Shown here: positions 1 through 64,000 of the stretch, in pieces
Numbering within the stretch: position 1 is the first letter of the stretch
How the letters are laid out: each line of letters begins with the position of its first letter
From: an uncultured Clostridia bacterium
Lineage (GTDB): Bacteria; Bacillota; Clostridia; TANB77; CAG-508
Assembly (NCBI GenBank): GCA_944386685.1
Contig: CALXCA010000008.1
Location: 198-64,197 of the forward strand
DNA length: 64,000 nucleotides
Direction of reading: 5' to 3'
Made by a program: the position numbers and the translations under genes
Notes under the pieces: generated by a model
The model's database searches: none
Told to the model about the DNA's origin: nothing
Seen by the model: the letters and a program-made list of their open reading frames with translations, nothing else

Positions 1-451
1 CTTGCCCTTGTCTAAAGCCTGGTCTAAAATCTCTATATAAAAAAATTAAACCATATTTTTCTGCCATTTCTTCTCCTATTTTTTTCAATGCTTCATGGTT
101 TTGATATGGGCTAATTAGTAGAGTTGTAGAAAATGTATCATATCCATTTTCTTTTGCATATTTTGCAGTTTGTTCCAATCTTACTCTATAACAATATTTA
201 ACACATCTATTTTCTAAATCATTTATAACATTTTTACAAAAATCTTTTAATCCATAATTTTCATCAAAAATTGCTTGTACACCAATGCTTGCTGTATATT
301 CTTTTAATGTGTCTCTTCTTGTTTTATATTCTACATATGGATGAATATTAGGATTGAACCAGTATACTACTGGTTCAATCCCTTCTTTTCTTAAACTTTT
401 TATACAATAAACACTACAAGGTGCACAACATGTATGTAATAATAATTTCAA
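1..451 (-). CDS. queH: epoxyqueuosine reductase QueH (DUF208); C-terminus cut by the window edge
   Basis: Not in the ORF track (no ATG, runs off the window). The reverse translation reads KLKLLLHTCCAPCSVYC..NPNIHPYVEY..RCVKYCYRVRL..TTLLISPYQNHE..DFRPGF, the QueH Cys pattern. Probable TTG start at 451-449 with a GAAAGGGA RBS upstream. Confidence 0.65.
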   Translation of the reverse strand, partial: MKLLLHTCCAPCSVYCIKSLRKEGIEPVVYWFNPNIHPYVEYKTRRDTLKEYTASIGVQAIFDENYGLKDFCKNVINDLENRCVKYCYRVRLEQTAKYAKENGYDTFSTTLLISPYQNHEALKKIGEEMAEKYGLIFLYRDFRPGFRQGQ

Positions 452-587
452 TTTTATTTTCGTCCCTTTCTATTCTTTTTTATTATTTAAAGATCACTAA
501 AAATATCACTAATTTGTTATATTTATTTAAATAATCAACAAATTTTTCATTTACTTTCTTATATAAATAATCTAATTTTCTATGTTT

Positions 588-1682
588 CTACTCTCTTCCA
601 TCTGATTGGTCGTTTTTTATTTTTATATTTAATAGTTTCTCTAAATCAAATACTTTTGTTATATCAAATTCTTTAAGATCGTCTATTCCTCCATTTTTTG
701 CACTACCTCTTACTCCATCTTCCCAATCATAATAGTCAGATAAACTTAGAATTTTATCTACATATGTTTTTGCATATTCATCATCTTTATGTTCAATAAA
801 ATATGGAATTAAAGTTTTTCCAGATGAAAGTGATGCTAAAGCTCTATGATGCCCGTCAATTATATATGTATTACCATTATATTCTAGTGCACAAATATCT
901 CCTAAATTATAATTAAAGCCTTTTTTCTTAATTGATTGTGCTAAACTATCTATTGTAGTTCCGACAGGAGATTTTGCAATTGTATTTATATATGTTTGTG
1001 ATGGTAAAAACATTGCTGTATTTTTCCAATACTTAGGATAATATTTTCCTGTTCTATAATTTTCTTCTCCATCAACTATTATCTGTGCTAATTCTCTAGG
1101 GTTTGAAAATGATGTATCTACTATTAAATCATAATTATCAGGATTTGTTAAGTCTACTCCATATCTTTCTTTATATCTTTCTATTTCTGATAATTTTCTT
1201 TTTCTTGTTTGTTCTATTGCTTCATCTAATGAGTAAAATTTATCTTCTACTCCTCTTGTTTGGTCATTAAATACTCTTTGCCCTGCAATTTTTTCATTTA
1301 CTGTTAATCTTATTGCATAAGATTCTGGTATGTTACTCCATGCTAGTCTAGAATCTATTATATATACATTATTAGGATGTTCTGCTTCATTTATTAATTG
1401 TCCTCTTCTAGCAACTTCACTGTCTACCATTTTGTCTATTCTATTTCTTTTTTCTTTAAAATCTTCGTCTGTTTGTATATCTGTTAAACTTACATTTTTT
1501 CTATCTGGATATGTTCTATAATATTCTTCTTGTATTAATTGCCTAAATATATTTCCAACAGATATAATTTGTACTTTATACCCCATTTTTTCATATTTAT
1601 CTCTTATTAGTTTTACTACTGTTGATTTTCCACTAACTGGTTCTCCAGAAATTGTAATAATTTTGTTTCTTATTTTTTTCAT
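588..1682 (-). CDS. fusion protein: N-terminal cytidylate-kinase-like P-loop domain plus C-terminal ParB/Srx-like domain
   Basis: 364-aa ORF. Walker A ITISGEPVSGKST, Cmk-like blocks (IIDSRLAWSNIP, IRLTVNEKIAGQRV, NYDLIVDTS), then the ParB/sulfiredoxin-type motif YIIDGHHRALAS in the last ~150 aa. Confidence 0.7.
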   Translation of the reverse strand: MKKIRNKIITISGEPVSGKSTVVKLIRDKYEKMGYKVQIISVGNIFRQLIQEEYYRTYPDRKNVSLTDIQTDEDFKEKRNRIDKMVDSEVARRGQLINEAEHPNNVYIIDSRLAWSNIPESYAIRLTVNEKIAGQRVFNDQTRGVEDKFYSLDEAIEQTRKRKLSEIERYKERYGVDLTNPDNYDLIVDTSFSNPRELAQIIVDGEENYRTGKYYPKYWKNTAMFLPSQTYINTIAKSPVGTTIDSLAQSIKKKGFNYNLGDICALEYNGNTYIIDGHHRALASLSSGKTLIPYFIEHKDDEYAKTYVDKILSLSDYYDWEDGVRGSAKNGGIDDLKEFDITKVFDLEKLLNIKIKNDQSDGRE

Positions 1683-1872
1683 ATTAAATTTTCTTCCTTT
1701 CTTAGGCGTATTTAGTTATGAAAATAATTTCTTTCAAACTATTTACATTCCTTTTTTTAAGGTATAAATTCGATTTAAAATTATTTTTTCTACTTTTTTC
1801 TGCATTTATTTTACCATATTAACAATATTTTGTAAATTGTTTTTTGAACAATTTTATGCATGTTTGCTACTA

Positions 1873-2098
1873 GGGTCGGTCCCAACACGAAAAAGGGACC
1901 GACCCCAACACAAAAAGGGACCGACCCCAACACAAAAAGGGACCGACCCCAACACAGAAAGGGACCGACCCCAACACAAAAAGGGACCGACCCTAACACA
2001 AAAAGGGACCGACCCCAACACAAAAAGGGACCGACCCTAACACAAAAAGGGACCGACCCCAGTAGCCGACCCTAACACGAAAAAAAGAGAACCGGCAC
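1873..2098. repeat. GC-rich 22-bp tandem array (8 direct units of GGGACCGACCCCAACACAAAAA, one inverted core, terminal GAGAACCGGCAC box)
   Basis: Direct units start at 1895, 1917, 1939, 1961, 1983, 2005, 2027 and 2049. The inverted core GGGTCGGTCCC at 1873-1883 can form an 11-bp hairpin with unit 1. GAGAACCGGCAC lies at 2087-2098. Confidence 0.95.
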
Positions 2099-2116
2099 TT
2101 TTTTTACCTTAATTAT

Positions 2117-2890
2117 TTACACTCCCATTATATTATATCCATTGTCTGCATATATTACTTGCCCTGTTATTGCTGTTGACATTTCACTTAGTAAGAATGT
2201 TGCCACATTTCCTACTTCTGTTGTTGTTACATTTCTGTGTAATGGTGCTTTTTGTTCTACTATGTCTAAGATTGAATTAAAATCTTTTATTCCTTTTGCT
2301 GATAATGTTTTTATTGGTCCTGCAGATACTGCATTTACTCTTATATTGTCTTTTCCTAAATTATCTGCTAGGTATCTTACACTTGCTTCTAATGCTGCTT
2401 TTGCTATTCCCATTACATTATATCCTTCTAATACTTTTGTTGAACCATGATATGTTAATGTAACTAAACTTGCATTTTCATTTAACATATCTAGTTCTTT
2501 TGCCATTCTTGATACTAATACAAATGAATATGCACTTACGTCACATGCGTGTGAATATCCTTCTTTACTTGTTAATATAAAATCATTGTGTAAATCTTCT
2601 GTGTTTGCATGTGCTATTGCATGTACTATTCCATCAATTTTTCCATTTTCTTCTTTTATTTGTGTAAATACTGTTTTTACTATTTCATCTTCTGATGCTC
2701 CATTTAATACATATGCTTTGCTTCCTTTAAAATCTGAAATTAATGTTTCTATTTTATCTTTGTTTTCTTCTCCCATATATGTAAATAATAATTGTGCTCC
2801 ATTTTCATATGCTGATTTTGCAATTCCATATGCTATACTCCATTTATTTCTTATTCCCATTATTAATATCTTTTTTCCCTCTAATAACAT
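2117..2890 (-). CDS. fabI: enoyl-[acyl-carrier-protein] reductase (NADH), FabI type
   Basis: 257 aa. MLLEGKKILIMGIRNKWSIAYGIAK N-terminus and SDR-like FabI architecture, within a fab cluster. Confidence 0.85.
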   Translation of the reverse strand: MLLEGKKILIMGIRNKWSIAYGIAKSAYENGAQLLFTYMGEENKDKIETLISDFKGSKAYVLNGASEDEIVKTVFTQIKEENGKIDGIVHAIAHANTEDLHNDFILTSKEGYSHACDVSAYSFVLVSRMAKELDMLNENASLVTLTYHGSTKVLEGYNVMGIAKAALEASVRYLADNLGKDNIRVNAVSAGPIKTLSAKGIKDFNSILDIVEQKAPLHRNVTTTEVGNVATFLLSEMSTAITGQVIYADNGYNIMGV

Positions 2891-3041
2891 AACTAATTTC
2901 TGTAATAAATTTATTTTATTACATTTAACCTCCCTTTTTTATATTTCTATATTTATTATTTTCTTATATTTATTTTAAAGTTTTTATAAAGTTTTTTACT
3001 AATTTATTATACATAATTTTTAAATAATATAATTTTTTTAA

Positions 3042-3971
3042 TTATATTATTTGATATTCTCCCATATTTCTAAATTTTTGATATCTTTCTTCTTTTATTT
3101 CTTGTGGGCTTTTTTTACTATATTCTTTTATTGTTTTTAATATCTCTTTTTTTAAATCTTCACTTACTTTTATAAAACTTTCTTCTTGTGTAATTGCATT
3201 TTCTTTTAATTTTTCACTTTCATTAATTGATAAATTTGTATTACTTTCTTTTATTTCCTTACTTTCATCAATTTTTTTACTATCAAAATCTATATCTTTG
3301 CTATTTTTCAAAACATCTATATTATATTTAGGTTCTTTTATAATTTTATCAATTACTTTTAATTCTTTTAAGTCTTTTGCTGTTAATTTCATCTTTTCTG
3401 CAGCTTCTTTGGCTCTTGATGAATCTTTCCACAAAATACTTGCATATCCTTCTGGAGAAAGAATTGAATATATTGCATTTTCTAACATTATTACTTTATT
3501 TCCTAGTCCTAAGGCTAATGCTCCTCCACTTGAACCTTCTCCTATTATTATACTTATTGTTGGTACAGTTAGACTTGCCATTTGTAGCATAGAACTTGCT
3601 ATTGCCTCTCCTTGACCTCTTTCTTCTGCACCAATTCCAGGATATGCTCCTTTTGTGTCTATAAAAGTTATAACTGGTCTATGAAATTTTTCGGCTTGTT
3701 TCATAAATCTTATTCCTTTTCTATAACTTTCTGGGTTTGGCATACCAAAATTTCTTTCTATATTTTCTTTTGTTGTTCTTCCTTTTTGTTCTGCAATTAC
3801 TGTAAAATTTTGTTTTCCTATTTTTGCTAAACCACATACTATTGCTTTATCATCTTTAAATTGCCTATCTCCATGCAATTCTATGAATTCATCAAATATT
3901 TTTTCTATATAATCTAATGATGTTTTTCTTTTTGGATTTCTTGCAATTTCAACTCTATCCCATGCGTCCAT
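3042..3971 (-). CDS. accA: acetyl-CoA carboxylase carboxyltransferase alpha subunit with a K/E-rich C-terminal extension
   Basis: 309 aa. AccA-like blocks [24 protein letters not shown] and [10 protein letters not shown]. The last ~85 aa are a low-complexity K/E/S tail. Confidence 0.88.
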
Positions 3972-4162
3972 TTCTACACCTTTTATAATATACTAAATAT
4001 TAAATATATTACCTTTCTTGAATCTTATTTTTTGCTAAATAAACTATAATCACTTGCTATTTGATATTTTCTCTTTGAATTCGAAAACTCAAATCTGGCA
4101 AGAAGAATTTGTTCTTTCATTTAGTAAAACATTATTTTTTGTTAATTTTTAATAATTTCATG

Positions 4163-5002
4163 TTAATTCTTATTCAATTCAATTAGTTTTGCTAAAGTAT
4201 TTTTTAAATCTTTTCTTTCTACTATTTTATCTATAAAACCATGTTCTAATAAAAATTCTGCTGTTTGAAATCCCTCTGGAAGTTCCTCACCAATTGTTTG
4301 CTCAATTACTCTTTGACCTGCAAAACCTATCATAGCACCTGGTTCTGCTAAAATAATATCTGCCAAACTTGCAAATGATGCAGTTACACCACCATAAGTT
4401 GGATCTGTTAAAACAGATATATATAATAATCCTGCTTCATTTAATTTTTCTATTGCAGATGTTGTTTTTGCCATTTGCATTAAAGAAATAATTCCCTCTT
4501 GCATTCTTGCACCACCAGATACGCAAAATATTATAATTGGTAATTTTAATTCAATAGCTTTTTCTATAGAATATGTAATTTTCTCTCCAACAACAATTCC
4601 CATACTACCCATTAAAAAGCCACTATCCATTACACATATTACAACTTCTTCTCCATTAATTTTTCCTATACCACTACTTACAGCCTCTTGTATTCCTGTT
4701 TTTTCTCTTAATGATTTTAGTTTTTTTGGATAATCTTCTAAATTTAATGGATTTGTAGTATCTATATTAAAATCAAATTTTTTATATGTTCCCTCATCTA
4801 TTATACTTTCTAATCTTTTATTTATATGCATTCTAAAATATCCACCACAATTTGGGCAAATACTTAAATTTTCTCTTAAGGTTTCTTTATAAATTATTTC
4901 TTTACATTTATCACATTTTACCCATTTTCCAACAGGTATGTCTACTTTATTTTGCACTCTTTTTGCTGTTGGCTCTCTTTTTTTGATTTTATCTACTATC
5001 AT
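4163..5002 (-). CDS. accD: acetyl-CoA carboxylase carboxyltransferase beta subunit
   Basis: 279 aa. N-terminal Zn ribbon CDKC..CPNC followed by the carboxyltransferase domain (GGARMQEG). Confidence 0.9.
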
Positions 5003-5019
5003 GTTTTAACTCCTTAAAA

Positions 5020-6363
5020 CTATTTTTTTAATATTTCTTTTTCTATAAATGATGTGTCAAAATTGCCTCTAATAAAGTTTTGATTTTTTATTATTTGGAA
5101 TAAAAAGTCTATATTTGTATCTACACCATCTATTACAGTTTCTTCTAATGCTCTTTTCATTTTGCTTATTGCTTCATTTCTAGTATCTCCATGTGTAATA
5201 ATTTTTGCTATCATAGAGTCATATGTCGGTGGAATTGTATATCCTTCATAAATGGCTGTATCTATTCTTATTCCATTTCCTCCTGGTAGGTTTAATCCTG
5301 TAATTGTTCCTGGACATGGCATAAAGTTTTTACTTGGATTTTCAGCATTAATTCTACATTCCATACTATATCCTCTAAATTCAATATCTTTTTGTTTAAA
5401 TCTTAAAGGCTCTCCTGCTGCTATTCTTATTTGTTCTTTTACTATATCTATTCCTGTTCGTTCTTCTGTTATTCCATGTTCTACTTGTATTCTAGTATTC
5501 ATTTCCATAAAATAATAGTTTTTATCTGAATCTACTAAAAATTCAATTGTTCCACAATTTGAGTATCCTGCAATTTTTGCAGCTTTTACTGCTGATTCTC
5601 CCATTTTATTTCTAATTTTATCATCTATTGCTGTTGATGGTGTTTCTTCTATTATTTTTTGATTTCTTCTTTGTATTGAACAATCTCTTTCTCCTAAATG
5701 TATTACATTTCCATGTTCATCTGCTAATATTTGAATTTCTACATGTCGTGGATTTTGAATAAATTTTTCCATATATATTTCATCATCATTAAATGATATT
5801 TTTGCCTCTTGTTTTACAATATGATAATTATTTTCTAATTCTTCTGGATTGTGTGCAATACGTATTCCTTTTCCTCCTCCACCTGCTGCTGCTTTTAACA
5901 TTACTGGATATCCTATTTTTTCAGCAATTTTAAGTGCATCTGTTAGTCCTGCAATACTTCCTTCTGAACCAGGAATTACTGGAACTCCTGCAGATTTCAT
6001 TAATTCTTTTGCTTTTGACTTATTTCCAAGTAAATCTATTACTTCTGGTTTTGGTCCAATAAATTTTATATTTGATTCTTCACATATTTTTGCAAATTGA
6101 CTGTTTTCTGATAAGAAACCAAATCCTGGATGTATACTATCTGCTCCTGTTATATGTGCTGCTTCTATTATATTTTTCATGTTTAAATAACTTTTACTTG
6201 AATTTGCTGGTCCTATGCATATTGCTTCATCTGCTAGTCTTGTATGCATAGCATCTTTATCAATTTCTGAATATACTGCAACTGTTTTTATATTCATTTC
6301 TTTACATGCTCTTATTATTCTAACAGCAATTTCTCCTCTATTTGCAATTAATATTTTATTCAT
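5020..6363 (-). CDS. accC: biotin carboxylase
   Basis: 447 aa. [22 protein letters not shown], the ATP-grasp GGGGKGIR loop and [10 protein letters not shown]. Confidence 0.95.
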
Positions 6364-6421
6364 CTTTTAATTCTATAGTTTCTTCAAGTGAAAAAACTAT
6401 AACTACTCCTTGTATAAATAT

Positions 6422-6455
6422 ATTTAGGTTTTTATAAAATGGCTACCTATAAACC
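6422..6455 (-). promoter_or_regulatory. fab-cluster stem-loop module, copy 1 (upstream of accC)
   Basis: Plus strand reads ATTTAGGTTTTTATAAAATGGCTACCTATAAACC. On the mRNA strand this is GGTTTATAGGT..AAAACCTAAAT, followed by ATACAAGGAG and the start codon. Confidence 0.7.
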
Positions 6456-6472
6456 TTATTGTTCTAAAGTTT

Positions 6473-6679
6473 ATTAAAATTTTTATATATTAATAATTGC
6501 ATAAATTTCTCGACTCAATACGGAAATATAAGAATTTCTAAAATAATTTTATGGCACCCTTTCACTTAGTCCTCGCTACGCTCGACGCGAACATTTTCCA
6601 TAAAATTAATTTAAGAAATTCTAAATTTCCTCCAATCATATTCGAAATTTATTTATTATTAATATATAAAAATTTTTAA
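6473..6679. repeat. 207-bp palindromic (MITE-like) element: ~82-bp imperfect inverted arms around a 43-nt GC-rich core
   Basis: The left arm 6473-6554 and right arm 6598-6679 are reverse complements with a few mismatches. Both termini read ATTAAAA(A)TTTTTATATATTAATAAT. The core is CACCCTTTCACTTAGTCCTCGCTACGCTCGACGCGAAC. Confidence 0.8.
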
Positions 6680-6720
6680 TGAACTGAAACAACTCGCATA
6701 AAGTCTGAAAAAGTAATTTT

Positions 6721-6749
6721 TTGCTTTTATCCATTATATATGGTATAAT
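6721..6749 (+). promoter_or_regulatory. sigma-A-type promoter for the plus-strand ORF 6815-7084
   Basis: TTGCTT (6721-6726), 17-nt spacer, TATAAT (6744-6749) with an upstream TG. Confidence 0.5.
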
Positions 6750-6814
6750 TATTTTAAGCAATATTTGTTGCTAGAAAAACTCTCTTAGAAAAATTTACAT
6801 TGGAGGTGTGCTTT

Positions 6815-7084
6815 ATGTTATCTGAGAACTATGAGTTTTTCAAATTGGCAGATGATTGTCCCTCTTTGGAGAAACAGTTAGAAGACATCGTTGCTAATAA
6901 TGGAGGCAAATTACCTCAAGATTTTCAGCTTAAGCTTGAGGAAATTTTCCAGAGTCAGAGCATCAACACTATTCTTATCAACTCTGGATATCTCCACAAA
7001 GGTCAGGAGATTCGGAAATCTCTTGAGTTTAAGTGCTCCAGCGATGAGATGAAGATTACAGTTAACATCCATGTTAAGCTGTAA
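6815..7084 (+). CDS. hypothetical protein (89 aa), G+C-richer, antisense to the fab cluster
   Basis: ATG at 6815 is preceded by GGAGG at 6802-6806. The track ORF begins at an upstream TTG. It has its own promoter and a downstream GC hairpin. I recognise no family. Confidence 0.6.
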   Translation: MLSENYEFFKLADDCPSLEKQLEDIVANNGGKLPQDFQLKLEEIFQSQSINTILINSGYLHKGQEIRKSLEFKCSSDEMKITVNIHVKL

Positions 7085-7159
7085 TTTACCATCATCAAAA
7101 CAGTAAACTAACATTAAAATGATATGGAAAGAGGATTTCTTATGATTTTTATCTGCCTT

Positions 7160-7182
7160 GGAGGGTTGCACTGCAGCCCTCC
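7160..7182. terminator. GC-rich hairpin between the convergent ORF 6815-7084 and fabZ
   Basis: GGAGGGTTGCACTGCAGCCCTCC forms a near-perfect stem. It sits between two convergent stop codons. The T-tract is weak. Confidence 0.5.
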
Positions 7183-7194
7183 ATTATTTAATTA

Positions 7195-7620
7195 TTATCC
7201 AACAACTGCAAAAGTTAATTCTCCTTTTGCTACAACTTTATCATTTACTGTTGCAATTGCTTCTCCAATTCCTACTGGACCTTTTCTTTTTATTATTTTT
7301 ACTTCTAATTTTAGTCTATCTCCTGGAACCACCATTTTTTTAAATTTCATTTTATCTATTCCACCAAATAAAGCATTTTTTCCTTTATTTTCTGGCATAC
7401 TTAATATTGCTATTGCTCCAGCTTGTGCTAAACTCTCTGTAATTAATACTCCTGGCATTATTGGATTTCCTGGGAAATGTCCTTTAAAATACCATTCATT
7501 TTCGTCTACATTTTTATATGCTATAGCACTTTCTCCTGGTACATATTCTTCAACTTCATCTATCATCAAAAATGGTTCTCTTTGTGGTATTATTTCTTTT
7601 ATTTGTTCTTTATTTAACAT
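7195..7620 (-). CDS. fabZ: 3-hydroxyacyl-ACP dehydratase
   Basis: 141 aa. HFPGNPIMPGVLITESLAQAG hot-dog motif. Confidence 0.92.
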   Translation of the reverse strand: MLNKEQIKEIIPQREPFLMIDEVEEYVPGESAIAYKNVDENEWYFKGHFPGNPIMPGVLITESLAQAGAIAILSMPENKGKNALFGGIDKMKFKKMVVPGDRLKLEVKIIKRKGPVGIGEAIATVNDKVVAKGELTFAVVG

Positions 7621-7672
7621 TTTATTTATAAGTTATATTTATATTAAATATAACTTTCTCCTTATATCACAT

Positions 7673-7704
7673 ATTTAGGTTTTCATAGAGTTTTACCTAT
7701 AAAC
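7673..7704 (-). promoter_or_regulatory. fab-cluster stem-loop module, copy 2 (upstream of fabZ)
   Basis: ATTTAGGTTTTCATAGAGTTTTACCTATAAAC. Confidence 0.7.
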
Positions 7705-7785
7705 TCTTATAAATAGTGCATAAAAATATATAATTATTGTTTTATAATATATTATTTTCAAATATTAATTTCTATAAAAGATATC

Positions 7786-8232
7786 TTATCTAATTCTAAA
7801 CAATGGTTTTCCGTATTCTACCATTTCACCGTCTTTAACTAGTATTTCTGCTATTGTTCCATCAAATTCTGATTCTATTTCGTTCATTAATTTCATGGCT
7901 TCTATAATGCATAATACATCACCTTTTTTTACAGTTTTACCAACTTCTACATATGGTGCAGAATTAGGGTCTGGTCTTAAATAAAATGTTCCTACCATTG
8001 GAGATTTTACAATATTTCCTTGTTCTTCTTTTGTTTCACTTTCTTGTTTTTTTTCTGTTTTTTCAACTACAGGTTGTGATTGTACAATTTGGCTTGTTGT
8101 TCTTTCTATTATTTGCACTTCTTTATCTTTTTTCATTCCAATTCTTGTACCATCTGGAAAATCAATATTTATTTCTGTTAATTTTGAATTTCCCATATCT
8201 TCAATTAATTTTTTTATGTCTTCGTAATTCAT
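7786..8232 (-). CDS. accB: biotin carboxyl carrier protein
   Basis: 148 aa. Biotinylation motif EAMKLMNEIE in the C-terminal lipoyl-like domain. Confidence 0.92.
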   Translation of the reverse strand: MNYEDIKKLIEDMGNSKLTEINIDFPDGTRIGMKKDKEVQIIERTTSQIVQSQPVVEKTEKKQESETKEEQGNIVKSPMVGTFYLRPDPNSAPYVEVGKTVKKGDVLCIIEAMKLMNEIESEFDGTIAEILVKDGEMVEYGKPLFRIR

Positions 8233-8256
8233 TTTTTACATTCCTTGTATTATAAA

Positions 8257-8289
8257 ATTTAGGTTTTTATATGGATTTACCTATAAACC
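8257..8289 (-). promoter_or_regulatory. fab-cluster stem-loop module, copy 3 (upstream of accB)
   Basis: ATTTAGGTTTTTATATGGATTTACCTATAAACC. Confidence 0.7.
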
Positions 8290-8300
8290 ATAATAATATT

Positions 8301-9542
8301 TTACAAAGTAAATTTTTTTAATATTACACTTGCATTATGTCCACCAAAACCTAATGAATTTGACATTACTAACTTTAGGTCTGCATCTCTTACTTCATTT
8401 GGAACTATATCTAAATCACAGTCTTCATCTTTTTCTTTATAATTTATTGTTGGAGGTACTTTTCCTGTTTCTAATGCTTTTGTACAGAATATTGCTTCAA
8501 CTCCTCCTGCTGCTCCTAATAAATGTCCTATATTTCCTTTTGTAGAACTTACCATTACTTTATTTGCAGATTCTCCAAAAGCTTTTTTTATTGCCATTGT
8601 TTCACACAAATCATTTAAATGTGTTGATGTTCCATGTGCATTTATATAATCTACATCTTCTGGTTTAATATTTGCACTTTCCATTGCTCTAACCATTGCT
8701 CTAGAAGCACCATCTCCATCTGGTGATGGTGATGTTATATGATATGCATCAGATGTTGCACCATATCCTACAACTTCTGCATATATTTTAGCTCCTCTTT
8801 TTTGTGCATGTTCTAATTCTTCTAGAATTAAAATTCCTGCACCTTCTCCCATTACAAATCCGCTTCTTTGTTTATCAAATGGAATACTTGCTCTATTTTT
8901 ATCTGTTGTTTCATTTGTTAATGCTTTCATGTTTTCAAAACCTGCTATTCCTATTTCACAAATAGATGCCTCTGTTCCTCCTGCAATTATAACATCTTCA
9001 AAACCATCTCTAATATTTCTAAAAGCTTCACCTATAGCATGTGTTGAAGATGCACAAGCAGATACAATTGAAATAGATTCTCCTTTTGCACCTAATTCTA
9101 TTGCTATATTTCCAGCTGGCATATTTGCTATTGTCATTGGAATAAACATTGGAGAAATTCTGTTATGACCTTTTTCAAAACATGTAAAACATTGTTCTTG
9201 AATTGTTGTTAATCCTGCAATTCCTGAGCTTACAAATACCCCTATTCTGTTAAAATCTGTATTTTCTGCATTAATTCCACTATCTTCAAAAGCTTCTTTA
9301 GATGCAATTATTGCAAATTGAGAACTTCTGTCTAATCTTTTTGATTGTTTTAAATCAAAATAATCTTGTGAATTATAGTTTTTTACTTCTCCTGCAAATT
9401 TTGTTTTAAATGTACTTGTGTCAAATAATGTAATATTATCTATTCCACATTTTTGGTCTAAAATTCCTTGCCATGTTTCTTTTACATTTTTTCCTATTGG
9501 TGTAATTGCTCCAATACCTGTTATTACAACTCTTTTTTCCAT
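8301..9542 (-). CDS. fabF: 3-oxoacyl-ACP synthase II
   Basis: 413 aa. Active-site blocks SACASS, NAHGTSTHLND and GHLLGAAGG. Confidence 0.92.
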   Translation of the reverse strand: MEKRVVITGIGAITPIGKNVKETWQGILDQKCGIDNITLFDTSTFKTKFAGEVKNYNSQDYFDLKQSKRLDRSSQFAIIASKEAFEDSGINAENTDFNRIGVFVSSGIAGLTTIQEQCFTCFEKGHNRISPMFIPMTIANMPAGNIAIELGAKGESISIVSACASSTHAIGEAFRNIRDGFEDVIIAGGTEASICEIGIAGFENMKALTNETTDKNRASIPFDKQRSGFVMGEGAGILILEELEHAQKRGAKIYAEVVGYGATSDAYHITSPSPDGDGASRAMVRAMESANIKPEDVDYINAHGTSTHLNDLCETMAIKKAFGESANKVMVSSTKGNIGHLLGAAGGVEAIFCTKALETGKVPPTINYKEKDEDCDLDIVPNEVRDADLKLVMSNSLGFGGHNASVILKKFTL

Positions 9543-9567
9543 TTTTAATCCAATCCTCTTTTTATTT

Positions 9568-9593
9568 ATTTAGGTTTTATGGTACCTATAAAC
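9568..9593 (-). promoter_or_regulatory. fab-cluster stem-loop module, copy 4 (upstream of fabF)
   Basis: ATTTAGGTTTTATGGTACCTATAAACC (shortest loop). Confidence 0.7.
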
Positions 9594-9674
9594 CAACTTC
9601 TATAATTTCAATAAACTAATATTTCAAATCTGTTTGGGCTAAAATTTTTTATTCCAAATCATCTAAAAATAATT

Positions 9675-10430
9675 TTACATAACCATTCCGCCGTCAACAT
9701 TTATTACTTGACCTGTAATATAAGAACTATCATCAGATGTTAAGAATTTTACTACTTTTGCAACTTCTTGTGCAGAACCCATTCTTTTCATTGGAATATT
9801 TTTTGCAATTTCATTTTTTATTTCTTCTTTTAATACACCTGTCATATCTGTTTCTATAAATCCTGGTGCAATTGCATTAACTAAAATATTTCTTGATGCA
9901 ACCTCTTTTGCTAAACTTTTTGTAAATCCTATTATTCCTGCTTTTGATGCAGAGTAATTTGTTTGTCCTGCATTTCCTACTATTCCTACAACAGAAGAAA
10001 TATTTATTATTCTACCACTATGTGCTTTCATCATATAACTTATAACATTTTTTGTAACATTATATGTTCCACCTAAATTTGTATCTATAACTTGTTTAAA
10101 ATCTTCTTCTTTCATTCTGATTAATAAACAATCTCTTGTTATTCCTGCATTATTTACTAAAACATCTATATGTCCAAATTTTTCTATTATTTCTTTAACA
10201 AATCTTTCACAATCTTCATATTTAGATACATCACCTTGAACTGCTAATACTTCTACTCCTAATTCTGCTATCTCTTTTTTTGCATTTTCTAAATCTTCGT
10301 TTTCTTTTCTGTAATTTAATGCAATATTATATCCCTCTTTTGCAAGTGTTATTGCAATTTGTTTTCCTATTCCTCTTGTAGCTCCTGTAATTAAAGCAAC
10401 TTTTTTGATATTTTCCATAATAAATTCCAT
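9675..10430 (-). CDS. fabG: 3-oxoacyl-ACP reductase
   Basis: 251 aa SDR with TGATRGIG and YSASKAG. The true start may be the second ATG at 10418 (MENIKK..). Confidence 0.9.
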   Translation of the reverse strand: MEFIMENIKKVALITGATRGIGKQIAITLAKEGYNIALNYRKENEDLENAKKEIAELGVEVLAVQGDVSKYEDCERFVKEIIEKFGHIDVLVNNAGITRDCLLIRMKEEDFKQVIDTNLGGTYNVTKNVISYMMKAHSGRIINISSVVGIVGNAGQTNYSASKAGIIGFTKSLAKEVASRNILVNAIAPGFIETDMTGVLKEEIKNEIAKNIPMKRMGSAQEVAKVVKFLTSDDSSYITGQVINVDGGMVM

Positions 10431-10471
10431 TCCTTTCTTTTGAAAATAAAATTTTTTCTATTTAAAATTTT

Positions 10472-10518
10472 ATTTTCACTTTGAGTTGCGAAAACTAAAG
10501 TTTCTTATTGTTTCCTAT
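10472..10518. repeat. dispersed intergenic hairpin repeat, family C copy
   Basis: ATTTTCACTTTGAGTTGCGAAAACTAAAGTTTCTTATTGTTTCCTAT. Related copies lie at 57870-57916, 59773-59820, 4063-4111 and 44950-44997. Confidence 0.75.
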
Positions 10519-11450
10519 TTTATTAAATTATTTAAAACATTATCTAATGTTTCTACATTATTAATATTTAAAATATTTATTTCTTTTTCTGTTTCTATTT
10601 TTTTAACAAAGCCAGATAATGTTTTTCCTGGTCCTATTTCTATAAAAGTATCTACTCCTAAATCTATCATTTTTTGTAAACTATCAGAAAATCTTACTGG
10701 ATGTGTTATATGATCTGCTAATATTTGTTTAATATCATCTTCTTTTTTATAAATATCTGCATTTATATTTTTTACTACTAAAGATTTTCCTTCATTAATT
10801 TTTACATTTTCTAGATATTTTTTTAATTCTATTGAAGCTTTTTCTAATTTAATTGTGTGGAATGGTCCAGCTGTTTTTAATTCTCTAACTTTTCTTGCTC
10901 CCATTTCTTTTGCAATTATTCCTGCTTCTGTAACTCCTTCTTTATCTCCAGATATTACTATTTGACCTGGACAGTTAAAGTTTACTGGTGTAGCAAATCC
11001 TTTTGTAACTTTTGAGCAAACTTCATTAACTTGTTCTTCATTCATTCCTAAAATTGCAGACATTAACCATTCTCCATCTGGCACTAAGTTTTGCATAAAA
11101 TCTCCACGTTTTTGCACTAATTTAACTCCTTCTTCAAAACTTAATATTCCACTATAAATTAATGCTGAATATTCTCCTAAGCTTAATCCTGCTGATACTT
11201 CTGCTTTTATATTATTTTTTTCTAGAATTTTTAATATTGCTAAACTCATTGTTAAAATACACATTTGTGTATTTGCTGTTTTGTTTAATTCTTCTTCTGG
11301 TCCTTCAAATGTAAGTTTTTCTACATCTATTCCTGTTAATTCATGTACTTTTTTATATACTTCTCTTATTTCTTCATATTTGTCATATAAATCTTTTCCC
11401 ATTCCAATACTTTGTGAACCTTGACCTGGAAATAAAAATCCTATTTTCAT
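10515..11450 (-). CDS. fabD: malonyl-CoA:ACP transacylase
   Basis: 311 aa. FPGQGSQ and GLSLGEYSA motifs. Confidence 0.92.
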   Translation of the reverse strand: MKIGFLFPGQGSQSIGMGKDLYDKYEEIREVYKKVHELTGIDVEKLTFEGPEEELNKTANTQMCILTMSLAILKILEKNNIKAEVSAGLSLGEYSALIYSGILSFEEGVKLVQKRGDFMQNLVPDGEWLMSAILGMNEEQVNEVCSKVTKGFATPVNFNCPGQIVISGDKEGVTEAGIIAKEMGARKVRELKTAGPFHTIKLEKASIELKKYLENVKINEGKSLVVKNINADIYKKEDDIKQILADHITHPVRFSDSLQKMIDLGVDTFIEIGPGKTLSGFVKKIETEKEINILNINNVETLDNVLNNLIK

Positions 11451-11471
11451 TTAAAACTCCTTGTATAATAT

Positions 11472-11502
11472 ATTTAGGTTTTTAAAAGGTTCCCTATAAA
11501 CC
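11472..11502 (-). promoter_or_regulatory. fab-cluster stem-loop module, copy 5 (upstream of fabD)
   Basis: ATTTAGGTTTTTAAAAGGTTCCCTATAAACC. Confidence 0.7.
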
Positions 11503-11647
11503 TTATTTATTATTTTTTATTATTAGCATACACATTTATTATTTTGTTTGGCAAAAAATGATTAAATTTTTTATCTTGTTAATGGATTTTTACATTTATT
11601 ATTATTTTTATGTTGCAAATAAATTGACTTGCATTCTTAATCTTGTA

Positions 11648-12301
11648 TCAAATTAGAATATTTTTACTTATTAAATGCTTTTCAAATTCTTTGCAAAATT
11701 GTTTTATAATTAACATATTATCTATATTTATGTTAAACTCTTTTTTTATTGATGTAGCAATATTTTTTATGTCTTCTGGGAATTGTTGTTTATTTGTATT
11801 TATTCCTATTCCAATTACTAAATATTTTACTCTATCTTTTAATATTTTTGATTCTGTTAAAATTCCACCTATCTTTTTACCATTATATACAATATCATTT
11901 GGCTCTTTTATTTGTAAATCTATTTGGTATAAATTTTTAAATACTCTTAAAATAATTTTAGCAATTTCAATTGTTATTCCATCTAATTTTTGGTATTTAC
12001 AATCTGTTTCTATATAAAGCGAAAATGCTATATTATTATCTTCATCTGTCTGCCAAATTCTACCATGTGTTCCTTTTCCATTTGTTTGTTTGTCTGCAAT
12101 TATTATCAAACCATTTTCTATATTATTTTGTTCTATTCTTCTATGTATTTCTAATTGTGTAGAATCTATTATTTTATAATGTTCTATTTTGTTTCCTATT
12201 TTTTTTTGTTCTACTCGTATAGGTATTTCTGATTGTATTAAATCTATTTTTTTATAATGTTCTAACTTGTTTCCAATATATTTTTTATTCAAATTTATCA
12301 A
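11648..12301 (-). CDS. birA: biotin-protein ligase-like protein (catalytic domain only) with a duplicated N-terminal segment
   Basis: 217 aa. KQTNGKGTHGRIW matches the BPL GRGRxGRxW-type motif. No HTH domain. The N-terminus carries a 2 x 26-aa tandem repeat. The start overlaps the upstream gene by 17 nt. Confidence 0.65.
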   Translation of the reverse strand: MINLNKKYIGNKLEHYKKIDLIQSEIPIRVEQKKIGNKIEHYKIIDSTQLEIHRRIEQNNIENGLIIIADKQTNGKGTHGRIWQTDEDNNIAFSLYIETDCKYQKLDGITIEIAKIILRVFKNLYQIDLQIKEPNDIVYNGKKIGGILTESKILKDRVKYLVIGIGINTNKQQFPEDIKNIATSIKKEFNINIDNMLIIKQFCKEFEKHLISKNILI

Positions 12302-13988
12302 ATTCCTTTTTTATTAATTCTAAATTTTTTTCTCTTTTTATTTTGTTTGTAGTTGTTTTTATTAAAGGTACATCAGAAATAATTGTTCCTCTAATTGCTT
12401 TATAACGTGGCATTACTTTATTAACTTCACTTATTTTTTGACTTATTTCTTTTTCAATTTCTTCTTTTGTTTTTCCTTCAAAATGTTCTTTATTATAAAC
12501 TACTTTTACAAAAATTTTTATATTTGTTGGATCTTCTGACATTTGCTTTCCAAAGATAAATGATTCTTCTATTCCATCTTCTTTATTTATTAAGCTTTCC
12601 ATTTCTTCTGGATAAATGTTCTTTCCATTTTTTAAAACTATAACATTTTTCTTTCTTCCACAAATGAATATATATCCTTCTTCATCTATTTTTGCTAAAT
12701 CACCTGTATGAAACCATTCATCTTTTAAAACTTTTTCTGTTGCTTCTTTATTTTTATAATATCCTATCATTACATTTGGTCCTTTTACAGCAAGTTCTCC
12801 AATTCCTTGTTTATTTACATTTAATAATTTAACTTCTTCACTTGGAAGTGCTTTTCCAATAGAACCAATTTTATGATATTTGTTATTTCCTACTGCAACA
12901 ATTGGAGATGTTTCTGTTAATCCATATCCTTGTACTATATTAAAACCTAAATTTCTAAATTTTTCTTCTATTTTTGCATCTAAACTTGCAGCACCACTAA
13001 TAAATAATCTTATATTTCCTCCAAGTAGTTCATGCAAATCTTTAAAAATTGCTTTTTTATTTTCCATAGAATCATTTTTATGTTTTTCTTCTTCAATTAA
13101 TATTTCTTCTAAATTTCCTTTTTTTTCTATTTGCTTTCTAACTATTTTAAATAGCCTTTCATATATTGCTGGAACTGATGCCATTACAGATGCTTTATAT
13201 TCTTTTAGGTTTTCTGGAATATGTCTTATTCCATCACTAAATACTATTTGTGCTCCTATATATAGTGGATATAAAAATCCAACTGTACATTCAAACACAT
13301 GGTGTAATGGTAAAAATGATAAAAATATATCTTTAGAATTTACATCTAATGTTGATGCAATATCCATTAAATTTGAACATATATTTTTATGTGATAATGC
13401 AACTGCTTTTGATTGTGATGTTGTTCCTGATGTAAATAACATTATACTCATTTTTTTATTATCAATTTCTGCATTTGTAAACCTTGTGTCTCCATTTTCT
13501 ACAAGTTTTTTACCTTTTTCTATTAATTCTTTTTGTGAAATAATTTCATCTTCTGTTTTTTCTAAATCCATTGAAATAATATATTTTAAATTTTTAGTTC
13601 TTACTTTTTTTAGTGTTTCTATATATTTTCCTGAACAAATTATTGCTTCTACTTCTGAACGTTTTAGTAAACTTTCCAATTCATTTTCTGGTAAAGATTT
13701 ATCTAAAGGTACTACTATTCCTGTTCCACATACTATTGATAAATATGCTATTTCCCATTCAAAACGATTTTCTCCTATTACTGCTATTCTTTTATCTTTA
13801 AGTCCCATATCTATTAGAGATGTTCCTAAGCCATCTATCATTTTTCTCACTTCTTCATGTGTGTATGTTTTGTATTTTCCTTCTTCTTTACGAATTTTGT
13901 ATGCAATATTTTTTCCATATTTTTGTCCAGATTTTTTTAACATGTCTTTTAAATCTGTTATTTCTATGTATTTATATAATCTTTCCAT
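12285..13988 (-). CDS. AMP-forming long-chain acyl-CoA ligase-like enzyme
   Basis: 567 aa. AMP-binding signature LFTSGTTSQSKAV, plus GYGLTETSP and TGDLAKIDEEGY. Confidence 0.82.
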   Translation of the reverse strand: MERLYKYIEITDLKDMLKKSGQKYGKNIAYKIRKEEGKYKTYTHEEVRKMIDGLGTSLIDMGLKDKRIAVIGENRFEWEIAYLSIVCGTGIVVPLDKSLPENELESLLKRSEVEAIICSGKYIETLKKVRTKNLKYIISMDLEKTEDEIISQKELIEKGKKLVENGDTRFTNAEIDNKKMSIMLFTSGTTSQSKAVALSHKNICSNLMDIASTLDVNSKDIFLSFLPLHHVFECTVGFLYPLYIGAQIVFSDGIRHIPENLKEYKASVMASVPAIYERLFKIVRKQIEKKGNLEEILIEEEKHKNDSMENKKAIFKDLHELLGGNIRLFISGAASLDAKIEEKFRNLGFNIVQGYGLTETSPIVAVGNNKYHKIGSIGKALPSEEVKLLNVNKQGIGELAVKGPNVMIGYYKNKEATEKVLKDEWFHTGDLAKIDEEGYIFICGRKKNVIVLKNGKNIYPEEMESLINKEDGIEESFIFGKQMSEDPTNIKIFVKVVYNKEHFEGKTKEEIEKEISQKISEVNKVMPRYKAIRGTIISDVPLIKTTTNKIKREKNLELIKKEFDKFE

Positions 13989-14008
13989 TATATTATTCCT
14001 TATTGTAA

Positions 14009-14039
14009 ATTTAGGTTTTGTGGAAAAAACCTATAAACC
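14009..14039 (-). promoter_or_regulatory. fab-cluster stem-loop module, copy 6 (upstream of the acyl-CoA ligase)
   Basis: ATTTAGGTTTTGTGGAAAAAACCTATAAACC. Confidence 0.7.
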
Positions 14040-14074
14040 ATATATATTTATACCACTTTTTCTAGATTTTGTGA

Positions 14075-14096
14075 TTATACTGATAGGTCAGTATAA
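14075..14096. promoter_or_regulatory. perfect 9-4-9 palindrome overlapping a minus-strand TATAAT (candidate operator)
   Basis: TTATACTGA-TAGG-TCAGTATAA. On the minus strand, CAGTATAAT supplies a -10 hexamer about 90 nt upstream of the ligase ATG. Confidence 0.45.
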
Positions 14097-14219
14097 AAAT
14101 AAGGTATAAAAAATAGTATATATTAAATTCCATCTATATGGCTACACTCAAAATATAAGAACATTGGAAAAAAAGCAGAATCTTATTAAAAATAATTTAA
14201 AAAACTCTGCTTTTGTATC

Positions 14220-15791
14220 TTATTTTATATAATAAACATTACATGCATTTAATCCTTTTATCCATTCCCAACTTGTTAAACCTGTTGCTTTTGTGATTTT
14301 ATCCATAATATCATCATTTTCTTGACCACCATTTATAAAAATAACTAATCCATTAGATAAATCTTTATCTTTTACAATGTTTTGAATATTTTCTTCTGTA
14401 CATTCAACATCTTTTGCAACATATGATTCATCTAATACAGAAAATAATAAAATATCATCTAAAAATCTATTTTCATTTGAATTAAACATAAAAATTGTTG
14501 GTACATTTAGTTCATTTTGTAGTTTATTTACAATATCTCTTTTATCTAAAAACATTTCTTCTGGTTCCATTCTAAATATAATTGGTGTTATCATAATTAT
14601 AATACAAATGATAAGCATTGTTATATCTAGCTTTTTGCCTTGAACAAGATTGCTAATTAAATTATATAATAAATATAAAATTAAAATAAATATCAATCCA
14701 CATACAGGCATTATATATCTTAATTCTATCCATGGTGATGCTATTGCTATTATTACTGAATAAAATAATGTTGGTATTGCAATATATTTTATATATTTAT
14801 TTTTTTCTATTTCAATTTTTTGTTTTTTAACTTTTTTATATATAACAATTCCTAACATCGCAATTAAAATTATAAATAGCAATCCATTAAAAGCATGTCT
14901 ATTTATTTTATAAATATATAAACATATATTAGTTAAAAATTGTGATATATTTGTTAAATTGCTTATTGCTCCTTGTCCTCTATATCCAAAGAACATATGT
15001 TGTATTGAATATGGGAATATTATTAATGATAATACTCCTGCTATGCACATTGTTACAAAATATGCAATAAGTTCTTTGTACCTTTTTTCTTTTATGTATT
15101 TTATTACAAACATTATAAACATCATTACTAAATAGAATAAATAATAGTAATGTGTTAATGAACCTGCTAATGCTGATAGTCCTATAAAGAATAATAATTT
15201 ATAATCTATTTTATCTTTTTCTAATAATTTCATGTGTAAATATGTTGTTATTACAATATTTAGTGTTGATAATGCATACATTCTTATATATACAACATTT
15301 GTTATTGATGATAGTATAATAGATGATAAAAATGCTATAAATGCTGATTTTTCTTTATATTTTGGTTTTCCCTTTAATAATTTTTGTATTATTAAATACA
15401 TAAATATTGTTACAAACATGTAAATAATTATATTTATTATTACTCCTGGCCATTGTGAATAACTATTTTTGTGGAATCCCATAGCTATTCTTAATAATAA
15501 ATAGTATAATGGTGGATGTACATCATTTTTTTGATTTTCATATACCTGGCTGAATTTTCCTGTTTCATCATCATTTACACATAAATAATCTTCATAATAT
15601 TCTCCATTATGCCATGTGTTGTAAAAATCTTCGTTATTTTGTATTTCTACTTTATCATAACTTGCTAAACCTAATGAATATGCTTCATCCATATGTATAT
15701 AGGATTTGTTTGCTCCCATTATTATAAATATTATTGTTTGTATTATTAGTATAATAGTTATTATAATTTTTTCATTTCTTTTCTCTTCCAT
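14220..15791 (-). CDS. GT-C fold glycosyltransferase (family 39 / ArnT-PMT-like), polytopic membrane protein
   Basis: 523 aa with many TM helices. The NDVHPPLYYLLLR loop is characteristic of ArnT/PMT_2-type enzymes. Confidence 0.7.
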   Translation of the reverse strand: MEEKRNEKIIITIILIIQTIIFIIMGANKSYIHMDEAYSLGLASYDKVEIQNNEDFYNTWHNGEYYEDYLCVNDDETGKFSQVYENQKNDVHPPLYYLLLRIAMGFHKNSYSQWPGVIINIIIYMFVTIFMYLIIQKLLKGKPKYKEKSAFIAFLSSIILSSITNVVYIRMYALSTLNIVITTYLHMKLLEKDKIDYKLLFFIGLSALAGSLTHYYYLFYLVMMFIMFVIKYIKEKRYKELIAYFVTMCIAGVLSLIIFPYSIQHMFFGYRGQGAISNLTNISQFLTNICLYIYKINRHAFNGLLFIILIAMLGIVIYKKVKKQKIEIEKNKYIKYIAIPTLFYSVIIAIASPWIELRYIMPVCGLIFILILYLLYNLISNLVQGKKLDITMLIICIIIMITPIIFRMEPEEMFLDKRDIVNKLQNELNVPTIFMFNSNENRFLDDILLFSVLDESYVAKDVECTEENIQNIVKDKDLSNGLVIFINGGQENDDIMDKITKATGLTSWEWIKGLNACNVYYIK

Positions 15792-16173
15792 ATGTTATTT
15801 CTCCATCTGCTCTTATTGTATAAATATTTTTACTTCCTAAAAATGTAATGTAAAAATAATTTTCATCTGTAGCGTCAATTTCTAGTGTATAGTCTCTATT
15901 TTCTATTCCAATATTTTGGTCTAAATATCTTTTTAATATATTGTATTCTACTTTTGCTCCAGGGCTTTTTCCCATTGCTATTGCAACTGATGTATTTATT
16001 ATTTCTCTTTCTTCTACTACACTATATGTTTTTTTTGCTTCTTTTGAATTTCTAATTAATCCGTGTTCTCCTGTTAATGTACTTATTGTTATTGTTGATA
16101 TTATAAGTAATACCACTACTGTTGTTATAAGAGCTACAAGTGTTATACCTTTGTTATTCTTTAGTATATTCAT
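15772..16173 (-). CDS. prepilin-type N-terminal domain protein (pseudopilin-like)
   Basis: 133 aa. MNILKNNKG|ITLVALITTVVVLLIISTITISTLTGEHG resembles class III signal/pilin N-termini, but lacks Glu at +5. It overlaps the downstream GT gene by 20 nt. Confidence 0.55.
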   Translation of the reverse strand: MNILKNNKGITLVALITTVVVLLIISTITISTLTGEHGLIRNSKEAKKTYSVVEEREIINTSVAIAMGKSPGAKVEYNILKRYLDQNIGIENRDYTLEIDATDENYFYITFLGSKNIYTIRADGEITYGREKK

Positions 16174-16206
16174 TTTATATTTTTTCCTTTCTATTTGGGC
16201 AATTTT

Positions 16207-16330
16207 GTGCCGGTTCTCTTTTTTCCTTTTTGCTGTTTTCTTGTTGTTATTGGGGTCGGTCCCTTTTCTTTGTTAGGGTCGGTCCCTTTCTTTGTTGGGG
16301 TCGGTCCCTTTCTTTGTTGGGGTCGGTCCC
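16207..16330. repeat. second GC-rich array: GTGCCGGTTCTC box plus 4 units of GGGGTCGGTCCCTTTCTTTGTT
   Basis: The box is at 16207-16218. Cores lie at 16252-16263, 16276-16286, 16297-16308 and 16319-16330, a 22-23 bp period. It is the reverse complement of the 1873-2098 array unit. Confidence 0.92.
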
Positions 16331-16407
16331 TTTTTGTTCCTTTTTCGCTATTATATCAATATTTTTTTTAGATTTCAATATTAATTTTAATTTTTGATAT
16401 TGATACA

Positions 16408-16471
16408 TTACAGGATAATGGTCTTGAATAAAATAGAATAAAAAACAATTTAAAAGACCATTATCCTGTAA
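16408..16471. other. perfect 18-bp inverted repeat with a 28-nt loop
   Basis: TTACAGGATAATGGTCTT (16408-16425) pairs with AAGACCATTATCCTGTAA (16454-16471). There is no flanking T-tract. Confidence 0.8.
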
Positions 16472-16658
16472 CTTGATATTATCTTACAGTTCAGTAGGAA
16501 ACTTTGATATATTAATAATTGCATGATAAACTGTAAAATTATTATTTGTATACGTCAGAAAAAATTAATTTAAAATTTTATATTTATATAATCATAATAA
16601 TTTATATTTTATATATATTTATAGTAAATAATTTTAAAAAAAGGAATGAGAATTTTTT

Positions 16659-24687: not shown

Positions 24688-26904
24688 TTATTCAACATCA
24701 CTTCTAGAAAAGATTGTTGCTGGTGGATTTTTTAATATATCAATTAAAGGTAATAATCCAAATAATATATTAATTCCATAAACAATGATAATACTAATTA
24801 TTACAACTAATGGATTTATAATAAATAATTTTGCAATTTCTGGTACTTTTATAAGTTCATTTAAAATAAATGTCATCAAAATTATACCAGGAAGACTTGA
24901 AATTGTTGTAATTGCTAATATTTCTCCCAAAAACTTTTTGTAAATATCTAGTTTTCTTATTCCTATTGCTCTTAATATTCCTACTTCTTTAATTCTAGAT
25001 AAAAAAGAAGATTTCATCATTAAATATATTTCTAATAAAGAAACAATTAGTAACAATCCAGAAAATCCCAATGTAGTATATACTTGTGCTTTTTGTTTTT
25101 CAATATAATTTTCCTTTTCATATTCATAAATATCTATTACATTTAAATCATAAACATTTTCAAAATTTGTTTTTACATCTTCCTTATTTTTGGTATATAC
25201 AGAAAACATACTATTTGAACAAATTAAATTATATTTTATTGTATTATTATTTACTAAATAATTTGTTCTGTATGTTTTGCTCTCATAATATCCAACTACT
25301 TTTAAGTTAGTGTTATTTACTTTTATATTTACATCCTCATTCTTTTTAGAAATATTTACTATTGTTTCATAATCATTTATAGGCAATTGCCCTTCTACTA
25401 AATTAATATCATCTTTTAACAATTCATAATCTAATAATTTTTCTGGATTTTTTTCTTTACTATTATCAGTCATCATGCTAGGTAATGACATTTCTATATC
25501 ATTAGTATTGTCTAATATATTTATAAAATTCCTTTTATATGTATATATTGATTGACTTTTATTGTCTGTTATTCCTACAATTATAAAATTAGGCATATTA
25601 TCTATTTCTAATTTTTTATTTAAAACATCTTTTGCTTCTTTTATTCCTAATTCAATTGCAATTCCATCATCTGAATTTATTGAGTTTCCATCTATTAATG
25701 TGTCAATTCTATCAATAACTAACTTGTCTATAACAACTTCATACTGATTTTCTGGTAATCTTCCATAAGCAATTTGTTTATTATCTAAATTTTCAACATC
25801 AAGTAACGAAGCAGTAACTTTTAATTTGTAATTTGCTGTTTGCTCATAATCATCAAATAATAATTCAAAATTCACTAAACTATTACCAGGAATTATATAG
25901 TCAATTCCAACAGTTTTCTCATATTTATAAAAATCTTCTATACTTACTTGTCCTACATCTATTTGCAGATAATTTTTATCAAAAATAGAGTAATCACTTT
26001 CTTTTATATTTAATATTCCAAAAATATTACTTATTGAATAAACTACAAAAAGTGCAGTTGCAAAATAACCAGTCATCAATAATTTTTTTAATAATGGATA
26101 TGTTGATATTTTCTTTAAGCCATTTATTAAAGATGGTATAAATTTATATACAGAATAGTATTTATTTCTAGGAATTTGTAATTTGCTAATATCAAAATTG
26201 CTATTATCGTGAGATTCCTTTTCTGTATTTTCATAGTCATTTATAACTTTTCCGTCTTTGATTTCTATAATTCTTGAAGCATATAGTTTTGCAAGTTCAA
26301 CTTCATGTGTTACAAGTATTACTAATTTTTCTTTTGAAATTGATTTTAGTATATTCATAACTTCTAAAGAATTTTTACTATCTAAGTTTCCTGTTGGTTC
26401 ATCAGCAATAAGTATATTGGGATTTTTTATAATTGCTCTAGCAATTGCCACTCTTTGTTTTTGACCTCCAGATAAAGATTTTGCTAATCTATTTCTATAT
26501 TTGTTCATATTTAAAGCATCTAATACATATTTAACTCTTTTTTTAATTTGCCTTTTATTATTTATTCCTACCATTTTTAGAGATATTGCAACATTTTCAA
26601 AAACAGAAATATCATCTATTAATTTATAATCCTGAAATATATAGCCTATATTAAAATTTTTTATTTTGTCAGCAATATGTGTAGATACTTGTGTAATTCT
26701 TTTTTTGTTAATATATATTTCTCCACTATCAACTTTGTCTAAACCTCCAATTAAATTTAATAGTGTAGTTTTTCCACTTCCAGATTGCCCTAGTATTGCT
26801 ACTAATCCTGTTCTTTTAAATTCAAGAGATGTATTGTTTACTGCATGAATTTTATTTTTTGTTTTTTTATTAAAAAATTTATTTACATTTTTTAGTATTA
26901 ACAT
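24688..26904 (-). CDS. fused ABC ATPase / FtsX-family permease (MacB-like)
   Basis: 738 aa. GQSGSGKTT, LSGGQKQRVAIARA and ILIADEPTGNLD, followed by a TM helix, a large ectodomain and a C-terminal FtsX-like TM bundle. Confidence 0.85.
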   Translation of the reverse strand: MLILKNVNKFFNKKTKNKIHAVNNTSLEFKRTGLVAILGQSGSGKTTLLNLIGGLDKVDSGEIYINKKRITQVSTHIADKIKNFNIGYIFQDYKLIDDISVFENVAISLKMVGINNKRQIKKRVKYVLDALNMNKYRNRLAKSLSGGQKQRVAIARAIIKNPNILIADEPTGNLDSKNSLEVMNILKSISKEKLVILVTHEVELAKLYASRIIEIKDGKVINDYENTEKESHDNSNFDISKLQIPRNKYYSVYKFIPSLINGLKKISTYPLLKKLLMTGYFATALFVVYSISNIFGILNIKESDYSIFDKNYLQIDVGQVSIEDFYKYEKTVGIDYIIPGNSLVNFELLFDDYEQTANYKLKVTASLLDVENLDNKQIAYGRLPENQYEVVIDKLVIDRIDTLIDGNSINSDDGIAIELGIKEAKDVLNKKLEIDNMPNFIIVGITDNKSQSIYTYKRNFINILDNTNDIEMSLPSMMTDNSKEKNPEKLLDYELLKDDINLVEGQLPINDYETIVNISKKNEDVNIKVNNTNLKVVGYYESKTYRTNYLVNNNTIKYNLICSNSMFSVYTKNKEDVKTNFENVYDLNVIDIYEYEKENYIEKQKAQVYTTLGFSGLLLIVSLLEIYLMMKSSFLSRIKEVGILRAIGIRKLDIYKKFLGEILAITTISSLPGIILMTFILNELIKVPEIAKLFIINPLVVIISIIIVYGINILFGLLPLIDILKNPPATIFSRSDVE

Positions 26905-26909
26905 ATTAT

Positions 26910-29105
26910 TTACATCTCCTCTTCATAAAAAGTACTTATTATTGTTTTTTTGAATATATTTCTTTGTATTTTAATTGAAACAATTATTACAATGAAAAAT
27001 ATAACTGCATAAACCAAAATATATTCTTTCAAGCCTATAAATTTAACTAAATTATTAATATATTCAATCATAACAAATTTTGTTTTAAGTAAATTTATAA
27101 TTAAAAATGTTATTAAATATGCTAAATTAGAAACTAAGAATAGTTCTGTAAATAATATCTTTCTTTCTAGCTTATCATTAGCTCCTAATGTTCTTAAAAT
27201 TGCATAATAAGAATTTCTTGATTTCATCACTATTCTTATTACTAAATAAGATATAAGAAATAATATAAATATTAAAACTATTGTTACAATTATTTTTGTT
27301 ATCTTTAGTATCTGCTCTTCTAATTTGATTTCATCTACTTTGAAATCTTCTATCTTTTTTGTATCTATTCCAATATTGGTTAATTCTAAAATTGTTTTAT
27401 CAATATTATTTATGTCTTTTACAAATACACTAGACTGATAATTTGATAAATTATATAAATTTTCATAATCTTCATTATTTATAAATATTCCAAATGTATA
27501 TAATTGATAATTTGAATATCCTGTATAATTTTGAAAATTATTAATTGTAAATATATTATTAATAGTTAAATCCAATTGTTTCTCACAACAAATATTATTT
27601 ACATTTATTGTGAGATTTTCCCCTACTAAATTCTCTCCAAAACTTTCATTAACAACAGCATTTCCTTTTTCTACATTTTCACTCGGAAAAATTACTGCAT
27701 TTGAATTTGTATTATTTTTAAGAATTGTTGTTTTACTGTAAATTCTATTTATAAATGATGTTAGCTCTTTGATTTTCAAATTTGATATATATATTTTTGA
27801 ATCATATTCATCAATTTTTTCATTAAATACAATTCCTACAACTTTTAGATTTTTTAATATATCATTTGTTGTTTCATTTTCAATTGAAAATCTATTATCT
27901 AATATTTGGTCTAATGAATTTTTAATGTTTTGATTTATTTTACTTGTTTGTAATATTATTTCATCATCTGATTTAGGCATTCTGCCTAAATCAATTTTTT
28001 CTTTAAAATAATCTATATCTTGAATACTACAATTAAAATTAATTTCACCATAAACAGAGCTTCTTCCTAACTTAACATTACAATCAAGAAATAAATCATT
28101 TTCTACTATATAATCTATATTAGAAATTTCTTTAATTTTTTTATAATCTTCTTGCGAAAAGTATGTTTTATCTTTTTTCTTTATCAGAATTCTATTTTCC
28201 GACAAGTCTTTAAAATACATACTATTTCCATCTAAAGTTTCTTGATATTCTGCAAATTTAAAGTTTGAATATTCAAAAAATAATGTAATTGAAACTACAA
28301 AAAAAACAAAAAATAGCAATATAAATTTTGATTTAATATTAAATGCATTTCTTATTCCTATTTTTATTATATTTTTAAGTTTCATTTTTTTATTATTAAG
28401 TTCTCTTACTTTAATATTATTTTCAATATTTTTTATTTCTCTATTTTCAATAATTTCTCCATCATGCATTTTAATAATTCTACTAGCATATTTTTCAAAT
28501 TGTTCTAAATTGTGTGTTACAATAATTACCAATTTATCTTTTGCAACATTTTTTAATATTTCTATTACATTTTTTGCAGAGTTAGAATCTAGATTGCCTG
28601 TTGGTTCATCTGCTACAATTATTGGAGTATCTTTTACTATTGCTCTAGCAATTGCAACTCTTTGTTTTTGACCTCCAGATAATTTAGATACTTTGGTGTT
28701 CTTAAAACTTGTTAGTCCAACTTTATCTATTATTTCTAATGCTCGTTTCTTTATAAGCTTTTCTTTATATCCATTTATTAACAACATTAGTTCTACGTTC
28801 TGATAAACTGTATAACTATTAATTAAATTAAAGTCTTGAAATATGTTTGCAATAAATTTTCTTCTATATTCTTCAAACTCAACTTTCGTATAAGAGCTTG
28901 TTTCTTTGCCATTTATAAGCATTTCTCCTTCTTCATAACTGTCTAAACCTGATATTACATTTAATAAAGTTGTCTTTCCACTTCCAGATTCTCCTGTAAT
29001 TACTACAAATTCTCCAATTTTTAAATTTAAATCTACTTTAAGAATACCAGTTGTTATATTACCATCTGTATTATAAAATTTTGACACTTTTTTTAATTCT
29101 AACAT
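26910..29105 (-). CDS. fused ABC ATPase / FtsX-family permease (MacB-like), tandem paralog
   Basis: 731 aa. GESGSGKTT, LSGGQKQRVAIARA and IIVADEPTGNLD, with the same architecture as its neighbour. Confidence 0.85.
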   Translation of the reverse strand: MLELKKVSKFYNTDGNITTGILKVDLNLKIGEFVVITGESGSGKTTLLNVISGLDSYEEGEMLINGKETSSYTKVEFEEYRRKFIANIFQDFNLINSYTVYQNVELMLLINGYKEKLIKKRALEIIDKVGLTSFKNTKVSKLSGGQKQRVAIARAIVKDTPIIVADEPTGNLDSNSAKNVIEILKNVAKDKLVIIVTHNLEQFEKYASRIIKMHDGEIIENREIKNIENNIKVRELNNKKMKLKNIIKIGIRNAFNIKSKFILLFFVFFVVSITLFFEYSNFKFAEYQETLDGNSMYFKDLSENRILIKKKDKTYFSQEDYKKIKEISNIDYIVENDLFLDCNVKLGRSSVYGEINFNCSIQDIDYFKEKIDLGRMPKSDDEIILQTSKINQNIKNSLDQILDNRFSIENETTNDILKNLKVVGIVFNEKIDEYDSKIYISNLKIKELTSFINRIYSKTTILKNNTNSNAVIFPSENVEKGNAVVNESFGENLVGENLTINVNNICCEKQLDLTINNIFTINNFQNYTGYSNYQLYTFGIFINNEDYENLYNLSNYQSSVFVKDINNIDKTILELTNIGIDTKKIEDFKVDEIKLEEQILKITKIIVTIVLIFILFLISYLVIRIVMKSRNSYYAILRTLGANDKLERKILFTELFLVSNLAYLITFLIINLLKTKFVMIEYINNLVKFIGLKEYILVYAVIFFIVIIVSIKIQRNIFKKTIISTFYEEEM

Positions 29106-29227
29106 TTTCCATTTTTCTCTTTCATTATTTTACATTATTTTACTTATAATATATCAAAGTGGACTATTATTTGCAATACTTTTTTTATATTTTTAAGTTC
29201 TAACGCTTGCATCTGTTATTTAATAGG

Positions 29228-29288
29228 TGCATCTGTTTTAGCGAAGCTCTTTTCTAGTATAGGAAAATTGATTTTTCCTATACTAGAA
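29228..29288. repeat. dispersed intergenic repeat, family A box plus a perfect 16-bp hairpin
   Basis: GTGCATCTGTTTTAGCGAAGCTCTTTT, followed by TTCTAGTATAGGAAAA-TTGAT-TTTTCCTATACTAGAA. Confidence 0.8.
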
Positions 29289-29344
29289 AAAAAGGTGCAA
29301 GCAATGCTCACACCTCCATTGTAACTAAGTAAGATTTTGTACCT

Positions 29345-30217
29345 TTAATTAGGAATATCAATGACAGCACTTTTTTGGACAGTATTGTCCTGGAAGTGCC
29401 ACCACTCGCTCTTAAGATAAGTAAAGCCACAGCTTTCCATCTTATCTTTCAAGTAACGAGCATTTTCTGCAGATTCCGAATCCGCATTTACCCAACTAAC
29501 ATACGCAGAGCGAATGTCAAGGGTGTGGATAGCGGAAGGCATCGGCAAAACATAACCATCAGAAACTCTCTTAAGCCCCATGTCTACAGCAATGCCATAG
29601 TTATGAGAACTCGCTTTCTGGGCAAGAAACCAACTTTCACCTAAGGAGCCAAACCATTGACGTTTGAAATCATTGGTCTTGCTATTCAGATAGTTCCGAT
29701 AAGCAGATTGGAACTCCTTAGTGCAAGTGTAAGGACGGTATGCATCATAAATAATGATGCTATAACCATCTGCTAAAAAAGCTTCTTGAGCAGATTTAAG
29801 CTTCTGTGCTACTTCGTAGCGAAGCCACGCTTCAGTACCATTACTACTGCCAGTGTTATGATAAAACTGCCGGTCAGTAAGACCAGCAATCTGCTCATTA
29901 GCCATGCTAAACATATTAGCCGGCTGAGCCATATCCAACCAACAGTCAATACTAGGAATAAATTCCTTAATATTGATTAACGATGCCTGAAAACTTACCA
30001 AATACTGATTGTCATTGTACTCTACCACAAAAGCCTCGGTAGTTTCATCAACCACTTTAACTTTTGTGTTCTTAGGAATTACCAAAACCCTTTCATTGTT
30101 AACAATGTCTTGGGTCGTCCGAATCGAACAACCTTGTGCCGGGGAAGCTGCATTTGCAGCCAATGCAAAGAAACAAATTATTAATAGTGCAAAAACAAAT
30201 GTGCTAAGCTTTTTCAT
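29345..30217 (-). CDS. secreted M15-family D-Ala-D-Ala dipeptidase/carboxypeptidase (VanX-like) with an N-terminal SH3-like domain
   Basis: DAYRP, SSHNYGIAVD and EWWHF match the VanX/M15 zinc-site pattern. It has a signal peptide (MKKLSTFVFALLIICFFALAANA). It is visibly G+C-richer than its flanks. Start chosen after the GAAGGGAG RBS. Confidence 0.7.
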   Translation of the reverse strand: MKKLSTFVFALLIICFFALAANAASPAQGCSIRTTQDIVNNERVLVIPKNTKVKVVDETTEAFVVEYNDNQYLVSFQASLINIKEFIPSIDCWLDMAQPANMFSMANEQIAGLTDRQFYHNTGSSNGTEAWLRYEVAQKLKSAQEAFLADGYSIIIYDAYRPYTCTKEFQSAYRNYLNSKTNDFKRQWFGSLGESWFLAQKASSHNYGIAVDMGLKRVSDGYVLPMPSAIHTLDIRSAYVSWVNADSESAENARYLKDKMESCGFTYLKSEWWHFQDNTVQKSAVIDIPN

Positions 30218-30373
30218 TGTACTTACTCCCTTCAAATTTTAAAAAAACAAAACGACATACGTACTTATATATATTATAGTTCATATCCTAAAAAATGTCA
30301 ATTTTTATGTTTTTTTGGTTCAACATCAGTTAGAGTTATTTTGTACAATATATATTTTTTACTAAAATTGTTG

Positions 30374-30424
30374 TCAATATTGGGTGGAGTTTTCCATAAC
30401 AAGCTTTAGTGTATTTTGTTCATT
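30374..30424 (-). pseudogene. relic of a second VanW-family gene 3' end
   Basis: The minus-strand frame reads NEQNTLKLVMENSTQY*, matching QNTLKLVMEN near the C-terminus of the adjacent VanW gene. Confidence 0.5.
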
Positions 30425-30428
30425 TATT

Positions 30429-31124
30429 TTAAATTAATTTTATTATTTTAGCTTTTACTTCATCTTCTGTATTTTCCATAACAAGTTTTAATGTATTTTG
30501 TGTATTATTCTTAAATTTGAAGTCATAACTTCCATATGCCACTGCAGCATCTTTTCCCTGCTCGATATATGTTACTTTATTACTATGTTCATGTCTTTCT
30601 ATAACCTCTAATTCTGGAACTTGTAAAACAGCATTATATATTGTTGTACTTACTTGGCAGTTTCCTCCTCCTAAGCCTTGCTTTTTTTCTCCATCAACAT
30701 ATATTTCTGATTCCTGATATCCCTTTTCTGTAGTTGCTTCTCCTACAGTATTACAAAATGAAAATATTTCCCCTGGTTTTATTTCTTTTCCACTTATTCT
30801 TTTACATGTTATTGATATGTTATTTTGTCTTTCCTTTGATTTATTATGAATTTGTGTTGAAAATTCTGAAATTACAATTTCTTGTGTTGAACTATTTGTT
30901 TTTGAATCATTTGGTATCTCTCCATTTTCAATAGATGTTTTTTGTATATTTTCTGTATTATTGTCCTTTTCTGTTGTAGGCTGGTTTGTATTATTTTCTT
31001 CTGAATTATCTTCATTAGCTAATTGTGTATTCTTAATTTCTCCACTTTCATTTTTAAAACTTAATCCCCATATTATACCACCTACAACAATCAACATAAA
31101 AACAATTAATATTACTTTTTTCAT
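30429..31124 (-). CDS. VanW-family protein, membrane anchored
   Basis: 231 aa. GEIFSFCNTVGE..GGGNCQVSTTIYNA..ERHEHS..YIEQGKDAAV are typical VanW domain blocks. Confidence 0.8.
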   Translation of the reverse strand: MKKVILIVFMLIVVGGIIWGLSFKNESGEIKNTQLANEDNSEENNTNQPTTEKDNNTENIQKTSIENGEIPNDSKTNSSTQEIVISEFSTQIHNKSKERQNNISITCKRISGKEIKPGEIFSFCNTVGEATTEKGYQESEIYVDGEKKQGLGGGNCQVSTTIYNAVLQVPELEVIERHEHSNKVTYIEQGKDAAVAYGSYDFKFKNNTQNTLKLVMENTEDEVKAKIIKLI

Positions 31125-31251
31125 ATAAAAAATATTCCTTTCTTTTCGTAAAAGCTCAAACTTATTTTGCCCAAAAGTTCAAATAATATTGACAAAACAA
31201 AGAAAAAAAAGTATAATTATTATGTATTAAATTTTTAAAGGAGATTTTATT

Positions 31252-31422
31252 ATGTTAGCTAAATATTGGAAAAGAATAGGTTTATTTATTTTAATAGTAG
31301 CATGTATTTTTAATATAATGTTTAAACTTGTAAAAAAAGTTTCTTTAAATACAGAGCTAGAAGCTTCAGCAACATATGTAAATCAAACAAATCAAAATGA
31401 AAATAAAAATTTAGACGAATAA
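31252..31422 (+). CDS. small membrane protein (56 aa), not in the ORF track
   Basis: AAAGGAG RBS, then ATG 31252. MLAKYWKRIGLFILIVACIFNIMF.. has one TM helix. Stop at 31420-31422. Confidence 0.4.
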   Translation: MLAKYWKRIGLFILIVACIFNIMFKLVKKVSLNTELEASATYVNQTNQNENKNLDE

Positions 31423-31498
31423 CTTGAAAAATTTATAAAAATATAGTAATATAATATATGGCAAAAATTACTATTGTAAGAAAGAGGTGAATTTGCAG

Positions 31499-31699
31499 AT
31501 GAAAGAAGGAATACATCCAACATATAACCAAACAACAATTACATGTGCTTGTGGTAATGTTTTTACAGTTGGTTCAACAAAAAAAGACTTAAAAGTTGAT
31601 GTTTGTTCAAAATGCCATCCTTATTGGACAGGTAATTTAAGACTTGACACTAAAGGTGGTAGAGCAGATAAATTCAAGAAAAAATATGGTCTTGCATAA
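31499..31699 (+). CDS. rpmE: 50S ribosomal protein L31 (Zn-ribbon type A)
   Basis: [32 protein letters not shown]. Start chosen after the AGAGGTG RBS (the track ORF is 4 codons longer). Confidence 0.92.
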
Positions 31700-31701
31700 A
31701 A

Positions 31702-31736
31702 AAATCTCAAAAGTTAAATCTTTTGAGATTTTTTTG
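31702..31736. terminator. bidirectional rho-independent terminator
   Basis: AAATCTCAAAAG-TTAAAT-CTTTTGAGATTT with T-tracts on both strands, between convergent genes. Confidence 0.85.
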
Positions 31737-31745
31737 TTAATAATT

Positions 31746-33254
31746 TTAAAAATGTTTACCTTTCTTTTTAGATGTACTTGCATAGTCATCATTATCAAAT
31801 AATTTTCTTACCTTTTCTCTTGTTTCAGATGTTTTGTTATCATCATCTTCATTATCATCATTATTTTCAATGCTATTATCAAAATTTGTTAGTTCTTGAT
31901 GTTCTGTTAAAGCTTTATCTAATTCTTCTACTCCTGGAAAATCAATATCATCATCTTCATCCATTCTAGATAATCTAACTTTAAATATTATTGCAACAAC
32001 TACTATTATAATTAAAACAATTAATGTTCCTATTATTACATATTGTTTTAACCCCCATGTTGATGGATTTAACCAATTTACTTCTTCTACTGTTTCTGGT
32101 ACATAATTTTTATTTATAGTTAATTGATATGTAGCACTTTTTTCTGCATCTGCTGTATCACTAACAACTATAGTTATTGTGTTTTCTCCTTGTTGTAAAT
32201 TTTCATTTCCAAATATTTCTACAGTTCCTGTTTCACTAGTTGGTTTGGCATCAATTTCTAATGTTGATAAATCTTCTGTTAATCCTGCTGTATATTCATA
32301 TGTTGTTGTTTTAAACTTTGGGTTTATGTTTAGCCCTGCTATTGTTAAACTACTTAAACCAAATACATCTAAATTTGTTTGTTCTGTTGTTGGCTCTGTT
32401 ACAGGTTCTGTAGTAGGTTCTGTTGGTTCTGTTGAAACTGCTGGTATTTCCTCTTCTGCTGCTTTTCTTGTAATATTTAATGTATATGTATGTTTTGTTT
32501 TACCATCTTCTGCAACAACTACAACTTCTACCTTGTTTGCTCCTTCTTTTAATTCTACATTCCCTGTTCCAGATTGTATCTTTGCTTTTGAATCAACTAG
32601 ATTAGCATAAACTTGTACTTTGCTTACATCATTTGGAACTTCTACATCATATTCGTATTTATTTTTTGTAAATCCTGTAAAATCATTTGGTCTTATTCCT
32701 AAATTAGAAAGTCTAGCTTCACTAGATTTTTCTTCTTCTGTTGGCTTTGCTGGTTCTGTTGGTTTTTCTTCTGGTTGTGTTGGAGTATTTGGCGTACTTG
32801 GTTGCTCTGGATTTGTTGGTGGTGTTTGTGCTTCTGGAGCTTTTACCTTTACAACTGCTGTGTTACTTGCATCTGGTACAGAATCTAAATTAGTTGTTTC
32901 CATTCCATGTGCACTAAATTTAATATTATATGTAGTATCTTGTGTTACAGTTGGAACTTTAAATGTAAAATTACCTAATGATGTAATTCCATCTGTTGAT
33001 GAACCTGTTATTCTCTTATTATCAGAGCTTATTTGTTGTCCTCCACTAGCACTAACTAGTTCTAATCCTCCTGTATCTGTTAAGTCTAAAGTATATGCTC
33101 CTAATGGATCTGTTGATGTAACTACAATTGTTACATTTCCATCTCCAGAATTTACTTCTTTATCTGTTGAAAGAATACTTGCATTTACTTTAGTTTGAAA
33201 TAATATCATTATACAAATTATCATAAATATTGTGCTAATAATTTTATTTTTCAT
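31746..33254 (-). CDS. type I membrane protein: cohesin-like N-terminal domain, two cadherin-like beta-sandwich domains, a P/T/E linker, a TM helix and an acidic tail
   Basis: 502 aa with a signal peptide. Two L..L.I....F...YEY...V......V.A...D..A.....G...L..G.N...V.V.AEDG....Y.L.I.R-type repeats. TM helix at VIIGTLIVLIIIVVVAIIF. Confidence 0.65.
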   Translation of the reverse strand: MKNKIISTIFMIICIMILFQTKVNASILSTDKEVNSGDGNVTIVVTSTDPLGAYTLDLTDTGGLELVSASGGQQISSDNKRITGSSTDGITSLGNFTFKVPTVTQDTTYNIKFSAHGMETTNLDSVPDASNTAVVKVKAPEAQTPPTNPEQPSTPNTPTQPEEKPTEPAKPTEEEKSSEARLSNLGIRPNDFTGFTKNKYEYDVEVPNDVSKVQVYANLVDSKAKIQSGTGNVELKEGANKVEVVVVAEDGKTKHTYTLNITRKAAEEEIPAVSTEPTEPTTEPVTEPTTEQTNLDVFGLSSLTIAGLNINPKFKTTTYEYTAGLTEDLSTLEIDAKPTSETGTVEIFGNENLQQGENTITIVVSDTADAEKSATYQLTINKNYVPETVEEVNWLNPSTWGLKQYVIIGTLIVLIIIVVVAIIFKVRLSRMDEDDDIDFPGVEELDKALTEHQELTNFDNSIENNDDNEDDDNKTSETREKVRKLFDNDDYASTSKKKGKHF

Positions 33255-33310
33255 ATTAAATTCAATTCCTTTCTTATTTTTTAATACTTTAATATAAATA
33301 TTTAAAATCG

Positions 33311-35026
33311 TTATATTTCTATTTTATATGTATTTACAGAATATTTTAGTACTCTTAAAGAATCTCTAGAATCTATTATTCCATCTCCATTTAAGTCTCC
33401 CGCTTCTGAATATTCTGCATTTAAGTCATATGTTCCTACAGAATTTTTTAAAATTCTTAAAGAATCCCTTGCATCAACTTCTCCATCCCCGTTAACATCT
33501 CCTATTACAGAAATTGGATATTTGTCATTTATTATATATCCAGTTGCAAGTTTTGCGTTTTCATCAACAACTTCTCCATTTGCATTTTTTACGGTTATTT
33601 CTTCTTCTATAAATTCTTTTAAATCTTTTACTGTTGCTGTTGGAATTGTAGAAATTTCATCTGTAGCAGTATTTATTTTTATTTTATCATTTTTCTTTAT
33701 ATCTTCTGGATTTTCTGGCTCTTCATTGTTTACTGGAACTAAGTATAATTTATATGTTGCCTCATAATCATATGTTTCTCTTGCAACATATCCCTCTACT
33801 CCATTTGATTTTTTGACTTTATCCCAATATGTTCCATTAATTTTTTGAGTTGCTTTTTCTGTTCTTGTTACAATTTCATTTAAATAAATTCTTTCTCCAA
33901 TATCATTTCCATTTGGTGCATCTCTTAATTTTAAACTTGGATTTGCATTACATTTTACTAAATCTCCATATTGTGGATTATCTGGAATAACTGTTTCTCC
34001 ATCATTTGGTCTTGGACATGCAGAACTTGGCATATTTTTATATACTGGAATTATAAATGTATATTCTTTTTCTAATGAATTATATTCTTCAAAAGTATTT
34101 CTTAGTTTTGCACCCTCATTTTGTGCTGCAAATAAATTTGTCATATATTGATGCCAATATAATTTATTATCTGAATTATCTACATCAAATTTTTGTAAAT
34201 ATATTGTGTTTTGCCCTTTTGATATATAACTACTTGCTATAATTTGCACTCCTCCATCTATAGCTTTTTCTATAGATGTCCATCCTTCTTGTTGTGCTCT
34301 TGCTAAACCATTTAAAATAACATTATCTTGACCATTTCCTGTTGCTCCAATATTAAATACATTATATACTCCTACATATTGTCCATTATATCCTTGTCCT
34401 TTAACTAATGTACTTCCATCTGAGCCTTGTTCTTGTAATATTCTTGCAACAATATAATAAGCATTTACATTATATTTTTGTGCAGATGATATAATTGCAT
34501 TTATGTATGACTCATTATTCCAAAAACTAGAATTTTGAACCATTCCTCTTATTGTATCTATATTATAATTTGTATAAGTTAATTCCATAAATCGAAAAAT
34601 ATCTGATGAATTTAAAGAATTTCTTGGATCCATCATATATTGTATAGCTTTTTGTGATGCACATCTCCAACTTCCAGAATCATATGTTGTGTTTCCACAT
34701 GTTGGACAAATCCATTCATCTGGATAATTGCTGTTTGCTGGTACTAAATTTCTTGGTGATGAACCATGTCCTACATATTCATTTGCTATTACTTCATTCC
34801 AATCTAAATCTGTATATAATATTTTAAAATTCCAGTTTGGATGTTCTGCTTTTAATTGCTGTAACATTTCTTTTATTTGTGGATATGTATTTGAATCTAT
34901 ACTGTTTATATCTGTACTTGTAGTTTGACTAATTGCAAAAGAATTGCTTCCTATAAAGCAAAATAATAAAACTATGATTAATAATATTTTTAAAATTAAT
35001 ATTACTTTATTTATCATTTTTTGCAC
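33311..35026 (-). CDS. secreted peptidoglycan hydrolase (glucosaminidase-like) with SH3b and a C-terminal dockerin
   Basis: 571 aa. Glucosaminidase-like region (ARILQEQGSDGS..YNVFNIGATG), an SH3b-like segment, and two dockerin Ca-loops (GDVNGDGEVDARDSLRILK, GDLNGDGIIDSRDSLRVLK). Confidence 0.7.
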   Translation of the reverse strand: MQKMINKVILILKILLIIVLLFCFIGSNSFAISQTTSTDINSIDSNTYPQIKEMLQQLKAEHPNWNFKILYTDLDWNEVIANEYVGHGSSPRNLVPANSNYPDEWICPTCGNTTYDSGSWRCASQKAIQYMMDPRNSLNSSDIFRFMELTYTNYNIDTIRGMVQNSSFWNNESYINAIISSAQKYNVNAYYIVARILQEQGSDGSTLVKGQGYNGQYVGVYNVFNIGATGNGQDNVILNGLARAQQEGWTSIEKAIDGGVQIIASSYISKGQNTIYLQKFDVDNSDNKLYWHQYMTNLFAAQNEGAKLRNTFEEYNSLEKEYTFIIPVYKNMPSSACPRPNDGETVIPDNPQYGDLVKCNANPSLKLRDAPNGNDIGERIYLNEIVTRTEKATQKINGTYWDKVKKSNGVEGYVARETYDYEATYKLYLVPVNNEEPENPEDIKKNDKIKINTATDEISTIPTATVKDLKEFIEEEITVKNANGEVVDENAKLATGYIINDKYPISVIGDVNGDGEVDARDSLRILKNSVGTYDLNAEYSEAGDLNGDGIIDSRDSLRVLKYSVNTYKIEI

Positions 35027-35228
35027 TTCCTTTGTATTTTTTCTATTATATTACTTTTTGTTAATTTTTTCTTTTTTCTTCGACATAAGTATATCATTTT
35101 TATTTATTTAAAGTCAACTTTTTAAATATTAAATTTATATTACATTTATCTATCAAAAAAAATAAATATTATAAAGGCTTACCAAAAATGATAAAACTCA
35201 TTTCTGATAAGCCTTTATATTTTTTATT

Positions 35229-38200
35229 CTATTTTTTGTTTTTATATTTCTTTCTAACAATATATTTTCTACTAATTAATATTATCATTCCTAATGTAAA
35301 TATTACAATTCCTATTTGATATATTGTTTTACTTCCTATGCTTCCACTTGTTGGAAACTCAAAATATGCCCTGTTTGGTAATAGTAGTTCTTCATTTTCT
35401 TTTATAAATCCTGGTGGATTTCCTATTGCTGTTATTTGTACTTCTACATTTCCATTTATTGTTATATCTTGGTTGTTGGATGTGCTTTCACTATTTTCAT
35501 TGTTTCCATTATTTTCGTTGTTTTCACTGCCTTCTCCATCTGCCATATATACAAATTCTATTTTCCATTGTCCATCTGGCTTTATTCTGTTTAATGTTGC
35601 TTTTGTTTCTACTAGTCTGTATTCTTCGTCTAATTGCAAGTCTTTGAATGATACTTTCCCTTCACCTTCTTTGTTTGTACTACTTTCTTCTGTTCCTACT
35701 AACTCCCAACAGCTATTTACATTTGATGTGTCTATTTGCTCATTGTCATGATATCCTTCGCTATGTTCTGTGCATTCTAATTTATATAATTTGAATTCTG
35801 TTCCTCCTATTGTGTTTTCGTGATTTTCTTCTGCTACTTTTGTGAATTCTAAATTTATTTTTTTACTTAAACCTGCATTTACATTGTTTTCTTCTAATTT
35901 TAAATTTGAACTACTATTTAGTTTGGTGATTAGTTCTGTTTGTCCTTTTCCTTGTTCTTGTTGTTCAAATTTACTTGTTACTTCTATATTTGATATTGCC
36001 TCTTTTTCTACTAGTTTATATTCTTCTCCATCATATTGTACTTCTACTACATAATTTCCTGCTGGCAAACCACTAAATTCGTAATATCCTTTTTCATCTG
36101 GATGTATTGTTTGTATTGGGTTTCCATCTACATTTACTGCTTCTACTAAACTATCGTCTTCATTTACTTTATATAATTTTAGTATTACTTTTTCTGGGTC
36201 TATTTCTCCTAAATTTTCATTATTGTCTATTATTGAGTTGTAATTTGTATCTTGCCATACTTTTCCGTCTATTGCCCTTTCTATTACTTGGGCTGATTCT
36301 TGTGAGGTTTGTACTACTTCTGTTAATATTTCTGTTTGAGCTGTTGCTGAATTTACATATTTGTCTTCTGCTTGATTTTCGTTTGTTGTCATATATATTT
36401 CTACAACTATTTCTGCTTGCCCTACTAATTCTCCTTTTACTGCTATTGCTGTTATTCCGTCATTTGCTTGTTCTTTATTCACTGTGTATTCTCCATTTGT
36501 TCCTTGCATTTCTTCCCAGATTTCACTTGTTCCTAAATCTTTATCTTTTACAGTTATGTTCTTTATTTCTTCATATTGCTGTGCTTGTCCGCTCTTTGTT
36601 GTTTCTTTTGTTACATAAAGTTTTAATTCATTATTTTCTACTGGTGTTCCATTTATATTTTGACTAATTGTTATTTTACTTATTGTATATGTTCCATTAT
36701 ATTTCGTTCCTCTTCCATCTTCATTATATGGCATTATATCTAATATTGCAAATTCTGGTAGTGTTGTTTCATTACTATTTCTTGCTGTTATTGTAAAATG
36801 GATTTCTCCATTTTTCTCTATTACTGGCGTTTCTACTTCTTTGTATAATCTAAAACTTGCTAGATTTATTATATTTATACTTTCTGTTGATGTTCTATTT
36901 TTTACTTCACTGTTTCCTATTTTGGTGTCTCCATCTTCTCCTACTTCTTCTGATATTATAAATGTTGTTTCATATTGCATTCCATTATTACTATTATTTG
37001 CTATTTGTGCATCAAATTTTATTGGTTCTATTTCTTGCCCTGATGTTACTCCATATATATACCATACTAATGTCGTGCTTCCATCTTCATTTTCTTTTAT
37101 TTCTGGCTCATTATAACTTTCTTCTCCTCTTTTACTACTTCCTAATACATATTTCAATCCTTGTGGTAATTTTACTTCTGCTTTTAATGTTACATCTTCT
37201 ATTTGTGAGGTTAAGTTTTCATTTGCATCTAATTTTGGTTCTAAACTGTATGTAACTACATTTTCATTTTTTCCTAAATCATAATTTACTTTGTCTGCAT
37301 TTGAACTATCTACTGCTCCTATATTTCCATATAAATTTGCACCAACTACTAATACTGTATTTCCATATGAAGGTCCTCCACTATGTGTTCCTGCCACCAT
37401 TTGTCCATTTTCATCATATTCTGTTTTTATATAATTTCTGTTTCCTGAATCCCATTCTGTTTCTGGCCAGTCTTCTAAGTATTTTATATCTTTATTTGCT
37501 ATTGTGTATACACTTCTGTCTAATTCTTCTTTCCAATACCATGTTCTTTGGGTTAATCCATATGTTTTTCCTATTTCTGCTGTTTCTTTTATTTTTAATA
37601 GAAAAGTTAGTCCATTATTACCTCCAGTATTTCTGTGAAGATATCCACTTACTGATTCAACATATATACCAATACATATTTTGTTATTTGGTATGTCTTC
37701 TATATTTTCATATATATCCATGTCTTCTATATTTCCATTATTCATTTCTTCTTGGCTTGTCCAATTTGTTCCATCTTTTTTTGTTACATACCACACTTTA
37801 AATTCAGGATTTCCATACATATTATAATATTCATATTTAATATTGTTATCAAAATATATAGGTTCAAAGGCATCACCATCAAATTTTAAAAATTTATTTG
37901 CTTCACATATATCGTAATCATTATCTGAATCCATATTAAATTTTACTGTAACTTTTATAGTATCTCCAATATTAACTTTACCATCTCCTCTTCCATGATT
38001 TGATTCTACAGAAAAATTTTTTCCATTTTTGTCAAATATATATATTACATGACTATATGAACCCGGTTTATTTATAAGATATTGTACTGTTAAACTATCA
38101 TCTGACGTTTTTATTTGTGTATTGACTGTTTTTCCTGTACTTGATATTACATTTATATTACTATCTGATATAGTTAAATAATAATTCATATTTTCTTCAG

Positions 38201-39578
38201 TACTTGTAGGTGGATCTGGTACAAATATCTGCATATATCCTACACAAAATGTTCCAATGTTTTCTGTATAAATTTTAGATATATTATTTGGATTATCTAC
38301 ATAGCTATAAGGGTACATAGGAAATTCTTTATCAAATGCATAATTATTAACTGTTATATGTAACTTACTTTCATTTTGTTCAATTTTTATATCTCCTGAA
38401 TTATATACTGAATTTTTTCTATCTCCTAAATCAATACCAGCTGGTAAGTTATTCATAAATAGAACATTGATATTGTTATTATAATACATATCTCTATTTT
38501 CAATATTTCCTGAAAGATCTTTTGTATCTCTGTTATTCATTCTGTAATTCCATAGTATTGGTGTTGCCTCATCTGTTATATCTTCTCTATCATTTGAACC
38601 AAGCTCCGTTCTTTCTAATTTTAAATCTATATCAAAGCTTATTTCTCCTTTTGGGTATTCTAATCCTTTTAGTCCTTTTGATTCACTTTCATTGTATAAT
38701 TGTACTGTAAATCCATAGCCATACATTCTTCCTGATGTTTCACCTTGTCCATAATCTACTGTTGTTTTATTCTCTAAGTTTCCGTTTCTAACCAATTGTA
38801 TATTATATTTTCCTGTTGAACTTACTATTACTTTTTCTGCTGTTTTAGTTATTATTTCATTTTCTTCATTTCCGGCTAATTTAAATTTAAATGTTGGTTG
38901 TATTTCTGTTCCTTGCGTTGCATTTTTTACTTGTAATACAAATACTACATTTGTCTTTCCTGGTATTGTTATTTCTTCATCACTCATTGTGTATTTTCCT
39001 GTTAGCTTCATTCCATCTTCACTTAAACGTGCTTCTTCTAGCCATAACATTGAGTCTAACTTCCATTCTACTACATTTGCTAAACTTTCTGGTAATTGTG
39101 CTTCCACCTCAATTACTCCTCCTCTTAAACTCGTTTCTGTAGTTCCTGGTTTTAATCCAAATGTTAATTCATATGTCCATGTTATTTGGTCAAATGAACG
39201 TACTATGTTATTTTCTTCTGATGAGTCATTTCCTGGATCATCATTATCGTCAAATGGTCCTACCCCTGTTTTTACTTTTGCTTCTGCTGATGTTATATAG
39301 CCTAAATCTCCATTTACTTCTTTTAAATCTTGTATATCTATCTCTTCTTCGTTTTGTGTAATACTTTCTTCTTCGTTTGCTAATAATTCTGTCTGTTTTG
39401 CTTCTATTATTGTTGTTACTATTTCTTTTGTTATTATTCCTGCTATAATAACTCCAAGTATTATTAATAATATAACTGCTTTACTTAAGTTGAATTCTAT
39501 TATTGTTGGCTCTTTTCCATGTCCTCTTCTTATTAATTTGTGTTTCTTTTCATTTTTTCTATTGTTCATTTTTATCAT
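35229..39578 (-). CDS. 1449-aa cell-surface adhesin with CnaB/SpaA-type domains and a C-terminal sorting-signal-like end
   Basis: N-terminal TM/signal anchor. CnaB-like blocks (GNYVVEVQYDGEEYKLVE; FKLYKL..GKVSFKDLQLDEEYRLVETKA). The C-terminus is FPTSG, then a hydrophobic helix, then RKKYKNKK. Confidence 0.8.
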   Translation of the reverse strand: MIKMNNRKNEKKHKLIRRGHGKEPTIIEFNLSKAVILLIILGVIIAGIITKEIVTTIIEAKQTELLANEEESITQNEEEIDIQDLKEVNGDLGYITSAEAKVKTGVGPFDDNDDPGNDSSEENNIVRSFDQITWTYELTFGLKPGTTETSLRGGVIEVEAQLPESLANVVEWKLDSMLWLEEARLSEDGMKLTGKYTMSDEEITIPGKTNVVFVLQVKNATQGTEIQPTFKFKLAGNEENEIITKTAEKVIVSSTGKYNIQLVRNGNLENKTTVDYGQGETSGRMYGYGFTVQLYNESESKGLKGLEYPKGEISFDIDLKLERTELGSNDREDITDEATPILWNYRMNNRDTKDLSGNIENRDMYYNNNINVLFMNNLPAGIDLGDRKNSVYNSGDIKIEQNESKLHITVNNYAFDKEFPMYPYSYVDNPNNISKIYTENIGTFCVGYMQIFVPDPPTSTEENMNYYLTISDSNINVISSTGKTVNTQIKTSDDSLTVQYLINKPGSYSHVIYIFDKNGKNFSVESNHGRGDGKVNIGDTIKVTVKFNMDSDNDYDICEANKFLKFDGDAFEPIYFDNNIKYEYYNMYGNPEFKVWYVTKKDGTNWTSQEEMNNGNIEDMDIYENIEDIPNNKICIGIYVESVSGYLHRNTGGNNGLTFLLKIKETAEIGKTYGLTQRTWYWKEELDRSVYTIANKDIKYLEDWPETEWDSGNRNYIKTEYDENGQMVAGTHSGGPSYGNTVLVVGANLYGNIGAVDSSNADKVNYDLGKNENVVTYSLEPKLDANENLTSQIEDVTLKAEVKLPQGLKYVLGSSKRGEESYNEPEIKENEDGSTTLVWYIYGVTSGQEIEPIKFDAQIANNSNNGMQYETTFIISEEVGEDGDTKIGNSEVKNRTSTESINIINLASFRLYKEVETPVIEKNGEIHFTITARNSNETTLPEFAILDIMPYNEDGRGTKYNGTYTISKITISQNINGTPVENNELKLYVTKETTKSGQAQQYEEIKNITVKDKDLGTSEIWEEMQGTNGEYTVNKEQANDGITAIAVKGELVGQAEIVVEIYMTTNENQAEDKYVNSATAQTEILTEVVQTSQESAQVIERAIDGKVWQDTNYNSIIDNNENLGEIDPEKVILKLYKVNEDDSLVEAVNVDGNPIQTIHPDEKGYYEFSGLPAGNYVVEVQYDGEEYKLVEKEAISNIEVTSKFEQQEQGKGQTELITKLNSSSNLKLEENNVNAGLSKKINLEFTKVAEENHENTIGGTEFKLYKLECTEHSEGYHDNEQIDTSNVNSCWELVGTEESSTNKEGEGKVSFKDLQLDEEYRLVETKATLNRIKPDGQWKIEFVYMADGEGSENNENNGNNENSESTSNNQDITINGNVEVQITAIGNPPGFIKENEELLLPNRAYFEFPTSGSIGSKTIYQIGIVIFTLGMIILISRKYIVRKKYKNKK

Positions 39579-39663
39579 CCTTTCGTTTCTATATTTTTTT
39601 TGCTCTTTAATAATTTCATTTTAATATGCGTTTTTTAGTTTAGGTTTTTCTTGCACACAAAAA

Positions 39664-39733
39664 GGCTACTTAGCAATACATTATTTTCCACATACTTTTT
39701 GTGTATGCAAAAATAACACATTGCTAAATAGCC
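39664..39733 (-). promoter_or_regulatory. terminator-like long hairpin inside the adhesin 5' leader (possible attenuator)
   Basis: The minus strand reads GGCTATTTAGCAAT..(42 nt)..ATTGCTAAGTAGCC followed by TTTTTGTGTG, about 85-155 nt upstream of the ATG at 39578. Confidence 0.4.
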
Positions 39734-39780
39734 ATATGTTTTTCTTTGGTTCTAATCTATTTATTTTTGTAATATACCCT

Positions 39781-39794
39781 GTGTGTGTGTGTGT
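39781..39794. repeat. (GT)7 dinucleotide microsatellite
   Basis: GTGTGTGTGTGTGT in the adhesin leader. This is atypical for an AT-rich genome. Confidence 0.95.
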
Positions 39795-39876
39795 ATACAG
39801 CCCCAACGGTTTCAAGCTTTTGCATTTTTGTACTCCTTCGTATCTTTTTAATTTTACTTTATTTAAATACATTATT

Positions 39877-39904
39877 ATTATAACACAATGGTTTTCACTG
39901 TCAA
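39877..39904 (-). promoter_or_regulatory. strong sigma-A-type promoter for the adhesin gene
   Basis: The minus strand reads TTGACA (39904-39899), 16-nt spacer, TGTTATAAT (-10 at 39882-39877). Confidence 0.55.
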
Positions 39905-40013
39905 TAGAAATTTTGTAATATATTTTATTATACACATATTTATTTAGTATATTAAAATACCAAGTAGTTAGCGAATGTTGCTTTAGTATAATATTTCCTA
40001 TTATATAAAAAAT

Positions 40014-40050
40014 CGAAGGAACCTGCACAAAACATGTGCAAGAACCTTCG
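40014..40050 (-). terminator. rho-independent terminator of ORF 40058-40327
   Basis: CGAAGGTTCTTGCACA..TGTGCAGGTTCCTTCG followed by ATTTTTTAT on the minus strand. Confidence 0.75.
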
Positions 40051-40057
40051 AAAGTTG

Positions 40058-40327
40058 TTAGGAATTGTATTTGATAGAATGAGCAATTCCTATAAGGAGG
40101 CATAGGGCTTCCTCAAGGAGTATCACTACCCCCATCTGCAAAAATGTTGGTTCGAACCAAAAAGTTGCTACCAGGATATAATTTATCCCCCAGCACATCC
40201 ACGTGAAGAACTCTCCCAGGGCGTATGCCCAGTGAGTTGTGTTGCTCCACTTCTCCACCAAGTAGATCTGTGTGCCGAATACGGCAATGAGTAGCACTAA
40301 CCGGATTACCATTTCTGCTGTATCCAT
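40058..40327 (-). CDS. small three-TM membrane protein (89 aa), strongly G+C-enriched, unknown function
   Basis: AGGAGG RBS 7 nt upstream of the ATG and its own terminator. About 45% G+C by eye against ~25% in the flanks. The overlapping ORF 40113-40361 was rejected. Confidence 0.6.
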   Translation of the reverse strand: MDTAEMVIRLVLLIAVFGTQIYLVEKWSNTTHWAYALGEFFTWMCWGINYILVATFWFEPTFLQMGVVILLEEALCLLIGIAHSIKYNS

Positions 40328-40411
40328 GTGATTTACCTCCTACAAAAAAAGTTGCGTACAATTATATTATACCATAATTATGTTAATTTTGCAATAAATT
40401 TAACATCAAAA

Positions 40412-41995
40412 CAGTGGTGAGGAGTAAAAATTTTTATTTTGGGTTAATTTTTTTCGTTTTAAGTTTTTGATAATTTAATCTAAATTTTTATTCTTCAAGG
40501 CACATAAATTTCTATATCACAAATAATTTTTTTTGTGATTTCTCTTGACTTATTTTATTTTTATTATATACTTAACTTAATAACAAATCTTAACTGTATT
40601 TTTTGATATTCAGTTAGATTTTGTGTTGTTTGAGTAAGTGCTTGGGTCAGTATGGCACTTACTTCTTTTATACTCATTTTTAATTCTTTTATATATTTTA
40701 TTCCTTTTTCTAGTAATTGCCTTATTGTATGGGCAAACTGTATAAAGAAGTAATGTGCCTTGATTGCATTATAATTCTTCGAATATATATGTTCTATATC
40801 AAATGTTCCATTCTTTTGTATATTAAACCTTTCATTTTCTATTTTCCATCTTTGTCTTCCATAATACACTATTTCTTCTTTGTTTTTTTCTGTTATTTTT
40901 AATGATGTAATCCACATAAATTCTGTTGTTTTTTCTTCTTTTTTCTCATAATATTTCAAGATATTTGCTTCTTTCTCAAATTCTACTTCTGCATACTTTA
41001 TATTGTTCCAGTATCTTATGTTCTTATCTTCTGTTTCTACTTCTTCTAATCCTCTTATTTCTTCTCCTAACTGTTTTAATCTTTCTTCTTTTAAACGTAT
41101 TATATATTCCCATTTATTTTCTTTACATATTTTCATTACTGGTTCACATGCATAAAGTGCATCTCCTGATATTATTATTGGTAACTTTGGATATTCTCTT
41201 TTTATTCTTTCTGCCATTCTATAAAATGCTCTTAATTCACAATCTTGTTTTGCTACATTTTCATGTTCATTTTCTACAAACTCACTATCTAGACTTATTA
41301 CTATTTCTCCAACTACTAATTTTGCTTCTAATACATAATGATAGTATATACTATATTCTTTTTCAGTTCCTTTATTATGTGTTGATTTTAAACAATTCTT
41401 ACAATGTCTTTTTTTAAATGACATCATTCGAGTTCCATCTATTACTATTTGAAAATACTTATTTCTATACCTATATTTATCAAACATTTTACTTCTTATT
41501 AATTTTGTTATCATATATTTTTGTATTTTTCTTAACTCGTTTATATCTATCTTTTCAAATACATCATTTATTGTATCATAGTGTGGGAGTTCTTCTAATT
41601 CTATTTCTAATAAATTTGAAATATTTTTTATTGTTTCTTTTGTATTTAATTTTTCTGTTGTTTCTCTCATACTTTTTATTCCACAAAAAAGTCCTAAAAG
41701 TCTTGTTACTGTTATTACAGACATTTGATATTCTATATAGCTCTTATGTCTAACATCTGTTAATTCATTTAATTTTTTTGTTAATTGAGGAAAATATTGC
41801 TTTATAATTTGTACTACATCTGAAAATATATTAATTTCTTTTTTCAATTTTCTTTTTTCTCTTATGTTCATCACATAATACCTCCTTTGCGATAAAATTC
41901 TTTTTTTTTTAATTTTATCATAAAAGAGGTATCTTGTGTTAAGCTGAGTTTAACAATTTCATTTTATTGCGAAAAATTTTTACTCCTCACCACTG
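40412..41995 (-). mobile_element. complete IS element (1584 bp) with 24-bp perfect terminal inverted repeats and a 9-bp target duplication
   Basis: The TIR CAGTGGTGAGGAGTAAAAATTTTT lies at 40412-40435, with its reverse complement at 41972-41995. The flanking direct repeat ACATCAAAA lies at 40403-40411 and 41996-42004. Confidence 0.9.
40564..41874 (-). CDS. DDE transposase (IS4/IS701-like superfamily; family not resolved)
   Basis: 436 aa. Candidate catalytic blocks IVIDGTRM, IIISGDALYA and YYGRQRWKIENERFNIQKN (Y-R-E-K-like signature). Confidence 0.85.
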   Translation of the reverse strand: MMNIREKRKLKKEINIFSDVVQIIKQYFPQLTKKLNELTDVRHKSYIEYQMSVITVTRLLGLFCGIKSMRETTEKLNTKETIKNISNLLEIELEELPHYDTINDVFEKIDINELRKIQKYMITKLIRSKMFDKYRYRNKYFQIVIDGTRMMSFKKRHCKNCLKSTHNKGTEKEYSIYYHYVLEAKLVVGEIVISLDSEFVENEHENVAKQDCELRAFYRMAERIKREYPKLPIIISGDALYACEPVMKICKENKWEYIIRLKEERLKQLGEEIRGLEEVETEDKNIRYWNNIKYAEVEFEKEANILKYYEKKEEKTTEFMWITSLKITEKNKEEIVYYGRQRWKIENERFNIQKNGTFDIEHIYSKNYNAIKAHYFFIQFAHTIRQLLEKGIKYIKELKMSIKEVSAILTQALTQTTQNLTEYQKIQLRFVIKLSI

Positions 41996-42098
41996 ACATC
42001 AAAACAAAATAGTTCAAACTAAAAAAATCTTGTAGTATTTTGTTATAATTTATGATATAATAAAATCCTATTATTTTATTGAAAGGATTTAATTTAAT

Positions 42099-44546
42099 AT
42101 GCTAGAACTTCTTTCTCCTGTTGGAGATTTTGATTGTTTAAAATCTGCTGTACAAAATGGTGCTGATGCAGTTTACTTTGGTGCAAATAGTTTTAGTGCC
42201 AGAGCTTTTGCTTCTAATTTTGACGATAATACTTTAGAACAAGCTATAAATTATGCAAAAATACGTGGAGTTAAAACAAATTTAACTTTAAATACTCTTA
42301 TAAAAAATAATGAATTAGAAAATGCTATATCTGTTGCCAAAAGAGCTTATGAATATGGAATTGATGCAATTATTGTACAAGATTTAGGTTTGGCAAAATA
42401 TTTAATAAAAAATTTTCCAGGTCTTGCAGTTCATGCAAGTACACAAATGTCTATACATAATTTAGATGGTGTTCTTGAATTACAAAAAATGGGATTTTCC
42501 AGAGTTGTTCTTTCTAGAGAACTTTCTTTAGAAGAAATTGAATACATTTGTAAAAATTCTAATATTGAAATTGAAGTTTTTGTTCATGGTGCATTATGTA
42601 TTTCCTATTCTGGTCAATGTTTATTTTCTAGTATGGTTGGTGGACGATCTGGAAATCGTGGTAAATGTGCTCAGCCTTGTAGACTTCCTTATGAATTATT
42701 AGAAAATGAAAAAACTATTGATAAAGGTTATTTATTAAGTCCAAAAGATTTGTGTGGTTTAGAATTTTTACCTCAACTTGTAGAGGCTGGTGTTTCTAGT
42801 TTAAAGATTGAAGGTAGAATGAAAACTCCTGAATATGTTGCAACTGTTACTAGAATTTATAGAAAATATTTAGACTTGGTGGAGAAAAATCTTCAGTTTA
42901 AAATAGATGAAAAAGATAAACAAGATTTATTACAAGTTTTTAATAGAGGTGGCTTTTCTAATGGGCATTTAGATTCATTTGCAAATAAAGGACTTATATA
43001 TCCACAAAAATCTAACAATATGGGTATATTTTTAGGCACTGTTTCTAATTTTAATAGTAATAATGGTCATATTTCTTTTACAACAAATTCTACTCTGCAT
43101 ATTGGAGATAAAATTTGCATTGAAAATAAAAAACATGAAAATAATTTATATACAATTTCTGAATTAATGTTACAAAATAAAAATATTAAAGAAGCTCATT
43201 CTGGTGATTATATAAAAATTGGTAGAATGAAAGGAAATATTTTTGTAGGGAATAAAATTTATAAAATGTCAGATAATTTTTTAACAAATTCTGCATTAGA
43301 TACGATTAATCAAGAACTAAGAAAAATAGATTTATCTTGTGAACTAAATGTAAATTTAAACTTCCCTATTTCATTAAAAATTTATAATAATAATATTTGT
43401 GTGGAGGTTGTTTCTAATATTTTCCCTGAAATTGCAATAAAGTCGCCAATTACAGAAGATAGGTTAATTTTTCAATTATGTAAAACAAACAATACTCCTT
43501 ATAATTTTAAAAATATTAAAATTAATTTAGGTAAAAATTTATATGTTCCAAGTATTAGTGGAATTAATGAACTTAGAAGACAAGGATTAAAAAAATTTGA
43601 GGAAAAATTTATATTGAACTTTAAAAGAACATTGAATATTAAATTGCCTGAAATTTCTAACAAATGTTTAAATAATTTTGCCAATCCTGATTCTGTTGAA
43701 TGTATAAATAAAAAAATTAGTTTGCTGTTAAATATTATTCATGAACATTATGATTATTCTTTGATAAATGGTGTTGATAGAATTTATATTCCATTTAAAT
43801 TTTTTACAATGAATAATTTTTCAAGTGTTATTAATAGTATTTGTAATAACTTTGATGTTTATATTTATTTGCCAACTATAATTAGAAATTCTTATCATAA
43901 TTTAATTGTAAAAAATTTGGATAAAATATTAAGTTCATTTAAAATTTCTGGTTTTGTTTTATCTAATATTGGAAATTTGGAATTATTAAAAAATTATATG
44001 GATTTTGAAAGTTATAATAATAACTATAGAAATTATGATTTTATTGCAAATTATACCTTTAATGTTTTTAATAATTTAACTTTTAATGAACTACCTTTAA
44101 ATACTATTACATTATCTCCAGAGTTAAATAAAAATGATATTAGTAATTTTAGAACTAATGATGCTTGTATTAATTCTAATAAAAATATAGAAATGATAGT
44201 TTATGGAAACACTCCTCTAATGACTACTAATTATTGTTTGCTTGGAAAAACTAATAAATGTTATTCTTCTTGTGAACACAAATGTAATAATTCAAATAAA
44301 TATTTCTTAAAAGATAGACTTGGATTTTTATTTAGAATTATTCCAGATAATATTCAAACTATTACTACAATTTATAATAGTAAAGTTACATCTATTGAAT
44401 ATTCTGGTTTACCTGTAGATTCTGTTAGAATTGATATTTTGGATGAAAGTATTGCTGAAATTAATACTATTATAAATACTGTTTCTGAAGGAAAAAAACT
44501 CGAAGGCAATATCTATACAAATGGTAATTTTAATAAAGAAATTTAA
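42099..44546 (+). CDS. U32-family peptidase-like protein (long form)
   Basis: 815 aa. U32 signature EVFVHGALCISYSGQCLFS. Confidence 0.85.
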   Translation: MLELLSPVGDFDCLKSAVQNGADAVYFGANSFSARAFASNFDDNTLEQAINYAKIRGVKTNLTLNTLIKNNELENAISVAKRAYEYGIDAIIVQDLGLAKYLIKNFPGLAVHASTQMSIHNLDGVLELQKMGFSRVVLSRELSLEEIEYICKNSNIEIEVFVHGALCISYSGQCLFSSMVGGRSGNRGKCAQPCRLPYELLENEKTIDKGYLLSPKDLCGLEFLPQLVEAGVSSLKIEGRMKTPEYVATVTRIYRKYLDLVEKNLQFKIDEKDKQDLLQVFNRGGFSNGHLDSFANKGLIYPQKSNNMGIFLGTVSNFNSNNGHISFTTNSTLHIGDKICIENKKHENNLYTISELMLQNKNIKEAHSGDYIKIGRMKGNIFVGNKIYKMSDNFLTNSALDTINQELRKIDLSCELNVNLNFPISLKIYNNNICVEVVSNIFPEIAIKSPITEDRLIFQLCKTNNTPYNFKNIKINLGKNLYVPSISGINELRRQGLKKFEEKFILNFKRTLNIKLPEISNKCLNNFANPDSVECINKKISLLLNIIHEHYDYSLINGVDRIYIPFKFFTMNNFSSVINSICNNFDVYIYLPTIIRNSYHNLIVKNLDKILSSFKISGFVLSNIGNLELLKNYMDFESYNNNYRNYDFIANYTFNVFNNLTFNELPLNTITLSPELNKNDISNFRTNDACINSNKNIEMIVYGNTPLMTTNYCLLGKTNKCYSSCEHKCNNSNKYFLKDRLGFLFRIIPDNIQTITTIYNSKVTSIEYSGLPVDSVRIDILDESIAEINTIINTVSEGKKLEGNIYTNGNFNKEI

Positions 44547-44560
44547 ATATTAATAATGTT

Positions 44561-44625
44561 GTCAATGGGGACGTTGATTCTGACAATGGTTGTCAAAATC
44601 AACGTCCCCATTGACAACCATTGAC
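44561..44625. repeat. inverted pair of 26-nt GTCAA..TTGACAA elements plus an extra CCATTGAC half-site (long hairpin)
   Basis: GTCAATGGGGACGTTGATTCTGACAA (44561-44586), TGG, then TTGTCAAAATCAACGTCCCCATTGAC (44590-44615), then AACCATTGAC. It starts 15 nt after the U32 stop codon. Confidence 0.9.
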
Positions 44626-44762
44626 ACTATTAATATTATTTTTTTGTAACACTTTTTTTTATTCCCCATATTATATATTATCAAAAGAAAAATTTTAAAG
44701 AAATTACTTAACTTTCTTTAGAAAAATACTTAAGTTTTGATTTATAGAAAGGGGGGTTTTTT

Positions 44763-44885
44763 ATGCCAGAAAATAGAGGATGTGGATGTGGTTTTGGATT
44801 TGGTGATGATTGCTGCTGGATTATCATTCTTATACTTTTAATCTGCTGTTGTTGCGGTGGTGGTAACAGAGGAGGATGTTGCTAA
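44763..44885 (+). CDS. Cys/Gly-rich 40-aa membrane micropeptide (YjcZ-like)
   Basis: AAAGGGGGG RBS. MPENRGCGCGFGFGDDCCWIIILILLICCCCGGGNRGGCC. Followed by a terminator. It is below the ORF-track size cut-off. Confidence 0.5.
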   Translation: MPENRGCGCGFGFGDDCCWIIILILLICCCCGGGNRGGCC

Positions 44886-44900
44886 ACTTTTAGAAATATT

Positions 44901-44929
44901 GAAGGCCTTTAAAGGTCTTCTTTGTTTTT
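44901..44929 (+). terminator. rho-independent terminator
   Basis: GAAGGCCTTTAAAGGTCTTC followed by TTTGTTTTT. Confidence 0.75.
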
Positions 44930-45250
44930 ATATAATCGCTAGACATTTGAGATTTTCTCCTTGTAGTCAAAAACTTAAATCTGGCAAGAATAAATTACAA
45001 TCCAAAATTTTGTAATCAAAAGAATATTTTTCCTAAACTTTGAATTCTTACAGGCTATTGACTTCTAAGAAAATGCATCAAAATCTTTTCTTTTTTTTAC
45101 AAAATAGTATTGAATTTTTTATTTTAATATATTAAAATAATGTTAGTGTAAAAAATTATTTATTATTACAAAGGAAAAGTTTGAAAAATACTAGAGAATT
45201 TATCAATTCTTTTCCAACTTATTTACATTAAGAAAGGAAGGAAATTAATT

Positions 45251-46690
45251 ATGAAAAAGAGAATTACTTTAGTAATATTTTTACTAATAGTACTTATTTC
45301 AACAACATCTTTTGCAACAACATCTACAACAACAGGAGCAACATCAAGCACATCAGCAAAAGTAAGATTACAAATTGTTGAGGATAATGTTTGTACAATT
45401 CATATATCAGACAATTCTACTTTAGAAAAGAAAATAATTTCTGCTGATATAGATAAAAATCAAATTACAATGCAAATGGAAATTGCCAATAATGAAGAAG
45501 CAATAGCTCCTAATGGAGAATTAATGTTAGTAATTGATAGTTCATCAAGTATGAATGAAGAAGTATCAACTGGAGTTACAAGAAAAGATTTAGTTTTAGA
45601 ATCTGCTAATACTCTTGTAGAAAATTTATTAACTGCAAATCCAGATACTCTAAAAATTGGTGTAGTAACATTCTCATCTAGTACTGATAAGGAAGAAATG
45701 GCTACAGAAGCAGATGCACAATTAGTAAGTGATTTTTCTAATGATATAGCTGATTTAACATCAAAAATTTCTGCAATTGAAGGAGTAGGAAATTATACAG
45801 ATTTAGAAGCAGGATTAGACTTAGCTCATAAAACATTTACAGATGATGATTCAAATAAATTCTTAATTGTTTTAACAGATGGTCTTCCTAATATGGGACT
45901 TGGAATTAATGATCTTCTATCTGTAGAAAAACTAAGAAATATTATGGATCAAGCTAAACAACAATTTTTAGATATGGACGCTGAAAATATAAATATTATA
46001 TCTGTATTAACAGGTATTCCAGAAATTAGTTTGGATAAAACATTTAGAGAAGATTTTACTACTCATGAAGTAATAACATATAGAGAAGTAATTGAAGGCG
46101 TATTTGGAACTGAAGAAACTCCAACAGCAGGAAAATTCTATAATATTCAAGATACCGAAATTGAAGAAACAATTACAGAAAGTGTATATCAAGATTTAAT
46201 ACCTGTTCCAAAATCATTAACAAATATTACTGTTACAGACTATTTTCCACAATATATTGTAGATAATTTTGATTTTGCATATGTTGAAGGAACAGATTTA
46301 GATAATGTTTCTACTGAAATTGATAAAGATACAAATAGTATTACTTGGACTATTGCAGAACTTCCATCAGGAGAAAAAATGACTTTACAATATACATTAA
46401 CTTTAAAAGATACATTTGATGTTGATATTATTGATGATGTATTAGATACAAATGATAAAGTTGATGTTACATATACAGATCCAGAAATTCCAGATGAGCC
46501 ACAAACAGAAACAACTGAAGAAACACCAAAAATAAAAGTAGCAGAAATAGACCCTGGACCAACAACAGATACAACTACAGCTCCTGAACCATTCCCTGAA
46601 ACAGGTGCACCAATAATATTAGGAGTTATAACAATTATAGCATTTGCAGTAATATTCTTTGCAAAAAAATATCATTATTTAGATTTTTAA
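45251..46690 (+). CDS. cell-surface von Willebrand factor A domain protein with an FPETG sorting-like signal
   Basis: 479 aa with a signal peptide. MIDAS-type LMLVIDSSSSMNEE. The C-terminus is PFPETG, a hydrophobic helix, then KKYHYLDF. Confidence 0.8.
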   Translation: MKKRITLVIFLLIVLISTTSFATTSTTTGATSSTSAKVRLQIVEDNVCTIHISDNSTLEKKIISADIDKNQITMQMEIANNEEAIAPNGELMLVIDSSSSMNEEVSTGVTRKDLVLESANTLVENLLTANPDTLKIGVVTFSSSTDKEEMATEADAQLVSDFSNDIADLTSKISAIEGVGNYTDLEAGLDLAHKTFTDDDSNKFLIVLTDGLPNMGLGINDLLSVEKLRNIMDQAKQQFLDMDAENINIISVLTGIPEISLDKTFREDFTTHEVITYREVIEGVFGTEETPTAGKFYNIQDTEIEETITESVYQDLIPVPKSLTNITVTDYFPQYIVDNFDFAYVEGTDLDNVSTEIDKDTNSITWTIAELPSGEKMTLQYTLTLKDTFDVDIIDDVLDTNDKVDVTYTDPEIPDEPQTETTEETPKIKVAEIDPGPTTDTTTAPEPFPETGAPIILGVITIIAFAVIFFAKKYHYLDF

Positions 46691-46905
46691 TAATTATTTT
46701 AGGAATTGAATTTTTTATATATATTAAGCACATGTATTTTTAATATATGTGCTTTCTTTTTTAATTGTAATAACTCAGTAAAAAATTTTGATATATTAAT
46801 AATTTTATAAATTTTTTACTAAACTATAATTTTAAAATTTTATAAATTATAAAAAAAGTCTTGTTTTTTTTTATAATTTGTGTTAATATAATTAAGTAAT
46901 TATTT

Positions 46906-46980
46906 AGGGGCATAGTGTTAATGGTAGCACATCGGTCTCCAAAACCGCTTGTCTGGGTTCGAATCCTAGTACCCCTGCCA
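46906..46980 (+). tRNA. trnW: tRNA-Trp (anticodon CCA)
   Basis: AGGGGCATAGTGTTAATGGTAGCACATCGGTCTCCAAAACCG..GGTTCGAATCC..CCCCTGCCA. It folds as a cloverleaf with a CTCCAAA anticodon loop, a GTTCGAAT T-loop and an encoded CCA end. Confidence 0.9.
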
Positions 46981-46991
46981 TATTTTATTGA

Positions 46992-47021
46992 AGAGTATAG
47001 TTTTTGACTATACTCTTTTTT
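46992..47021 (+). terminator. rho-independent terminator after tRNA-Trp
   Basis: AGAGTATAG-TTTTTGA-CTATACTCT followed by TTTTT. Confidence 0.8.
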
Positions 47022-47133
47022 ATTGAATAGGAAACTCAATTTTTCTTTTTAAAGTAAAATTGTTATATTTTAAATTAAATATTATTAAAACTCTGTATTA
47101 AAATTATTCCAATTTAAAAGAAAGGATTGTTCA

Positions 47134-47727
47134 ATGAATAAATTTCTATATTTTATAATTTTTTTTACTATTATAATTTCAATATTTTTTATTCCAGTTG
47201 TGTCATCTACCAATTCCGAAATGCTAAAAAGTTTTAAAGATTTTGAAGAAAGTCAAATTATTTTTTTAGGAAATACAAATTATGCATGGCCTATTCCTGG
47301 CTATACTAGGCTCTCTTCCCCTTTTGGCAAAAGAAAAGCTCCAACAACTGGTGCTTCTACATTTCATAAAGGAATTGATATTCCAGCACCAGAAGGAACA
47401 AAATTAATCGCAACATGTGATGGGAATATTACTTTTACAGGATTTCTTGGCGGAGGTGGATATACAATTACTTTAACAAGTTTAGATGGAGTAAAAATTT
47501 CTTATTGCCATGTCTCCCCTAATTATATTGTAAATGTTGGAGATACTATAAATCAAGGACAAGTTATAGGTCATGTGGGTCCTAAATATGTTTATAATGT
47601 TTCTGGTAATATTTATTCTGATCCATCAAACGGAAAGCCAACAAATGGAGCAACAACAGGATGTCATTTACATTTAGGTTTTAGAATAAGCAATAATTAT
47701 GTTAATCCACTTGATTATTTACAATAA
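47134..47727 (+). CDS. M23 (LytM-type) metallopeptidase, secreted
   Basis: 197 aa. HKGIDIPAPEGT and GCHLHLGF zinc-ligand motifs, with an N-terminal signal/anchor. Confidence 0.85.
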   Translation: MNKFLYFIIFFTIIISIFFIPVVSSTNSEMLKSFKDFEESQIIFLGNTNYAWPIPGYTRLSSPFGKRKAPTTGASTFHKGIDIPAPEGTKLIATCDGNITFTGFLGGGGYTITLTSLDGVKISYCHVSPNYIVNVGDTINQGQVIGHVGPKYVYNVSGNIYSDPSNGKPTNGATTGCHLHLGFRISNNYVNPLDYLQ

Positions 47728-47943
47728 AACATTTTTATTAATTTCATAATTCTGAATTGAGAAATCCTCAGCATTTTAATTATTTACAACAAGCTATTTT
47801 TATGATATTATATTTAATATTATTTATATAAAATTTAATATATAGATATTTTAAAAAATTTGCAAAACATTCCCATCACATCCAATTTTTTATATCTATA
47901 TATTAAAATTATAGTAAAAGAATAAAAAAGGATTGATTAATTT

Positions 47944-49794
47944 ATGGCTTTTGATGGTATTGTTACAAAAAAAATTGTAAATGAATTTAAAAATGAATTA
48001 ATTGGTGGAAAAATAGATAAAATTTTTCAAAATGATAAAAATACTATACTTTTAAAAATATATTCTCATTCTACTCATTATTCATTAAATATATGTATAG
48101 ATGCTCATAACTGTAGAATACATTTAACAAATAACGCAAAACAAAATCCTCCAGTAGCTCCAAATTTTTGTATGCTACTTAGAAAACATTTAATAGGTGG
48201 ATTTATTACAAATATTGAGACATATGGTTTAGAAAGACTTGTAAAAATTGATATTAATACCATAAATGAATTTAATGAAGTAGAAAACAAAACTTTAATT
48301 ATAGAATTAATGGGAAAACATAGTAATGTAATATTATTAAATAACAAAAATATAATCATTGATGCTTTAAGGCATATAACAGCTTCAGATACTATTTATA
48401 GAGATATATTGCCTTCAAGACTATATAGATTCCCTATTTCTGATAAATTAGATTTTACAAAAATAAATAATTTTGATGTGTTTTATCAAAAAATCGAACC
48501 ATCTTTAGATAATGAAATTTATTTAGATAATAGTAATAATCATAAGGTATTAAATATAGAAAAACTTGCTTCTATAATTGCAAATTCTTTTACAGGTTTT
48601 AGTTTATCTTTTGTAAAAAGTGCTATTGAAAAATGCAATATACAAAATACAAATAAAGAAAATTTACAAAAACTATATAATTATTTTAATAATACATTAT
48701 CTTTAAATAATCTTACTTTTGAAAATTTGTATAAAAAAGATAAACTTTATGATTATGTATTAACATGTTCTGATAAAGTTACTTTAAATGAACAAAAATA
48801 TAAGTTAAATAATTTTATAGATGATTTTTACTTTAAAAGAGAAACTTCAGAAACATTTACAAATTATAGAAATAGTATTTTAAAAATGATTTTAGATTTA
48901 TTAAAAAAATATAATAGTCGTTTAATAAGTATTAATTCTAAATTAAAAGAATGTGATGAAATGGACAAATTTAAGCTTTATGGCGAACTTATAACTGCTA
49001 ATTTATATAAATTAACAAATACTCATACAGATTATATTGAATTAGAAAATTATTATGATAATAATAACTTAATAAAAATACCTTTAGATAAAAAATATTC
49101 ACCTAGTTTAAATGCAAAAAGATATTTTAAAAAATACTCAAAATTAAAAAACGCTCTAGAAATTGTATCTGCTCAGAAAAAAGAAACTGAAGAAGAATTA
49201 GATTATATTCAAAGTATTGTATATGAACTTGAATCTGCAACTACTTTAGAAGATATTCAAGATATTTTTGAAGAAATTTCTGAAAATGTTATTTTTAAAA
49301 ATGATTTAAAATTTACAGAAAAAAGCAATAATAAGAATACCAATAATCAAAATTCTTTAAAAAATTCCAAAGTATTTAAGTCATCTCATCAAAAATCTAT
49401 GGCAAATAAAAAATCAACAAAAAAGAATCAAAAAGAAAACTCATATTCTCCTTTACACTTTGAAGTTGATGGTTTTGATTTATATGTTGGTAGAAATAAT
49501 AAAGAAAATGATTGGCTAACATTTACTTTTGCAAATAAATCTGATATTTGGTTTCATACTAAAGATGTACATGGAAGTCATGTTATTTTAAAATGTGGAG
49601 ATGTAGAAGTTTCTGATGATACTCTTGTAAAATGTGCAAAAATTACTGCTGAACATAGTAAAGCGAAAAATTCTTCTAATGTTCCTGTAGATTATTGTAA
49701 AGTAAAATTTGTTAGAAAACCTAATGGAGCAAAACCTGGAATGGTTATTTTTACAAATAATAAGACAATATATGTAAATCCATCTTCAACTTAA
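47944..49794 (+). CDS. rqcH: ribosome quality-control factor RqcH (NFACT / FbpA family)
   Basis: 616 aa. NFACT-N start MAFDGIVTKKIVNEF, a coiled-coil middle, and a DUF814-like GRNNKENDWLTF..WFHTKDVHGSHVILK. Confidence 0.85.
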   Translation: MAFDGIVTKKIVNEFKNELIGGKIDKIFQNDKNTILLKIYSHSTHYSLNICIDAHNCRIHLTNNAKQNPPVAPNFCMLLRKHLIGGFITNIETYGLERLVKIDINTINEFNEVENKTLIIELMGKHSNVILLNNKNIIIDALRHITASDTIYRDILPSRLYRFPISDKLDFTKINNFDVFYQKIEPSLDNEIYLDNSNNHKVLNIEKLASIIANSFTGFSLSFVKSAIEKCNIQNTNKENLQKLYNYFNNTLSLNNLTFENLYKKDKLYDYVLTCSDKVTLNEQKYKLNNFIDDFYFKRETSETFTNYRNSILKMILDLLKKYNSRLISINSKLKECDEMDKFKLYGELITANLYKLTNTHTDYIELENYYDNNNLIKIPLDKKYSPSLNAKRYFKKYSKLKNALEIVSAQKKETEEELDYIQSIVYELESATTLEDIQDIFEEISENVIFKNDLKFTEKSNNKNTNNQNSLKNSKVFKSSHQKSMANKKSTKKNQKENSYSPLHFEVDGFDLYVGRNNKENDWLTFTFANKSDIWFHTKDVHGSHVILKCGDVEVSDDTLVKCAKITAEHSKAKNSSNVPVDYCKVKFVRKPNGAKPGMVIFTNNKTIYVNPSST

Positions 49795-49809
49795 CAAAAT
49801 ATTAAACAA

Positions 49810-50010
49810 GAAGAATAGCGGGCTTTTTTGACATTTTATATCCGTTTGAGCCAAGCTTTGTTCTTGAATAGGAAAAACTTGATTTTCCTATTCAAAAACA
49901 ATAGCGGACATTTTTTTAATATATAAAATATTTAAAAAAGTCCGCGTTATTGTTTATGTGGCAATTTTACAAAATAAACATAATTGCATCTGTTTTAGTA
50001 GAGTTCTTTT
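49810..50010. repeat. composite of dispersed intergenic repeats (family D/A), two nested copies
   Basis: AATAGCGGGCTTTTTTGACATTTTATATCCGTTTGAGCCAAGCT.. and AACAATAGCGGAC..GTCCGCGTTATTGTT..TTGCATCTGTTTTAGTAGAGTTC. These are homologous to 57693-57811 and 61698-61823. Confidence 0.8.
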
Positions 50011-53000
50011 ATTTAATTACTTCTACATCTAACATTAATTTTTCATCATTAATTGAAACTTCTGTATAGTCATCTCTTTTTGCATTATATTCAACTTTTT
50101 CTGCTAAAGTTTCTTTCATAATTTCTTTTTCGTATTTTTTAACAATTTTTTCTAGTTTTTCATTATCAGAAACATATAAAATAATTTTATCTAATACTTC
50201 AAAACCTTTTTCTTTTCTCATGTTTTGAACTTTTGATAGAATTTCTCTTACATATCCTTCTTCTTTAAGTTCTGGTGTAATTGTTGTTTCTAATACTACT
50301 CCTATCTCTCCTTCACCAGCAAATGCAAAACCATCTTTTCCTTGCATTGTTATTAATAAATTTTCTGATGTTAATGCTATTTGTGTATCATCAATTTCGA
50401 TATATTCTATTCCACCATTTTTTACTTTATTTGCTAAATCCATTTGATTCATTTTTGATATTGCTTCTCTTATTTTTGGAATTAATTTTCCATATTCTTT
50501 TCCTAATACTGGTAGATTTGGTTTAATCTCAAAATGTACATAGTCTGACATATTTGCACCTAATTCTACTTGTTTAACATTTAATTCATTTTTAACTATA
50601 TTTCCATAATATTCTGGCAATGTATCTACAGATATTAACATTTTAGAAAGTGGTTGTCTGTTTTTAATATTTGCAGAATTTCTTGCACTTCTACCTAATT
50701 TAACAATTGAATATGCTAAATCCATTTCATTTTCTAATTTTTTATCTATTGATTTTTCATCTACTTCTGGCCATAAACATAAATGTACACTTTCTGGTGC
50801 TTTTTTATCTAGTCCAACTACTAGATTTTGATAGATTTCATCTGTCATAAATGGTACAAATGGTGCTGATACTTTTATTAAATTTACTAACACTGTATAT
50901 AATGTAGTATATGCTCCTATTTTATCATCTGTTAATTCTTCTCCCCAGAATCTTTCTCTATTTGTACGTACATACCAATTAGATAAACTATCTGTGAAGT
51001 CTTCAATTTCTAGTGCCGCTCCTGTTATATTGTATTTTTCTAATTTTTCATCTACTTCTTTAATTAATGTGTTTAATTTTGATAATATCCATTTATCCAT
51101 TATGTTTTCTGATTTGAAATCTTTATGTTTTAATGGATTAAACTGGTCTATTTCTGCATATAAACAATAGAATGAATATACATTCCATAATGTTGCTAAA
51201 AATCCTCTTTGAGTTTCTTGTACATTTTTTATTCCTAATCTCTTTGGTAACCAAGGACTGCTACTTACATAAAAATGCCATCTAGTTGCATCTGCCCCAA
51301 CAGTATCTAATAATTCCATTGGATCTACTCCATTTTTCTTTGATTTTGACATTTTTTGTCCATGTTCATCTAAAACATGTCCTAATACTATACAATTTTC
51401 ATATGATGATTTATCAAATAAACATGTTGATATTGTAAGTAATGTATAGAACCATCCCCTAGTTTGGTCAATTGCTTCTGATATAAATTGTGCTGGGAAG
51501 TTTTTCTCAAATGCTTCTTTGTTTTCAAATGGATAATGTAATTGTGCAAAAGGCATTGAGCCTGAATCAAACCAACAGTCTATTACTTCTTTATATCTTG
51601 TCATTTCTTTTCCACATTCTGGGCATTTTAAATGTACTTTATCTATATATGGTTTGTGCAATTCTATGTCATCTGGGCAATCAACTGACTTTTCTTTTAA
51701 TTCTGCAATGCTTCCTATACATTCTTCATGTCCACATTCACATTTCCATATTGGTAATGGTGTTCCCCAATATCTATCTCTAGAAATTCCCCAGTCTATA
51801 ACATTTTCTAAGAATTTTCCAAATCTTCCTGTTCTTATTGTATCTGGATACCATTTTATTGTGTTGTTATTAGAAATTAAATTGTCTTTAACTTTTGTCG
51901 TTGCAACAAACCAACTTTCTTTTGGATAATATAGAAGTGGTGTATCACATCTCCAACAGTGTGGATATGAGTGTATATGTTTTTCTTTACTAAATAATTT
52001 ATTATGTTCAGCTAACCATTTGCATATATCTTCATTGCAGTCTCTTACAAATTTACCTGCCCAAGGTTCAACTTCTGGAACAAATTTTCCTGATTTATCA
52101 ACTAAATTTACAAATGCTATTCCATTTTGCTTAGAAACTAAACTATCATCTTCACCATATGCAGGTGCAATGTGTACTATTCCTGTACCATCTGTTAGTG
52201 TTACATAATCTCCATGAATTACAACAAATGCTTTTCCATCTACTTTTGCAAATGGCATTAATTGCTCATATTCCATTCCAAGCATATCTGAGCCTTTGAA
52301 TTCTTTTACAATTTCATATGGTGTTTCTTTTAGCACTTGTTCTATTAAATCTTTTGCTAAAATATAGTTTTCATATTGTGGTTCATCATCTGTTCCAATA
52401 TTTGCTTTAACTTCCACATATGTATATGATTTATTTACACATAATGCTAGGTTTGATGGTAATGTCCATGGTGTTGTTGTCCATGCTAATATATATGTGT
52501 TTTCTTTTCCTTTTACTTTAAATTTAGCTATACATGTTAAATCTTTAACATCTTTATATCCTTGTGCAACTTCATGTGATGATAATGCTGTACCACATCT
52601 TGGGCAATATGGCATTACTTTATGTCCTTCATATAGTAATCCTTTTTTCCATAATTCTTTTAATGCCCACCATACTGATTCTATATAATCATTATGATAT
52701 GTTACATATGGATGATCCATGTCTACCCAGAAACCTACTTTATTTGTCATTTCTTCCCACATATGAACATATGTAAATACACTTTCTTTACATTGCTTTA
52801 CAAATTTTTCTACACCATATTCTTCAATTTGCTCTTTACCTGAAATTCCAAGTTTTTTCTCTATTTCAAGTTCAACTGGTAAGCCATGTGTATCCCATCC
52901 AGCTTTTCTATCAACATGATATCCTTTCATAACTTTATATCTTGGGATAATATCTTTCATTACCCTTGTTTCAATATGTCCAACATGTGGCTTTCCATTT

Positions 53001-53149
53001 GCTGTTGGTGGTCCATCATAAAATGTGAAATATCTTTTACCTTTATTCATATCAAAATTCTTTTGGATTATTCCTTTTTTATTCCACATTTCTGCTACTT
53101 CTCTTTCCATTCCAACAAAGCCATTTTTTAATTCTACTTTTTTATACAT
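50009..53149 (-). CDS. ileS: isoleucine-tRNA ligase (long, type-2-like form)
   Basis: [12 protein letters not shown] (HIGH) and KMSKSKKNG (KMSKS). Start set at MYKKVELK (53149) after the GGAGGAAATATT RBS. The 20-codon track extension runs through an intergenic repeat. Confidence 0.95.
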
Positions 53150-53176
53150 AATATTTCCTCCTTTTGGTAATTGGGT

Positions 53177-53231
53177 AATTTGGTGCCGGTTCTCTTTTTG
53201 ACCAGGCAATTTGGTGCCGGTTCTCTTTTTG
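53177..53231. repeat. two direct copies of AATTTGGTGCCGGTTCTCTTTTTG (31-bp period)
   Basis: Copies lie at 53177-53200 and 53208-53231. They carry the same GTGCCGGTTCTC box that flanks the arrays at 2087-2098 (reverse complement) and 16207-16218. Confidence 0.92.
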
Positions 53232-53247
53232 TCCCATTTTTGATATT

Positions 53248-53499
53248 TTACTTTGTGCTTTTCTTACTTGGTATGTTTTGCAATTCAAATCTGTATTTTT
53301 GAGTTACATTTGGGTATTTTTCGTGGTCTACTTCTGATAAAAACATTTTCTTTGGTCTTATCCATAATGCACAATCTTCATATAAACGTCTGTATACTAC
53401 AAATTCTTCTTGCGTTTCTGAATCTTTTGCGACATCTTCTACTAAGTAGTAGTCTCCTTTAAAATGTTTGTAAATTCCTTTAATTTTTAATTCTTGCAT
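53248..53499 (-). CDS. DUF1653-family protein
   Basis: 83 aa. [33 protein letters not shown] is typical of DUF1653. AGGAGGG RBS. Confidence 0.8.
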
Positions 53500-53550
53500 T
53501 TATTATTCCCTCCTTTTTTATTTTTTGATATTCTTTTATAAATTTTTTGG

Positions 53551-53579
53551 ATAATATTAAAGCACTGCTGTTATGTCAA
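53551..53579 (-). promoter_or_regulatory. near-consensus sigma-A promoter downstream of the T-box terminator
   Basis: The minus strand reads TTGACA (53579-53574), 17-nt spacer, TATTAT (53556-53551), about 50 nt upstream of the DUF1653 ATG. Confidence 0.55.
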
Positions 53580-53582
53580 AAG

Positions 53583-53684
53583 TTTGGTCGGTATTTGGGC
53601 AAATGTTTAGGCATTGTTTGGGCATTGTTTGGGCGGTATTTAGACTATTTAAACAAATCTTTGAGCAAATGTTTATATTTGGAC
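53583..53684. repeat. array of about 9 degenerate 10-12-nt units (ATTGTTTGGGC type) directly upstream of the -35
   Basis: GTTTGGTCG GTATTTGGGC AAATGTTTAGGC ATTGTTTGGGC ATTGTTTGGGC GGTATTTAGAC .. followed by the palindrome GACAATATTGTC. Confidence 0.75.
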
Positions 53685-53723
53685 AATATTGTCTAATTAT
53701 AAAATTTTATATAGCTTCCTAAA

Positions 53724-53945
53724 CAAAAAAAATCCTAACATACAAAAATTGTATATTAGGACGAATTTCTCCGCGGTACCACCTTTTTTAGTAATCTTTT
53801 ATCTATAATTAACTTTAATTTAATAATTACTCTCTCTTTATCTTTAACGCAGATTTACGTCAAAACCTACTTTTTAAATACATTAATTTTGAGTATACTT
53901 TGATAAAAAATATTTCAAAATATCTTAATATTTTTTTATAGTATA
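53724..53945 (-). promoter_or_regulatory. T-box riboswitch leader (presumed Ile) with an intrinsic terminator
   Basis: On the minus strand: an F-box-like GCGTTA (53850-53845), T-box core GGTGGTACCGCGG (53783-53771), and a terminator TCCTAATATACAA-TTT-TTGTATGTTAGGA plus T8 (53761-53724). The specifier codon is not resolved. Confidence 0.7.
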
Positions 53946-54345
53946 ATAGAATAAGTATTTATGTTCAGTTTTGCAATTTAACTAGGTGATAACATAAGTT
54001 ATATTTCGTATTTTTATTTTACAATATTTATTTTATTTTTTATTCGTAATTCTTACTAATATAAAATATAAAAAATTAATTATATAAATATTAATTAATA
54101 ACTTATAGCTATTTAAGCTAAATAATTTTTACTTTCAAACTCTCACCTTCTGTTTGATTCTCTGTAAAGATATTTTATTATTTGTATTGTCCTAGTTATT
54201 ACTTTTATTTTTTTGTTATTATATCACATTTTTTTCATTTTGCAATAGGTAAATCAAAATTTTATTTATATTGTTGATAAATTTAATATAATAATATAAA
54301 TAACTACTCTTTACAAAATTATAAAGAATGTAATAAAATTATAAT

Positions 54346-55053
54346 TTATAAATTATTTATTACTTTAAAAATTAAATTTTTTAATTTTGGTTTTTCTAAT
54401 TCAAAATAATTAAAATATTTTTTTAATATTTCTTCTTCACAATCGAAATACATATTATTTATTGCATGTTTTATGTCATTATGTATAGTATTTATTGGCT
54501 TATTATATTTTATAGATAAAATTGGAAATATTTCTTTTGACAGATTAACATTCCAAATATAGTTTCTACTATAAACTTCATAAATACAATCAATTAAATA
54601 CTGAGTTCCATTATAAGAAAATTTAAAATTTAATTTTGAAAGTTCCTCTGCAATTTTTAATTTTAAATTTAAAAAGCTATATTTATCTACATAATTTGTT
54701 ATTACCTCCACTATCTTTATATTTTCAATTGGATTTATTATATAATCAAATACATAATATTCTTCTTTTATAGTCAATGATTTATAACCAAATCCAACAA
54801 TTGCTATTATCGATTTTCTATATTTATATAATTTTTCATTAAATAAAAATTCAAAAAAATTTAATTTTTTTATATTTATTAAATTTGTATCTAATATTAT
54901 AAGGTCTACTATTTGTTTTTTTTAAAAATATACAGCTTCTTCTAAACTATAAACAACACTGTAAATTTTTACATTCAAATTACTTTGAGAAATACAATTA
55001 ATTATTTTTTTACATTTAAATATATCATTTTCTATAATTAATATTCTAGTCAT
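54346..55053 (-). pseudogene. Spo0A-like response regulator (receiver plus Spo0A_C-type DNA-binding domain) with an in-frame TAA
   Basis: ATG at 55053 after a GGAGGA RBS. The receiver region reads MTRILIIENDIF..DLIILD..YVFDYIINP. The in-frame stop is at 54924-54922 (codon 44). The C-terminal 143 aa resemble Spo0A_C. Confidence 0.6.
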
Positions 55054-55152
55054 TATTTCCTCCTAATTAAATTTGTAATAACTCTTTTTGCTTTTTTAGC
55101 TTTTTTTACTTTTTCTTGATTTTTCCTCTATTTTTCTTTAAAATAATTTTAG

Positions 55153-55181
55153 TTGTAAAGTTAATTTACAATTAGTATAAT
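55153..55181 (+). promoter_or_regulatory. sigma-A-type promoter of the secreted-protein cassette
   Basis: TTGTAA (55153-55158), 17-nt spacer, TATAAT (55176-55181). Confidence 0.55.
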
Positions 55182-55271
55182 TCTATGAGTCTAAACCATC
55201 CTTAAATTAAGTATGGTTTTAGATTAGATGGAAGAGAGAATCAAGCAATAGAATAACGGAGTAAGCATACT

Positions 55272-55733
55272 ATGAACATGAAAAAAAGAAAAAATTTCTT
55301 CATTATTATTCTCACAATAGCTTTGTTTATTACTACTTGCTGTTCTTCAGCATTTGCTGCCGGCGTTGAAACGTGGTATGGTGAATGGGTTCAAGAACCT
55401 GTTATGACTGTTACCAATAACAACCTTACACCTGTAAAAACTATTGGTGTATCTGGCACATTACATGTGGCATGTGGAGTAAGAGGTCGACCTGATCTTG
55501 AGCCTTCCGGATGTCCTCTTGTACAAGTAACAATGCAAATTCGTGATTTAAATGGTAATGTCCTCGCTAGCGGTACCGTTAGAGAAGACGCTTTTTTACC
55601 TCAAATTCACCTCGATTTGCCTGTTACACAGGGTCAAAAGATTCAAATATTTTTTGATGTAAGCAGTGTATCCTACAATCCTAATAGAAACTATAGAATT
55701 GCAGATATCAACTACGCACATGAAATATATTAA
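55272..55733 (+). CDS. secreted protein of unknown function (153 aa), G+C-richer cassette
   Basis: Signal peptide MNMKKRKNFFIIILTIALFITTCCSSAFA|AG, a GGAG RBS, and its own promoter and terminator. It is flanked by a 17/18-bp inverted repeat (55227-55244 / 55771-55788). Confidence 0.65.
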   Translation: MNMKKRKNFFIIILTIALFITTCCSSAFAAGVETWYGEWVQEPVMTVTNNNLTPVKTIGVSGTLHVACGVRGRPDLEPSGCPLVQVTMQIRDLNGNVLASGTVREDAFLPQIHLDLPVTQGQKIQIFFDVSSVSYNPNRNYRIADINYAHEIY

Positions 55734-55791
55734 TCTTTGACTATGTAGTTCACGTCTAAACTCTAATTAATTGATTCTCTCTTCTATCGAA

Positions 55792-55822
55792 GTGGTATTG
55801 CTTTAGCAATACCACTTTTTTT
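55792..55822 (+). terminator. rho-independent terminator
   Basis: GTGGTATTGC-TTTA-GCAATACCAC followed by TTTTTTT. Confidence 0.85.
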
Positions 55823-55880
55823 ATAAATATAAAATTTTAGTACAACTTAAGCAGTATGAATTTTTCTGATATTATATTTT

Positions 55881-57020
55881 TTAGTCATTAAAAAATTCAG
55901 ATTCTTCTCCTCCTATAATTTCACCAGTTGTTGCATCCACAAAGTATTTCTTGTTATAAAATTTTTTTACTGTTTCAATATTTCCATCTTTAGGGATTGT
56001 ATTTTTATCATGTTCAATATTAACAACCCAAACATTTCTTGTTGTATCAGTTGTTTTTAATTCTCCTTTTTCATTAGTTACATTATTTTCTAAACAATAT
56101 ATAAAAATATTCATTTTTTCTATAGACAGTTCAGCGGAAACATTTGAAATTCTTATATTACTAAATTCATTTTCTTTATTTTTAGCAATTTCAATAGCTT
56201 CTTCTTTAGAAATTACAATTGGATTTTTTTCATAATTATCTTCATTTTTCATGCTTATAGAATAAATAATAATATTATCATTATAAACAGAAAAAGCAAT
56301 TGTAGAAATACTTTCTTTATTATAAATATTATTATTATAGACTTTTGCAAAACTTACTTGCCATGAATCATTAGCATATTTCCCTGAAACAATGCTTTGT
56401 TTTTTTGTTTCAACGATTTTATAATTATTGTTTTCCTCAAAAAAGTTTAAATCACTATAAATTTGGGTTGCAATTTCATTAACTTTATCTTCAGAAATTG
56501 TATCACAAACAATATTCTTATCTAAAAATGAATTATCTCCAAAATATTCTAGTTCTCCTGTTTTAGGATTTAAATTAATTAGAATATTTTCAGCTCTTAA
56601 TAAATAATGTATAGAATAATTTGAGTCATATCCTTTTAATAAATTTATTTGCGTAATTGTAGTATTTTCATATCCTAATTTTGTTAATAACTGATTACCA
56701 ATTTCAGTTGCTTTTTCTTCTGATATAAATTCTGATTTTTCATAGTCTTCTATATCTTCTTTTATTATTTTTTCTTCTTCATTTTTACTTAAAATAATCG
56801 GATCTTTCCATATATTCTCATATAAATAATTAACAGCCATTACACCTGTACATCCCATAATAAAGCAACTTGTTAATAAAACAATTTTACAAAGTATGGA
56901 ATGTGATAAAATTTTGCTTTCTTTTTTTGAAAAAGCTTTTTTTATAGAAAGTTCATATGAAAAAGGTTTTTCAATTTCATCCTTTAAAATTTTTTTAATT
57001 TCATCATCAAAATTTTTCAT
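55881..57020 (-). CDS. membrane-anchored putative anti-sigma factor with a large ectodomain
   Basis: 379 aa. It overlaps the upstream sigma gene by 14 nt and has a single TM helix (ILCKIVLLTSCFIMGCTGVMAV). The call rests on position and architecture only. Confidence 0.5.
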   Translation of the reverse strand: MKNFDDEIKKILKDEIEKPFSYELSIKKAFSKKESKILSHSILCKIVLLTSCFIMGCTGVMAVNYLYENIWKDPIILSKNEEEKIIKEDIEDYEKSEFISEEKATEIGNQLLTKLGYENTTITQINLLKGYDSNYSIHYLLRAENILINLNPKTGELEYFGDNSFLDKNIVCDTISEDKVNEIATQIYSDLNFFEENNNYKIVETKKQSIVSGKYANDSWQVSFAKVYNNNIYNKESISTIAFSVYNDNIIIYSISMKNEDNYEKNPIVISKEEAIEIAKNKENEFSNIRISNVSAELSIEKMNIFIYCLENNVTNEKGELKTTDTTRNVWVVNIEHDKNTIPKDGNIETVKKFYNKKYFVDATTGEIIGGEESEFFND

Positions 57021-57582
57021 AACTATTATTTCCTTTCTTAATATTTGTTGTTTCTTGATTAATAATTGTTGATTTTAATTTCTGTCTTGCCCTATATAAA
57101 TGAGTATTTATAGTATTTTCTTTCATTTTTAAAATTTCTTTTATTTCTTTAACAGAATATTCTTCCATATAATATAAGACTACAATAATTCTCTCTTTAT
57201 AATTTAGATTTTTTATTATATCATAAAAGTTTAATTTATTATCCACTTCATTAATATTATTAGTTTTTAAATAATCTAAATTATATTCTTCAATTGAAAC
57301 ATCTTTTTTATATTTTTTTCTATAAATTCTATTACATTTGTTTATTAAAATTTTTATAATCCACTTTTTAAATTTAGTTATATCATTAAGTTTTTTTATT
57401 GATTTATAAGTTTCGATCATTGTTTCTTGAATAGCATCTGATATATCAGCTTCATTTGAAATTCTAGTTTTGGCTATTTTGTATAATTCATCATTTATTG
57501 ATAATATTAATTGTGTAAAAGCCTCTTCATTACCACTTTGAGCACTTAAAATTAATTCTTCCAATTTTCCCTCCTTTATCAT
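57007..57582 (-). CDS. sigma-70 family (ECF-like) sigma factor
   Basis: 191 aa. Region 2 (DAIQETMIETYKSIKKL) and a region 4 HTH (YSVKEIKEILKMKENTINTHLYRARQKLK). An alternative TTG start lies 6 codons in, after AAGGAGGG. Confidence 0.75.
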   Translation of the reverse strand: MIKEGKLEELILSAQSGNEEAFTQLILSINDELYKIAKTRISNEADISDAIQETMIETYKSIKKLNDITKFKKWIIKILINKCNRIYRKKYKKDVSIEEYNLDYLKTNNINEVDNKLNFYDIIKNLNYKERIIVVLYYMEEYSVKEIKEILKMKENTINTHLYRARQKLKSTIINQETTNIKKGNNSYEKF

Positions 57583-57692
57583 TTTTATTGAATACTACAA
57601 ATACATTTATTAAGAGTCCTTTATTTCTTTTTTATATTTCAATTTTTATAAAATTTTTTACTAATTTAAGTTATTTGGATTAACTATTAAGG

Positions 57693-57916
57693 AACAATAG
57701 CGGACTTTTTTAGACATTTTTATGTTTATAACATTTTAAAATCCACGTCATTGTTCGTGCGCCAATTTTACGAAGTAAAATTGTGTGCATCTGTTTGAGC
57801 GAAGCTCTTTTATTGAATAGGAAAAAGCGATTTTTCTTTTGAAAATAAAATTTTTATATTTAAAATTCTATTTTCGCTTTGAGTTGCGAAATCTAAAGTT
57901 TCATATTGTTTCCTAT
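57693..57916. repeat. composite of dispersed intergenic repeat families D, A and C
   Basis: GAACAATAGCGGAC..TCCACGTCATTGTTCGTGCGCC..GTGCATCTGTTTGAGCGAAGCTCTTTTATTGAATAGGAAAAA..ATTTTCGCTTTGAGTTGCGAAATCTAAAGTTTCATATTGTTTCCTAT. Confidence 0.85.
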
Positions 57917-57921
57917 TGTAT

Positions 57922-57990
57922 AAAAAAGCCCTAACATACAAAAATTGTATATTAGGGCGAATAATTCCGCAGTAACACCTAATCTTCGAT
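57922..57990 (-). promoter_or_regulatory. degenerate T-box 3' domain plus terminator, paralog of the ileS leader end
   Basis: The minus strand reads ATTAGGTGTTACTGCGGAATTATTCGCCCTAATATACAATTTTTGTATGTTAGGGCTTTTTT. The 27-nt terminator core is identical to the one at 53734-53760. The tRNA-acceptor-pairing TGGT is changed to TGTT. Confidence 0.5.
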
Positions 57991-58142
57991 TTCATTAATT
58001 CAAAAATATTTTTTTCCTAAATCTTTTATTAGAGTTGAAGTCGCAAATTGCGACTTCAAATATTCGCATTCATTATTACTTAATTGAAAGCAAAATTCAA
58101 TTGGAAAACGCTCAATATATATAAGGATAGTTTATGAAATTT

Positions 58143-59102
58143 TTATATATTATTAAAATTTAATAATTCTATTTTATTAGAAATAAATTTTTCATTTGTG
58201 TCAATTTCTTTTGATAAATCTGTTGACAAATATTTTTTATTATCATCTGCAAATATTGTAACCACATCATCATCTATTTCATCTGCAAGAAGAACACTTC
58301 CAATAAAATTTGCTCCTGATGATATTCCAACTCCAATTCCCAATTCTTTTGCTAATTTTCTAGACATATTAATTGCATCATCATCATTTATTAGTATAAT
58401 TTTGTCTATTTTACTTTTATCAACTAAATCTGGTATAAAATCATCACCTATTCCTTCAATCTTGTGTTGTTCAAATACTTTTCTTTGTGATAAAAGTGCC
58501 ATTTTATCAGGTTCTATTGCTGTTAAAACCATATCAGGATACTTTTTCTTTAATTTATCTCCTATTCCCATCAGTGTTCCACCTGTACCTATACCAGACA
58601 CAAATCCTCCTATTTTCTCCAGAATTTGATTTAATATCTCTTCTCCTGTTGTTTCATAATGTGCTAGATAATTATCTTTATTAGAAAATTGATTTGCATA
58701 AAATCCATTTATTTTATGTGACAATTTTTCAGCTTCTTCTACACACTTTATAAATCCCCCACCTTCTTTTGAAATTAAATGAACATTTGCCCCATATGCT
58801 TTCATTAATTCAATTCTCTCTTTACTTGCCCAATTTGGCATAAAAATATGTACAGGATGTTTATAATAACTTCCTAATGCAGATAAAGATATTCCTGTAT
58901 TTCCACTTGTTGCTTCAACTATAGGCATTCTTTCTTTTAATATTCCTCTTTTTTTTGCATTATTAATCATATAAAAAGCAACTCTATCTTTAATACTTCC
59001 TGTAAAATTAAAATATTCTAATTTTGCAAATATTCTTTTTTCTTTTCCTTTATATCTGTAAGATATTTTTATCATTGGTGTATTACCAATTAATTCAATC
59101 AT
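58143..59102 (-). CDS. cysK: cysteine synthase / O-acetylserine sulfhydrylase family PLP enzyme
   Basis: 319 aa. LIGNTPM, PLP-lysine block FNFTGSIKDR, SGNTG and GIGTGGT. Confidence 0.85.
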   Translation of the reverse strand: MIELIGNTPMIKISYRYKGKEKRIFAKLEYFNFTGSIKDRVAFYMINNAKKRGILKERMPIVEATSGNTGISLSALGSYYKHPVHIFMPNWASKERIELMKAYGANVHLISKEGGGFIKCVEEAEKLSHKINGFYANQFSNKDNYLAHYETTGEEILNQILEKIGGFVSGIGTGGTLMGIGDKLKKKYPDMVLTAIEPDKMALLSQRKVFEQHKIEGIGDDFIPDLVDKSKIDKIILINDDDAINMSRKLAKELGIGVGISSGANFIGSVLLADEIDDDVVTIFADDNKKYLSTDLSKEIDTNEKFISNKIELLNFNNI

Positions 59103-59133
59103 TTTTTACCTCCTATTATTATTATATGTATCT

Positions 59134-59160
59134 GTGCATCTTTTTGAGCGAAGCTCTTTT
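59134..59160. repeat. family A box immediately upstream of cysK
   Basis: GTGCATCTTTTTGAGCGAAGCTCTTTT. Other copies lie at 23713-23739, 29228-29253, 49984-50010, 57786-57811 and 61794-61823. Confidence 0.8.
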
Positions 59161-59231
59161 ATTGTACAGGAAACAATAAAAGAAGCTGGAACTAATCAAA
59201 CTAAATCGAATGAAAAGTACCAGCATGTTTT

Positions 59232-59720
59232 TTATTTTCTTATATATGTAATAAATTCATATTCAATATCAGTATCTTCATCTTTCTTTTTTGGTTCTCT
59301 TGATACTTCTTCCCAAATTGTTTCATTAATTCTTGGAAATACTGCATCTCCATCAAATTCATGGTCAAGTTCTGTTACATACATCTTTTTTACATAAGGC
59401 ATTAATAAATTATATATCATTGCCCCACCTATTACAAAATGTTCTTCTTGGTCTTCTATATATTGCTGTATTTGTAACATTGAATGAACTACTTCTGTAT
59501 CTTGACTATCTATTTTGAAATCTGGATTATTAGAAAAAACAACCTTTTTTCTTTCTCTTAAAAATTTTCCTAATGTCTCATATGTTTTTCTACCCATTAT
59601 TACAATTTTTCCATCTGTTAATTCTTTAAATTTCTTTGATTCTGCTGGTAATCTCCAGATTAATTGATTATTTTTTCCAATTATATTATTTTTTGCCTTT
59701 GCTACTATTATGCTTAACAT
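59232..59720 (-). CDS. folA: dihydrofolate reductase
   Basis: MLSIIVAKAKNNIIGKNNQLIWRLPAESKKFKELT..IVIMGRKTYE. Start chosen after the AAAGGGAG RBS. Confidence 0.85.
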   Translation of the reverse strand: MLSIIVAKAKNNIIGKNNQLIWRLPAESKKFKELTDGKIVIMGRKTYETLGKFLRERKKVVFSNNPDFKIDSQDTEVVHSMLQIQQYIEDQEEHFVIGGAMIYNLLMPYVKKMYVTELDHEFDGDAVFPRINETIWEEVSREPKKKDEDTDIEYEFITYIRK

Positions 59721-59772
59721 TTTATTACTCCCTTTCATTATGCTATAATTAATTTTTATATTTAAATTTATA

Positions 59773-59820
59773 TTTTCACTTTAAGCCTAAGTAACTTAAA
59801 GTTTCATATTGTTTTCTATC
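59773..59820. repeat. family C hairpin repeat between fhs and folA
   Basis: ATTTTCACTTTAAGCCTAAGTAACTTAAAGTTTCATATTGTTTTCTAT. The stem ACTTTAAG/CTTAAAGT carries compensatory changes relative to the other copies. Confidence 0.75.
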
Positions 59821-59847
59821 TTATAATTTAAATTTAATTTTTATCTT

Positions 59848-61659
59848 TTAAAAAATTCCAACAATTTCTCCATTTTCATCAATATCTATATTTTCTGCTG
59901 AAGGAACTTTTGGTAATCCTGGCATTGTTAATATATTTCCAGCATAAGCTACAATAAATCCCGCTCCAGCTCTTAAATCTATATCTCTTATTGTAAATTC
60001 AAAATTATCTATTGCTGTTATATTTTTTGGGTCATCCGAAAATGAATATTGTGTTTTTGCTATACAAATTGGTAATTTTGTATAATCTATATTTTTTATA
60101 TTATTTATTTTATTTTCTTTTATACTATCAAAATCATTTGCACTGTAAATTTTCTCTGCTTTGCTTATTTCTATTATTTTATCAATTTTCTTTAAAGCAT
60201 CTGGCATAAAATTAACCTTTTTTGCTCCATAAATTTCTTTTGCTATTTTTTCTATTTTATTTTCTATAGAGTCTTCTAAACTATATATATACTTAAAATT
60301 ATTTATTTTATTATCTGAATTGGTTTTTCTATCTGCAACTATTTTATCATTATCACTTAATTCAAATTTAGAATTAGTTCCATTATCAGAACACATTTGA
60401 ACAATTTGGTTAGAAATATCTATTGCTCCATCTCCACCTTTTGCCCAACTTTCAACAATGCTTGATTCTATATCTTTCTTTGATAATTCTTTTTGTACAT
60501 ATTCTAATTCTTCTTTTGTATCTGTATTATATTTATTTATTGCAACAATAACATTTAATCCAAATTTATTTTGAAGATTATCTACATGTTTATATAAATT
60601 TTCCATTCCTTTTTGTAAACATTCAAAATTTTCATTCAAAATTTCTTCTTTTGGAGCTCCTCCATGATATTTTAATGCTTTTATTGTTGCAACACAAACT
60701 ACTACATTAGGTTTTATATTTGCTTTTCTACATTTTATATCTAAAAACTTCTCTGCTCCTAAATCTGCTCCAAAACCTGCTTCTGTAACTGTATAATCTG
60801 CAAGTTTCATTCCTAATTTTGTTGCTATAATTGAATTACATCCATGTGCAATATTTGCAAATGGTCCACCATGAACTAATGCTGGCGTATATTCTAGTGT
60901 TTGAACTAAATTAGGCTTTATTGCATCTTTTAGTAATACTGCCATTGCTCCTTCTGCTTTTAAATCTTTTGCAAATACTGGCTCATTATTATTATTATAT
61001 CCTATTATTATATTTCCTAATTTTTCTTTTAAATCTTTTATATTTTCTGACAAACATAAAATTGCCATAATTTCTGAAGCAACAGATATATCAAAACCAT
61101 CCATTCTAGGTACTATTTTGCTTTCTCCAGATAATCCTGTTTCTATTTTTCTTAATTGTCTATCATTTAAATCTACACATCTTTTCCATACTACTTCTTT
61201 AATTTTTAATTCATTTCCAAAATATATATGATTATCTATCATTGCAGATAATAAATTATTTGCTGATGTTATTGCATGAATATCACCAGTAAAGTGTAAA
61301 TTTATGTCTTCCATTGGAACTATTTGTGCATATCCTCCACCAGTTGCCCCTCCTTTTATTCCAAATACAGGTCCAAGTGATGGTTCTCTTAATGCTAATA
61401 TTGATTTTTTTCCAATTCTTCTTAATCCATCAGCAATAGATATTGAAATTGTAGTTTTCCCTTCTCCTAAAGGTGTAGGACTCATTGCTGTAACTAATAT
61501 CAATTTTCCATCTGATTTATTATAATATTTTTCTGGATTAGATATTTTGGCTTTATATTTTCCATATAATTCAATATCTTCATCTTCTATATCTAATTGT
61601 TTTGCAATTTCATTTATATTTTTTAATTTAAACTTTTTTGCTATTTCTATATCTGTCAT
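59848..61659 (-). CDS. fhs: formate-tetrahydrofolate ligase
   Basis: 603 aa. PTPLGEGKTT P-loop and conserved FTHFS blocks, with an inserted N/K-rich segment near aa 430-470. Confidence 0.93.
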   Translation of the reverse strand: MTDIEIAKKFKLKNINEIAKQLDIEDEDIELYGKYKAKISNPEKYYNKSDGKLILVTAMSPTPLGEGKTTISISIADGLRRIGKKSILALREPSLGPVFGIKGGATGGGYAQIVPMEDINLHFTGDIHAITSANNLLSAMIDNHIYFGNELKIKEVVWKRCVDLNDRQLRKIETGLSGESKIVPRMDGFDISVASEIMAILCLSENIKDLKEKLGNIIIGYNNNNEPVFAKDLKAEGAMAVLLKDAIKPNLVQTLEYTPALVHGGPFANIAHGCNSIIATKLGMKLADYTVTEAGFGADLGAEKFLDIKCRKANIKPNVVVCVATIKALKYHGGAPKEEILNENFECLQKGMENLYKHVDNLQNKFGLNVIVAINKYNTDTKEELEYVQKELSKKDIESSIVESWAKGGDGAIDISNQIVQMCSDNGTNSKFELSDNDKIVADRKTNSDNKINNFKYIYSLEDSIENKIEKIAKEIYGAKKVNFMPDALKKIDKIIEISKAEKIYSANDFDSIKENKINNIKNIDYTKLPICIAKTQYSFSDDPKNITAIDNFEFTIRDIDLRAGAGFIVAYAGNILTMPGLPKVPSAENIDIDENGEIVGIF

Positions 61660-61880
61660 ATTTAATCACATTCTTTCTATATTAAATATTTAATTATGCC
61701 AGTAGTTTTACTTTTTTAGACATTTTATATTTTTATAACATTTTAAAGTTCGCGTCATTGTTCGTGCACCAAATTTTACGAAGTAAGATTTGTGTGCCTC
61801 CGTTTGAGCGAAGCTATTGTTTTACTTCTTGTTAATTCAAAATTTAGATTTATTTGAAAAATATCGAGCTTTTATAGTTT

Positions 61881-62321
61881 TTATGCTATCAATCCAATTA
61901 CAATTCCAAGTATTGCACCAACAAAAACTTGTATTGGAGTATGACCTAGTACTTCTACTAATTTTTCTTGAACTTGTACATTTGTAAGTCCAGGTGTATC
62001 TATTATTTTATTTAACAATTTAGCTTGTTTTCCTGCTGCTCTTCTAACTCCTGCAGCATCATACATAACAACTAAAGCAACAATTAATGATAATGCATAT
62101 ATACTAGAGTCAAAACCAGAACTTTTTCCAATCATTGTAGAAATACACATTGTAATTGCAGAATGGGAGCTTGGCATTCCACCAGCTCCTATAATTCTTT
62201 TAAAATTAAATTTTTTATATTTTATTAATTCATATATAACTTTAAATGTTTGTATACAAAACCATAAAAGCAATGGCACATATAAATATTTATTTGTTAT
62301 AAATTTTTGAAAGTCATTCAT
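61881..62321 (-). CDS. divergent PAP2 / DUF212 membrane protein
   Basis: 146 aa. GGMPSSHSA and HTPIQV blocks and 4 TM helices. Confidence 0.72.
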   Translation of the reverse strand: MNDFQKFITNKYLYVPLLLWFCIQTFKVIYELIKYKKFNFKRIIGAGGMPSSHSAITMCISTMIGKSSGFDSSIYALSLIVALVVMYDAAGVRRAAGKQAKLLNKIIDTPGLTNVQVQEKLVEVLGHTPIQVFVGAILGIVIGLIA

Positions 62322-62349
62322 TTTATTATTTCCTCACATGCTATATTTT

Positions 62350-62580
62350 TTAAGTATTGTTTTCTCCCACAAAATCTTTTTCTTCTAATTCTCCATCTTT
62401 TTCTAAAAGTATTGTTATTTTCTTTTCCGCACTTTCTAACATGTTATTACATTTTTTTGCTATTTTCATTCCCTCTTCAAATTTTTTAACTGATTCATCT
62501 AAATTTAAATCGCCTTTTTCTAATTCTGTAACTATCTTTTCTAGGTCTTGCATTGATTGTTCAAAATTTTTTTCTTCCAT
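62350..62580 (-). CDS. xseB: exodeoxyribonuclease VII small subunit
   Basis: MEEKNFEQSMQDLEKIVTELEKGDLNLDESVKKFEEGMK is a typical XseB. Start chosen after the GAAAGGA RBS. Confidence 0.82.
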   Translation of the reverse strand: MEEKNFEQSMQDLEKIVTELEKGDLNLDESVKKFEEGMKIAKKCNNMLESAEKKITILLEKDGELEEKDFVGENNT

Positions 62581-62646
62581 ATTTAATATCATTCCTTTCA
62601 ATTTTGCTAAGTAAATTCGTGTACATCTATTTAAGAAAAACTATTT

Positions 62647-64000
62647 TTATCCTCCAACAGCTTCAAAATCATCTAGATTATTTAATTTTATTTTTATATT
62701 TTTGCTTTTGGTTACATTGCCATTTTCGTCTATAATCTCTACAAATGCAACTTTATCTCCAGTAAAGTTTTCAAATCTTATATCTGTAGGTAATACTGTT
62801 TTCTTTATTGTTTTCATAGCATTTATTCCAATGTCAACATTCCAACCATAAGAGTAATCATATAAATCACTATTTTCATTTCCTATATATAACCTTACAG
62901 CTAGGTTTTTTACACTTGTATTTCCTATATTTGATAATGATATTTCAAAGTCTATACCATCATCATTATAATAGTTATATGTGTTATCTTCTTTAGGTTT
63001 GCTTGTTTCTATAAATTCAACATCTAATACAGATACTACATCTAAAACTCTAAATGATGTTTCTATTGTTTGTTCTATAGATGGTTCTGTTGTTGTGATT
63101 TTTACAGAATATGTTAAAGTTCCTTTTCCTATATCTTCTTCTTTTATGGTATATTCATATCCTTCAACTTCTTTTGTTTCTCCTGGTTCTATTCTTTCTA
63201 TAACATTTTCTTCAAATCCTTTTGGTGATTCTATAGAAATTCCTTTTATTGTAGATGTTCCTGTGTTTGTTATTACTGTTTTTAATTTAACAGTTTCTCC
63301 TAAGTTATATCCCGCTTCATCTTGTGAATAATTTACTACTTTTAATTCTGCAATCATTTTGTCTTTTACTGTTAGTCTATAAACAAACATTGCTCTTGTA
63401 TATTCTATTGTATCTCCTCCATCTGGTTGAGTTGTAGCAGTAACTTTAAAATGTGCATCCCAAATACCATTTCTTGCTAAAAATGTTGTTGTTATTTTTT
63501 CTGTAGAACCAGCAGTAAGTGGGTCTGTTAAATCCCATTCTTGTGTTCCATAGGTTTCTCCATATTGGTTTTCCATTTTTTCTAATGATATATGAACATT
63601 ATATAATGTTATGTCTCCTATGTTATTTAATGTAATTTCATATTCAATTTCATCATTTTCTTCATATGTTGATTTTGGATTTACTATTTCTGCTATTAAT
63701 TCTAATTTCTCGTCAGTTTCTAATTTTGGAGCTATTATTGTGCTTAATTCTATATGTTCTTTTTTATTATTTTGTATATACCCAACTGCTATTGTAACTT
63801 CTTTTGTATCTTCTTTTTCTACTACTGCAATTGTATCAATAGAATATCCTTTTGGCAAAATTTCGCTACTTAAATCTCCAGATTGTCCTAAAATATCTTC
63901 TGCAGTTATTCCAGATATAACACTGTCATAATCCATTGTTTTTATTCCTTCTATTAATTGAATTGCTATATTTAATGCTGTAGATTTTCTTTCATTTCTT
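62647..64000 (-). CDS. multi-repeat beta-sandwich (CARDB/DUF11-like) protein; the frame stays open to the window edge
   Basis: There are four N.G....(I/L/V).N(V/L/I)-type repeats (NIGDITLYNVHISL, NTGTSTIKGISIES, NIGNTSVKNLAVRL). The frame stays open for 21 codons upstream of the first ATG (63936) up to position 64000. Confidence 0.6.
   Translation of the reverse strand, partial: RNERKSTALNIAIQLIEGIKTMDYDSVISGITAEDILGQSGDLSSEILPKGYSIDTIAVVEKEDTKEVTIAVGYIQNNKKEHIELSTIIAPKLETDEKLELIAEIVNPKSTYEENDEIEYEITLNNIGDITLYNVHISLEKMENQYGETYGTQEWDLTDPLTAGSTEKITTTFLARNGIWDAHFKVTATTQPDGGDTIEYTRAMFVYRLTVKDKMIAELKVVNYSQDEAGYNLGETVKLKTVITNTGTSTIKGISIESPKGFEENVIERIEPGETKEVEGYEYTIKEEDIGKGTLTYSVKITTTEPSIEQTIETSFRVLDVVSVLDVEFIETSKPKEDNTYNYYNDDGIDFEISLSNIGNTSVKNLAVRLYIGNENSDLYDYSYGWNVDIGINAMKTIKKTVLPTDIRFENFTGDKVAFVEIIDENGNVTKSKNIKIKLNNLDDFEAVGG

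What the first reader, a model, noticed from the sequence alone, without database searches (positions are those of the whole stretch)
588..1870. Cytidylate-kinase-like / ParB-like fusion protein encoded directly downstream of the iteron-like array
ORF 588-1682 joins a complete Cmk-like P-loop kinase domain (GEPVSGKST, DSR.., DTS) to a ParB/Srx-fold domain carrying DGHHR. ParB-family N-terminal domains are known CTP-binding/CTPase switches. Some ParB/Srx proteins are kinases, for example the free-serine kinase SbnI. A covalent link to a CMP-kinase-like module therefore suggests a cytidine-nucleotide-coupled activity. The gene's promoter region abuts the 22-bp array, whose first unit is inverted. 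That arrangement is reminiscent of a ParB-type protein and its cognate repeated site. No partner ATPase (ParA) and no replication gene are present, so this is not a classical partition locus.
Basis: partly seen in the sequence, partly recalled or inferred. Interest (0 to 1): 0.62.

Follow-up and report, generated by a model that had tools for sequence, protein, structure and literature searches.

The report
CMP kinase fused to ParB/sulfiredoxin domain
The gene encodes a real but unannotated two-domain enzyme, a CMP-kinase-type nucleotide kinase joined to a ParB/sulfiredoxin-fold domain of the kind found in bacterial toxins, while the 22-bp repeat array next to it is a multicopy repeat scattered through the genome and not its binding site.

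Summary
ORF 588-1682 lies on the minus strand and encodes 364 aa. Residues 1-205 form a P-loop NMP kinase of the archaeal (d)CMP-kinase type. Residues ~213-300 form a ParB/sulfiredoxin (Srx) fold carrying DGHHR. AlphaFold gives pLDDT 89 and pTM 0.88.

Pfam does not call the C-domain. Foldseek returns only ParB/Srx proteins for it. Profile-profile comparison ties it to the DGHHR 'Tox-ParB' C-termini of RHS polymorphic toxins (99.3%, E 5e-20).

The fusion is a widespread family annotated only as 'cytidylate kinase' or 'AAA ATPase'. A ~360-aa clade occurs in low-GC gut Clostridia MAGs, in housekeeping synteny. A ~300-aa clade occurs in Bacteroidota and Deltaproteobacteria, and some of its members sit in integrase-NUDIX-fusion-viperin-like-pentapeptide cassettes.

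The proposed link to the array fails on four counts:
- strains with the identical protein carry from about 7 units down to a degenerate remnant
- 28 of 29 other orthologous loci have none
- a second array lies 14 kb away
- metagenome depth over the array is 31-45x that of the flanks

The most likely function is an active (d)CMP-type kinase whose ParB/Srx domain binds a nucleotide and regulates or extends the phosphorylation. That role is inferred, not shown.

The parts
588..1682 (-). Complete gene, 364 aa: NMP kinase fused to a ParB/Srx-fold domain
   Evidence: ORF list. An identical protein is found on 25 contigs. Full-length AlphaFold model has pLDDT 89.4 and pTM 0.88. The gene is covered by contigs of four chicken-gut metatranscriptomes.
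1068..1682 (-). N-terminal P-loop NMP-kinase domain (residues 1-205), archaeal (d)CMP-kinase type
   Evidence: PF13189 scores 32 bits against a cut-off of 28. TIGR02173 gives E 2.6e-14. Foldseek hits archaeal adenylate kinases, CMP kinases and the PF13189 structures 3hdt and 3fdi. Residues invariant across both clades are G13, G18, K19, G43, R47, D110, R112, R136, R143, R162, E166 and R169.
1620..1646 (-). Walker A / P-loop GEPVSGKST (residues 13-21)
   Evidence: Read from the translation. G13, G18 and K19 are invariant in 25 diverse family members.
783..1046 (-). Conserved linker (YPKxWxSPxxFLPxQ) and ParB/Srx-fold core (residues ~213-300)
   Evidence: Domain model pLDDT 88. Every listed Foldseek PDB hit is a ParB/Srx protein. 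The profile against PDB puts sulfiredoxin first (E 0.048) and KorB third (E 0.52). hhalign against the Tox-ParB-like toxin C-termini gives 99.3% and E 5e-20.
843..857 (-). DGHHR motif (residues 276-280), the predicted phosphate-binding or catalytic loop
   Evidence: The reverse complement of 843-857 reads GAC GGG CAT CAT AGA. G277 is invariant and R280 is kept in at least 90% of members. Clade variants are EGNHR, DGHHR and DGNHR in Clostridia and DGHKR in Bacteroidota. The motif aligns with GCHR of sulfiredoxin.
591..782 (-). C-terminal helical extension (with the YDWED motif) and a disordered tail ending in a conserved Arg (DGR, plus one extra E here)
   Evidence: The model shows helices 302-309, 314-331 and 347-351, and pLDDT is below 50 for residues 358-364. 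107 of 115 full-length homologues end in R or Rx.
1808..1836 (-). Best sigma-70-like promoter candidate for the gene (TTTACA, 17 nt spacer, TG-extended TAAAAT)
   Evidence: Consensus scan with 10 of 12 matches. This is a pattern match only, not evidence of function.
1866..2105 (.). Neighbouring 22-bp tandem array (about 9 units, first unit inverted) plus the flanking GTGCCGGTTCTCTTTTT element. Judged to be a dispersed multicopy intergenic repeat and not part of the gene's system.

Best explanation
**What it is.** The gene encodes a cytoplasmic two-domain nucleotide enzyme.

**Kinase domain.** The N-terminal domain is an active NMP kinase of the archaeal (d)CMP-kinase type. It binds ATP at the P-loop (K19). 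It binds the NMP through GxxFR (R47), DSR (R112) and the R162-x3-E166-x2-R169 helix. The LID arginines R136 and R143 close over the phosphates. The reaction is (d)CMP + ATP -> (d)CDP + ADP.

**ParB/Srx domain.** A rigid, highly conserved linker (YPKxWxSPxxFLPxQ) joins the kinase to a ParB/sulfiredoxin-fold domain of the DGHHR (Tox-ParB-like) type. The G-x-H-R loop of this domain is the phosphate-binding loop of the fold. I infer that this domain binds a nucleotide di- or triphosphate. It would then either gate the kinase according to nucleotide status or carry out a further phosphoryl-transfer or hydrolysis step on the kinase's product.

**Family and setting.** The protein belongs to a widespread fusion family that is not annotated as a fusion.
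- In its own clade (gut Clostridia with small, 26% GC genomes) it is a vertically inherited chromosomal gene that coexists with a canonical Cmk. This points to a specialised role rather than the sole housekeeping CMP kinase.
- In some Bacteroidota the same architecture serves as the kinase of viperin-like defence cassettes.

**The array.** The 22-bp array upstream is a genome-wide dispersed repeat. It happens to lie in the fabI-kinase intergenic region, where its first units provide a terminator-like hairpin for fabI. It is not a binding site for this protein.

**Shown versus inferred.**
- Shown: domain identities, the extent of the family, gene contexts, and the behaviour of the array.
- Inferred: the kinase substrate, nucleotide binding by the C-domain, and the coupling between the two domains.
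For: **Kinase.**
- PF13189 scores above its threshold and TIGR02173 gives E 2.6e-14.
- Members of the ~300-aa clade reach the TIGR02173 equivalog cut-off: 105-108 bits against 102.1.
- All catalytic and NMP-binding positions are invariant across 25 members that share only 23-64% identity.
- Structural matches are archaeal AK/CMK and the PF13189 structures.

**C-domain.**
- The model is confident and every listed Foldseek hit is a ParB/Srx protein.
- The profile against PDB places sulfiredoxin first, with GnHR aligned on GCHR.
- A library-wide HMM search finds the Tox-ParB-like ends of RHS toxins at E 1e-6 to 1e-7.
- hhalign gives 99.3% probability and E 5e-20.
- DGHHR is the defining Tox-ParB motif according to PMC3482391.

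**Coupling of the domains.** pTM is 0.88 for the two-domain model, and linker residues P216, K217, W219 and F225 are invariant within the Clostridia clade.

**The kinase is the core function.** Natural kinase-only variants exist (227-285 aa, one cluster with 273 member sequences).

**It is not the only Cmk.** A PF02224 Cmk (84 bits) lies about 3-6 kb upstream of the fusion gene in L021, L022 and L026.

**Housekeeping synteny.** Conserved neighbours are guaA, murD, a CBS protein, an AI-2E transporter and a DUF1980 protein.

**Viperin cassettes in relatives.**

**Array unrelated.**
Against: - No biochemical data exist for any member of the family or for any Tox-ParB domain. Literature searches found none.
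- The window protein scores below the TIGR02173 cut-off (53.6 against 102.1), partly because of an insertion of about 30 residues after the GxxFR motif.
- The residue before the Gly (D/E/N/K) and the first His (H/N) of the motif vary. A few members have degenerate motifs such as KGKDT or NGHDN. A strictly catalytic site would be expected to be more rigid.
- The ParB/Srx domain has been lost in some lineages.
- I could not inspect model coordinates, so the geometry of the two active sites relative to each other is unknown.
Confidence: 0.55

Rival explanations
1. Defence or conflict-system enzyme. As in the Bacteroidota relatives that sit in NUDIX-kinase/ParB-viperin-pentapeptide cassettes and defence islands, the protein would act in anti-phage nucleotide chemistry. 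It would supply or deplete (d)CTP-type nucleotides, or the Tox-ParB-like domain would act as an effector nuclease or NTPase.
For: - The C-domain's closest non-fusion relatives are toxin domains.
- The kinase matches the PADLOC pVip-kinase model at 57.7 bits.
- ~300-aa relatives lie directly between a NUDIX gene and a viperin-like radical-SAM gene next to an integrase (L158, L159, L163, L164). Others lie beside an Sa_NUDIX/2TM effector, GmrSD and HEPN genes (L161, L162).
- In the window species the gene borders a strain-variable island.
Against: - No viperin, NUDIX or pentapeptide homologue occurs within +-8-10 kb in any of 36 Clostridia-clade loci or in the window.
- The gene keeps a housekeeping synteny across more than 10 species.
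- The protein is identical in strains whose adjacent island differs.
- The PADLOC hit is no stronger than the generic archaeal-CMK hit (57.7 against 53.6 bits).
Confidence: 0.15
2. An ordinary extra CMP/NMP kinase whose C-terminal ParB/Srx domain is only a structural, oligomerisation or decaying appendage with no ligand or catalytic role.
For: - Kinase-only variants persist in nature.
- Motif positions other than G-x-H-R drift, and a few members have degenerate motifs.
- Pfam models do not recognise the domain.
Against: - The domain, its linker and the G-x-H-R loop are kept across two clades that share only about 25-35% identity, and across phyla.
- Mean column identity of the C-domain is 45% within the Clostridia clade.
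- The fold is predicted with high confidence.
Confidence: 0.15
3. The C-domain is a small-molecule or protein phosphotransferase like free serine kinase (SerK/SbnI) or sulfiredoxin. The NMP-kinase domain would recycle its nucleotide by-product.
For: - SerK (5x0g), SbnI (5ujd) and sulfiredoxins are among the Foldseek hits.
- The G-x-H-R loop aligns with GCHR of sulfiredoxin.
Against: - These hits are weaker than those to ParB/KorB and cover only the core of 82-103 alignment columns.
- The catalytic Cys of sulfiredoxin is replaced by H or N.
- The C-terminal substrate domain of SerK/SbnI is absent. Here the region after the core is only about 50 residues of helix.
- No cysteine-, serine- or siderophore-pathway genes are conserved nearby.
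Confidence: 0.07
4. One reading: a ParB-type DNA-binding protein whose cognate repeated site is the adjacent 22-bp array, acting as an autoregulatory or partition-like module.
For: - The array lies about 30 bp upstream of the predicted -35 of the gene.
- The same arrangement is present in one sister species whose protein is 84% identical (L007).
Against: - Among strains with the identical protein the array ranges from about 7 units down to 1-2 units or a degenerate remnant with no exact core.
- There is no array upstream of the other 28 orthologues.
- A second array at 16250-16333 lies between unrelated genes.
- The repeat is 31-45 times deeper than its flanks in DNA metagenomes, with more than 100 different flanks.
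- The protein has no GERRxR box and no recognisable HTH.
Confidence: 0.03

Closest known systems
Archaeal-type (d)CMP kinase (TIGR02173) / Pfam PF13189 Cytidylate_kin2
   Same: - P-loop.
- GxxFR NMP-binding motif.
- D-S-R-L-A-x-W motif.
- LID arginines.
- R-x3-E-x2-R helix.
- YDL(I/V)(I/V)DT strand.
- Relatives in the ~300-aa clade reach the TIGR02173 equivalog cut-off.
   Different: - It carries an insertion of about 30 residues after GxxFR.
- It scores only 53.6 bits against a cut-off of 102.
- It has a C-terminal ParB/Srx domain of about 150 residues, which free-standing CMP kinases lack.
Tox-ParB, the DGHHR ParB-fold toxin domain of polymorphic (RHS/filamentous) toxins (Zhang et al. 2012, PMC3482391)
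   Same: - The DGHHR motif.
- The same core. hhalign gives 99.3% probability, E 5e-20 and 30% identity over 84 columns.
   Different: - There is no N-terminal RHS or secretion module.
- No immunity gene lies downstream.
- The domain is fused instead to a cytoplasmic kinase and sits in a housekeeping context.
- The biochemical activity of Tox-ParB is itself unknown.
Sulfiredoxin
   Same: - It is the best compact structural match (6ky4, TM 0.74 on the target, rmsd 3.1 Å).
- It is the top PDB sequence-profile hit, with the G-x-H-R loop aligned on the ATP-binding GCHR.
   Different: - The catalytic Cys is replaced by His or Asn.
- No peroxiredoxin partner is evident.
ParB/KorB/Noc CTPase N-terminal domains
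   Same: - Same fold. These are the top Foldseek E-values (8qa9, 6t1f, 6sdk, 7bnk).
- The order of elements is equivalent: a P-x-Q strand, an SI..G helix, and the loop before the R-A helix.
   Different: - No GERRxR arginine box.
- No HTH DNA-binding domain.
- No ParA partner.
- No cognate site that co-varies with the gene.
Free serine kinases SerK / SbnI
   Same: - ParB/Srx fold used as a small-molecule kinase.
- Both appear among the Foldseek hits.
   Different: - The match covers only the core of 82-87 alignment columns.
- The SerK/SbnI C-terminal domain is absent.
- No pathway context is conserved.
Viperin-associated nucleotide kinases (CMPK2-like; PADLOC pVip-kinase / VakA)
   Same: - The kinase domain hits PADLOC pVip-kinase at 57.7 bits.
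- Bacteroidota relatives with the same fusion sit directly upstream of a viperin-like radical-SAM gene.
   Different: - No viperin lies near the window gene or its 36 closest loci.
- The viperin paper I read (bioRxiv 10.1101/2023.09.13.557418) does not mention a ParB/Srx extension.

Membership tests
NMP kinase, (d)CMP-kinase type (PF13189 / TIGR02173) | Score above the curated family threshold | tested here: inconclusive
   PF13189 scores 32.0 bits against a cut-off of 28, so it passes. The TIGR02173 equivalog model scores 53.6 bits against a cut-off of 102.1, so it fails. ~300-aa relatives pass with 105-108 bits.
NMP kinase, (d)CMP-kinase type (PF13189 / TIGR02173) | Walker A P-loop, NMP-binding GxxxR, D-x-R, LID arginines and the R-x3-[DE]-x2-R helix all intact | tested here: met
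   G13, G18, K19, G43, R47, D110, R112, R136, R143, R162, E166 and R169 are invariant in alignment A3. The assignment of roles to these residues rests on my own knowledge of E. coli Cmk structures.
NMP kinase, (d)CMP-kinase type (PF13189 / TIGR02173) | Phosphorylates CMP/dCMP with ATP | not testable with these tools
   Needs an enzyme assay.
ParB/Srx fold superfamily | The ParB/Srx alpha+beta core fold | tested here: met
   The domain model has pLDDT 88. All 50 listed Foldseek PDB hits are ParB/Srx proteins, and sulfiredoxin gives TM 0.74 with rmsd 3.1 Å.
ParB/Srx fold superfamily | Conserved phosphate-binding loop before the R-A helix (GERR / GCHR / DGHHR) | tested here: met
   DGHHR at residues 276-280. 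G277 is invariant and H279 and R280 are kept in at least 90% of members. The loop aligns on GCHR of sulfiredoxin and GARR of KorB.
ParB/Srx fold superfamily | Pfam PF02195 (ParB_N) or PF08857 (ParBc_2) above the gathering score | tested here: not met
   ParBc_2 gives E 0.05-0.12 at 13-14 bits. ParB_N matches 1 of 28 members at E 0.017. Sequence models miss the domain; fold and profile-profile comparisons find it.
Tox-ParB polymorphic toxin domain | DGHHR motif and profile homology to the toxin C-termini | tested here: met
   hhalign of A2 against A4 gives 99.3% and E 5e-20. The motif is defined in PMC3482391.
Tox-ParB polymorphic toxin domain | N-terminal trafficking or repeat module (RHS, filamentous haemagglutinin, WXG...) and a downstream immunity gene | tested here: not met
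   The N-terminus is a kinase. The downstream gene is queH here, or a CBS protein in relatives. The protein is therefore not a polymorphic toxin.
ParABS-type ParB (partition / CTP clamp) | GERRxR CTP-binding box | tested here: not met
   The box is replaced by DGHHR / EGNHR.
ParABS-type ParB (partition / CTP clamp) | HTH DNA-binding domain after the N-domain | tested here: inconclusive
   Only about 50 residues of helix follow the core, and no HTH Pfam hit was found. Foldseek alignments to ParB or KorB beyond the core have rmsd 12-17 Å. Weak, non-specific DNA binding cannot be excluded.
ParABS-type ParB (partition / CTP clamp) | Adjacent ParA and a cognate repeated site that co-occurs with the gene | tested here: not met
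   No ParA lies beside the gene. The array is absent or variable in orthologous loci and is multicopy genome-wide.
Viperin (pVip)-associated kinase | Genetic linkage to a viperin radical-SAM gene (within 3 genes) | tested here: not met
   tblastn with the L158 viperin-like protein finds nothing in the window or in L001-L036. The feature is met for the ~300-aa relatives in L158, L159, L163 and L164.
Free serine kinase (SerK/SbnI) | ParB/Srx N-domain plus the family's C-terminal substrate domain, in a cysteine or siderophore pathway context | tested here: not met
   The match covers only the core (5x0g 87 columns, 5ujd 82 columns). There is no such C-domain and no such context.

The most novel reading that the evidence does not exclude
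The DGHHR ParB/Srx domain is a second catalytic or sensing centre that works on the kinase's own product. It could make the protein a self-contained CMP->CDP->CTP (or ddh-nucleotide) phosphorylation unit, or a kinase gated by a nucleotide triphosphate. The same chemistry would then explain both the viperin-cassette versions and the still-unknown killing mechanism of Tox-ParB polymorphic toxins, which would act on nucleotides rather than as nucleases. That would define a new enzymatic branch of the ParB/Srx superfamily.
Probability: 0.15. Interest if true: 0.7.

Novelty: new variant of a known kind. Interest (0 to 1): 0.45.

Why it matters
- **Hidden family.** ParB/Srx domains are now known as CTP switches, ATP-dependent phosphotransferases and ADP- or ATP-dependent small-molecule kinases. 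Here one is hard-wired to a CMP-type kinase. The family has several hundred 90%-identity clusters: 241 hits in the first search and at least 659 in the second. Public databases label them only 'cytidylate kinase' or 'AAA ATPase'.
- **Route to Tox-ParB.** The fusion gives a soluble, non-toxic, easily assayed handle on the biochemistry of the DGHHR branch, whose toxin members have never been characterised.
- **Viperin systems.** Some prokaryotic viperin cassettes use a kinase with an extra nucleotide-handling domain. The viperin paper I read does not mention this.
- **The array.** GC-rich tandem arrays in these AT-rich gut Clostridia genomes are dispersed repeats and should not be read as operators of the nearest gene.

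Tried and rejected
- **Fold search with the full-length model.** Only kinase hits came back, which says nothing about the C-domain. I solved this by modelling the C-domain alone.
- **Pfam and NCBIfam on the C-domain.** Nothing was significant.
- **Rfam on the whole window.** No family matches the array. The only hit is tRNA-Trp at 46906.
- **Literature searches** for ParB/Srx with kinase, ParB with cytidylate kinase, DGHHR, viperin with ParB, and pVip with Nudix. None describes the fusion. Only Zhang et al. 2012 and the viperin-kinase preprint were useful.
- **Contexts of intermediate-clade members P0139, P0141 and P0123.** The contigs are too short to inform.
- **The idea that the fusion is the organism's only CMP kinase.** Rejected for the clade, because L021, L022 and L026 carry a PF02224 Cmk a few kb away. 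This could not be checked for the window's own genome.
- **Linkage to queH.** Conserved only in the three closest species (L007-L009), so it was not used as functional evidence.
Full report
**1. The observation**

The ORF 588..1682 lies on the minus strand and encodes 364 aa.

The 22-bp tandem array is real. TRF places it at 1881-2061 with 8.2 copies and 95% matches. The 11-nt core GGGACCGACCC occurs 13 times in the window against 0.02 expected by chance, and the unit at 1873-1883 is inverted.

On the minus strand the order of features is:
- the fabI stop codon at 2117
- a GTGCCGGTTCTCTTTTT element
- the array
- a promoter-like site (-35 at 1836, TG-extended -10 ending at 1808)
- the start codon at 1682
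- a gap of about 120 nt, then queH, which runs off the window start

**2. The N-terminal domain**

- Pfam PF13189 (Cytidylate_kin2) passes its threshold with 32 bits against 28.
- The archaeal (d)CMP-kinase model TIGR02173 gives E 2.6e-14 but falls below its equivalog cut-off (53.6 against 102.1 bits).
- Foldseek with the full model returns archaeal adenylate kinases, CMP kinases and the two PF13189 structural-genomics entries 3hdt and 3fdi, with TM 0.74-0.77 on the target.
- I aligned 25 members spanning both clades of the family at 23-64% identity. The P-loop (G13, G18, K19), the NMP-binding G43-x3-R47, D110-S-R112, the LID arginines R136 and R143, and R162-x3-E166-x2-R169 are all invariant.

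The functional roles of these positions are assigned from my own knowledge of E. coli Cmk structures. I conclude that the kinase is almost certainly active and is most probably (d)CMP-specific.

**3. The C-terminal domain**

Sequence models fail on this domain. Other evidence is consistent:
- The two-domain AlphaFold model is confident, with pLDDT 89.4 and pTM 0.88.
- The domain modelled alone has pLDDT 88. It hits only ParB/Srx-fold proteins in the PDB: KorB, ParB, Noc, sulfiredoxin (TM 0.74, rmsd 3.1 Å), Atu1540, PadC, SbnI and SerK.
- A profile of the domain places sulfiredoxin first among PDB sequences, with G-n-H-R aligned on the ATP-binding GCHR. KorB comes third.
- A library-wide HMM search over 1.84 billion representatives finds 304 proteins. 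Apart from further fusions, these are C-terminal domains of RHS-type polymorphic toxins (P0220, P0221, P0232 and cassette fragments).
- hhalign between the fusion C-domain and these toxin ends gives 99.3% probability and E 5e-20.

Zhang et al. 2012 define this toxin domain, Tox-ParB, by its DGHHR motif and predict a metal-dependent phosphotransferase or nuclease activity (PMC3482391). The domain is therefore a DGHHR-type ParB/Srx domain. It is not a GERRxR CTP-clamp domain.

**4. The family**

*Clostridia clade.* The window protein has 241 homologues with E <= 1e-3, nearly all 355-390 aa long, from uncultured low-GC Clostridia MAGs. The window organism lives in the chicken gut.

*Bacteroidota/Deltaproteobacteria clade.* A second clade of about 300 aa has the same architecture and includes Dysgonomonas hofstadii, Saprospiraceae and Prolixibacteraceae.
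- It comprises at least 659 clusters.
- It shares the linker motif W-x-S-P-x-x-L-x-P-T-Q, DGHKR and YDWED.
- Its kinase domains reach the TIGR02173 equivalog cut-off.

*Annotation.* Sources call these proteins 'cytidylate kinase', 'cytidylate kinase family protein', '(d)CMP kinase' or 'AAA family ATPase'. The fusion is therefore present in databases but not recognised as a fusion.

*Variants and the C-terminal tail.*
- Kinase-only variants exist in L023, L025, L030, L028 and L035.
- 107 of 115 full-length Clostridia-clade proteins end in an arginine (DGR, EGR or EER).
- The short variants keep this ending too. I cannot explain it.

**5. Context**

*Window species and closest relatives.* The gene lies between the fab/acc cluster and queH. 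Beyond queH the strains differ, carrying various mobile or island genes.

*Other species.* In more than 10 other species the gene sits in a conserved guaA-...-fusion-CBS-AI-2E transporter-DUF1980 arrangement. This is housekeeping synteny with no obvious functional partner.

*Canonical Cmk.* Three of these genomes also encode a canonical PF02224 Cmk a few kb upstream. In this clade the fusion is therefore an additional kinase.

*The ~300-aa clade.* The picture is mixed.
- In Dysgonomonas and a related MAG lineage the gene lies in a tight cassette: integrase, NUDIX, fusion, viperin-like radical SAM, pentapeptide protein, a 155-aa protein. The radical-SAM protein scores 94.7 bits on PADLOC pVip and 88.6 bits on NF038283, below that model's cut-off.
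- In a deltaproteobacterial MAG the gene follows an Sa_NUDIX/2TM effector inside a GmrSD/HEPN island.
- Other members are in plain contexts.
- No viperin or NUDIX homologue is near any Clostridia-clade locus or in the window.

**6. The array**

Five lines of evidence separate the array from the gene.
- *Variable among strains with the identical protein.* The number of exact core copies is 5, 7 and 7 in L001, L003 and L005 (TRF: 4.2, 6.2 and 7.2 units), and 1 in L004 (about 2 units by TRF). L002 and L006 have no exact core and keep only a degenerate remnant. There a different segment of about 230 bp, bounded by inverted copies of AAAAAGTGCCGGTTCTCTTTTTT, takes the array's place.
- *Absent from most orthologous loci.* Of the 29 loci from other species examined, only the closest (L007, 84% identical protein) has the array upstream.
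- *Present elsewhere.* A second array of four units in the opposite orientation lies at 16250-16333, again beside GTGCCGGTTCTCTTTTT. That flanking element also occurs twice at 53174-53234.
- *Multicopy in metagenomes.* In four chicken-gut DNA metagenomes the summed contig depth over the array is 31-45 times that of the single-copy flanks. Assemblies break at the array, and more than 100 contigs per run carry the repeat with different flanks.
- *Not over-expressed.* In four metatranscriptomes the array-to-flank depth ratio is about 4-35, no higher than in DNA. There is therefore no sign of special expression. The gene itself is covered at low depth.

The degenerate units at the fabI-proximal end of the array form the only terminator-like site in the region (2072-2050, minus strand). 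The array is thus a dispersed, strain-variable intergenic repeat and not an operator or parS-like site for this protein.

**7. Mechanism (inference)**

The kinase domain phosphorylates (d)CMP. The ParB/Srx domain is attached through an invariant linker. Its phosphate-binding G-x-H-R loop most probably binds a nucleotide di- or triphosphate.

It may act in one of two ways:
- as a sensor that gates the kinase
- as a second catalytic step acting on the product

Three observations favour a specialised nucleotide-handling role over simple housekeeping:
- the domain's kinship with toxin domains
- the use of the same architecture in viperin cassettes, where the kinase's job is to feed CTP to the radical-SAM enzyme
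- coexistence with a canonical Cmk

I put 0.55 on this general reading. Within it the exact role of the C-domain is open.

**8. Novelty and verdict**

The two domain families are known. Their fusion, its breadth, its link to Tox-ParB and its presence in viperin cassettes are not described in any paper I could find.

It is a new variant of a known kind and is moderately interesting. The proposed link between the array and the ParB-like domain is wrong.

Noticed in passing
window 16250-16333 (and flank 16198-16227): A second array of the same 22-bp unit, with 4 copies in the opposite orientation, lies between unrelated genes. As at the first array, the element GTGCCGGTTCTCTTTTTT sits beside it.
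   Followed up: yes
window 53174-53234 and 53577-53641: Two tandem copies of the GGTGCCGGTTCTCTTTTTG element occur without the 22-bp array. About 350 bp further on there is a different 23-bp tandem repeat (CAAATGTTTGGGCGGTATTTGGG, 2.9 copies). This may be another member of a family of GC-rich intergenic repeats.
   Followed up: no
L002 9553-9835, L004 9533-9835, L006 (strains of the window species): In these strains a segment of about 230 bp bounded by inverted copies of AAAAAGTGCCGGTTCTCTTTTTT takes the place of the array. It contains a small hairpin (TTAGGGACTGTAAAAAAGTCCCTGA). It looks like a MITE-like element or a repeat-mediated replacement.
   Followed up: partly
window 29223, 49980, 57781, 59130, 61790, 62617: Six copies of a 34-66-nt element (consensus GTGCATCTGTTTGAGCGAAGCTCTTTTATT, some followed by a hairpin) are dispersed over the second half of the window. 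Rfam finds no match there.
   Followed up: no
L158 5543-9243 (Dysgonomonas hofstadii JACIEP010000016.1); L163/L164 4571-8265: A tight cassette lies next to an integrase: NUDIX (146 aa), Cmk-ParB/Srx fusion, viperin-like radical SAM (284-287 aa; PADLOC pVip 94.7 bits), pentapeptide-repeat protein (333 aa) and a 155-aa protein. It is a viperin-type defence cassette whose kinase carries a ParB/Srx domain.
   Followed up: partly
L161 5173-6918, L162 2867-4612 (deltaproteobacterial MAG): The fusion gene directly follows an Sa_NUDIX/2TM-effector-like gene (PADLOC RTasNUDIX 249 bits) inside an island that also carries GmrSD, HEPN and an N6/N4 methyltransferase.
   Followed up: partly
window 591-602 (C-terminal DGRE) and homologues P0001-P0120: 107 of 115 full-length Clostridia-clade homologues end in an Arg preceded by acidic or small residues (DGR, EGR, EER), after a variable, disordered stretch. 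The kinase-only variants keep this ending too (…EEGR, …DETR, …CAER). Its function is unknown.
   Followed up: partly
L023, L025, L030 (8001-~8690); L028, L035: These are natural kinase-only versions of the gene. In the first three the ORF stops just after the linker motif (YPKYWANPTC…), and one such cluster has 273 member sequences. L028 and L035 have the kinase plus a short tail and no ParB/Srx domain.
   Followed up: partly
L021 2065-2751, L022 912-1601, L026 3073-3759: A canonical-type Cmk (PF02224, 84 bits) lies about 3-6 kb upstream of the fusion gene. It has divergent motifs: SSRD in place of DGRD, and no clear R-x3-D-x2-R.
   Followed up: partly
L001/L003/L005 12980-14714 (beyond queH, outside the window): In some strains of the window species a ParA/ParB_N pair, a large SNF2/helicase gene (2176 aa) and a SpaA-domain surface protein follow queH. 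Other strains carry different genes there, so this is a strain-variable island bordering the locus.
   Followed up: no

What the first reader, a model, noticed from the sequence alone, without database searches (positions are those of the whole stretch)
1873..2098. GC-rich 22-bp iteron-like tandem arrays with a shared GTGCCGGTTCTC box at three loci
Eight head-to-tail units of GGGACCGACCCCAACACAAAAA lie at 1895-2070. An inverted core at 1873-1883 can pair with unit 1 over 11 bp. The array ends in GAGAACCGGCAC at 2087-2098. The reverse complement of the same architecture recurs at 16207-16330: the GTGCCGGTTCTC box, then 4 units of GGGGTCGGTCCCTTTCTTTGTT. The box alone is duplicated at 53177-53231 between DUF1653 and ileS. 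These arrays are the most G+C-rich sequences in a ~25% G+C genome. They are strictly intergenic and have a 22-bp period, about two helical turns. That layout is typical of iterons, centromere-like sites or arrays of protein-binding sites rather than slippage-prone microsatellites. I do not recognise the unit as any described repeat family.
Basis: seen in the sequence. Interest (0 to 1): 0.7.

Follow-up and report, generated by a model that had tools for sequence, protein, structure and literature searches.

The report
REP-like repeat arrays tied to transposase
The GC-rich 22-bp arrays are not iterons or centromeres but local clusters of a genome-wide, strain-variable repeat family of the REP type, whose relatives flank a single-copy tyrosine (Y1) transposase gene in sister genomes, and whose T-rich strand can fold into terminator-like RNA hairpins.

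Summary
There are eight 22-bp units plus one inverted unit and a box at 1866-2098, a box plus four units at 16207-16333, and two boxes at 53183-53225.

The interpretation needs changing. In the closest genome in the GTDB scan, an uncultured Clostridia MAG, the same unit occurs about 250 times in at least 34 intergenic clusters. These are direct arrays, head-to-head inverted arrays, or arms of foldback elements. There, and in another strain, T-rich units lie upstream and A-rich units downstream of a Y1 (IS200-like, RAYT-type) transposase gene. Seven homologous transposases were examined; six carry the same layout with their own core, and one of those cores is the window's "box".

Copy number varies between strains at all three window loci: 5/7/8/11, 2/4/5 and 2/3 units.

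On the T-rich strand the 12-nt core is self-complementary if G·U pairs are allowed. Adjacent direct units therefore form a 12-bp RNA hairpin followed by a U-run (-15.8 kcal/mol), and the opposite strand does not. Arrays read in that sense are found only where a long spacer follows (p=8e-4).

Best reading: a REP/BIME-like family associated with a RAYT-type transposase, possibly doubling as terminators. Iteron and centromere readings are rejected.

The parts
1866..1883 (+). Inner end of array 1: GCTACTA followed by one inverted unit core, GGGTCGGTCCC. With unit 1 it makes a REPIN-like hairpin with an 11-bp stem and an 11-nt loop.
   Evidence: DNA fold -13.9 kcal/mol, z = -5.4. The same junction is present in strains L017, L056 and L058.
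1884..2059 (-). Eight head-to-tail 22-bp units. The + strand reads GGGACCGACCCC-AACACAAAAA. The T-rich strand (GGGGTCGGTCCC-TTTTTGTGTT) is the - strand, which is the sense strand of the flanking genes. The array starts 19 bp after the FabI-like stop codon, counting the box.
   Evidence: The T-sense RNA folds at -101.7 kcal/mol against -76.8 for the other strand. Strains carry 5, 7, 8 or 11 units.
2060..2086 (-). Degenerate unit (cagtagccgaccctaacacgaaaaaaa) linking the array to the box. It contains a GTAG motif. With the last full unit it gives the only hit of the terminator scan in this region.
   Evidence: terminator-like site 2072..2050(-).
2087..2098 (-). Box GAGAACCGGCAC (GTGCCGGTTCTC on the - strand). 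It is the outermost unit of the arm and belongs to a second unit type.
   Evidence: Boxes cap the outer ends of arms in L011, L027 and L036. The same box is the flanking repeat of a different RAYT homologue in L081. It is absent from the orthologous MAG locus L017.
16207..16218 (+). Box GTGCCGGTTCTC at the outer end of array 2, 34 bp upstream of the divergently transcribed 133-aa prepilin-like gene.
16250..16333 (+). Four 22-bp units, GGGGTCGGTCCC-TTTCTTTGTT, with the T-rich strand on +.
   Evidence: Strains carry 2, 4 or 5 units with identical flanks.
53172..53233 (+). Two 31-bp box units (aatttGGTGCCGGTTCTCtttttg). They fill the DUF1653-ileS spacer and read A-sense on the gene strand, ending 33 bp before the ileS ATG.
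   Evidence: Strains carry 2 or 3 boxes. The sister MAG has 5 core units at exactly this place.

Best explanation
The arrays are clusters of a lineage-specific REP-type repeat, comparable to BIMEs and REPINs of Proteobacteria. The repeat belongs to a single-copy Y1 (HUH) tyrosine transposase of the RAYT type that is encoded elsewhere in the genome.

The unit is 22 bp: a 12-nt GC-rich core (GGGGTCGGTCCC on the T-rich strand) plus a 10-nt T-run spacer. The 'box' (GGTGCCGGTTCTC plus a T-run) is a second, related unit type. It usually caps the outer end of an arm.

Shown:
- The family is dispersed in intergenic DNA.
- It has one fixed polarity: T-arm, then centre or RAYT gene, then A-arm.
- Homologous RAYT genes in six of the seven other loci examined carry the same layout with their own cores.
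- The arrays gain and lose whole units between strains.

Inferred:
- The transposase recognises the strand-specific hairpins of inverted units (G·T pairs on one strand, A×C mismatches on the other) and seeds new loci.
- Replication slippage or unequal recombination then expands and contracts the arrays.
- Selection filters orientation. In T-sense RNA two neighbouring direct units pair through 8 G-C and 4 G·U pairs into a 12-bp hairpin followed by U5, that is, an intrinsic-terminator-like signal. Such arrays are therefore kept at the ends of transcription units, while A-sense arrays are tolerated in short spacers next to the following ribosome-binding site.
For: Dispersal:
- A scan of 185,579 species-representative genomes found the two-core pattern in low-GC DNA of only one genome, at 32 loci.
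- About 250 cores lie in roughly 0.3 Mb, and 162 of 188 neighbour spacings are 22 bp.
- The window is 89-99% identical to that genome.

Transposase:
- L010 6497-7303(-) matches Pfam Y1_Tnp at 44.8 bits (cut-off 23).
- Its best NCBIfam hit is REP-associated tyrosine transposase at 51.6 bits, against 16.5 for IS200.
- The HUH histidines and the tyrosine are invariant in 25 homologues.
- Even with a poor model, the fold-search hits are all IS200/IS605 TnpA proteins plus 4er8.

Flanks:
- The order is box-like unit, 4 T-units, promoter-like TGTTATAAT, gene, 6 A-units.
- Another strain has the same layout with 2 T-units.
- The homologue at 74% identity is syntenic with L010.
- Homologues at 51-74% identity are flanked by inverted arrays with cores GGGGTCGGTTCC, GGGACCGGTTCT or GGTGCCGGTTCTC (the window's box) in six loci. 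The seventh, L079, has GGGACCAGGTCCC-type cores upstream and one copy about 290 bp downstream, not a clear inverted array.
- These cores are also dispersed in their own loci.

Polarity: all 19 mixed clusters tallied are T-arm first.

Turnover: strains carry 5/7/8/11, 2/4/5 and 2/3 units. At the ileS site box units are replaced by core units in the MAG.

RNA:
- Two T-sense units fold at -15.8 kcal/mol and A-sense at about -9 to -10.
- The same asymmetry holds in 7 of 8 unit types from different RAYT lineages.
- As single-stranded DNA the direct-repeat hairpin is not significant (-4 kcal/mol).
- Pure T-sense arrays lie 120-401 bp from the next start codon. A-sense arrays lie -26 to 126 bp from it (Mann-Whitney p=8e-4).
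Against: - No RAYT gene lies in the 64-kb window or in the other fetched loci of the MAG. The link to the window's own genome therefore rests on sister strains.
- The NCBIfam RAYT score is below its curated cut-off of 80 bits.
- PDB sequence searches found nothing, and the AF2 model is poor (pLDDT 57.7).
- Canonical REPs are 20-40-nt palindromes with a GTAG or CGTC tag (PMC3733652). Here a single core gives only a 3-4-bp hairpin. The conserved flank is CA(A/G)(C/T)A, and GTAG occurs only in a minority of units.
- Transposition, binding and termination were not observed.
- The raw orientation count (29 against 8) is inflated, because foldback elements present T-sense units from both sides by construction. 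For pure arrays my hand tally from the cluster lists is about 11 against 7-9, which is not significant. The comparison of pure arrays with local GC skew is 13 against 7, also not significant.
- Some arrays sit next to ordinary hairpin terminators (L009, L018).
Confidence: 0.75

Rival explanations
1. The arrays exist primarily as host-selected, copy-number-tunable intrinsic terminators or 3'-end stabilisers built from direct repeats. The transposase association is incidental.
For: - Two T-sense units form a 12-bp G·U-containing hairpin followed by U5.
- The terminator scan hits 2072..2050(-).
- Arrays start 5-55 bp after stop codons.
- The orientation-versus-spacer test gives p=8e-4.
- Five of the seven convergent gene pairs carry inverted arms (L002, L008, L015, L023, L024); L009 has a pure T array.
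Against: - A-sense arrays are common (9 of 26 clusters between co-directional genes).
- The gene flanked by A-sense units downstream is the RAYT itself.
- The hairpin loop is 10 nt and the stem has 4 wobble pairs.
- Some arrays lie beside canonical terminators.
- This reading does not explain the conserved RAYT flanks in other lineages or the foldback elements.
Confidence: 0.3
2. The arrays are iterons, centromere-like sites or an origin: phased binding sites for a replication or partition protein.
For: - The 22-bp period is about two helical turns, and the core is a near-palindrome.
- Array 1 lies next to a gene with a DGHHR (ParB/Srx-like) motif.
Against: - There are at least 34 dispersed clusters in one small genome.
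- No rep or par gene recurs beside them. The neighbour gene gives only kinase-type Pfam hits.
- The cumulative GC skew shows no origin-like switch at the arrays.
- Unit number and even unit type change between strains.
- No copies were found in viral contigs.
Confidence: 0.03
3. The arrays are a neutral minisatellite (VNTR) family with no protein partner. They would be spread by recombination and kept by chance.
For: - Copy number varies in whole-unit steps.
- Arrays show higher-order repeat patterns (L037, L013).
Against: - The 12-nt core is invariant across about 250 copies while the spacers vary.
- The T-to-A polarity is fixed.
- The cores co-vary with RAYT lineage.
- The two arms of each foldback copy co-vary.
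Confidence: 0.08
4. The arrays are arms of foldback or MITE-type elements moved by a DDE transposase. The 22-bp units would then be subterminal transposase-binding sites, as in Tn7 or Mu ends.
For: - Eleven copies of a roughly 155-bp palindromic centre are flanked by inverted arrays and boxes.
- These fold as giant hairpins (dG about -90 kcal/mol, z = -14).
Against: - No DDE transposase with matching ends was seen in the fetched DNA.
- Many arrays have no centre.
- The only gene seen bracketed by inverted arms is a Y1 transposase.
- No target-site duplication was identified.
Confidence: 0.07

Closest known systems
REP / BIME / REPIN sequences with their RAYT (TnpA_REP) transposases in Escherichia, Pseudomonas and Stenotrophomonas (PMC3116915, PMC3733652, PMC5581495)
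   Same: - Short GC-rich extragenic repeats in high copy number.
- They occur singly, as inverted pairs that form hairpins, and as tandem clusters.
- A single-copy, syntenic Y1 transposase gene is flanked by the repeats in inverted orientation.
- Repeat sequence co-varies with transposase lineage.
- Strains differ in copy number.
- They sit at the 3' ends of genes.
   Different: - The unit core is only a 12-nt quasi-palindrome, too short for a stable hairpin on its own.
- The dominant arrangement is a long head-to-tail array (up to at least 13 units) with a strict 22-bp period.
- There is no consistent GTAG or CGTC tag.
- The host is an AT-rich uncultured Clostridia lineage.
- The transposase is about 260 aa with a C-terminal extension and scores below the NCBIfam RAYT cut-off.
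- According to PMC5581495, only RAYT groups 2 and 3 (Proteobacteria) were clearly linked to REPs. Clostridia are mentioned there only for group 1.
Staphylococcus aureus STAR elements (PMC3532100)
   Same: - GC-rich short direct repeats in the intergenic DNA of an AT-rich Firmicute.
- They are interspersed across the genome.
- Copy number varies between strains.
- The consensus T(G/A/T)TGTTG(G/T)GGCCC(C/A) resembles tgttGGGGTCGGTCCC.
   Different: - STAR repeats are separated by spacers of at least 40 bp made of recurring sequence.
- No transposase is known for them, and their function and origin are stated to be unknown.
- Homology to the present units was not tested.
Rho-independent (intrinsic) terminators
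   Same: A GC-rich stem followed directly by a U-run, placed 5-55 bp after stop codons, and orientation-dependent.
   Different: - The stem is made by two direct repeats through G·U pairs rather than by an inverted repeat.
- The loop is 10 nt.
- The units are reiterated.
- Activity has not been tested.
Plasmid or phage iterons and parS-type centromeres
   Same: Direct repeats of about 22 bp at helical phasing.
   Different: There are dozens of loci per chromosome, no linked rep or par genes, and rapid turnover. They are not members of this class.
Streptococcus pneumoniae BOX elements and other bacterial MITEs such as Correia and RUP (from my own knowledge)
   Same: A modular intergenic element with a reiterated middle or arm module, strong secondary structure and a non-autonomous nature.
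   Different: BOX modules are 45-60 bp and unrelated in sequence. MITEs have TIRs plus target-site duplications and depend on DDE transposases.

Membership tests
REP/REPIN-RAYT system | Short repeat dispersed in high copy number in extragenic DNA | tested here: met
   About 250 cores in at least 34 intergenic clusters of the sister MAG, and 3 loci in the window. None lies inside a long ORF.
REP/REPIN-RAYT system | A Y1 (HUH) RAYT gene flanked by the repeats in inverted orientation | tested here: met
   Met in the sister genomes L010 and L078. Six of the seven homologues examined (51-74% identity) show the same layout; L079 is unclear. No RAYT lies in the window itself.
REP/REPIN-RAYT system | Each repeat unit is an imperfect palindrome of 20-40 nt that folds as a stem-loop | tested here: not met
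   The core is a 12-nt quasi-palindrome. A single unit folds at only -1.9 kcal/mol as DNA and -4.6 as RNA. Stable hairpins need two units: an inverted pair gives -13.9 (DNA), and a direct pair gives -15.8 as RNA only.
REP/REPIN-RAYT system | Conserved GTAG or CGTC tetranucleotide tag at one end (PMC3733652) | tested here: not met
   The conserved flank is CA(A/G)(C/T)A. GTAG occurs only in the CAGTAGCC spacer variant, for example at window 2061-2066 and, as its complement, at 1866-1872.
REP/REPIN-RAYT system | RAYT is single-copy and vertically inherited | tested here: inconclusive
   One copy was found in about 0.3 Mb of fetched DNA. The same neighbours (POR subunit and Mur ligase) flank the homologue at 74% identity. 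The whole genome was not available.
REP/REPIN-RAYT system | RAYT binds and cleaves the repeat as single-stranded DNA | not testable with these tools
   This needs biochemistry.
RAYT protein family (NCBIfam NF047646) | Score at or above the curated cut-off | tested here: not met
   51.6 bits against a cut-off of 80. It is still the best hit, ahead of IS200 at 16.5 bits. The Pfam Y1_Tnp cut-off is passed (44.8 against 23).
Iterons / replication origin | A single array next to a rep gene, an AT-rich unwinding element or DnaA boxes | tested here: not met
   There are dozens of loci, no rep gene nearby, and no origin-like GC-skew switch at the arrays.
parS / centromere | Linked parAB genes and few sites per replicon | tested here: not met
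   No par genes recur at the arrays. The neighbour of array 1 gives only kinase-type Pfam hits.
Intrinsic terminator | GC-rich hairpin immediately followed by a U-run, downstream of a stop codon | tested here: met
   Met in silico only. T-sense unit pairs fold at -15.8 kcal/mol and are followed by UUUUU. There is a scan hit at 2072..2050(-), and array 1 starts 19 bp after the FabI-like stop codon.
Intrinsic terminator | Transcripts end there | not testable with these tools
   No transcriptome data were available.
CRISPR | Repeats separated by unique spacers of about 30 bp, and cas genes | tested here: not met
   The spacers are 10 nt and semi-conserved. No cas genes were noted in the parts of the window inspected.
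Known RNA families (Rfam 15) | Match at the gathering score | tested here: not met
   Only tRNAs matched in the window and in 10 loci. Below the threshold there were only generic long-hairpin (plant miRNA precursor) hits.

The most novel reading that the evidence does not exclude
AT-rich gut Clostridia may harbour a large, undescribed branch of RAYT-REP systems (538 homologues of the transposase at E<=1e-10). In this branch the repeat would have evolved into a strand-asymmetric, G·U-dependent module. Two direct copies would make an orientation-specific intrinsic terminator. Arrays would then act as copy-number-tunable terminators (VNTR-like) that a domesticated Y1 transposase seeds after stop codons.
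Probability: 0.3. Interest if true: 0.65.

Novelty: new variant of a known kind. Interest (0 to 1): 0.45.

Why it matters
REP-RAYT systems are the best-studied example of repeats that persist vertically inside bacterial genomes, but they are characterised almost only in Proteobacteria. This case extends the kind to small, AT-rich, uncultured Clostridia, with a different repeat architecture: strict 22-bp head-to-tail arrays of a 12-nt wobble palindrome.

It also gives a family of at least five cognate transposase/repeat pairs on which recognition specificity could be tested. It offers hypervariable loci useful for strain typing in metagenomes. It explains why short-read assemblies of these genomes break at such sites. 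If the wobble-hairpin terminator idea holds, it would show how a selfish repeat becomes a tunable transcription signal.

Tried and rejected
- **Rfam at gathering score**, on the window and on 10 loci: only tRNAs, and no T-box upstream of ileS. With the E-value threshold on a foldback element there were only sub-threshold hits, the strongest to plant miRNA-precursor families.
- **Viral contigs:** no arrays.
- **JGI/ENA metagenome contig scan:** one genuine low-GC hit (L039, orthologous to L036). The other ten are GC-rich contigs (52-76% G+C) and look like chance matches.
- **tRNA-3'-end or att-site idea for the box** (GGCACCA): dropped, because the box is simply another unit type that is interchangeable with the core.
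- **DNA-uptake-sequence idea:** not pursued. I judged tandem 22-bp arrays and the RAYT flanks to fit poorly, but ran no specific test.
- **PDB sequence searches** with the protein and with a 25-sequence profile: no transposase hit.
- **AF2 model:** poor (pLDDT 57.7). The Foldseek hits to IS608, ISDra2 and IS200 TnpA and to 4er8 have weak E-values and count only as support.
- **Replication-strand bias** as the explanation of orientation: pure arrays against local GC skew give 13 to 7, which is not significant and is confounded with gene orientation.
- **Homology between the 133-aa genes** next to the box arrays in L081 and in the window: none.
- **Literature search** for RAYT in Clostridia: only one passing mention (PMC5581495), and one uninformative search.

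Full report
**1. The observation**

The sequence is as described.
- Tandem Repeats Finder reports a 22-bp period at 1881-2061 (8.2 copies, 95% matches) and at 16250-16333 (3.8 copies).
- The 11-mer GGGACCGACCC is exact 13 times, against 0.27 expected from shuffles.
- The box GTGCCGGTTCTC is exact four times, against 0.34 expected even with two mismatches allowed.
- The inverted core at 1873-1883 pairs with unit 1 (DNA hairpin -13.9 kcal/mol, z = -5.4).
- All three loci are intergenic.
- The arrays tie for the highest G+C among 60-bp windows in a 25.7% G+C window.

**2. The family is genome-wide and confined to one lineage**

A scan of one genome for each of 185,579 species, using two cores 22 bp apart, hit low-GC DNA in a single genome. 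This is an uncultured Clostridia MAG (BRZ_HA__bin44), hit at 32 loci. The remaining hits were GC-rich Actinomycetota or Chthoniobacteraceae and look like chance matches.

The window is 89-99% identical to that MAG but is not the same strain. The metagenome-contig scan gave one genuine low-GC hit, and the viral scan gave none.

Printing every cluster showed three architectures:
- pure head-to-tail arrays of 2 to at least 13 units;
- head-to-head inverted arrays with an 11-12-nt centre;
- inverted arrays flanking a palindromic module of about 155 bp (11 copies).

The unit logo from 249 cores is AAAAAG-GGACCGACCCC-A(A/G)(C/T)A(A/C/G)(A/C)AAAA. Of 188 neighbour spacings, 162 are 22 bp.

The box sits at the outer ends of arms (L011, L027, L036 and both window arrays). 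It is interchangeable with the core in two ways:
- At the ileS spacer the window has two boxes where the MAG has five core units.
- In L039 the terminal unit is GGACCGGCAC where the MAG has GGACCGACCC.

**3. The associated gene**

In the MAG, L010 6497-7303(-) encodes a protein with a Pfam Y1_Tnp domain (44.8 bits; cut-off 23). Its best NCBIfam match is REP-associated tyrosine transposase (51.6 bits, below the cut-off of 80; IS200 scores only 16.5).

Read in the sense of the gene, the locus runs as follows: upstream stop codon, box-like GTGCCGATCCC, four T-rich units, a TGTTATAAT promoter-like site, the gene, then six A-rich units. A 98%-identical protein from another sample has the same layout with two upstream units.

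The protein has 538 homologues at E<=1e-10. The HUH histidines and the tyrosine are invariant in an alignment of 25 of them.

I fetched seven further homologue loci. Six show the same polarity with their own cores:

| Locus | Identity to the L010 protein | Flanking core |
|---|---|---|
| L050 (syntenic with L010) | 74% | GGGGTCGGTTC(C/T) |
| L052 | 56% | GGGGTCGGTTCC |
| L054, L080, L082 | 51-53% | GGGACCGGTTCT |
| L081 | 54% | GGTGCCGGTTCTC, which is exactly the window's box |
| L079 | 57% | GGGACCAGGTCCC upstream; only one copy about 290 bp downstream, so the layout is unclear |

Those cores are also dispersed in the neighbouring intergenic DNA of their own loci.

This is the defining layout of REP-RAYT systems (PMC3116915, PMC3733652, PMC5581495). 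The box is best read as a second REP family, whose cognate RAYT type is seen in another organism. Whether the window's genome encodes that second RAYT is unknown.

**4. Turnover between strains**

I used the window's own FabI-like, prepilin-like and DUF1653 proteins to fetch strains with identical proteins. The flanks are identical but the arrays differ:
- Locus 1 has 5, 7, 8 or 11 units. In one strain it has two units plus a different centre of about 200 bp that ends in an inverted box.
- Locus 2 has 2, 4 or 5 units.
- Locus 3 has 2 or 3 boxes.

So the arrays behave as VNTRs. They are real, since they occur in many assemblies, including contigs of about 440 kb. Several short-read contigs end inside arrays.

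**5. Strand asymmetry and a possible function**

On the T-rich strand the core GGGGUCGGUCCC is fully self-complementary if G·U pairs are allowed. On the other strand the same positions are A×C mismatches.
- Two adjacent direct units in T-sense RNA fold into a 12-bp hairpin with a 10-nt loop, followed by UUUUU (-15.8 kcal/mol). A-sense gives about -9 to -10 kcal/mol with broken helices.
- As single-stranded DNA the direct-repeat hairpin is negligible (-4 kcal/mol, not different from shuffles).
- The asymmetry recurs in 7 of 8 unit types from different RAYT lineages, even though the cores differ. The exception is the perfect palindrome of L079.
- By my manual comparison of the cores, the differences between lineages are almost all transitions that keep a pair on the T-rich strand (G·U to A-U, U·G to C-G, G-C to G·U). 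The box has one U×U mismatch.

I also analysed 37 de-duplicated clusters.
- Between co-directional genes, pure T-sense arrays lie 5-55 bp after a stop codon and 120-401 bp before the next start codon.
- A-sense arrays fill short spacers and end -26 to 126 bp (median 27) before the next start codon, often abutting the ribosome-binding site.
- The difference is significant (Mann-Whitney p=8e-4).

This is what would be expected if T-sense arrays terminate transcription and A-sense arrays do not.

Three caveats apply:
- The raw count of gene 3' ends that meet T-sense units first (29 against 8) is inflated, because every foldback is T-first from both sides by construction. All 19 mixed clusters tallied have the order T-arm then A-arm.
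- For pure arrays alone the orientation count is not significant: about 11 against 7-9 by my hand tally from the cluster lists. The comparison with local GC skew is also not significant (13 against 7).
- A strand-specific G·T hairpin could equally serve strand choice by a Y1 transposase.

**6. Rejected readings**

- **Iterons, origins and centromeres.** These are excluded by the number of loci, the absence of linked rep or par genes and the lack of an origin-like skew switch at the arrays. They are also excluded by the replacement of unit number, and even unit type, between strains. The gene next to array 1 (588-1682) has a DGHHR motif but only kinase-type Pfam hits. That adjacency is not repeated at other arrays.
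- **CRISPR.** It does not fit, because the spacers are 10 nt and semi-conserved.
- **Known RNA families.** Rfam finds nothing.

**7. Comparison with what is known**

The system works like REP/BIME/REPIN with a RAYT. Two defining features of canonical REPs were tested and not met:
- A single unit is not a 20-40-nt palindrome.
- There is no consistent GTAG or CGTC tag.

The protein also scores below the curated RAYT cut-off. The library holds no description of such arrays in Clostridia. PMC5581495 mentions Clostridia only for RAYT group 1 and links abundant repeats clearly only to groups 2 and 3. PMC3733652 does not mention Firmicutes.

S. aureus STAR elements (PMC3532100) are the nearest analogue in Firmicutes. 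Their origin is unknown.

**8. Verdict**

I therefore rate this a new variant of a known kind.

| Claim | Confidence |
|---|---|
| RAYT-associated REP-like family | about 0.75 |
| Terminator role of T-sense arrays | about 0.3-0.4 |
| Iteron or centromere | at most 0.03 |

Noticed in passing
L006 3325-3480 (also L002, L008 twice, L009, L011, L016, L027, L030, L036, L038); absent from the window: A palindromic module of about 155 bp sits between the inverted arrays. Its inner 95 nt or so (ATACCTTGTGTGTCGCAACCTAC...GGTCGCTTACGCGGTAT) is almost invariant. Its arms co-vary within each copy, so that every copy is its own perfect palindrome out to the boxes. It has no Rfam family, and its function is unknown.
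   Followed up: partly
window 6476-6680: A second MITE-like palindromic element of about 205 bp, with TIRs TTAAAATTTTTATATATTAATAAT... A 93%-identical copy lies at an unrelated MAG locus (L018 7020-7224). It shares the motif CGCTACGCTC with the 155-bp module.
   Followed up: no
window 54265-58055: A 3.8-kb segment that has no counterpart in the sister MAG (L026). It carries a 191-aa ORF that looks ECF-sigma-like (my reading; no family search was run), a 379-aa ORF, a 153-aa ORF with a signal-peptide-like N-terminus, and a 143-aa Spo0A_C-like ORF. It is a strain-specific indel.
   Followed up: no
window 53577-53641: A separate small array of 11/23-bp TTTGGGC(A/G)-type repeats upstream of the DUF1653 gene. 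GGGCAA/TTGCCC motifs also accompany box units elsewhere (L027, L052, L081).
   Followed up: no
L062, L064, L067 (strain versions of window 16793-17911): In some strains the D-Ala-D-Ala carboxypeptidase gene next to array 2 is reduced to a 120-aa fragment that abuts a serine-recombinase (PF07508) gene. This suggests an element inserted in that gene.
   Followed up: no
L057 2274-2760 (strain version of window 1683-2116): At the FabI locus one strain has only two units, followed by a different AT-rich centre of about 200 bp that ends in an inverted box. It is a different foldback variant at the same site.
   Followed up: no
window 588-1682 (-): A 364-aa protein that joins an N-terminal cytidylate-kinase-like P-loop domain to a C-terminal region with a DGHHR motif reminiscent of ParB/sulfiredoxin-type domains. 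The C-terminal part has no Pfam hit.
   Followed up: partly
window 12114-12290: A 78-bp tandem repeat (2.3 copies, 81% matches) reported by Tandem Repeats Finder. It was not examined.
   Followed up: no

Follow-up and report, generated by a model that had tools for sequence, protein, structure and literature searches.

A predicted H-type pseudoknot module at the 5' edge of ribosome-binding sites in a fab-acc cluster and before unrelated genes of gut Clostridia

Introduction

Several kinds of small genetic elements are known that occupy positions close to the ribosome-binding site (RBS) or between the genes of an operon. The preQ1-I RNA (RF00522) comprises about 30-35 nt, has an H-type topology with a 5-bp first stem, a UAG/CUA-type second stem and an A-rich third loop, and is located immediately upstream of the Shine-Dalgarno (SD) sequence. 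Repeats of the REP/BIME and Correia kinds are short, imperfect intergenic palindromes that are co-transcribed with their flanking genes, are often positioned right after stop codons, and are gained or lost between close relatives. The 5' stabilisers of Firmicutes (the aprE and ermC leaders, the cryIIIA STAB-SD and the cggR-gapA site) are structured, lie on the 5' side of the RBS, sometimes within operons, and are proposed to block 5'-to-3' decay and thereby to uncouple the stability of a cistron. FapR and FabT operators are inverted repeats of fab clusters. In chloroplasts, intercistronic elements bound by PPR10-type proteins stop exonucleases and free the downstream RBS, and xrRNAs act in an analogous manner.

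The module that we describe here from a fab-acc cluster shares the listed traits of preQ1-I, but it is not matched by the RF00522 covariance model even at E<=10, possesses no invariant ligand-specifying C in its second loop, leaves the SD outside the fold, and is found in many copies per lineage before diverse housekeeping genes, without a queuosine context. It resembles the REP/BIME and Correia repeats in size and location; unlike these, it has a single orientation relative to the gene that follows and a fixed distance from the SD, its copies have arms but not loops in common, and its covariation is that of a pseudoknot. No inverted pairs were seen among the copies, nor an associated Y1 transposase in the window, by which we mean the whole stretch of DNA analyzed, 64 kb in length. 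The Firmicutes stabilisers are single-locus elements with no common sequence, whereas the module is a sequence family at many loci for which a block of decay is conjecture. With FapR and FabT operators it has in common only the fab-cluster location and a partial inverted repeat; the spacing of its arms is variable, and it is intercistronic rather than placed at promoters. The PPR10-type elements and xrRNAs provide a functional analogy from a different kingdom and with different folds.

Results

The pattern ATTTAGGTTTT-N(3-16)-CCTATAAAC matched the window seven times against an expectation of 0, as none of 100 dinucleotide-preserving shuffles contained a match. This confirms the repeated module that the initial annotation had reported upstream of six fab-acc genes. 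An nhmmer profile derived from 124 instances recovered the same seven copies and none further. Six of them are located inside the fab/acc cluster (Table 1) and are all present as well in conspecific metagenome contigs spanning each site; the seventh was absent from the initial list. Pfam assignments of the genes downstream of copies 1-6 agree with the gene names given before, and the AMP-binding ligase behind copy 6 is the first gene of the cluster.

Table 1. Positions and sequence features of the seven module copies in the 64-kb window
Copy	Located upstream of	Span	Strand of mRNA sense	Core	Module-to-ATG distance (nt)	Fold features	SD or tail
1	accC	6405..6455	-	6422-6454	58	G(-1) 6455; box 2 AGCC	tail ATATTTATACAAGGAG, bearing SD 6407-6414
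2	fabZ	7658..7705	-	7673-7704	52	position -1 = A (7705); box 2 AAAACT	SD AAGGAG at 7658-7663
3	accB	8242..8289	-	8257-8288	24	G(-1) 8289; box 2 AAATCC	SD TACAAGGA at 8242-8249
4	fabF	9555..9594	-	9568-9593	25	box 2 ACC; L3 AUAAAA	SD AAGAGGA at 9555-9561
5	fabD	11458..11502	-	11472-11501	21	position 10 = G; box 2 AACC	tail ATATTATACAAGGAG
6	acyl-CoA/AMP-binding ligase	13997..14039	-	14009-14038	20		
7	outside the fab cluster	19179..19226	+	19180-19209			tail ATTATTTTATACAAGGA

The individual copies have surroundings of their own. A separate hairpin of 8 bp (6374-6401) lies between the SD of copy 1 and the accC start codon (6363), and a perfect palindromic hairpin (about 7632-7654) between the SD of copy 2 and that of fabZ (7620). 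Copy 3 fills the gap of 68 nt between fabF and accB; its AAGGAAT..GTAAAAATG stretch also exists in the relative L256, which itself carries no module. Copy 4 is the shortest (26 nt) and has the arrangement TTGAAA-17-TATAGA-5 nt directly upstream, while an extended -10-like sequence (TGgTATAAAT) ends 7 nt before G(-1) of copy 6 and 8 nt before its core. Copy 7 is followed by an ORF of 14 codons and then, in a different frame, by another of about 70 codons, and its target may be a frameshifted small gene. The SD form TACAAGGA is present behind four of the seven window modules and at only two other window sites, including one within the ligase gene; the SD of other window genes reads GAAAGGA or AAGGAGG.

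The module would fold into two helices. In the first (S1), G(-1)G1U2U3U4 would pair with AAA(N)CC, a "box 2" situated in the apparent loop, and in the second (S2), U6A7G8G9 would pair with the CCUA of the 3' box. This arrangement would leave A5 as L1, U10 as L2 and a variable, A/U-rich L3 that ends in AAAA, followed by a single-stranded tail with the consensus AAU-AUAUUAUAC. The SD (AAGGA) begins 8-12 nt after the module, and a recognisable ATATTATACAAGGA tail is kept in about half of all copies.

Both helices show compensatory changes. In S1, position -1 and the last base of box 2 are G/C in 111 copies, A/T in 8, A/C in 3 and G/T in 1 (Fisher p = 1.4e-9), and the eight A/T cases stem from eight different loci; the outermost S1 pair of copy 2 is such a compensated A-U variant. 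Counted as the pair -1/C16, S1 is GC 108 times, AU 7 times and GU 3 times. In S2, an A in place of G9 has a T as its partner (c5') in 74 of 88 matches, 65 of these 74 copies possessing a typical loop and SD. The condensed alignment contains the G9/c5' pair as GC 86 times, as AU 39 times, and as UA and CG once each; its covariation score was reached by 0 of 500 shuffles, and slid controls scored far lower. Copies of the GC and AT types are found together on single contigs (L088, L102, L105 and L178). Because position -1 covaries with the CC box, the apparent loop is not free. Of the hairpin proposed in the initial annotation, the base pairing is supported, but the loop is constrained, its CC box pairing with the 5' GG in a pseudoknot; the compensatory changes also bear out the view that the element is based on pairing and is not a dimer operator of fixed spacing. 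Covariation in two helices places the module in the class of H-type RNA pseudoknots, a structural class and not a statement of homology, by way of two variable pairs, the only ones free to vary under search patterns that fixed most paired positions. Each covarying variant could trace to one founder subfamily, and the G-U and A-C combinations are too few (1 vs 3 and 1 vs 4) for their asymmetry to establish the sense strand.

The lengths of the loops (L1, 1 nt; L2, 1-2 nt; L3, 5-14 nt and never below 5) are sterically compatible with both helices forming together, and the variability of position 10 matches the expectation for an unpaired linker. S1 is weak in some copies, with 2-3 bp in copies 4 and 6 and an uncompensated A at position -1 opposite CC (an A-C mismatch) in copy 7, and S1 and S2 could be alternative rather than simultaneous folds. 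Other pairings were considered as well. An inner mini-hairpin AGG:CC(U) was rejected since box 2 remains CC where G9 is replaced by A, and an outer register GGUUU:AAACC involving the 3' box since the base that compensates an A at position -1 lies in box 2 instead. Sequestration of the SD by pairing of the loop CC with the SD GG is unsupported: the SD is invariantly AAGGA, and the pairing reaches at best 2-5 bp. Only about 44% of the copies have a U before the CC of the box, and no general anti-SD pairing was detected across the copies.

A genome scan located the module in at least 118 stretches of at least about 95 gut Clostridia assemblies. Among the matches listed, the module is 26-37 nt long with a bimodal distribution, and all copies are sense-oriented, each pointing at a downstream SD and ATG; in the listed matches from other assemblies, the start codon follows 20-27 nt after the module. 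These data bear out the earlier description of a conserved, oriented and RBS-linked element. The 104 downstream ORFs among the listed matches correspond to 169 different Pfam families, the commonest being tRNA synthetases, ABC transporters and release factors, and include targets as mutually unrelated as metG, prfA, polA, gatB and ftsW. None of the 25 commonest Pfam families of these 104 ORFs is a fab or acc family, and only about six orthologous pairs are found among them. A co-directional ORF precedes 94 of the 126 listed copies, and for about 40 copies the stop codon of that ORF is at most 35 nt away; in the 17 divergent cases among the listed matches, the distance is always at least 123 nt. 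A profile search (nhmmer) for diverged, hidden copies yielded none in the window and only six additional ones in about 0.9 Mb, and viral contigs contained only seven matches. Rfam reported nothing at the gathering threshold, and relaxing the limit to E<=5 and E<=10 for the module regions brought up only sub-threshold noise (cow-rumen-4, caiA and a plant-virus pseudoknot), with preQ1-I not among the matches. A literature search with the motif strings returned primer coincidences only, and the main text of a survey of structured RNAs from the human microbiome mentions no such element (PMC8040213). The predicted pseudoknot is previously uncatalogued, and the module constitutes a dispersed family of putative RNAs, found upstream of the RBS at all kinds of genes in uncultured gut Clostridia of one AT-rich clade.

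In relatives whose FabF proteins are 76-91% identical, the order of the fab genes is kept, and the fab cluster is devoid of the module; no copy was found in the fab clusters of L132-L135 and L256. The fab genes of these relatives are tightly packed, with much shorter gaps of 3-67 nt. Since the relatives' clusters are without the module, the six fab copies are, as judged from this comparison of sequences, a recent gain of this species. The arms are constant, yet the loops differ from copy to copy and from strain to strain, which points to purifying selection at each locus. The initial annotation had considered a link with lipid genes, and had regarded an occurrence at similar density upstream of unrelated genes as an argument against such a role. 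This occurrence is essentially what the at least about 95 assemblies present, and since the relatives' orthologous fab clusters in addition lack the module, it is not lipid-specific. A translational operator that senses lipids, also suggested initially, is very unlikely.

Discussion

We consider the module to be a cis-acting structured RNA, an H-type pseudoknot, that would make the downstream cistron an autonomous post-transcriptional unit, and we assign this interpretation a probability of roughly 0.45. We infer an action at the level of the RNA because of the orientation of the copies and their pairing. Positioned at the 5' edge of the RBS, the pseudoknot would set the downstream cistron apart from its operon context by blocking 5'-to-3' decay of the RNase J type or by marking a processing-derived end, and, irrespective of the upstream sequence, it would prevent the A/U-rich tail and the SD from pairing. 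Its gain before six fab/acc genes would uncouple, and probably raise, their expression. An RNA structure that serves as a processing or stability site, which was among the initial suggestions, is still the best class of explanation. The role of a stabiliser or insulator is a conjecture, and a trans-acting factor would fit the conservation of the stems and of the AAAA equally well.

It is doubtful whether the module typifies a new class of portable bacterial 5'-UTR elements, triplex-type pseudoknots of about 30 nt that stall 5'-to-3' exoribonucleolysis or dock a global RNA-binding regulator. The stalling would then be the RNase J counterpart of viral xrRNAs, and the element would be copied before any cistron with its own Shine-Dalgarno tail, allowing a lineage to rewire an operon gene by gene; the fab operon would represent six such events.

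We are similarly skeptical of an operator RNA through which a global RNA-binding protein, a small ligand or an sRNA would control the translation of a scattered regulon, with the fab operon having been recruited into it. Across at least about 95 assemblies and at different loci, the stems and the unpaired AAAA/UAAAU hardly vary while the loops drift, the size and topology are like those of small ligand-binding pseudoknots such as preQ1-I, and six copies per operon would coordinate control; we also take the tail AUACAAGGAUG to be similar to the CsrA SELEX consensus. However, the invariance of the unpaired bases is in part an artefact of the search patterns, and position 10 in L2 varies. The pseudoknot does not include the SD, which is not engaged in any general anti-SD pairing, the Rfam riboswitch families remain unmatched even at E<=10, and hardly any targets are shared between species, contrary to what a regulon would usually show.

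It is unlikely that the module is no more than an RNA hairpin, UAGG(U)/(A)CCUA, whose loop is unconstrained, with a role in processing or stability and a coincidental S1. The covariation of S2 is stronger than the signal of S1, S1 is poor in some copies, and RNAfold often draws just this hairpin. Yet such a structure leaves the conserved G(-1) and the AAAA unexplained, and it does not account for the hard minimum of 5 nt in L3 or for the CC/CT box that about 89% of the copies have within the loop and that covaries with position -1. Its stability is no greater than that of shuffled sequences: for eight copies, RNAfold, a method for nested structures whose model does not include pseudoknots, gave -4 to -7 kcal/mol with z-scores of -0.55 to +0.54. 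Because these z-scores are near zero and the folds inconsistent, a plain hairpin is insufficient.

Also improbable is a selfish, REP/MITE-like miniature mobile element that does little or nothing for the host genes and whose pairings would serve a RAYT or an IS200/IS605 transposase acting on single-stranded DNA. The ends of IS200/IS605 elements combine a hairpin with a pairing of guide and cleavage site. The module is a short imperfect palindrome dispersed through intergenic DNA, its placement is essentially random from one species to the next, it was recently gained and locally multiplied in one operon, and other small palindromic insertions exist in the genome. Against this stand its strict sense orientation to the downstream gene and the fixed SD distance; RBS-independent copies in both orientations, as in REP/BIME, are not seen among the bona fide listed copies, all of which are sense to an SD and ATG. 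Copies 6 and 7, 5.1 kb apart and in opposite orientations, follow the direction of the gene and not that of replication. Copies within a genome combine identical arms with entirely different loops, which argues that they are old, selected copies rather than products of recent transposition. With 4-5 bp, the helices fall well short of the known TnpA or RAYT hairpins, and a scan of 40 ORFs of the 64-kb window for a Y1 (RAYT) transposase found none, the sole transposase being of the DDE type.

An element acting at the DNA level, either an operator of the FapR/FabT type or an internal sigma-70-type promoter before each gene, has very little to commend it. One lipid operon bears six copies, the fabF and ligase copies are preceded by decent -35/-10 boxes that would place the transcription start on the module's first G, and -10-like hexamers are mildly enriched at -14/-13. 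Nevertheless, the module is missing from the relatives' fab clusters and present at unrelated genes elsewhere, both the GC and the AT variants are present within one genome, and the variable, bimodal length of the module is incompatible with the geometry of a dimer operator or of -35/-10 boxes. We dismiss a FapR/FabT operator, as the listed matches are not restricted to lipid genes and show no palindrome of fixed spacing, and likewise a sigma-70-type promoter: no two conserved boxes maintain a spacing of 16-18 nt, a positional -35/-10 signal is missing upstream of the module, no promoter is consistently placed there, and the cluster contains fewer promoter-like matches than expected from shuffled sequence. 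A separate, truly fab-specific palindrome, ACTGAC-N4-CAGT (14079-14092), is located upstream of the operon and is conserved at fab loci; it is a better candidate for the operator of the fab operon than the module. An intrinsic terminator is excluded, since no terminator-like site overlaps any module and the sequence downstream is AUAUUAUAC.

Well-known examples exist both of short dispersed repeats and of small cis-regulatory pseudoknots; their combination is uncatalogued, in an element that is conserved in sequence, supported by covariation, fused to the 5' edge of the RBS, placed before genes unrelated to one another and acquired six times by a single operon. To regard it as the motif of a lipid regulon is a tempting mis-annotation that is corrected here. 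If the module is an insulator, it would offer synthetic biology in low-GC Firmicutes a natural part of about 50 nt, and if it stabilises or insulates downstream cistrons, it would illustrate how bacteria can retune single genes within an operon in a modular fashion.

Repeated Module Copies in the Fab/Acc Cluster

A search of the window's plus strand with the pattern ATTTAGGTTTT-N-CCTATAAAC recovered all six sites that the initial annotation had described as a six-fold repeat in front of fab/acc genes, together with one match in the opposite orientation at 19180-19209 (copy 7); these seven matches compare with zero in 100 shuffles. In mRNA sense the copies have the form GTTTATAGG-N-AAAACCTAAAT, each followed 20-58 nt further 3' by the start codon of the ligase gene, fabD, fabF, accB, fabZ or accC. 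The gene content of the cluster, checked with Pfam, agrees with these assignments, and all genes lie on the minus strand. The six-fold repeat is borne out. A profile derived from 124 instances revealed no weaker extra copies in the 64 kb, and the same six fab copies are present in conspecific metagenome contigs.

In the fab clusters of relatives the gene order is unchanged and the gaps measure 3-67 nt. No module was found anywhere in the fab clusters of the related loci L132-L135 (FabF 76-81% identity) or L256-L258 (91%). The fabF-accB gap of a relative reads TAA-N21-AAGGAATATGTAAAAATG; in the window, a 32-nt module is inserted 5' of the same AAGGAAT-GTAAAAAATG. It follows that this species gained its six fab copies recently. 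Elsewhere, 6 unseeded copies in about 0.9 Mb give an estimated density of approximately one module per 150 kb, against which the six copies within 7.6 kb represent a genuine local burst.

Coordinates of cluster genes and other sequence elements in the window
Feature	Position	Strand	Remark
fabI-like	2117-2890	minus	Pfam
accA	3042-3971	minus	Pfam
accD	4163-5002	minus	Pfam
accC	5020-6363	minus	Pfam
fabZ	7195-7620	minus	Pfam
accB	7786-8232	minus	Pfam
fabF	8301-9542	minus	Pfam
fabG	9675-10430	minus	Pfam
fabD	10515-11450	minus	Pfam
Biotin/lipoate ligase-like	11648-12301	minus	Pfam
AMP-binding ligase	12285-13988	minus	Pfam
Palindrome TATACTGACCTATCAGTATAAT with ACTGAC-N4-CAGT	14075-14096 (core 14079-14092)		Overlaps TATAAT
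SD-to-ATG palindromic hairpin	about 2905-2925		fabI-like
SD-to-ATG palindromic hairpin	6374-6401		accC
SD-to-ATG palindromic hairpin	about 7632-7654		fabZ
Second shared leader	about 16180-16225	minus	ORF 15772-16173
Second shared leader	about 53155-53200	minus	ORF 50009-53149

A Separate Candidate for the Fab Operator

The gene preceding the ligase gene ends in a terminator-like hairpin, followed by the palindrome TATACTGACCTATCAGTATAAT, a likely operator of the fatty-acid regulator. Its ACTGAC-N4-CAGT element occurs in all eight fetched fab loci that cover the region, with or without modules (L001-L004, L006, L132, L133, and L135), ahead of the ligase gene that opens the cluster, and nowhere else in 258 loci (about 1.9 Mb). 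Judged from this distribution, it is a better candidate than the module for a lipid-responsive operator.

Other Repeats and Host Features of the Window

Several intergenic regions of the window carry further repeats. The fabZ-accC gap contains a long imperfect palindrome of approximately 200 nt (6476-6676; 22-nt perfect outer arms, 33-nt inner arms) that adjoins a small opposite-strand ORF (6800-7084); in conspecific strains, deletions bring the palindrome centre beside module copy 1. The fabD-fabG (10480-10510) and accD-accA (about 4040-4070) gaps, also larger than in other species yet devoid of the module, share a related small hairpin repeat (CTTTGAGTTGCGAAAACTAAAG / TTTGAGTTTTCGAATTCAAAG).

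In the region behind module copy 7 (19235-19490), the ORF meets a stop after 14 codons, and a frame of about 70 codons goes on out of frame to a terminator-like hairpin (about 19495-19520); the same arrangement is found in strain locus L004, and the ORF may be a frameshifted small gene. Just 5' of this copy (18907-19085), two to three direct repeats ending in ...CTTACCGTATTCTTTGGAGATTTGAAAC with a 66-nt period resemble a tiny or degenerate CRISPR array. A related unit is present at 18068-18127, and a repeated promoter-like segment (18027-18072, 18717-18763) stands in front of each repeat block. The window also encodes a DDE (IS4/IS5-like) transposase, along with cadherin-like and dockerin-domain proteins (40564-41874; 31746-35026), and, to judge by the dockerin, the host may be a relative of Clostridia that bear cellulosomes.

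Distribution Across Genomes and Genes

Scanning one genome per species with the pattern GTTTATAGG-N(4-17)-AAAACCTAAAT yielded at least 118 stretches in at least about 95 assemblies. Among the matches listed, the carriers are nearly all MAGs of uncultured gut "Clostridia" or of "Clostridium sp. CAG", with human, rabbit, chicken, mouse, and deer as hosts, and with few exceptions the modules are oriented toward a Shine-Dalgarno (SD) sequence and an ORF lying 3' of them. The 104 translated downstream ORFs of these listed matches hit 169 different Pfam families; the commonest are Met/Asp/Lys-type tRNA synthetases, ABC transporters, release factors, and phosphoglucomutase, and single examples include PolA, GatB, FtsW, and PEP-utilising enzymes. 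The 25 commonest families of this set include none of the fab or acc type, and only about six orthologous pairs occur in it, roughly the number expected from random placement. The specificity for lipid genes considered in the initial annotation did not hold up: at the level of the lineage, the motif precedes unrelated genes, the kind of finding that the initial annotation had itself named as speaking against its reading. An AT-type copy (GGTTTATAGAT...AAAATCTAAAT) in the clpP-clpX gap of locus L133 (2384-2431), whose fab operon is devoid of the module, illustrates that the module-bearing gene set differs between species.

Anatomy and Placement Relative to the Ribosome-Binding Site

Across 126 instances, the module measures 26-37 nt (modes at 29-30 and 33-34), is preceded by G in 87%, and usually has T as the first base of its "loop". 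A CC box is present in 89% of these loops, most often after UAAAN, five bases past G9; an A/U-rich stretch of 5-14 nt with AAAA at its end links this box to the 3' CC. The consensus ATATTATAC-AAGGA is recognisable behind about half of the copies, with the GG of the SD at 8-12 nt and the start codon at 20-27 nt 3' of the module. In the window, the SD form TACAAGGA follows four of the seven modules and is found at two other sites only, one of them inside the ligase gene; the remaining genes use GAAAGGA or AAGGAGG. A co-directional ORF precedes 94 of the 126 copies, about 40 of which lie no more than 35 nt from its stop codon, and in three copies the TAG of the module itself supplies that stop codon. 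None of the 17 copies facing a divergent gene lies closer to it than 123 nt.

Two other layouts were observed near ribosome-binding sites (RBS). Perfect palindromic hairpins of 20-40 nt, different in sequence each time, separate a strong SD (AAGGAG or AAGGGAGG) from the start codon, so that 35-60 nt lie between the SD and the ATG; they also occur in the fetched loci L083, L092, L100, L103, L105, and L121. By analogy, the layout resembles a "split RBS", where a fold would join SD and AUG. Phage T4 gene 38 has a split RBS in which folding unites the two. Furthermore, two unrelated genes share the 5' leader GAGAACCGGCAC(C/A)AAATT(A/G)CCCAA directly 5' of the SD, which may be another reusable leader or structured-RNA part.

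Covariation and a Proposed H-Type Pseudoknot

Two covarying base pairs give moderately good support for an H-type pseudoknot (positions in mRNA sense). Helix S1 would pair GGUUU with AAA(N)CC, its CC being box 2 inside the apparent loop, and helix S2 would pair UAGG with CCUA. The loops would be A5 (L1), a variable U10 (L2; T in about 80%), and an A-rich L3 of at least 5 nt; by our estimate, about 5 nt is the minimum for a strand crossing a 5-bp helix.

For S2, metagenomes were scanned for copies in which G9 was replaced and its putative partner c5', the first C of the 3' box, was left free. In 74 of 88 A9 matches the partner is T (TAGAT...ATCTA), and 65 of these 74, at many different genes, possess a typical loop and an SD. 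A9 with C retained was represented by only four SD-bearing matches, three of them one identical sequence; one U-A and one C-G example of the pair were also seen. For S1, the base preceding the module was free in the first genome scan. Among the matches listed, a preceding G goes with C after the first loop C in 111 cases and with T in 1, and a preceding A with T in 8 and with C in 3 (Fisher p = 1.4e-9). The eight A/T cases stem from eight different loci with differing loops, the window's fabZ copy among them. An A at position 9 leaves the CC of box 2 unaltered, so box 2 is not paired with G8G9; an A at -1 is compensated by box 2 rather than by the 3' box, so it is box 2 that pairs with the 5' GG. 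In a condensed alignment (L3 removed, short linkers padded with N), in which all paired columns besides -1/box 2 and G9/c5' are fixed by the search patterns, covariation is seen at both pairs, paired combinations make up 89% of cells, the observed score was reached by 0 of 500 shuffles, and slid controls collapse. Each variant class may have descended from a single founder.

Proposed Function and Comparison with Known Systems

The module's constant sense orientation, its fixed distance to the SD, its frequent placement straight after an upstream stop codon, and arms that stay constant while loops drift, even between strains, lead us to infer an RNA acting in cis on the downstream cistron. An SD-sequestering riboswitch is unlikely, since the SD lies outside both helices and general anti-SD pairing was absent among the module copies. 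Under the mechanism that we prefer, the RBS would be bordered on its 5' side by a compact and mechanically robust fold, which would set the 5' end of the downstream message or guard it against 5'-to-3' decay and would keep upstream sequence away from the A/U-rich tail and SD. In the ligase-gene and fabF copies, -35/-10-like boxes would set the transcription start on the module's first G, and across the family the matching position shows a mild excess of -10-like hexamers; both are consistent with some transcripts having the fold right at their 5' terminus.

That the module binds a global RNA-binding factor or a ligand is possible but unlikely. The closest structural analogue, the preQ1-I aptamer, resembles the module in size, in its A-rich L3, and in its UAG/CUA second helix; the module fails the family model of this aptamer and has neither its conserved C nor its gene context. 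A plain hairpin is improbable: of the simple stem-loop originally proposed, the RNA structure tied to the RBS stands, while the simple stem with a free loop gives way to the pairing of box 2 with the 5' GG, and nested folding gave weak, inconsistent hairpins no better than shuffled sequence. We regard a selfish REP/MITE-like single-stranded DNA element as quite improbable; REP or Correia miniature repeats are the closest genomic analogue, but they lack the strict orientation and SD link of the module. A DNA operator or promoter is highly improbable, promoter-like boxes notwithstanding, and GC-type and AT-type S2 variants a few kb apart on the same contigs (L088, L102, L105, and L178) show that the covariation does not stem from a DNA-binding protein with shifted specificity in one lineage.

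No Rfam 15 family matches the module at gathering or relaxed thresholds. In its proposed function, the module resembles Firmicute 5' stabilisers and chloroplast intercistronic elements. Rather than belonging to an established family, the module is a dispersed intergenic repeat and, on the reading favored here, a cis-acting pseudoknot.

Follow-up and report, generated by a model that had tools for sequence, protein, structure and literature searches.

T-box leaders of Firmicute aminoacyl-tRNA synthetase genes have a textbook arrangement, in which the terminator is followed directly by the gene. Promoters that depend on activators of the OmpR/PhoB class typically have a poor -35 box. In parC-type and iteron-type arrays (plasmid R1 ParR-parC; iteron plasmids), an autoregulated promoter is surrounded by direct repeats of 11 bp or 22 bp, and the plc promoter of Clostridium perfringens is stimulated by phased A-tracts upstream of its -35 box. 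At the RNA level, the rut sites onto which Rho loads are unstructured and contain more C than G. In Staphylococcus aureus, STAR elements are G+C-rich intergenic direct repeats with the sequence T(G/A/T)TGTTG(G/T)GGCCC(C/A) (PMC3532100).

The ileS locus described here is located in a window (the whole stretch of DNA that was analysed, 64,000 nt) of a 1.93-Mb draft genome with 25.8% G+C from an uncultured Clostridia bacterium of the gut, to which MAGs with the labels ‘uncultured Clostridia bacterium’, ‘Clostridium sp. 28_17’ and ‘Clostridium sp. CAG:780’ are related. On the minus strand, the order is a promoter (P1), an isoleucine T-box leader, an insertion, DUF1653, a 98-nt spacer and ileS (Table 1). 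The DUF1653 start codon is the ATG at 53499-53497, and the sole PDB relative of the protein is a weak match, the uncharacterised protein 3be3. Gene calls for ileS on strain contigs are 1046 aa long and carry the tRNA-synt_1 and Anticodon_1 domains. A literature search found no link of DUF1653 to ileS and no description of a second promoter behind an ileS T-box.

Table 1. Features of the ileS leader and operon (positions within the window)
Feature	Position	Strand	Basis
P1, promoter of the T-box leader: TTGCAA, 16-nt spacer, TATAAT, with a preceding TG (tgtgaTATAAT)	54218..54245	-	promoter scan and sequence
ileS T-box leader with large A+T-rich expansions	53724..54200	-	Rfam, terminator search, alignment to relatives
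T-box Stem I	54182-54121	-	alignment with relatives
T-box specifier AUC (isoleucine)	53990-53988	-	alignment with relatives
T-box core GGTGGTACCGCGG	53783-53771	-	alignment with relatives
T-box terminator stem	53762-53732, then U-run (U8) to ~53724	-	terminator search
Lineage-specific insertion from the T-box terminator to the DUF1653 ribosome-binding site; holds the palindrome, the array and P2	53520..53722	-	locus comparison
Perfect palindrome GACAATATTGTC	53682..53693	.	sequence
Distal degenerate ‘units’ (TTGCTCAAAGAT, TTTGTTTAAATA and similar)	53646..53681	-	lag-11 periodicity not significant alone
Core 11-nt tandem array: GTCTAAATACC, GCCCAAACAAT, GCCCAAACAAT, GCCTAAACATTT, GCCCAAATACC, GACCAAACTT	53580..53645	-	Tandem Repeats Finder, lag-11 periodicity
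P2, candidate sigma-A-type promoter: TTGACA 53579-53574, 17-nt spacer, TATTAT 53556-53551	53551..53579	-	promoter scan, 11/12 match
Shine-Dalgarno GGAGGG (53513-53508) and DUF1653 gene (53499-53248, 83 aa)	53248..53513	-	ORF list; Pfam PF07866, E 2.3e-24
Two tandem 31-nt modules, CAAAAAGAGAACCGGCACCAAATT(G/A)CC..., in the DUF1653-ileS spacer	53170..53231	-	sequence; dispersed family
ileS, real start ATG at 53149 preceded by AAAGGAGG	50009..53149	-	sequence and ORF list

The T-box leader has kept its elements intact; alignment with relatives located the AUC specifier and GGTGGTACCGCGG as well as the AGAGA and GGUG motifs, and the terminator is intact too. In the Rfam search (RF00230) it was recovered as two pieces that scored 49.9 and 27.1 bits, below the gathering score of 93, because two A+T-rich expansions interrupt the leader. 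When aligned with relatives, the first expansion (~126 nt; window 53996-54121) falls within the 3' strand of Stem I, immediately ahead of the AUC specifier, and the second (roughly 70-90 nt; window ~53870-53960) falls further on. Both are common to the sister species, G102, and shorter versions occur in L051, the closest relative without the array. A promoter of the TGnTATAAT type, like that of P1, is also found upstream of the T-box in relatives. Beyond P1, a 3.8-kb segment (window 54266-58054) contains a Spo0A_C-domain gene and ORFs of 153, 379 and 191 aa. G102 lacks it and has cysK immediately upstream of the T-box promoter. The cysK-proximal edge of this segment (~57990-57900) holds a diverged copy of the T-box 3' end, with its terminator and ~35 nt behind it.

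From the end of the U-run at ~53724 to the ATG at 53499 there are ~224 nt, in agreement with the ~225 nt given by an earlier, sequence-only reading of this DNA. That reading also took the stretch to have been inserted between the T-box terminator and DUF1653, and within the genus the stretch is missing from all but one sister species. A DNA search of 338 species genomes of the genus found the ~200-nt insertion only in the species of the window (G000) and in G102; two weak DNA matches in G140 and G189 were rejected as A+T-rich coding sequence. A pattern search of 201 genus genomes gave 3 matches, one of which (in G042) is an unrelated repeat of 4 x 11 nt within an ORF of 457 aa. This last repeat, ATCGCCCAAAC x4 (L143 1499-1545, G042:C49), also occurs at L159, L161 and L171, and its hosts are Clostridia MAGs and one Prevotellaceae MAG. 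Three of its units encode the 11-residue repeat IAQTSPKHRPN, so that a change by one unit would cause a frameshift. No second copy of the insertion was found in the G000 genome or in 40 related genomes, the matches in these relatives being low-complexity, A-rich matches to the ribosome-binding-site region.

In relatives, the terminator is separated from the ribosome-binding site by ~30-60 nt. Where relatives have a T-box ahead of DUF1653 (27 loci), its core and the ATG are 93 nt apart at the median, versus ~270 nt here, and in L051, whose DUF1653 is 94% identical, the terminator lies ~55 nt from the ATG. Given these short distances and the restriction of the insert to G000 and G102, the ~200-nt stretch is a recent, lineage-specific insertion. 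Six T-box-DUF1653 loci carry inserts of their own, unrelated to this one and 172-263 nt long, and only one of them, L052, has a promoter-like site matching at least 10 of 12 positions. In L052 (~1400-1500), the insert between the ileS T-box and DUF1653 is ~220 nt long and contains TTGATT-17-TATAAT ~50 nt before the ATG; here a promoter may have arisen independently behind the terminator.

Between G000 and G102, the T-box leader is 99.2% identical, the insertion 98.9% (2 substitutions in 186 aligned nt, plus unit indels), DUF1653 96.8% and ileS about 96-98%, and the window averages 96.4% over its coding and 95.8% over its intergenic DNA. This low divergence could reflect constraint on the whole leader. 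It is not decisive, as the blocks that neighbour the leader are also above average (97.7-98.4%) and recombination is possible.

The 3' half of the insertion holds the tandem array. Tandem Repeats Finder reported a repeat of period 11 with 3.6 copies and 86% matches at 53594-53634, and a super-repeat of period 23 with 2.9 copies at 53577-53641. Lag-11 self-matching gave z=5.1 over 53574-53695 (122 nt) and z=5.8 in the core at 53585-53645, and the distal part tested alone (53646-53695, 50 nt) showed no significant lag-11 periodicity (z 0.6-1.5). The sequence-only reading had counted about 9 repeats. Six of these are solid and the three or four others are weak resemblances, which makes that count generous, and the best-conserved pair that it singled out is exact, GCCCAAACAAT occurring at 53634-53624 and 53623-53613 with zero mismatches. 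The perfect palindrome that it named, GACAATATTGTC, is also present, just outside the interval it had delimited. Per kb of intergenic DNA, the genome has 0.087 perfect 12-nt palindromes that contain four or more G/C, and in this DNA GACAATATTGTC is the only instance of GACA-W4-TGTC. On another contig of the genome, at C3:17105-17165 (C3:17113), there is a cluster of Spo0A-box-like words (TTCGACA, TTGTCAA and TGTCGAA). The first pair in this cluster resembles the palindrome region of the ileS leader, TTAGACAATATTGTCCAA, which is without the central CG of the boxes.

The array is polymorphic among strains. Contigs that encode a DUF1653 identical to that of G000 (10 places) or of G102 (10 places) formed the strain set, from which 19 metagenomic contigs of both species were compared, 18 of them spanning the array. 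In these 18 contigs, the distance from the palindrome to the -35 box is 102, 91 or 82 nt, with 7 sequence alleles; lengths differ by one 11-nt unit or by 9+11 nt, and the flanks are identical. Since the length steps are whole units and the flanks do not change, the array behaves as a slippage-prone tandem repeat, that is, one subject to slipped-strand mispairing. Its units lie head to tail and are alike beyond chance, as is typical of a variable-number tandem repeat (VNTR). The 29-nt core of P2 is identical in G102 and in 18/19 strain contigs, the nineteenth of which ends upstream of the core.

The near-consensus TTGACA-N17-TATTAT promoter that the sequence-only reading had placed immediately 3' of the array was recovered with 11/12 positions matching. 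The -35 hexamer matches at 6/6 positions and the -10 hexamer at 5/6, the spacer falls within the 17±1 nt of sigma-A promoters, and the site faces the gene. The predicted transcription start is near 53544, and the -10 box ends 52 nt before the DUF1653 ATG. Sites matching at least 11 of 12 positions numbered 354 genome-wide in a first count, 224 of them intergenic. Within the intergenic segments taken for the shuffle control, 212 were observed versus 32.3 expected under a first-order Markov model, a 6.5-fold excess, and most such sites are therefore genuine promoters. By arithmetic from the Markov rate, a site of the quality of P2 would arise by chance in 200 nt on the right strand with a frequency of ~1%. 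P2 is without the TG extension carried by the T-box promoters in these genomes, which counts against it. Taken together, these features of the sequence make it fairly probable that P2 is active. The proposal of a second, T-box-independent promoter is thus plausible on account of the excess of intergenic sites (212 vs 32) and the invariant 29-nt core, but its regulation through an activator array did not find support.

The explanation that we favour, with moderate confidence, is that a young tandem repeat of variable copy number lies in a leader insertion together with a probably active, constitutive P2. The ~200-nt insertion would have entered the ileS leader recently, in a lineage comprising the G000 species and one sister, and its 3' half would be an ordinary slippage-prone repeat with six clear 11-nt units and no dedicated binding partner. 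P2, as a housekeeping-type promoter, would yield a DUF1653-ileS transcript with a short leader, bypassing the T-box. Two inputs would then reach the operon, namely P1 transcripts gated by the T-box and uncharged tRNA-Ile, and a constitutive floor of expression provided by P2. The layout of the locus, its restriction to one lineage, the length polymorphism by units, the uniqueness of the unit within the genome and the statistical strength of the promoter match are established by the analysis; we infer that P2 is active, that it is not regulated, and that the array is functionally neutral and at most a spacer between the terminator and P2. Two further observations count against this explanation. 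It is odd that a constitutive promoter should stand behind a T-box that is intact and conserved (99.2% between the two species), and the array tract is unusually strong in its excess of C over G and its lack of structure, which could point to a role in RNA.

The sequence-only reading had suggested the array as a platform for an activator of the OmpR/PhoB type. More generally, a direct-repeat-binding protein, either of that type or a ribbon-helix-helix repressor as in ParR-parC, might coat the 11-bp units and regulate P2. The units do recur at about one helical turn, the array runs up to the -35 box, seven genes of the OmpR family (Trans_reg_C) are present in the genome, and the insertion has accumulated few substitutions between the sister species. 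Length alleles that differ by about one helical turn would also keep an upstream site on the same face of the helix, but steps of one unit are the expected product of slippage anyway, and the number of units varies freely. The -35 box is not weak or missing as it would be at an activator-dependent promoter; TTGACA matches at 6/6 positions and, with a 17-nt spacer, needs no activator. No cognate regulator gene appears to be linked to the locus; 0 of the seven OmpR-family genes lie on the ileS contig, where the neighbouring regulator gene is of the Spo0A_C type. A genome search for further arrays of the unit, which the sequence-only reading had suggested as a check, found none in the 1.93 Mb, at promoters or elsewhere, and there is therefore no regulon. 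Array 9-mers are not over-represented in the genome, and single intergenic TTG[CT]C[CT]AAA words share no common promoter context. Together with a single transcription start upstream of the T-box, absence of the array from related ileS leaders had been named in advance as a result that would speak against the proposal. Conservation of the array stops at the two sister species, which counts against a binding platform. We therefore regard an operator or activator platform as quite unlikely.

Two other binding proposals were rejected. A universal GCCCAAAYA binding motif was sought by searching a three-unit pattern and a reversed control across 596 Gb of genomes; the pattern had 21 matches, spread over many phyla, versus 72 for the control. 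These are generic tandem repeats, and the word is therefore no recognition site of wide occurrence. DUF1653 as the DNA-binding partner was set aside as well, its PDB relative being uncharacterised and DUF1653-ileS loci elsewhere having no array.

A different role would place the array in RNA: on transcripts extending past the terminator, Rho would load at it as a rut site. Such a tract, C-rich, G-poor and unstructured with YC every 11-12 nt, would provide a second checkpoint, one governed by whether the downstream gene is translated. The untranslated transcript does contain a tract of ~80 nt with more C than G that is predicted to be unstructured. The best 78-nt window has C=25 and G=7, which ranks it in the uppermost 0.11% among intergenic windows. 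Of 200 shuffles, 193 fold better than the leader (z=+1.58), whose array is predicted to be unpaired, and the genome contains a rho gene (Rho_RNA_bind, 99 bits). This composition is, however, a simple consequence of the repeat unit, and the other C-rich stand-alone arrays of the genome, which are of the 22-nt type, show no bias toward the sense strand (23 vs 23). The array is missing from all other ileS leaders of the genus and varies in copy number, and the ribosome-binding site is only ~70 nt downstream of it, so that translation would normally block Rho. A rut site is thus very unlikely. Less credible still, to the point of being hard to entertain, is the idea that the array is curved DNA in which phased A-tracts upstream of the -35 box stimulate P2. 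AAA runs do recur every 11-12 bp, but the tracts are only 3 nt long, their mean period of ~11.2 bp drifts out of helical phase, and the phasing power of A/T-tracts at periods of 10-11.5 bp reaches only the 59th-82nd percentile of the intergenic windows of the genome. Taken as a whole, the reading in which P2 and the 11-bp array form a regulated, T-box-independent second promoter, acting via a direct-repeat-binding protein or via Rho on read-through RNA, seems to us a poor prospect; it is equally doubtful that they would represent a recently evolved layer of control in a lineage whose T-box has become bloated by A+T-rich expansions.

The genome is rich in other short repeats, and the array could be debris of these dispersed G+C-rich families, a decayed mobile or recombining repeat beside which the promoter is incidental. 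The 22-nt repeat AAAAAGGGACCGACCCCAACAC has about 290 copies (counted as GACCGACCCC with one mismatch allowed) in about 100 arrays genome-wide, for example at C8:2078-2258, C5:25796-26075, C13:20100-20372 and C17:35786-36100. Many of these arrays flank, in inverted orientation, a conserved palindromic core of ~160 nt (..CGCTTACGCGGTATTGCAAAA..), and contigs often end inside them. The 31-nt GAGAACCGGCACC module (GAGAACCGGCAC) has about 75 dispersed copies. The two families each show a likeness to the STAR repeats of S. aureus. Both occur in the DUF1653-ileS spacer of the same operon and swap there among strains. This spacer (window 53149-53247) was compared across the window, L131-L140, L251-L260 and L142, and is hypervariable, with 8 alleles among the 19 strain contigs reaching it and nearly identical coding flanks. 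Depending on the strain, it contains two or three 31-nt modules, four or five 22-nt GGGACCGACCCCA repeats, or units of both kinds, the last two contents being those of G102-type strains.

Further points in favour of such an origin are that the words ACCGACC-AAAC and ACCGCCCAAAC recall the 22-nt core ACCGACCCCAAC, that a possible decayed module is located at the same position in L051, and that TTGTTTGGGC on the G-rich strand is one base from the STAR core TGTTG(G/T)GGCCC (PMC3532100). Measured against 500 dinucleotide-preserving shuffles, however, local alignment of the array to the 22-nt and 31-nt consensus sequences is no better than chance (z=-0.15 and -0.42), and homology to either family was rejected on this basis. 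Members of dispersed families are found in many copies; the array and the insertion are unique in the genome, the 9-mers of the array are no more frequent than expected, and the insertion has no second copy in G000 or the 40 related genomes. By sequence resemblance, kinship of the array with the dispersed families is possible. As a full account of the locus, descent from such debris is unlikely, although we give it more weight than any of the regulatory readings.

If P2 fires, an essential synthetase operon under T-box control would have gained a bypass promoter through a recent insertion in its leader, providing a small, concrete example of riboswitch control loosened in evolution. The leaders and intra-operon spacers of these uncultured gut Clostridia are hot spots of tandem-repeat turnover and are useful for strain typing. 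The locus also cautions that periodic repeats beside promoters are not to be read as regulator sites. Apart from the possible bypass promoter and the turnover of repeats, the feature is ordinary.

Compared with the T-box leaders of RF00230, the upstream part of the locus is a regular isoleucine T-box with an AUC specifier, a core and a terminator-antiterminator, but differs in two large A+T-rich expansions and in what is, from its sequence, a probable second promoter behind the terminator. The array shares with parC-type and iteron-type arrays the 11-bp direct repeats, here also with a 22-23-bp super-period, beside a core promoter. In contrast to those systems, its repeats flank the promoter on a single side and are variable in number, there is no par or rep gene, and the downstream DUF1653 and ileS are array-free in all other genomes. 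As in STAR, short G+C-rich direct repeats of strain-variable copy number and no known function occupy an intergenic region of an A+T-rich Firmicute, and both TTGTTTGGGC and TGTTGGGGTCGG, the G-rich strand of the 22-nt repeat of this genome, resemble the STAR core. STAR repeats alternate with recurring sequence of 40 bp or more at many loci, whereas the array here is strictly tandem and unique. The bacterial intergenic VNTRs, generated by slipped-strand mispairing, offer a further parallel: their short units are also arranged head to tail, are gained and lost whole between strains whose flanks otherwise agree, are confined to a narrow lineage and need no partner protein. The array differs from them in its 11-nt unit, which is G+C-richer than the genome (26% G+C), and in its position directly against a -35 box in the riboswitch leader of an essential gene.
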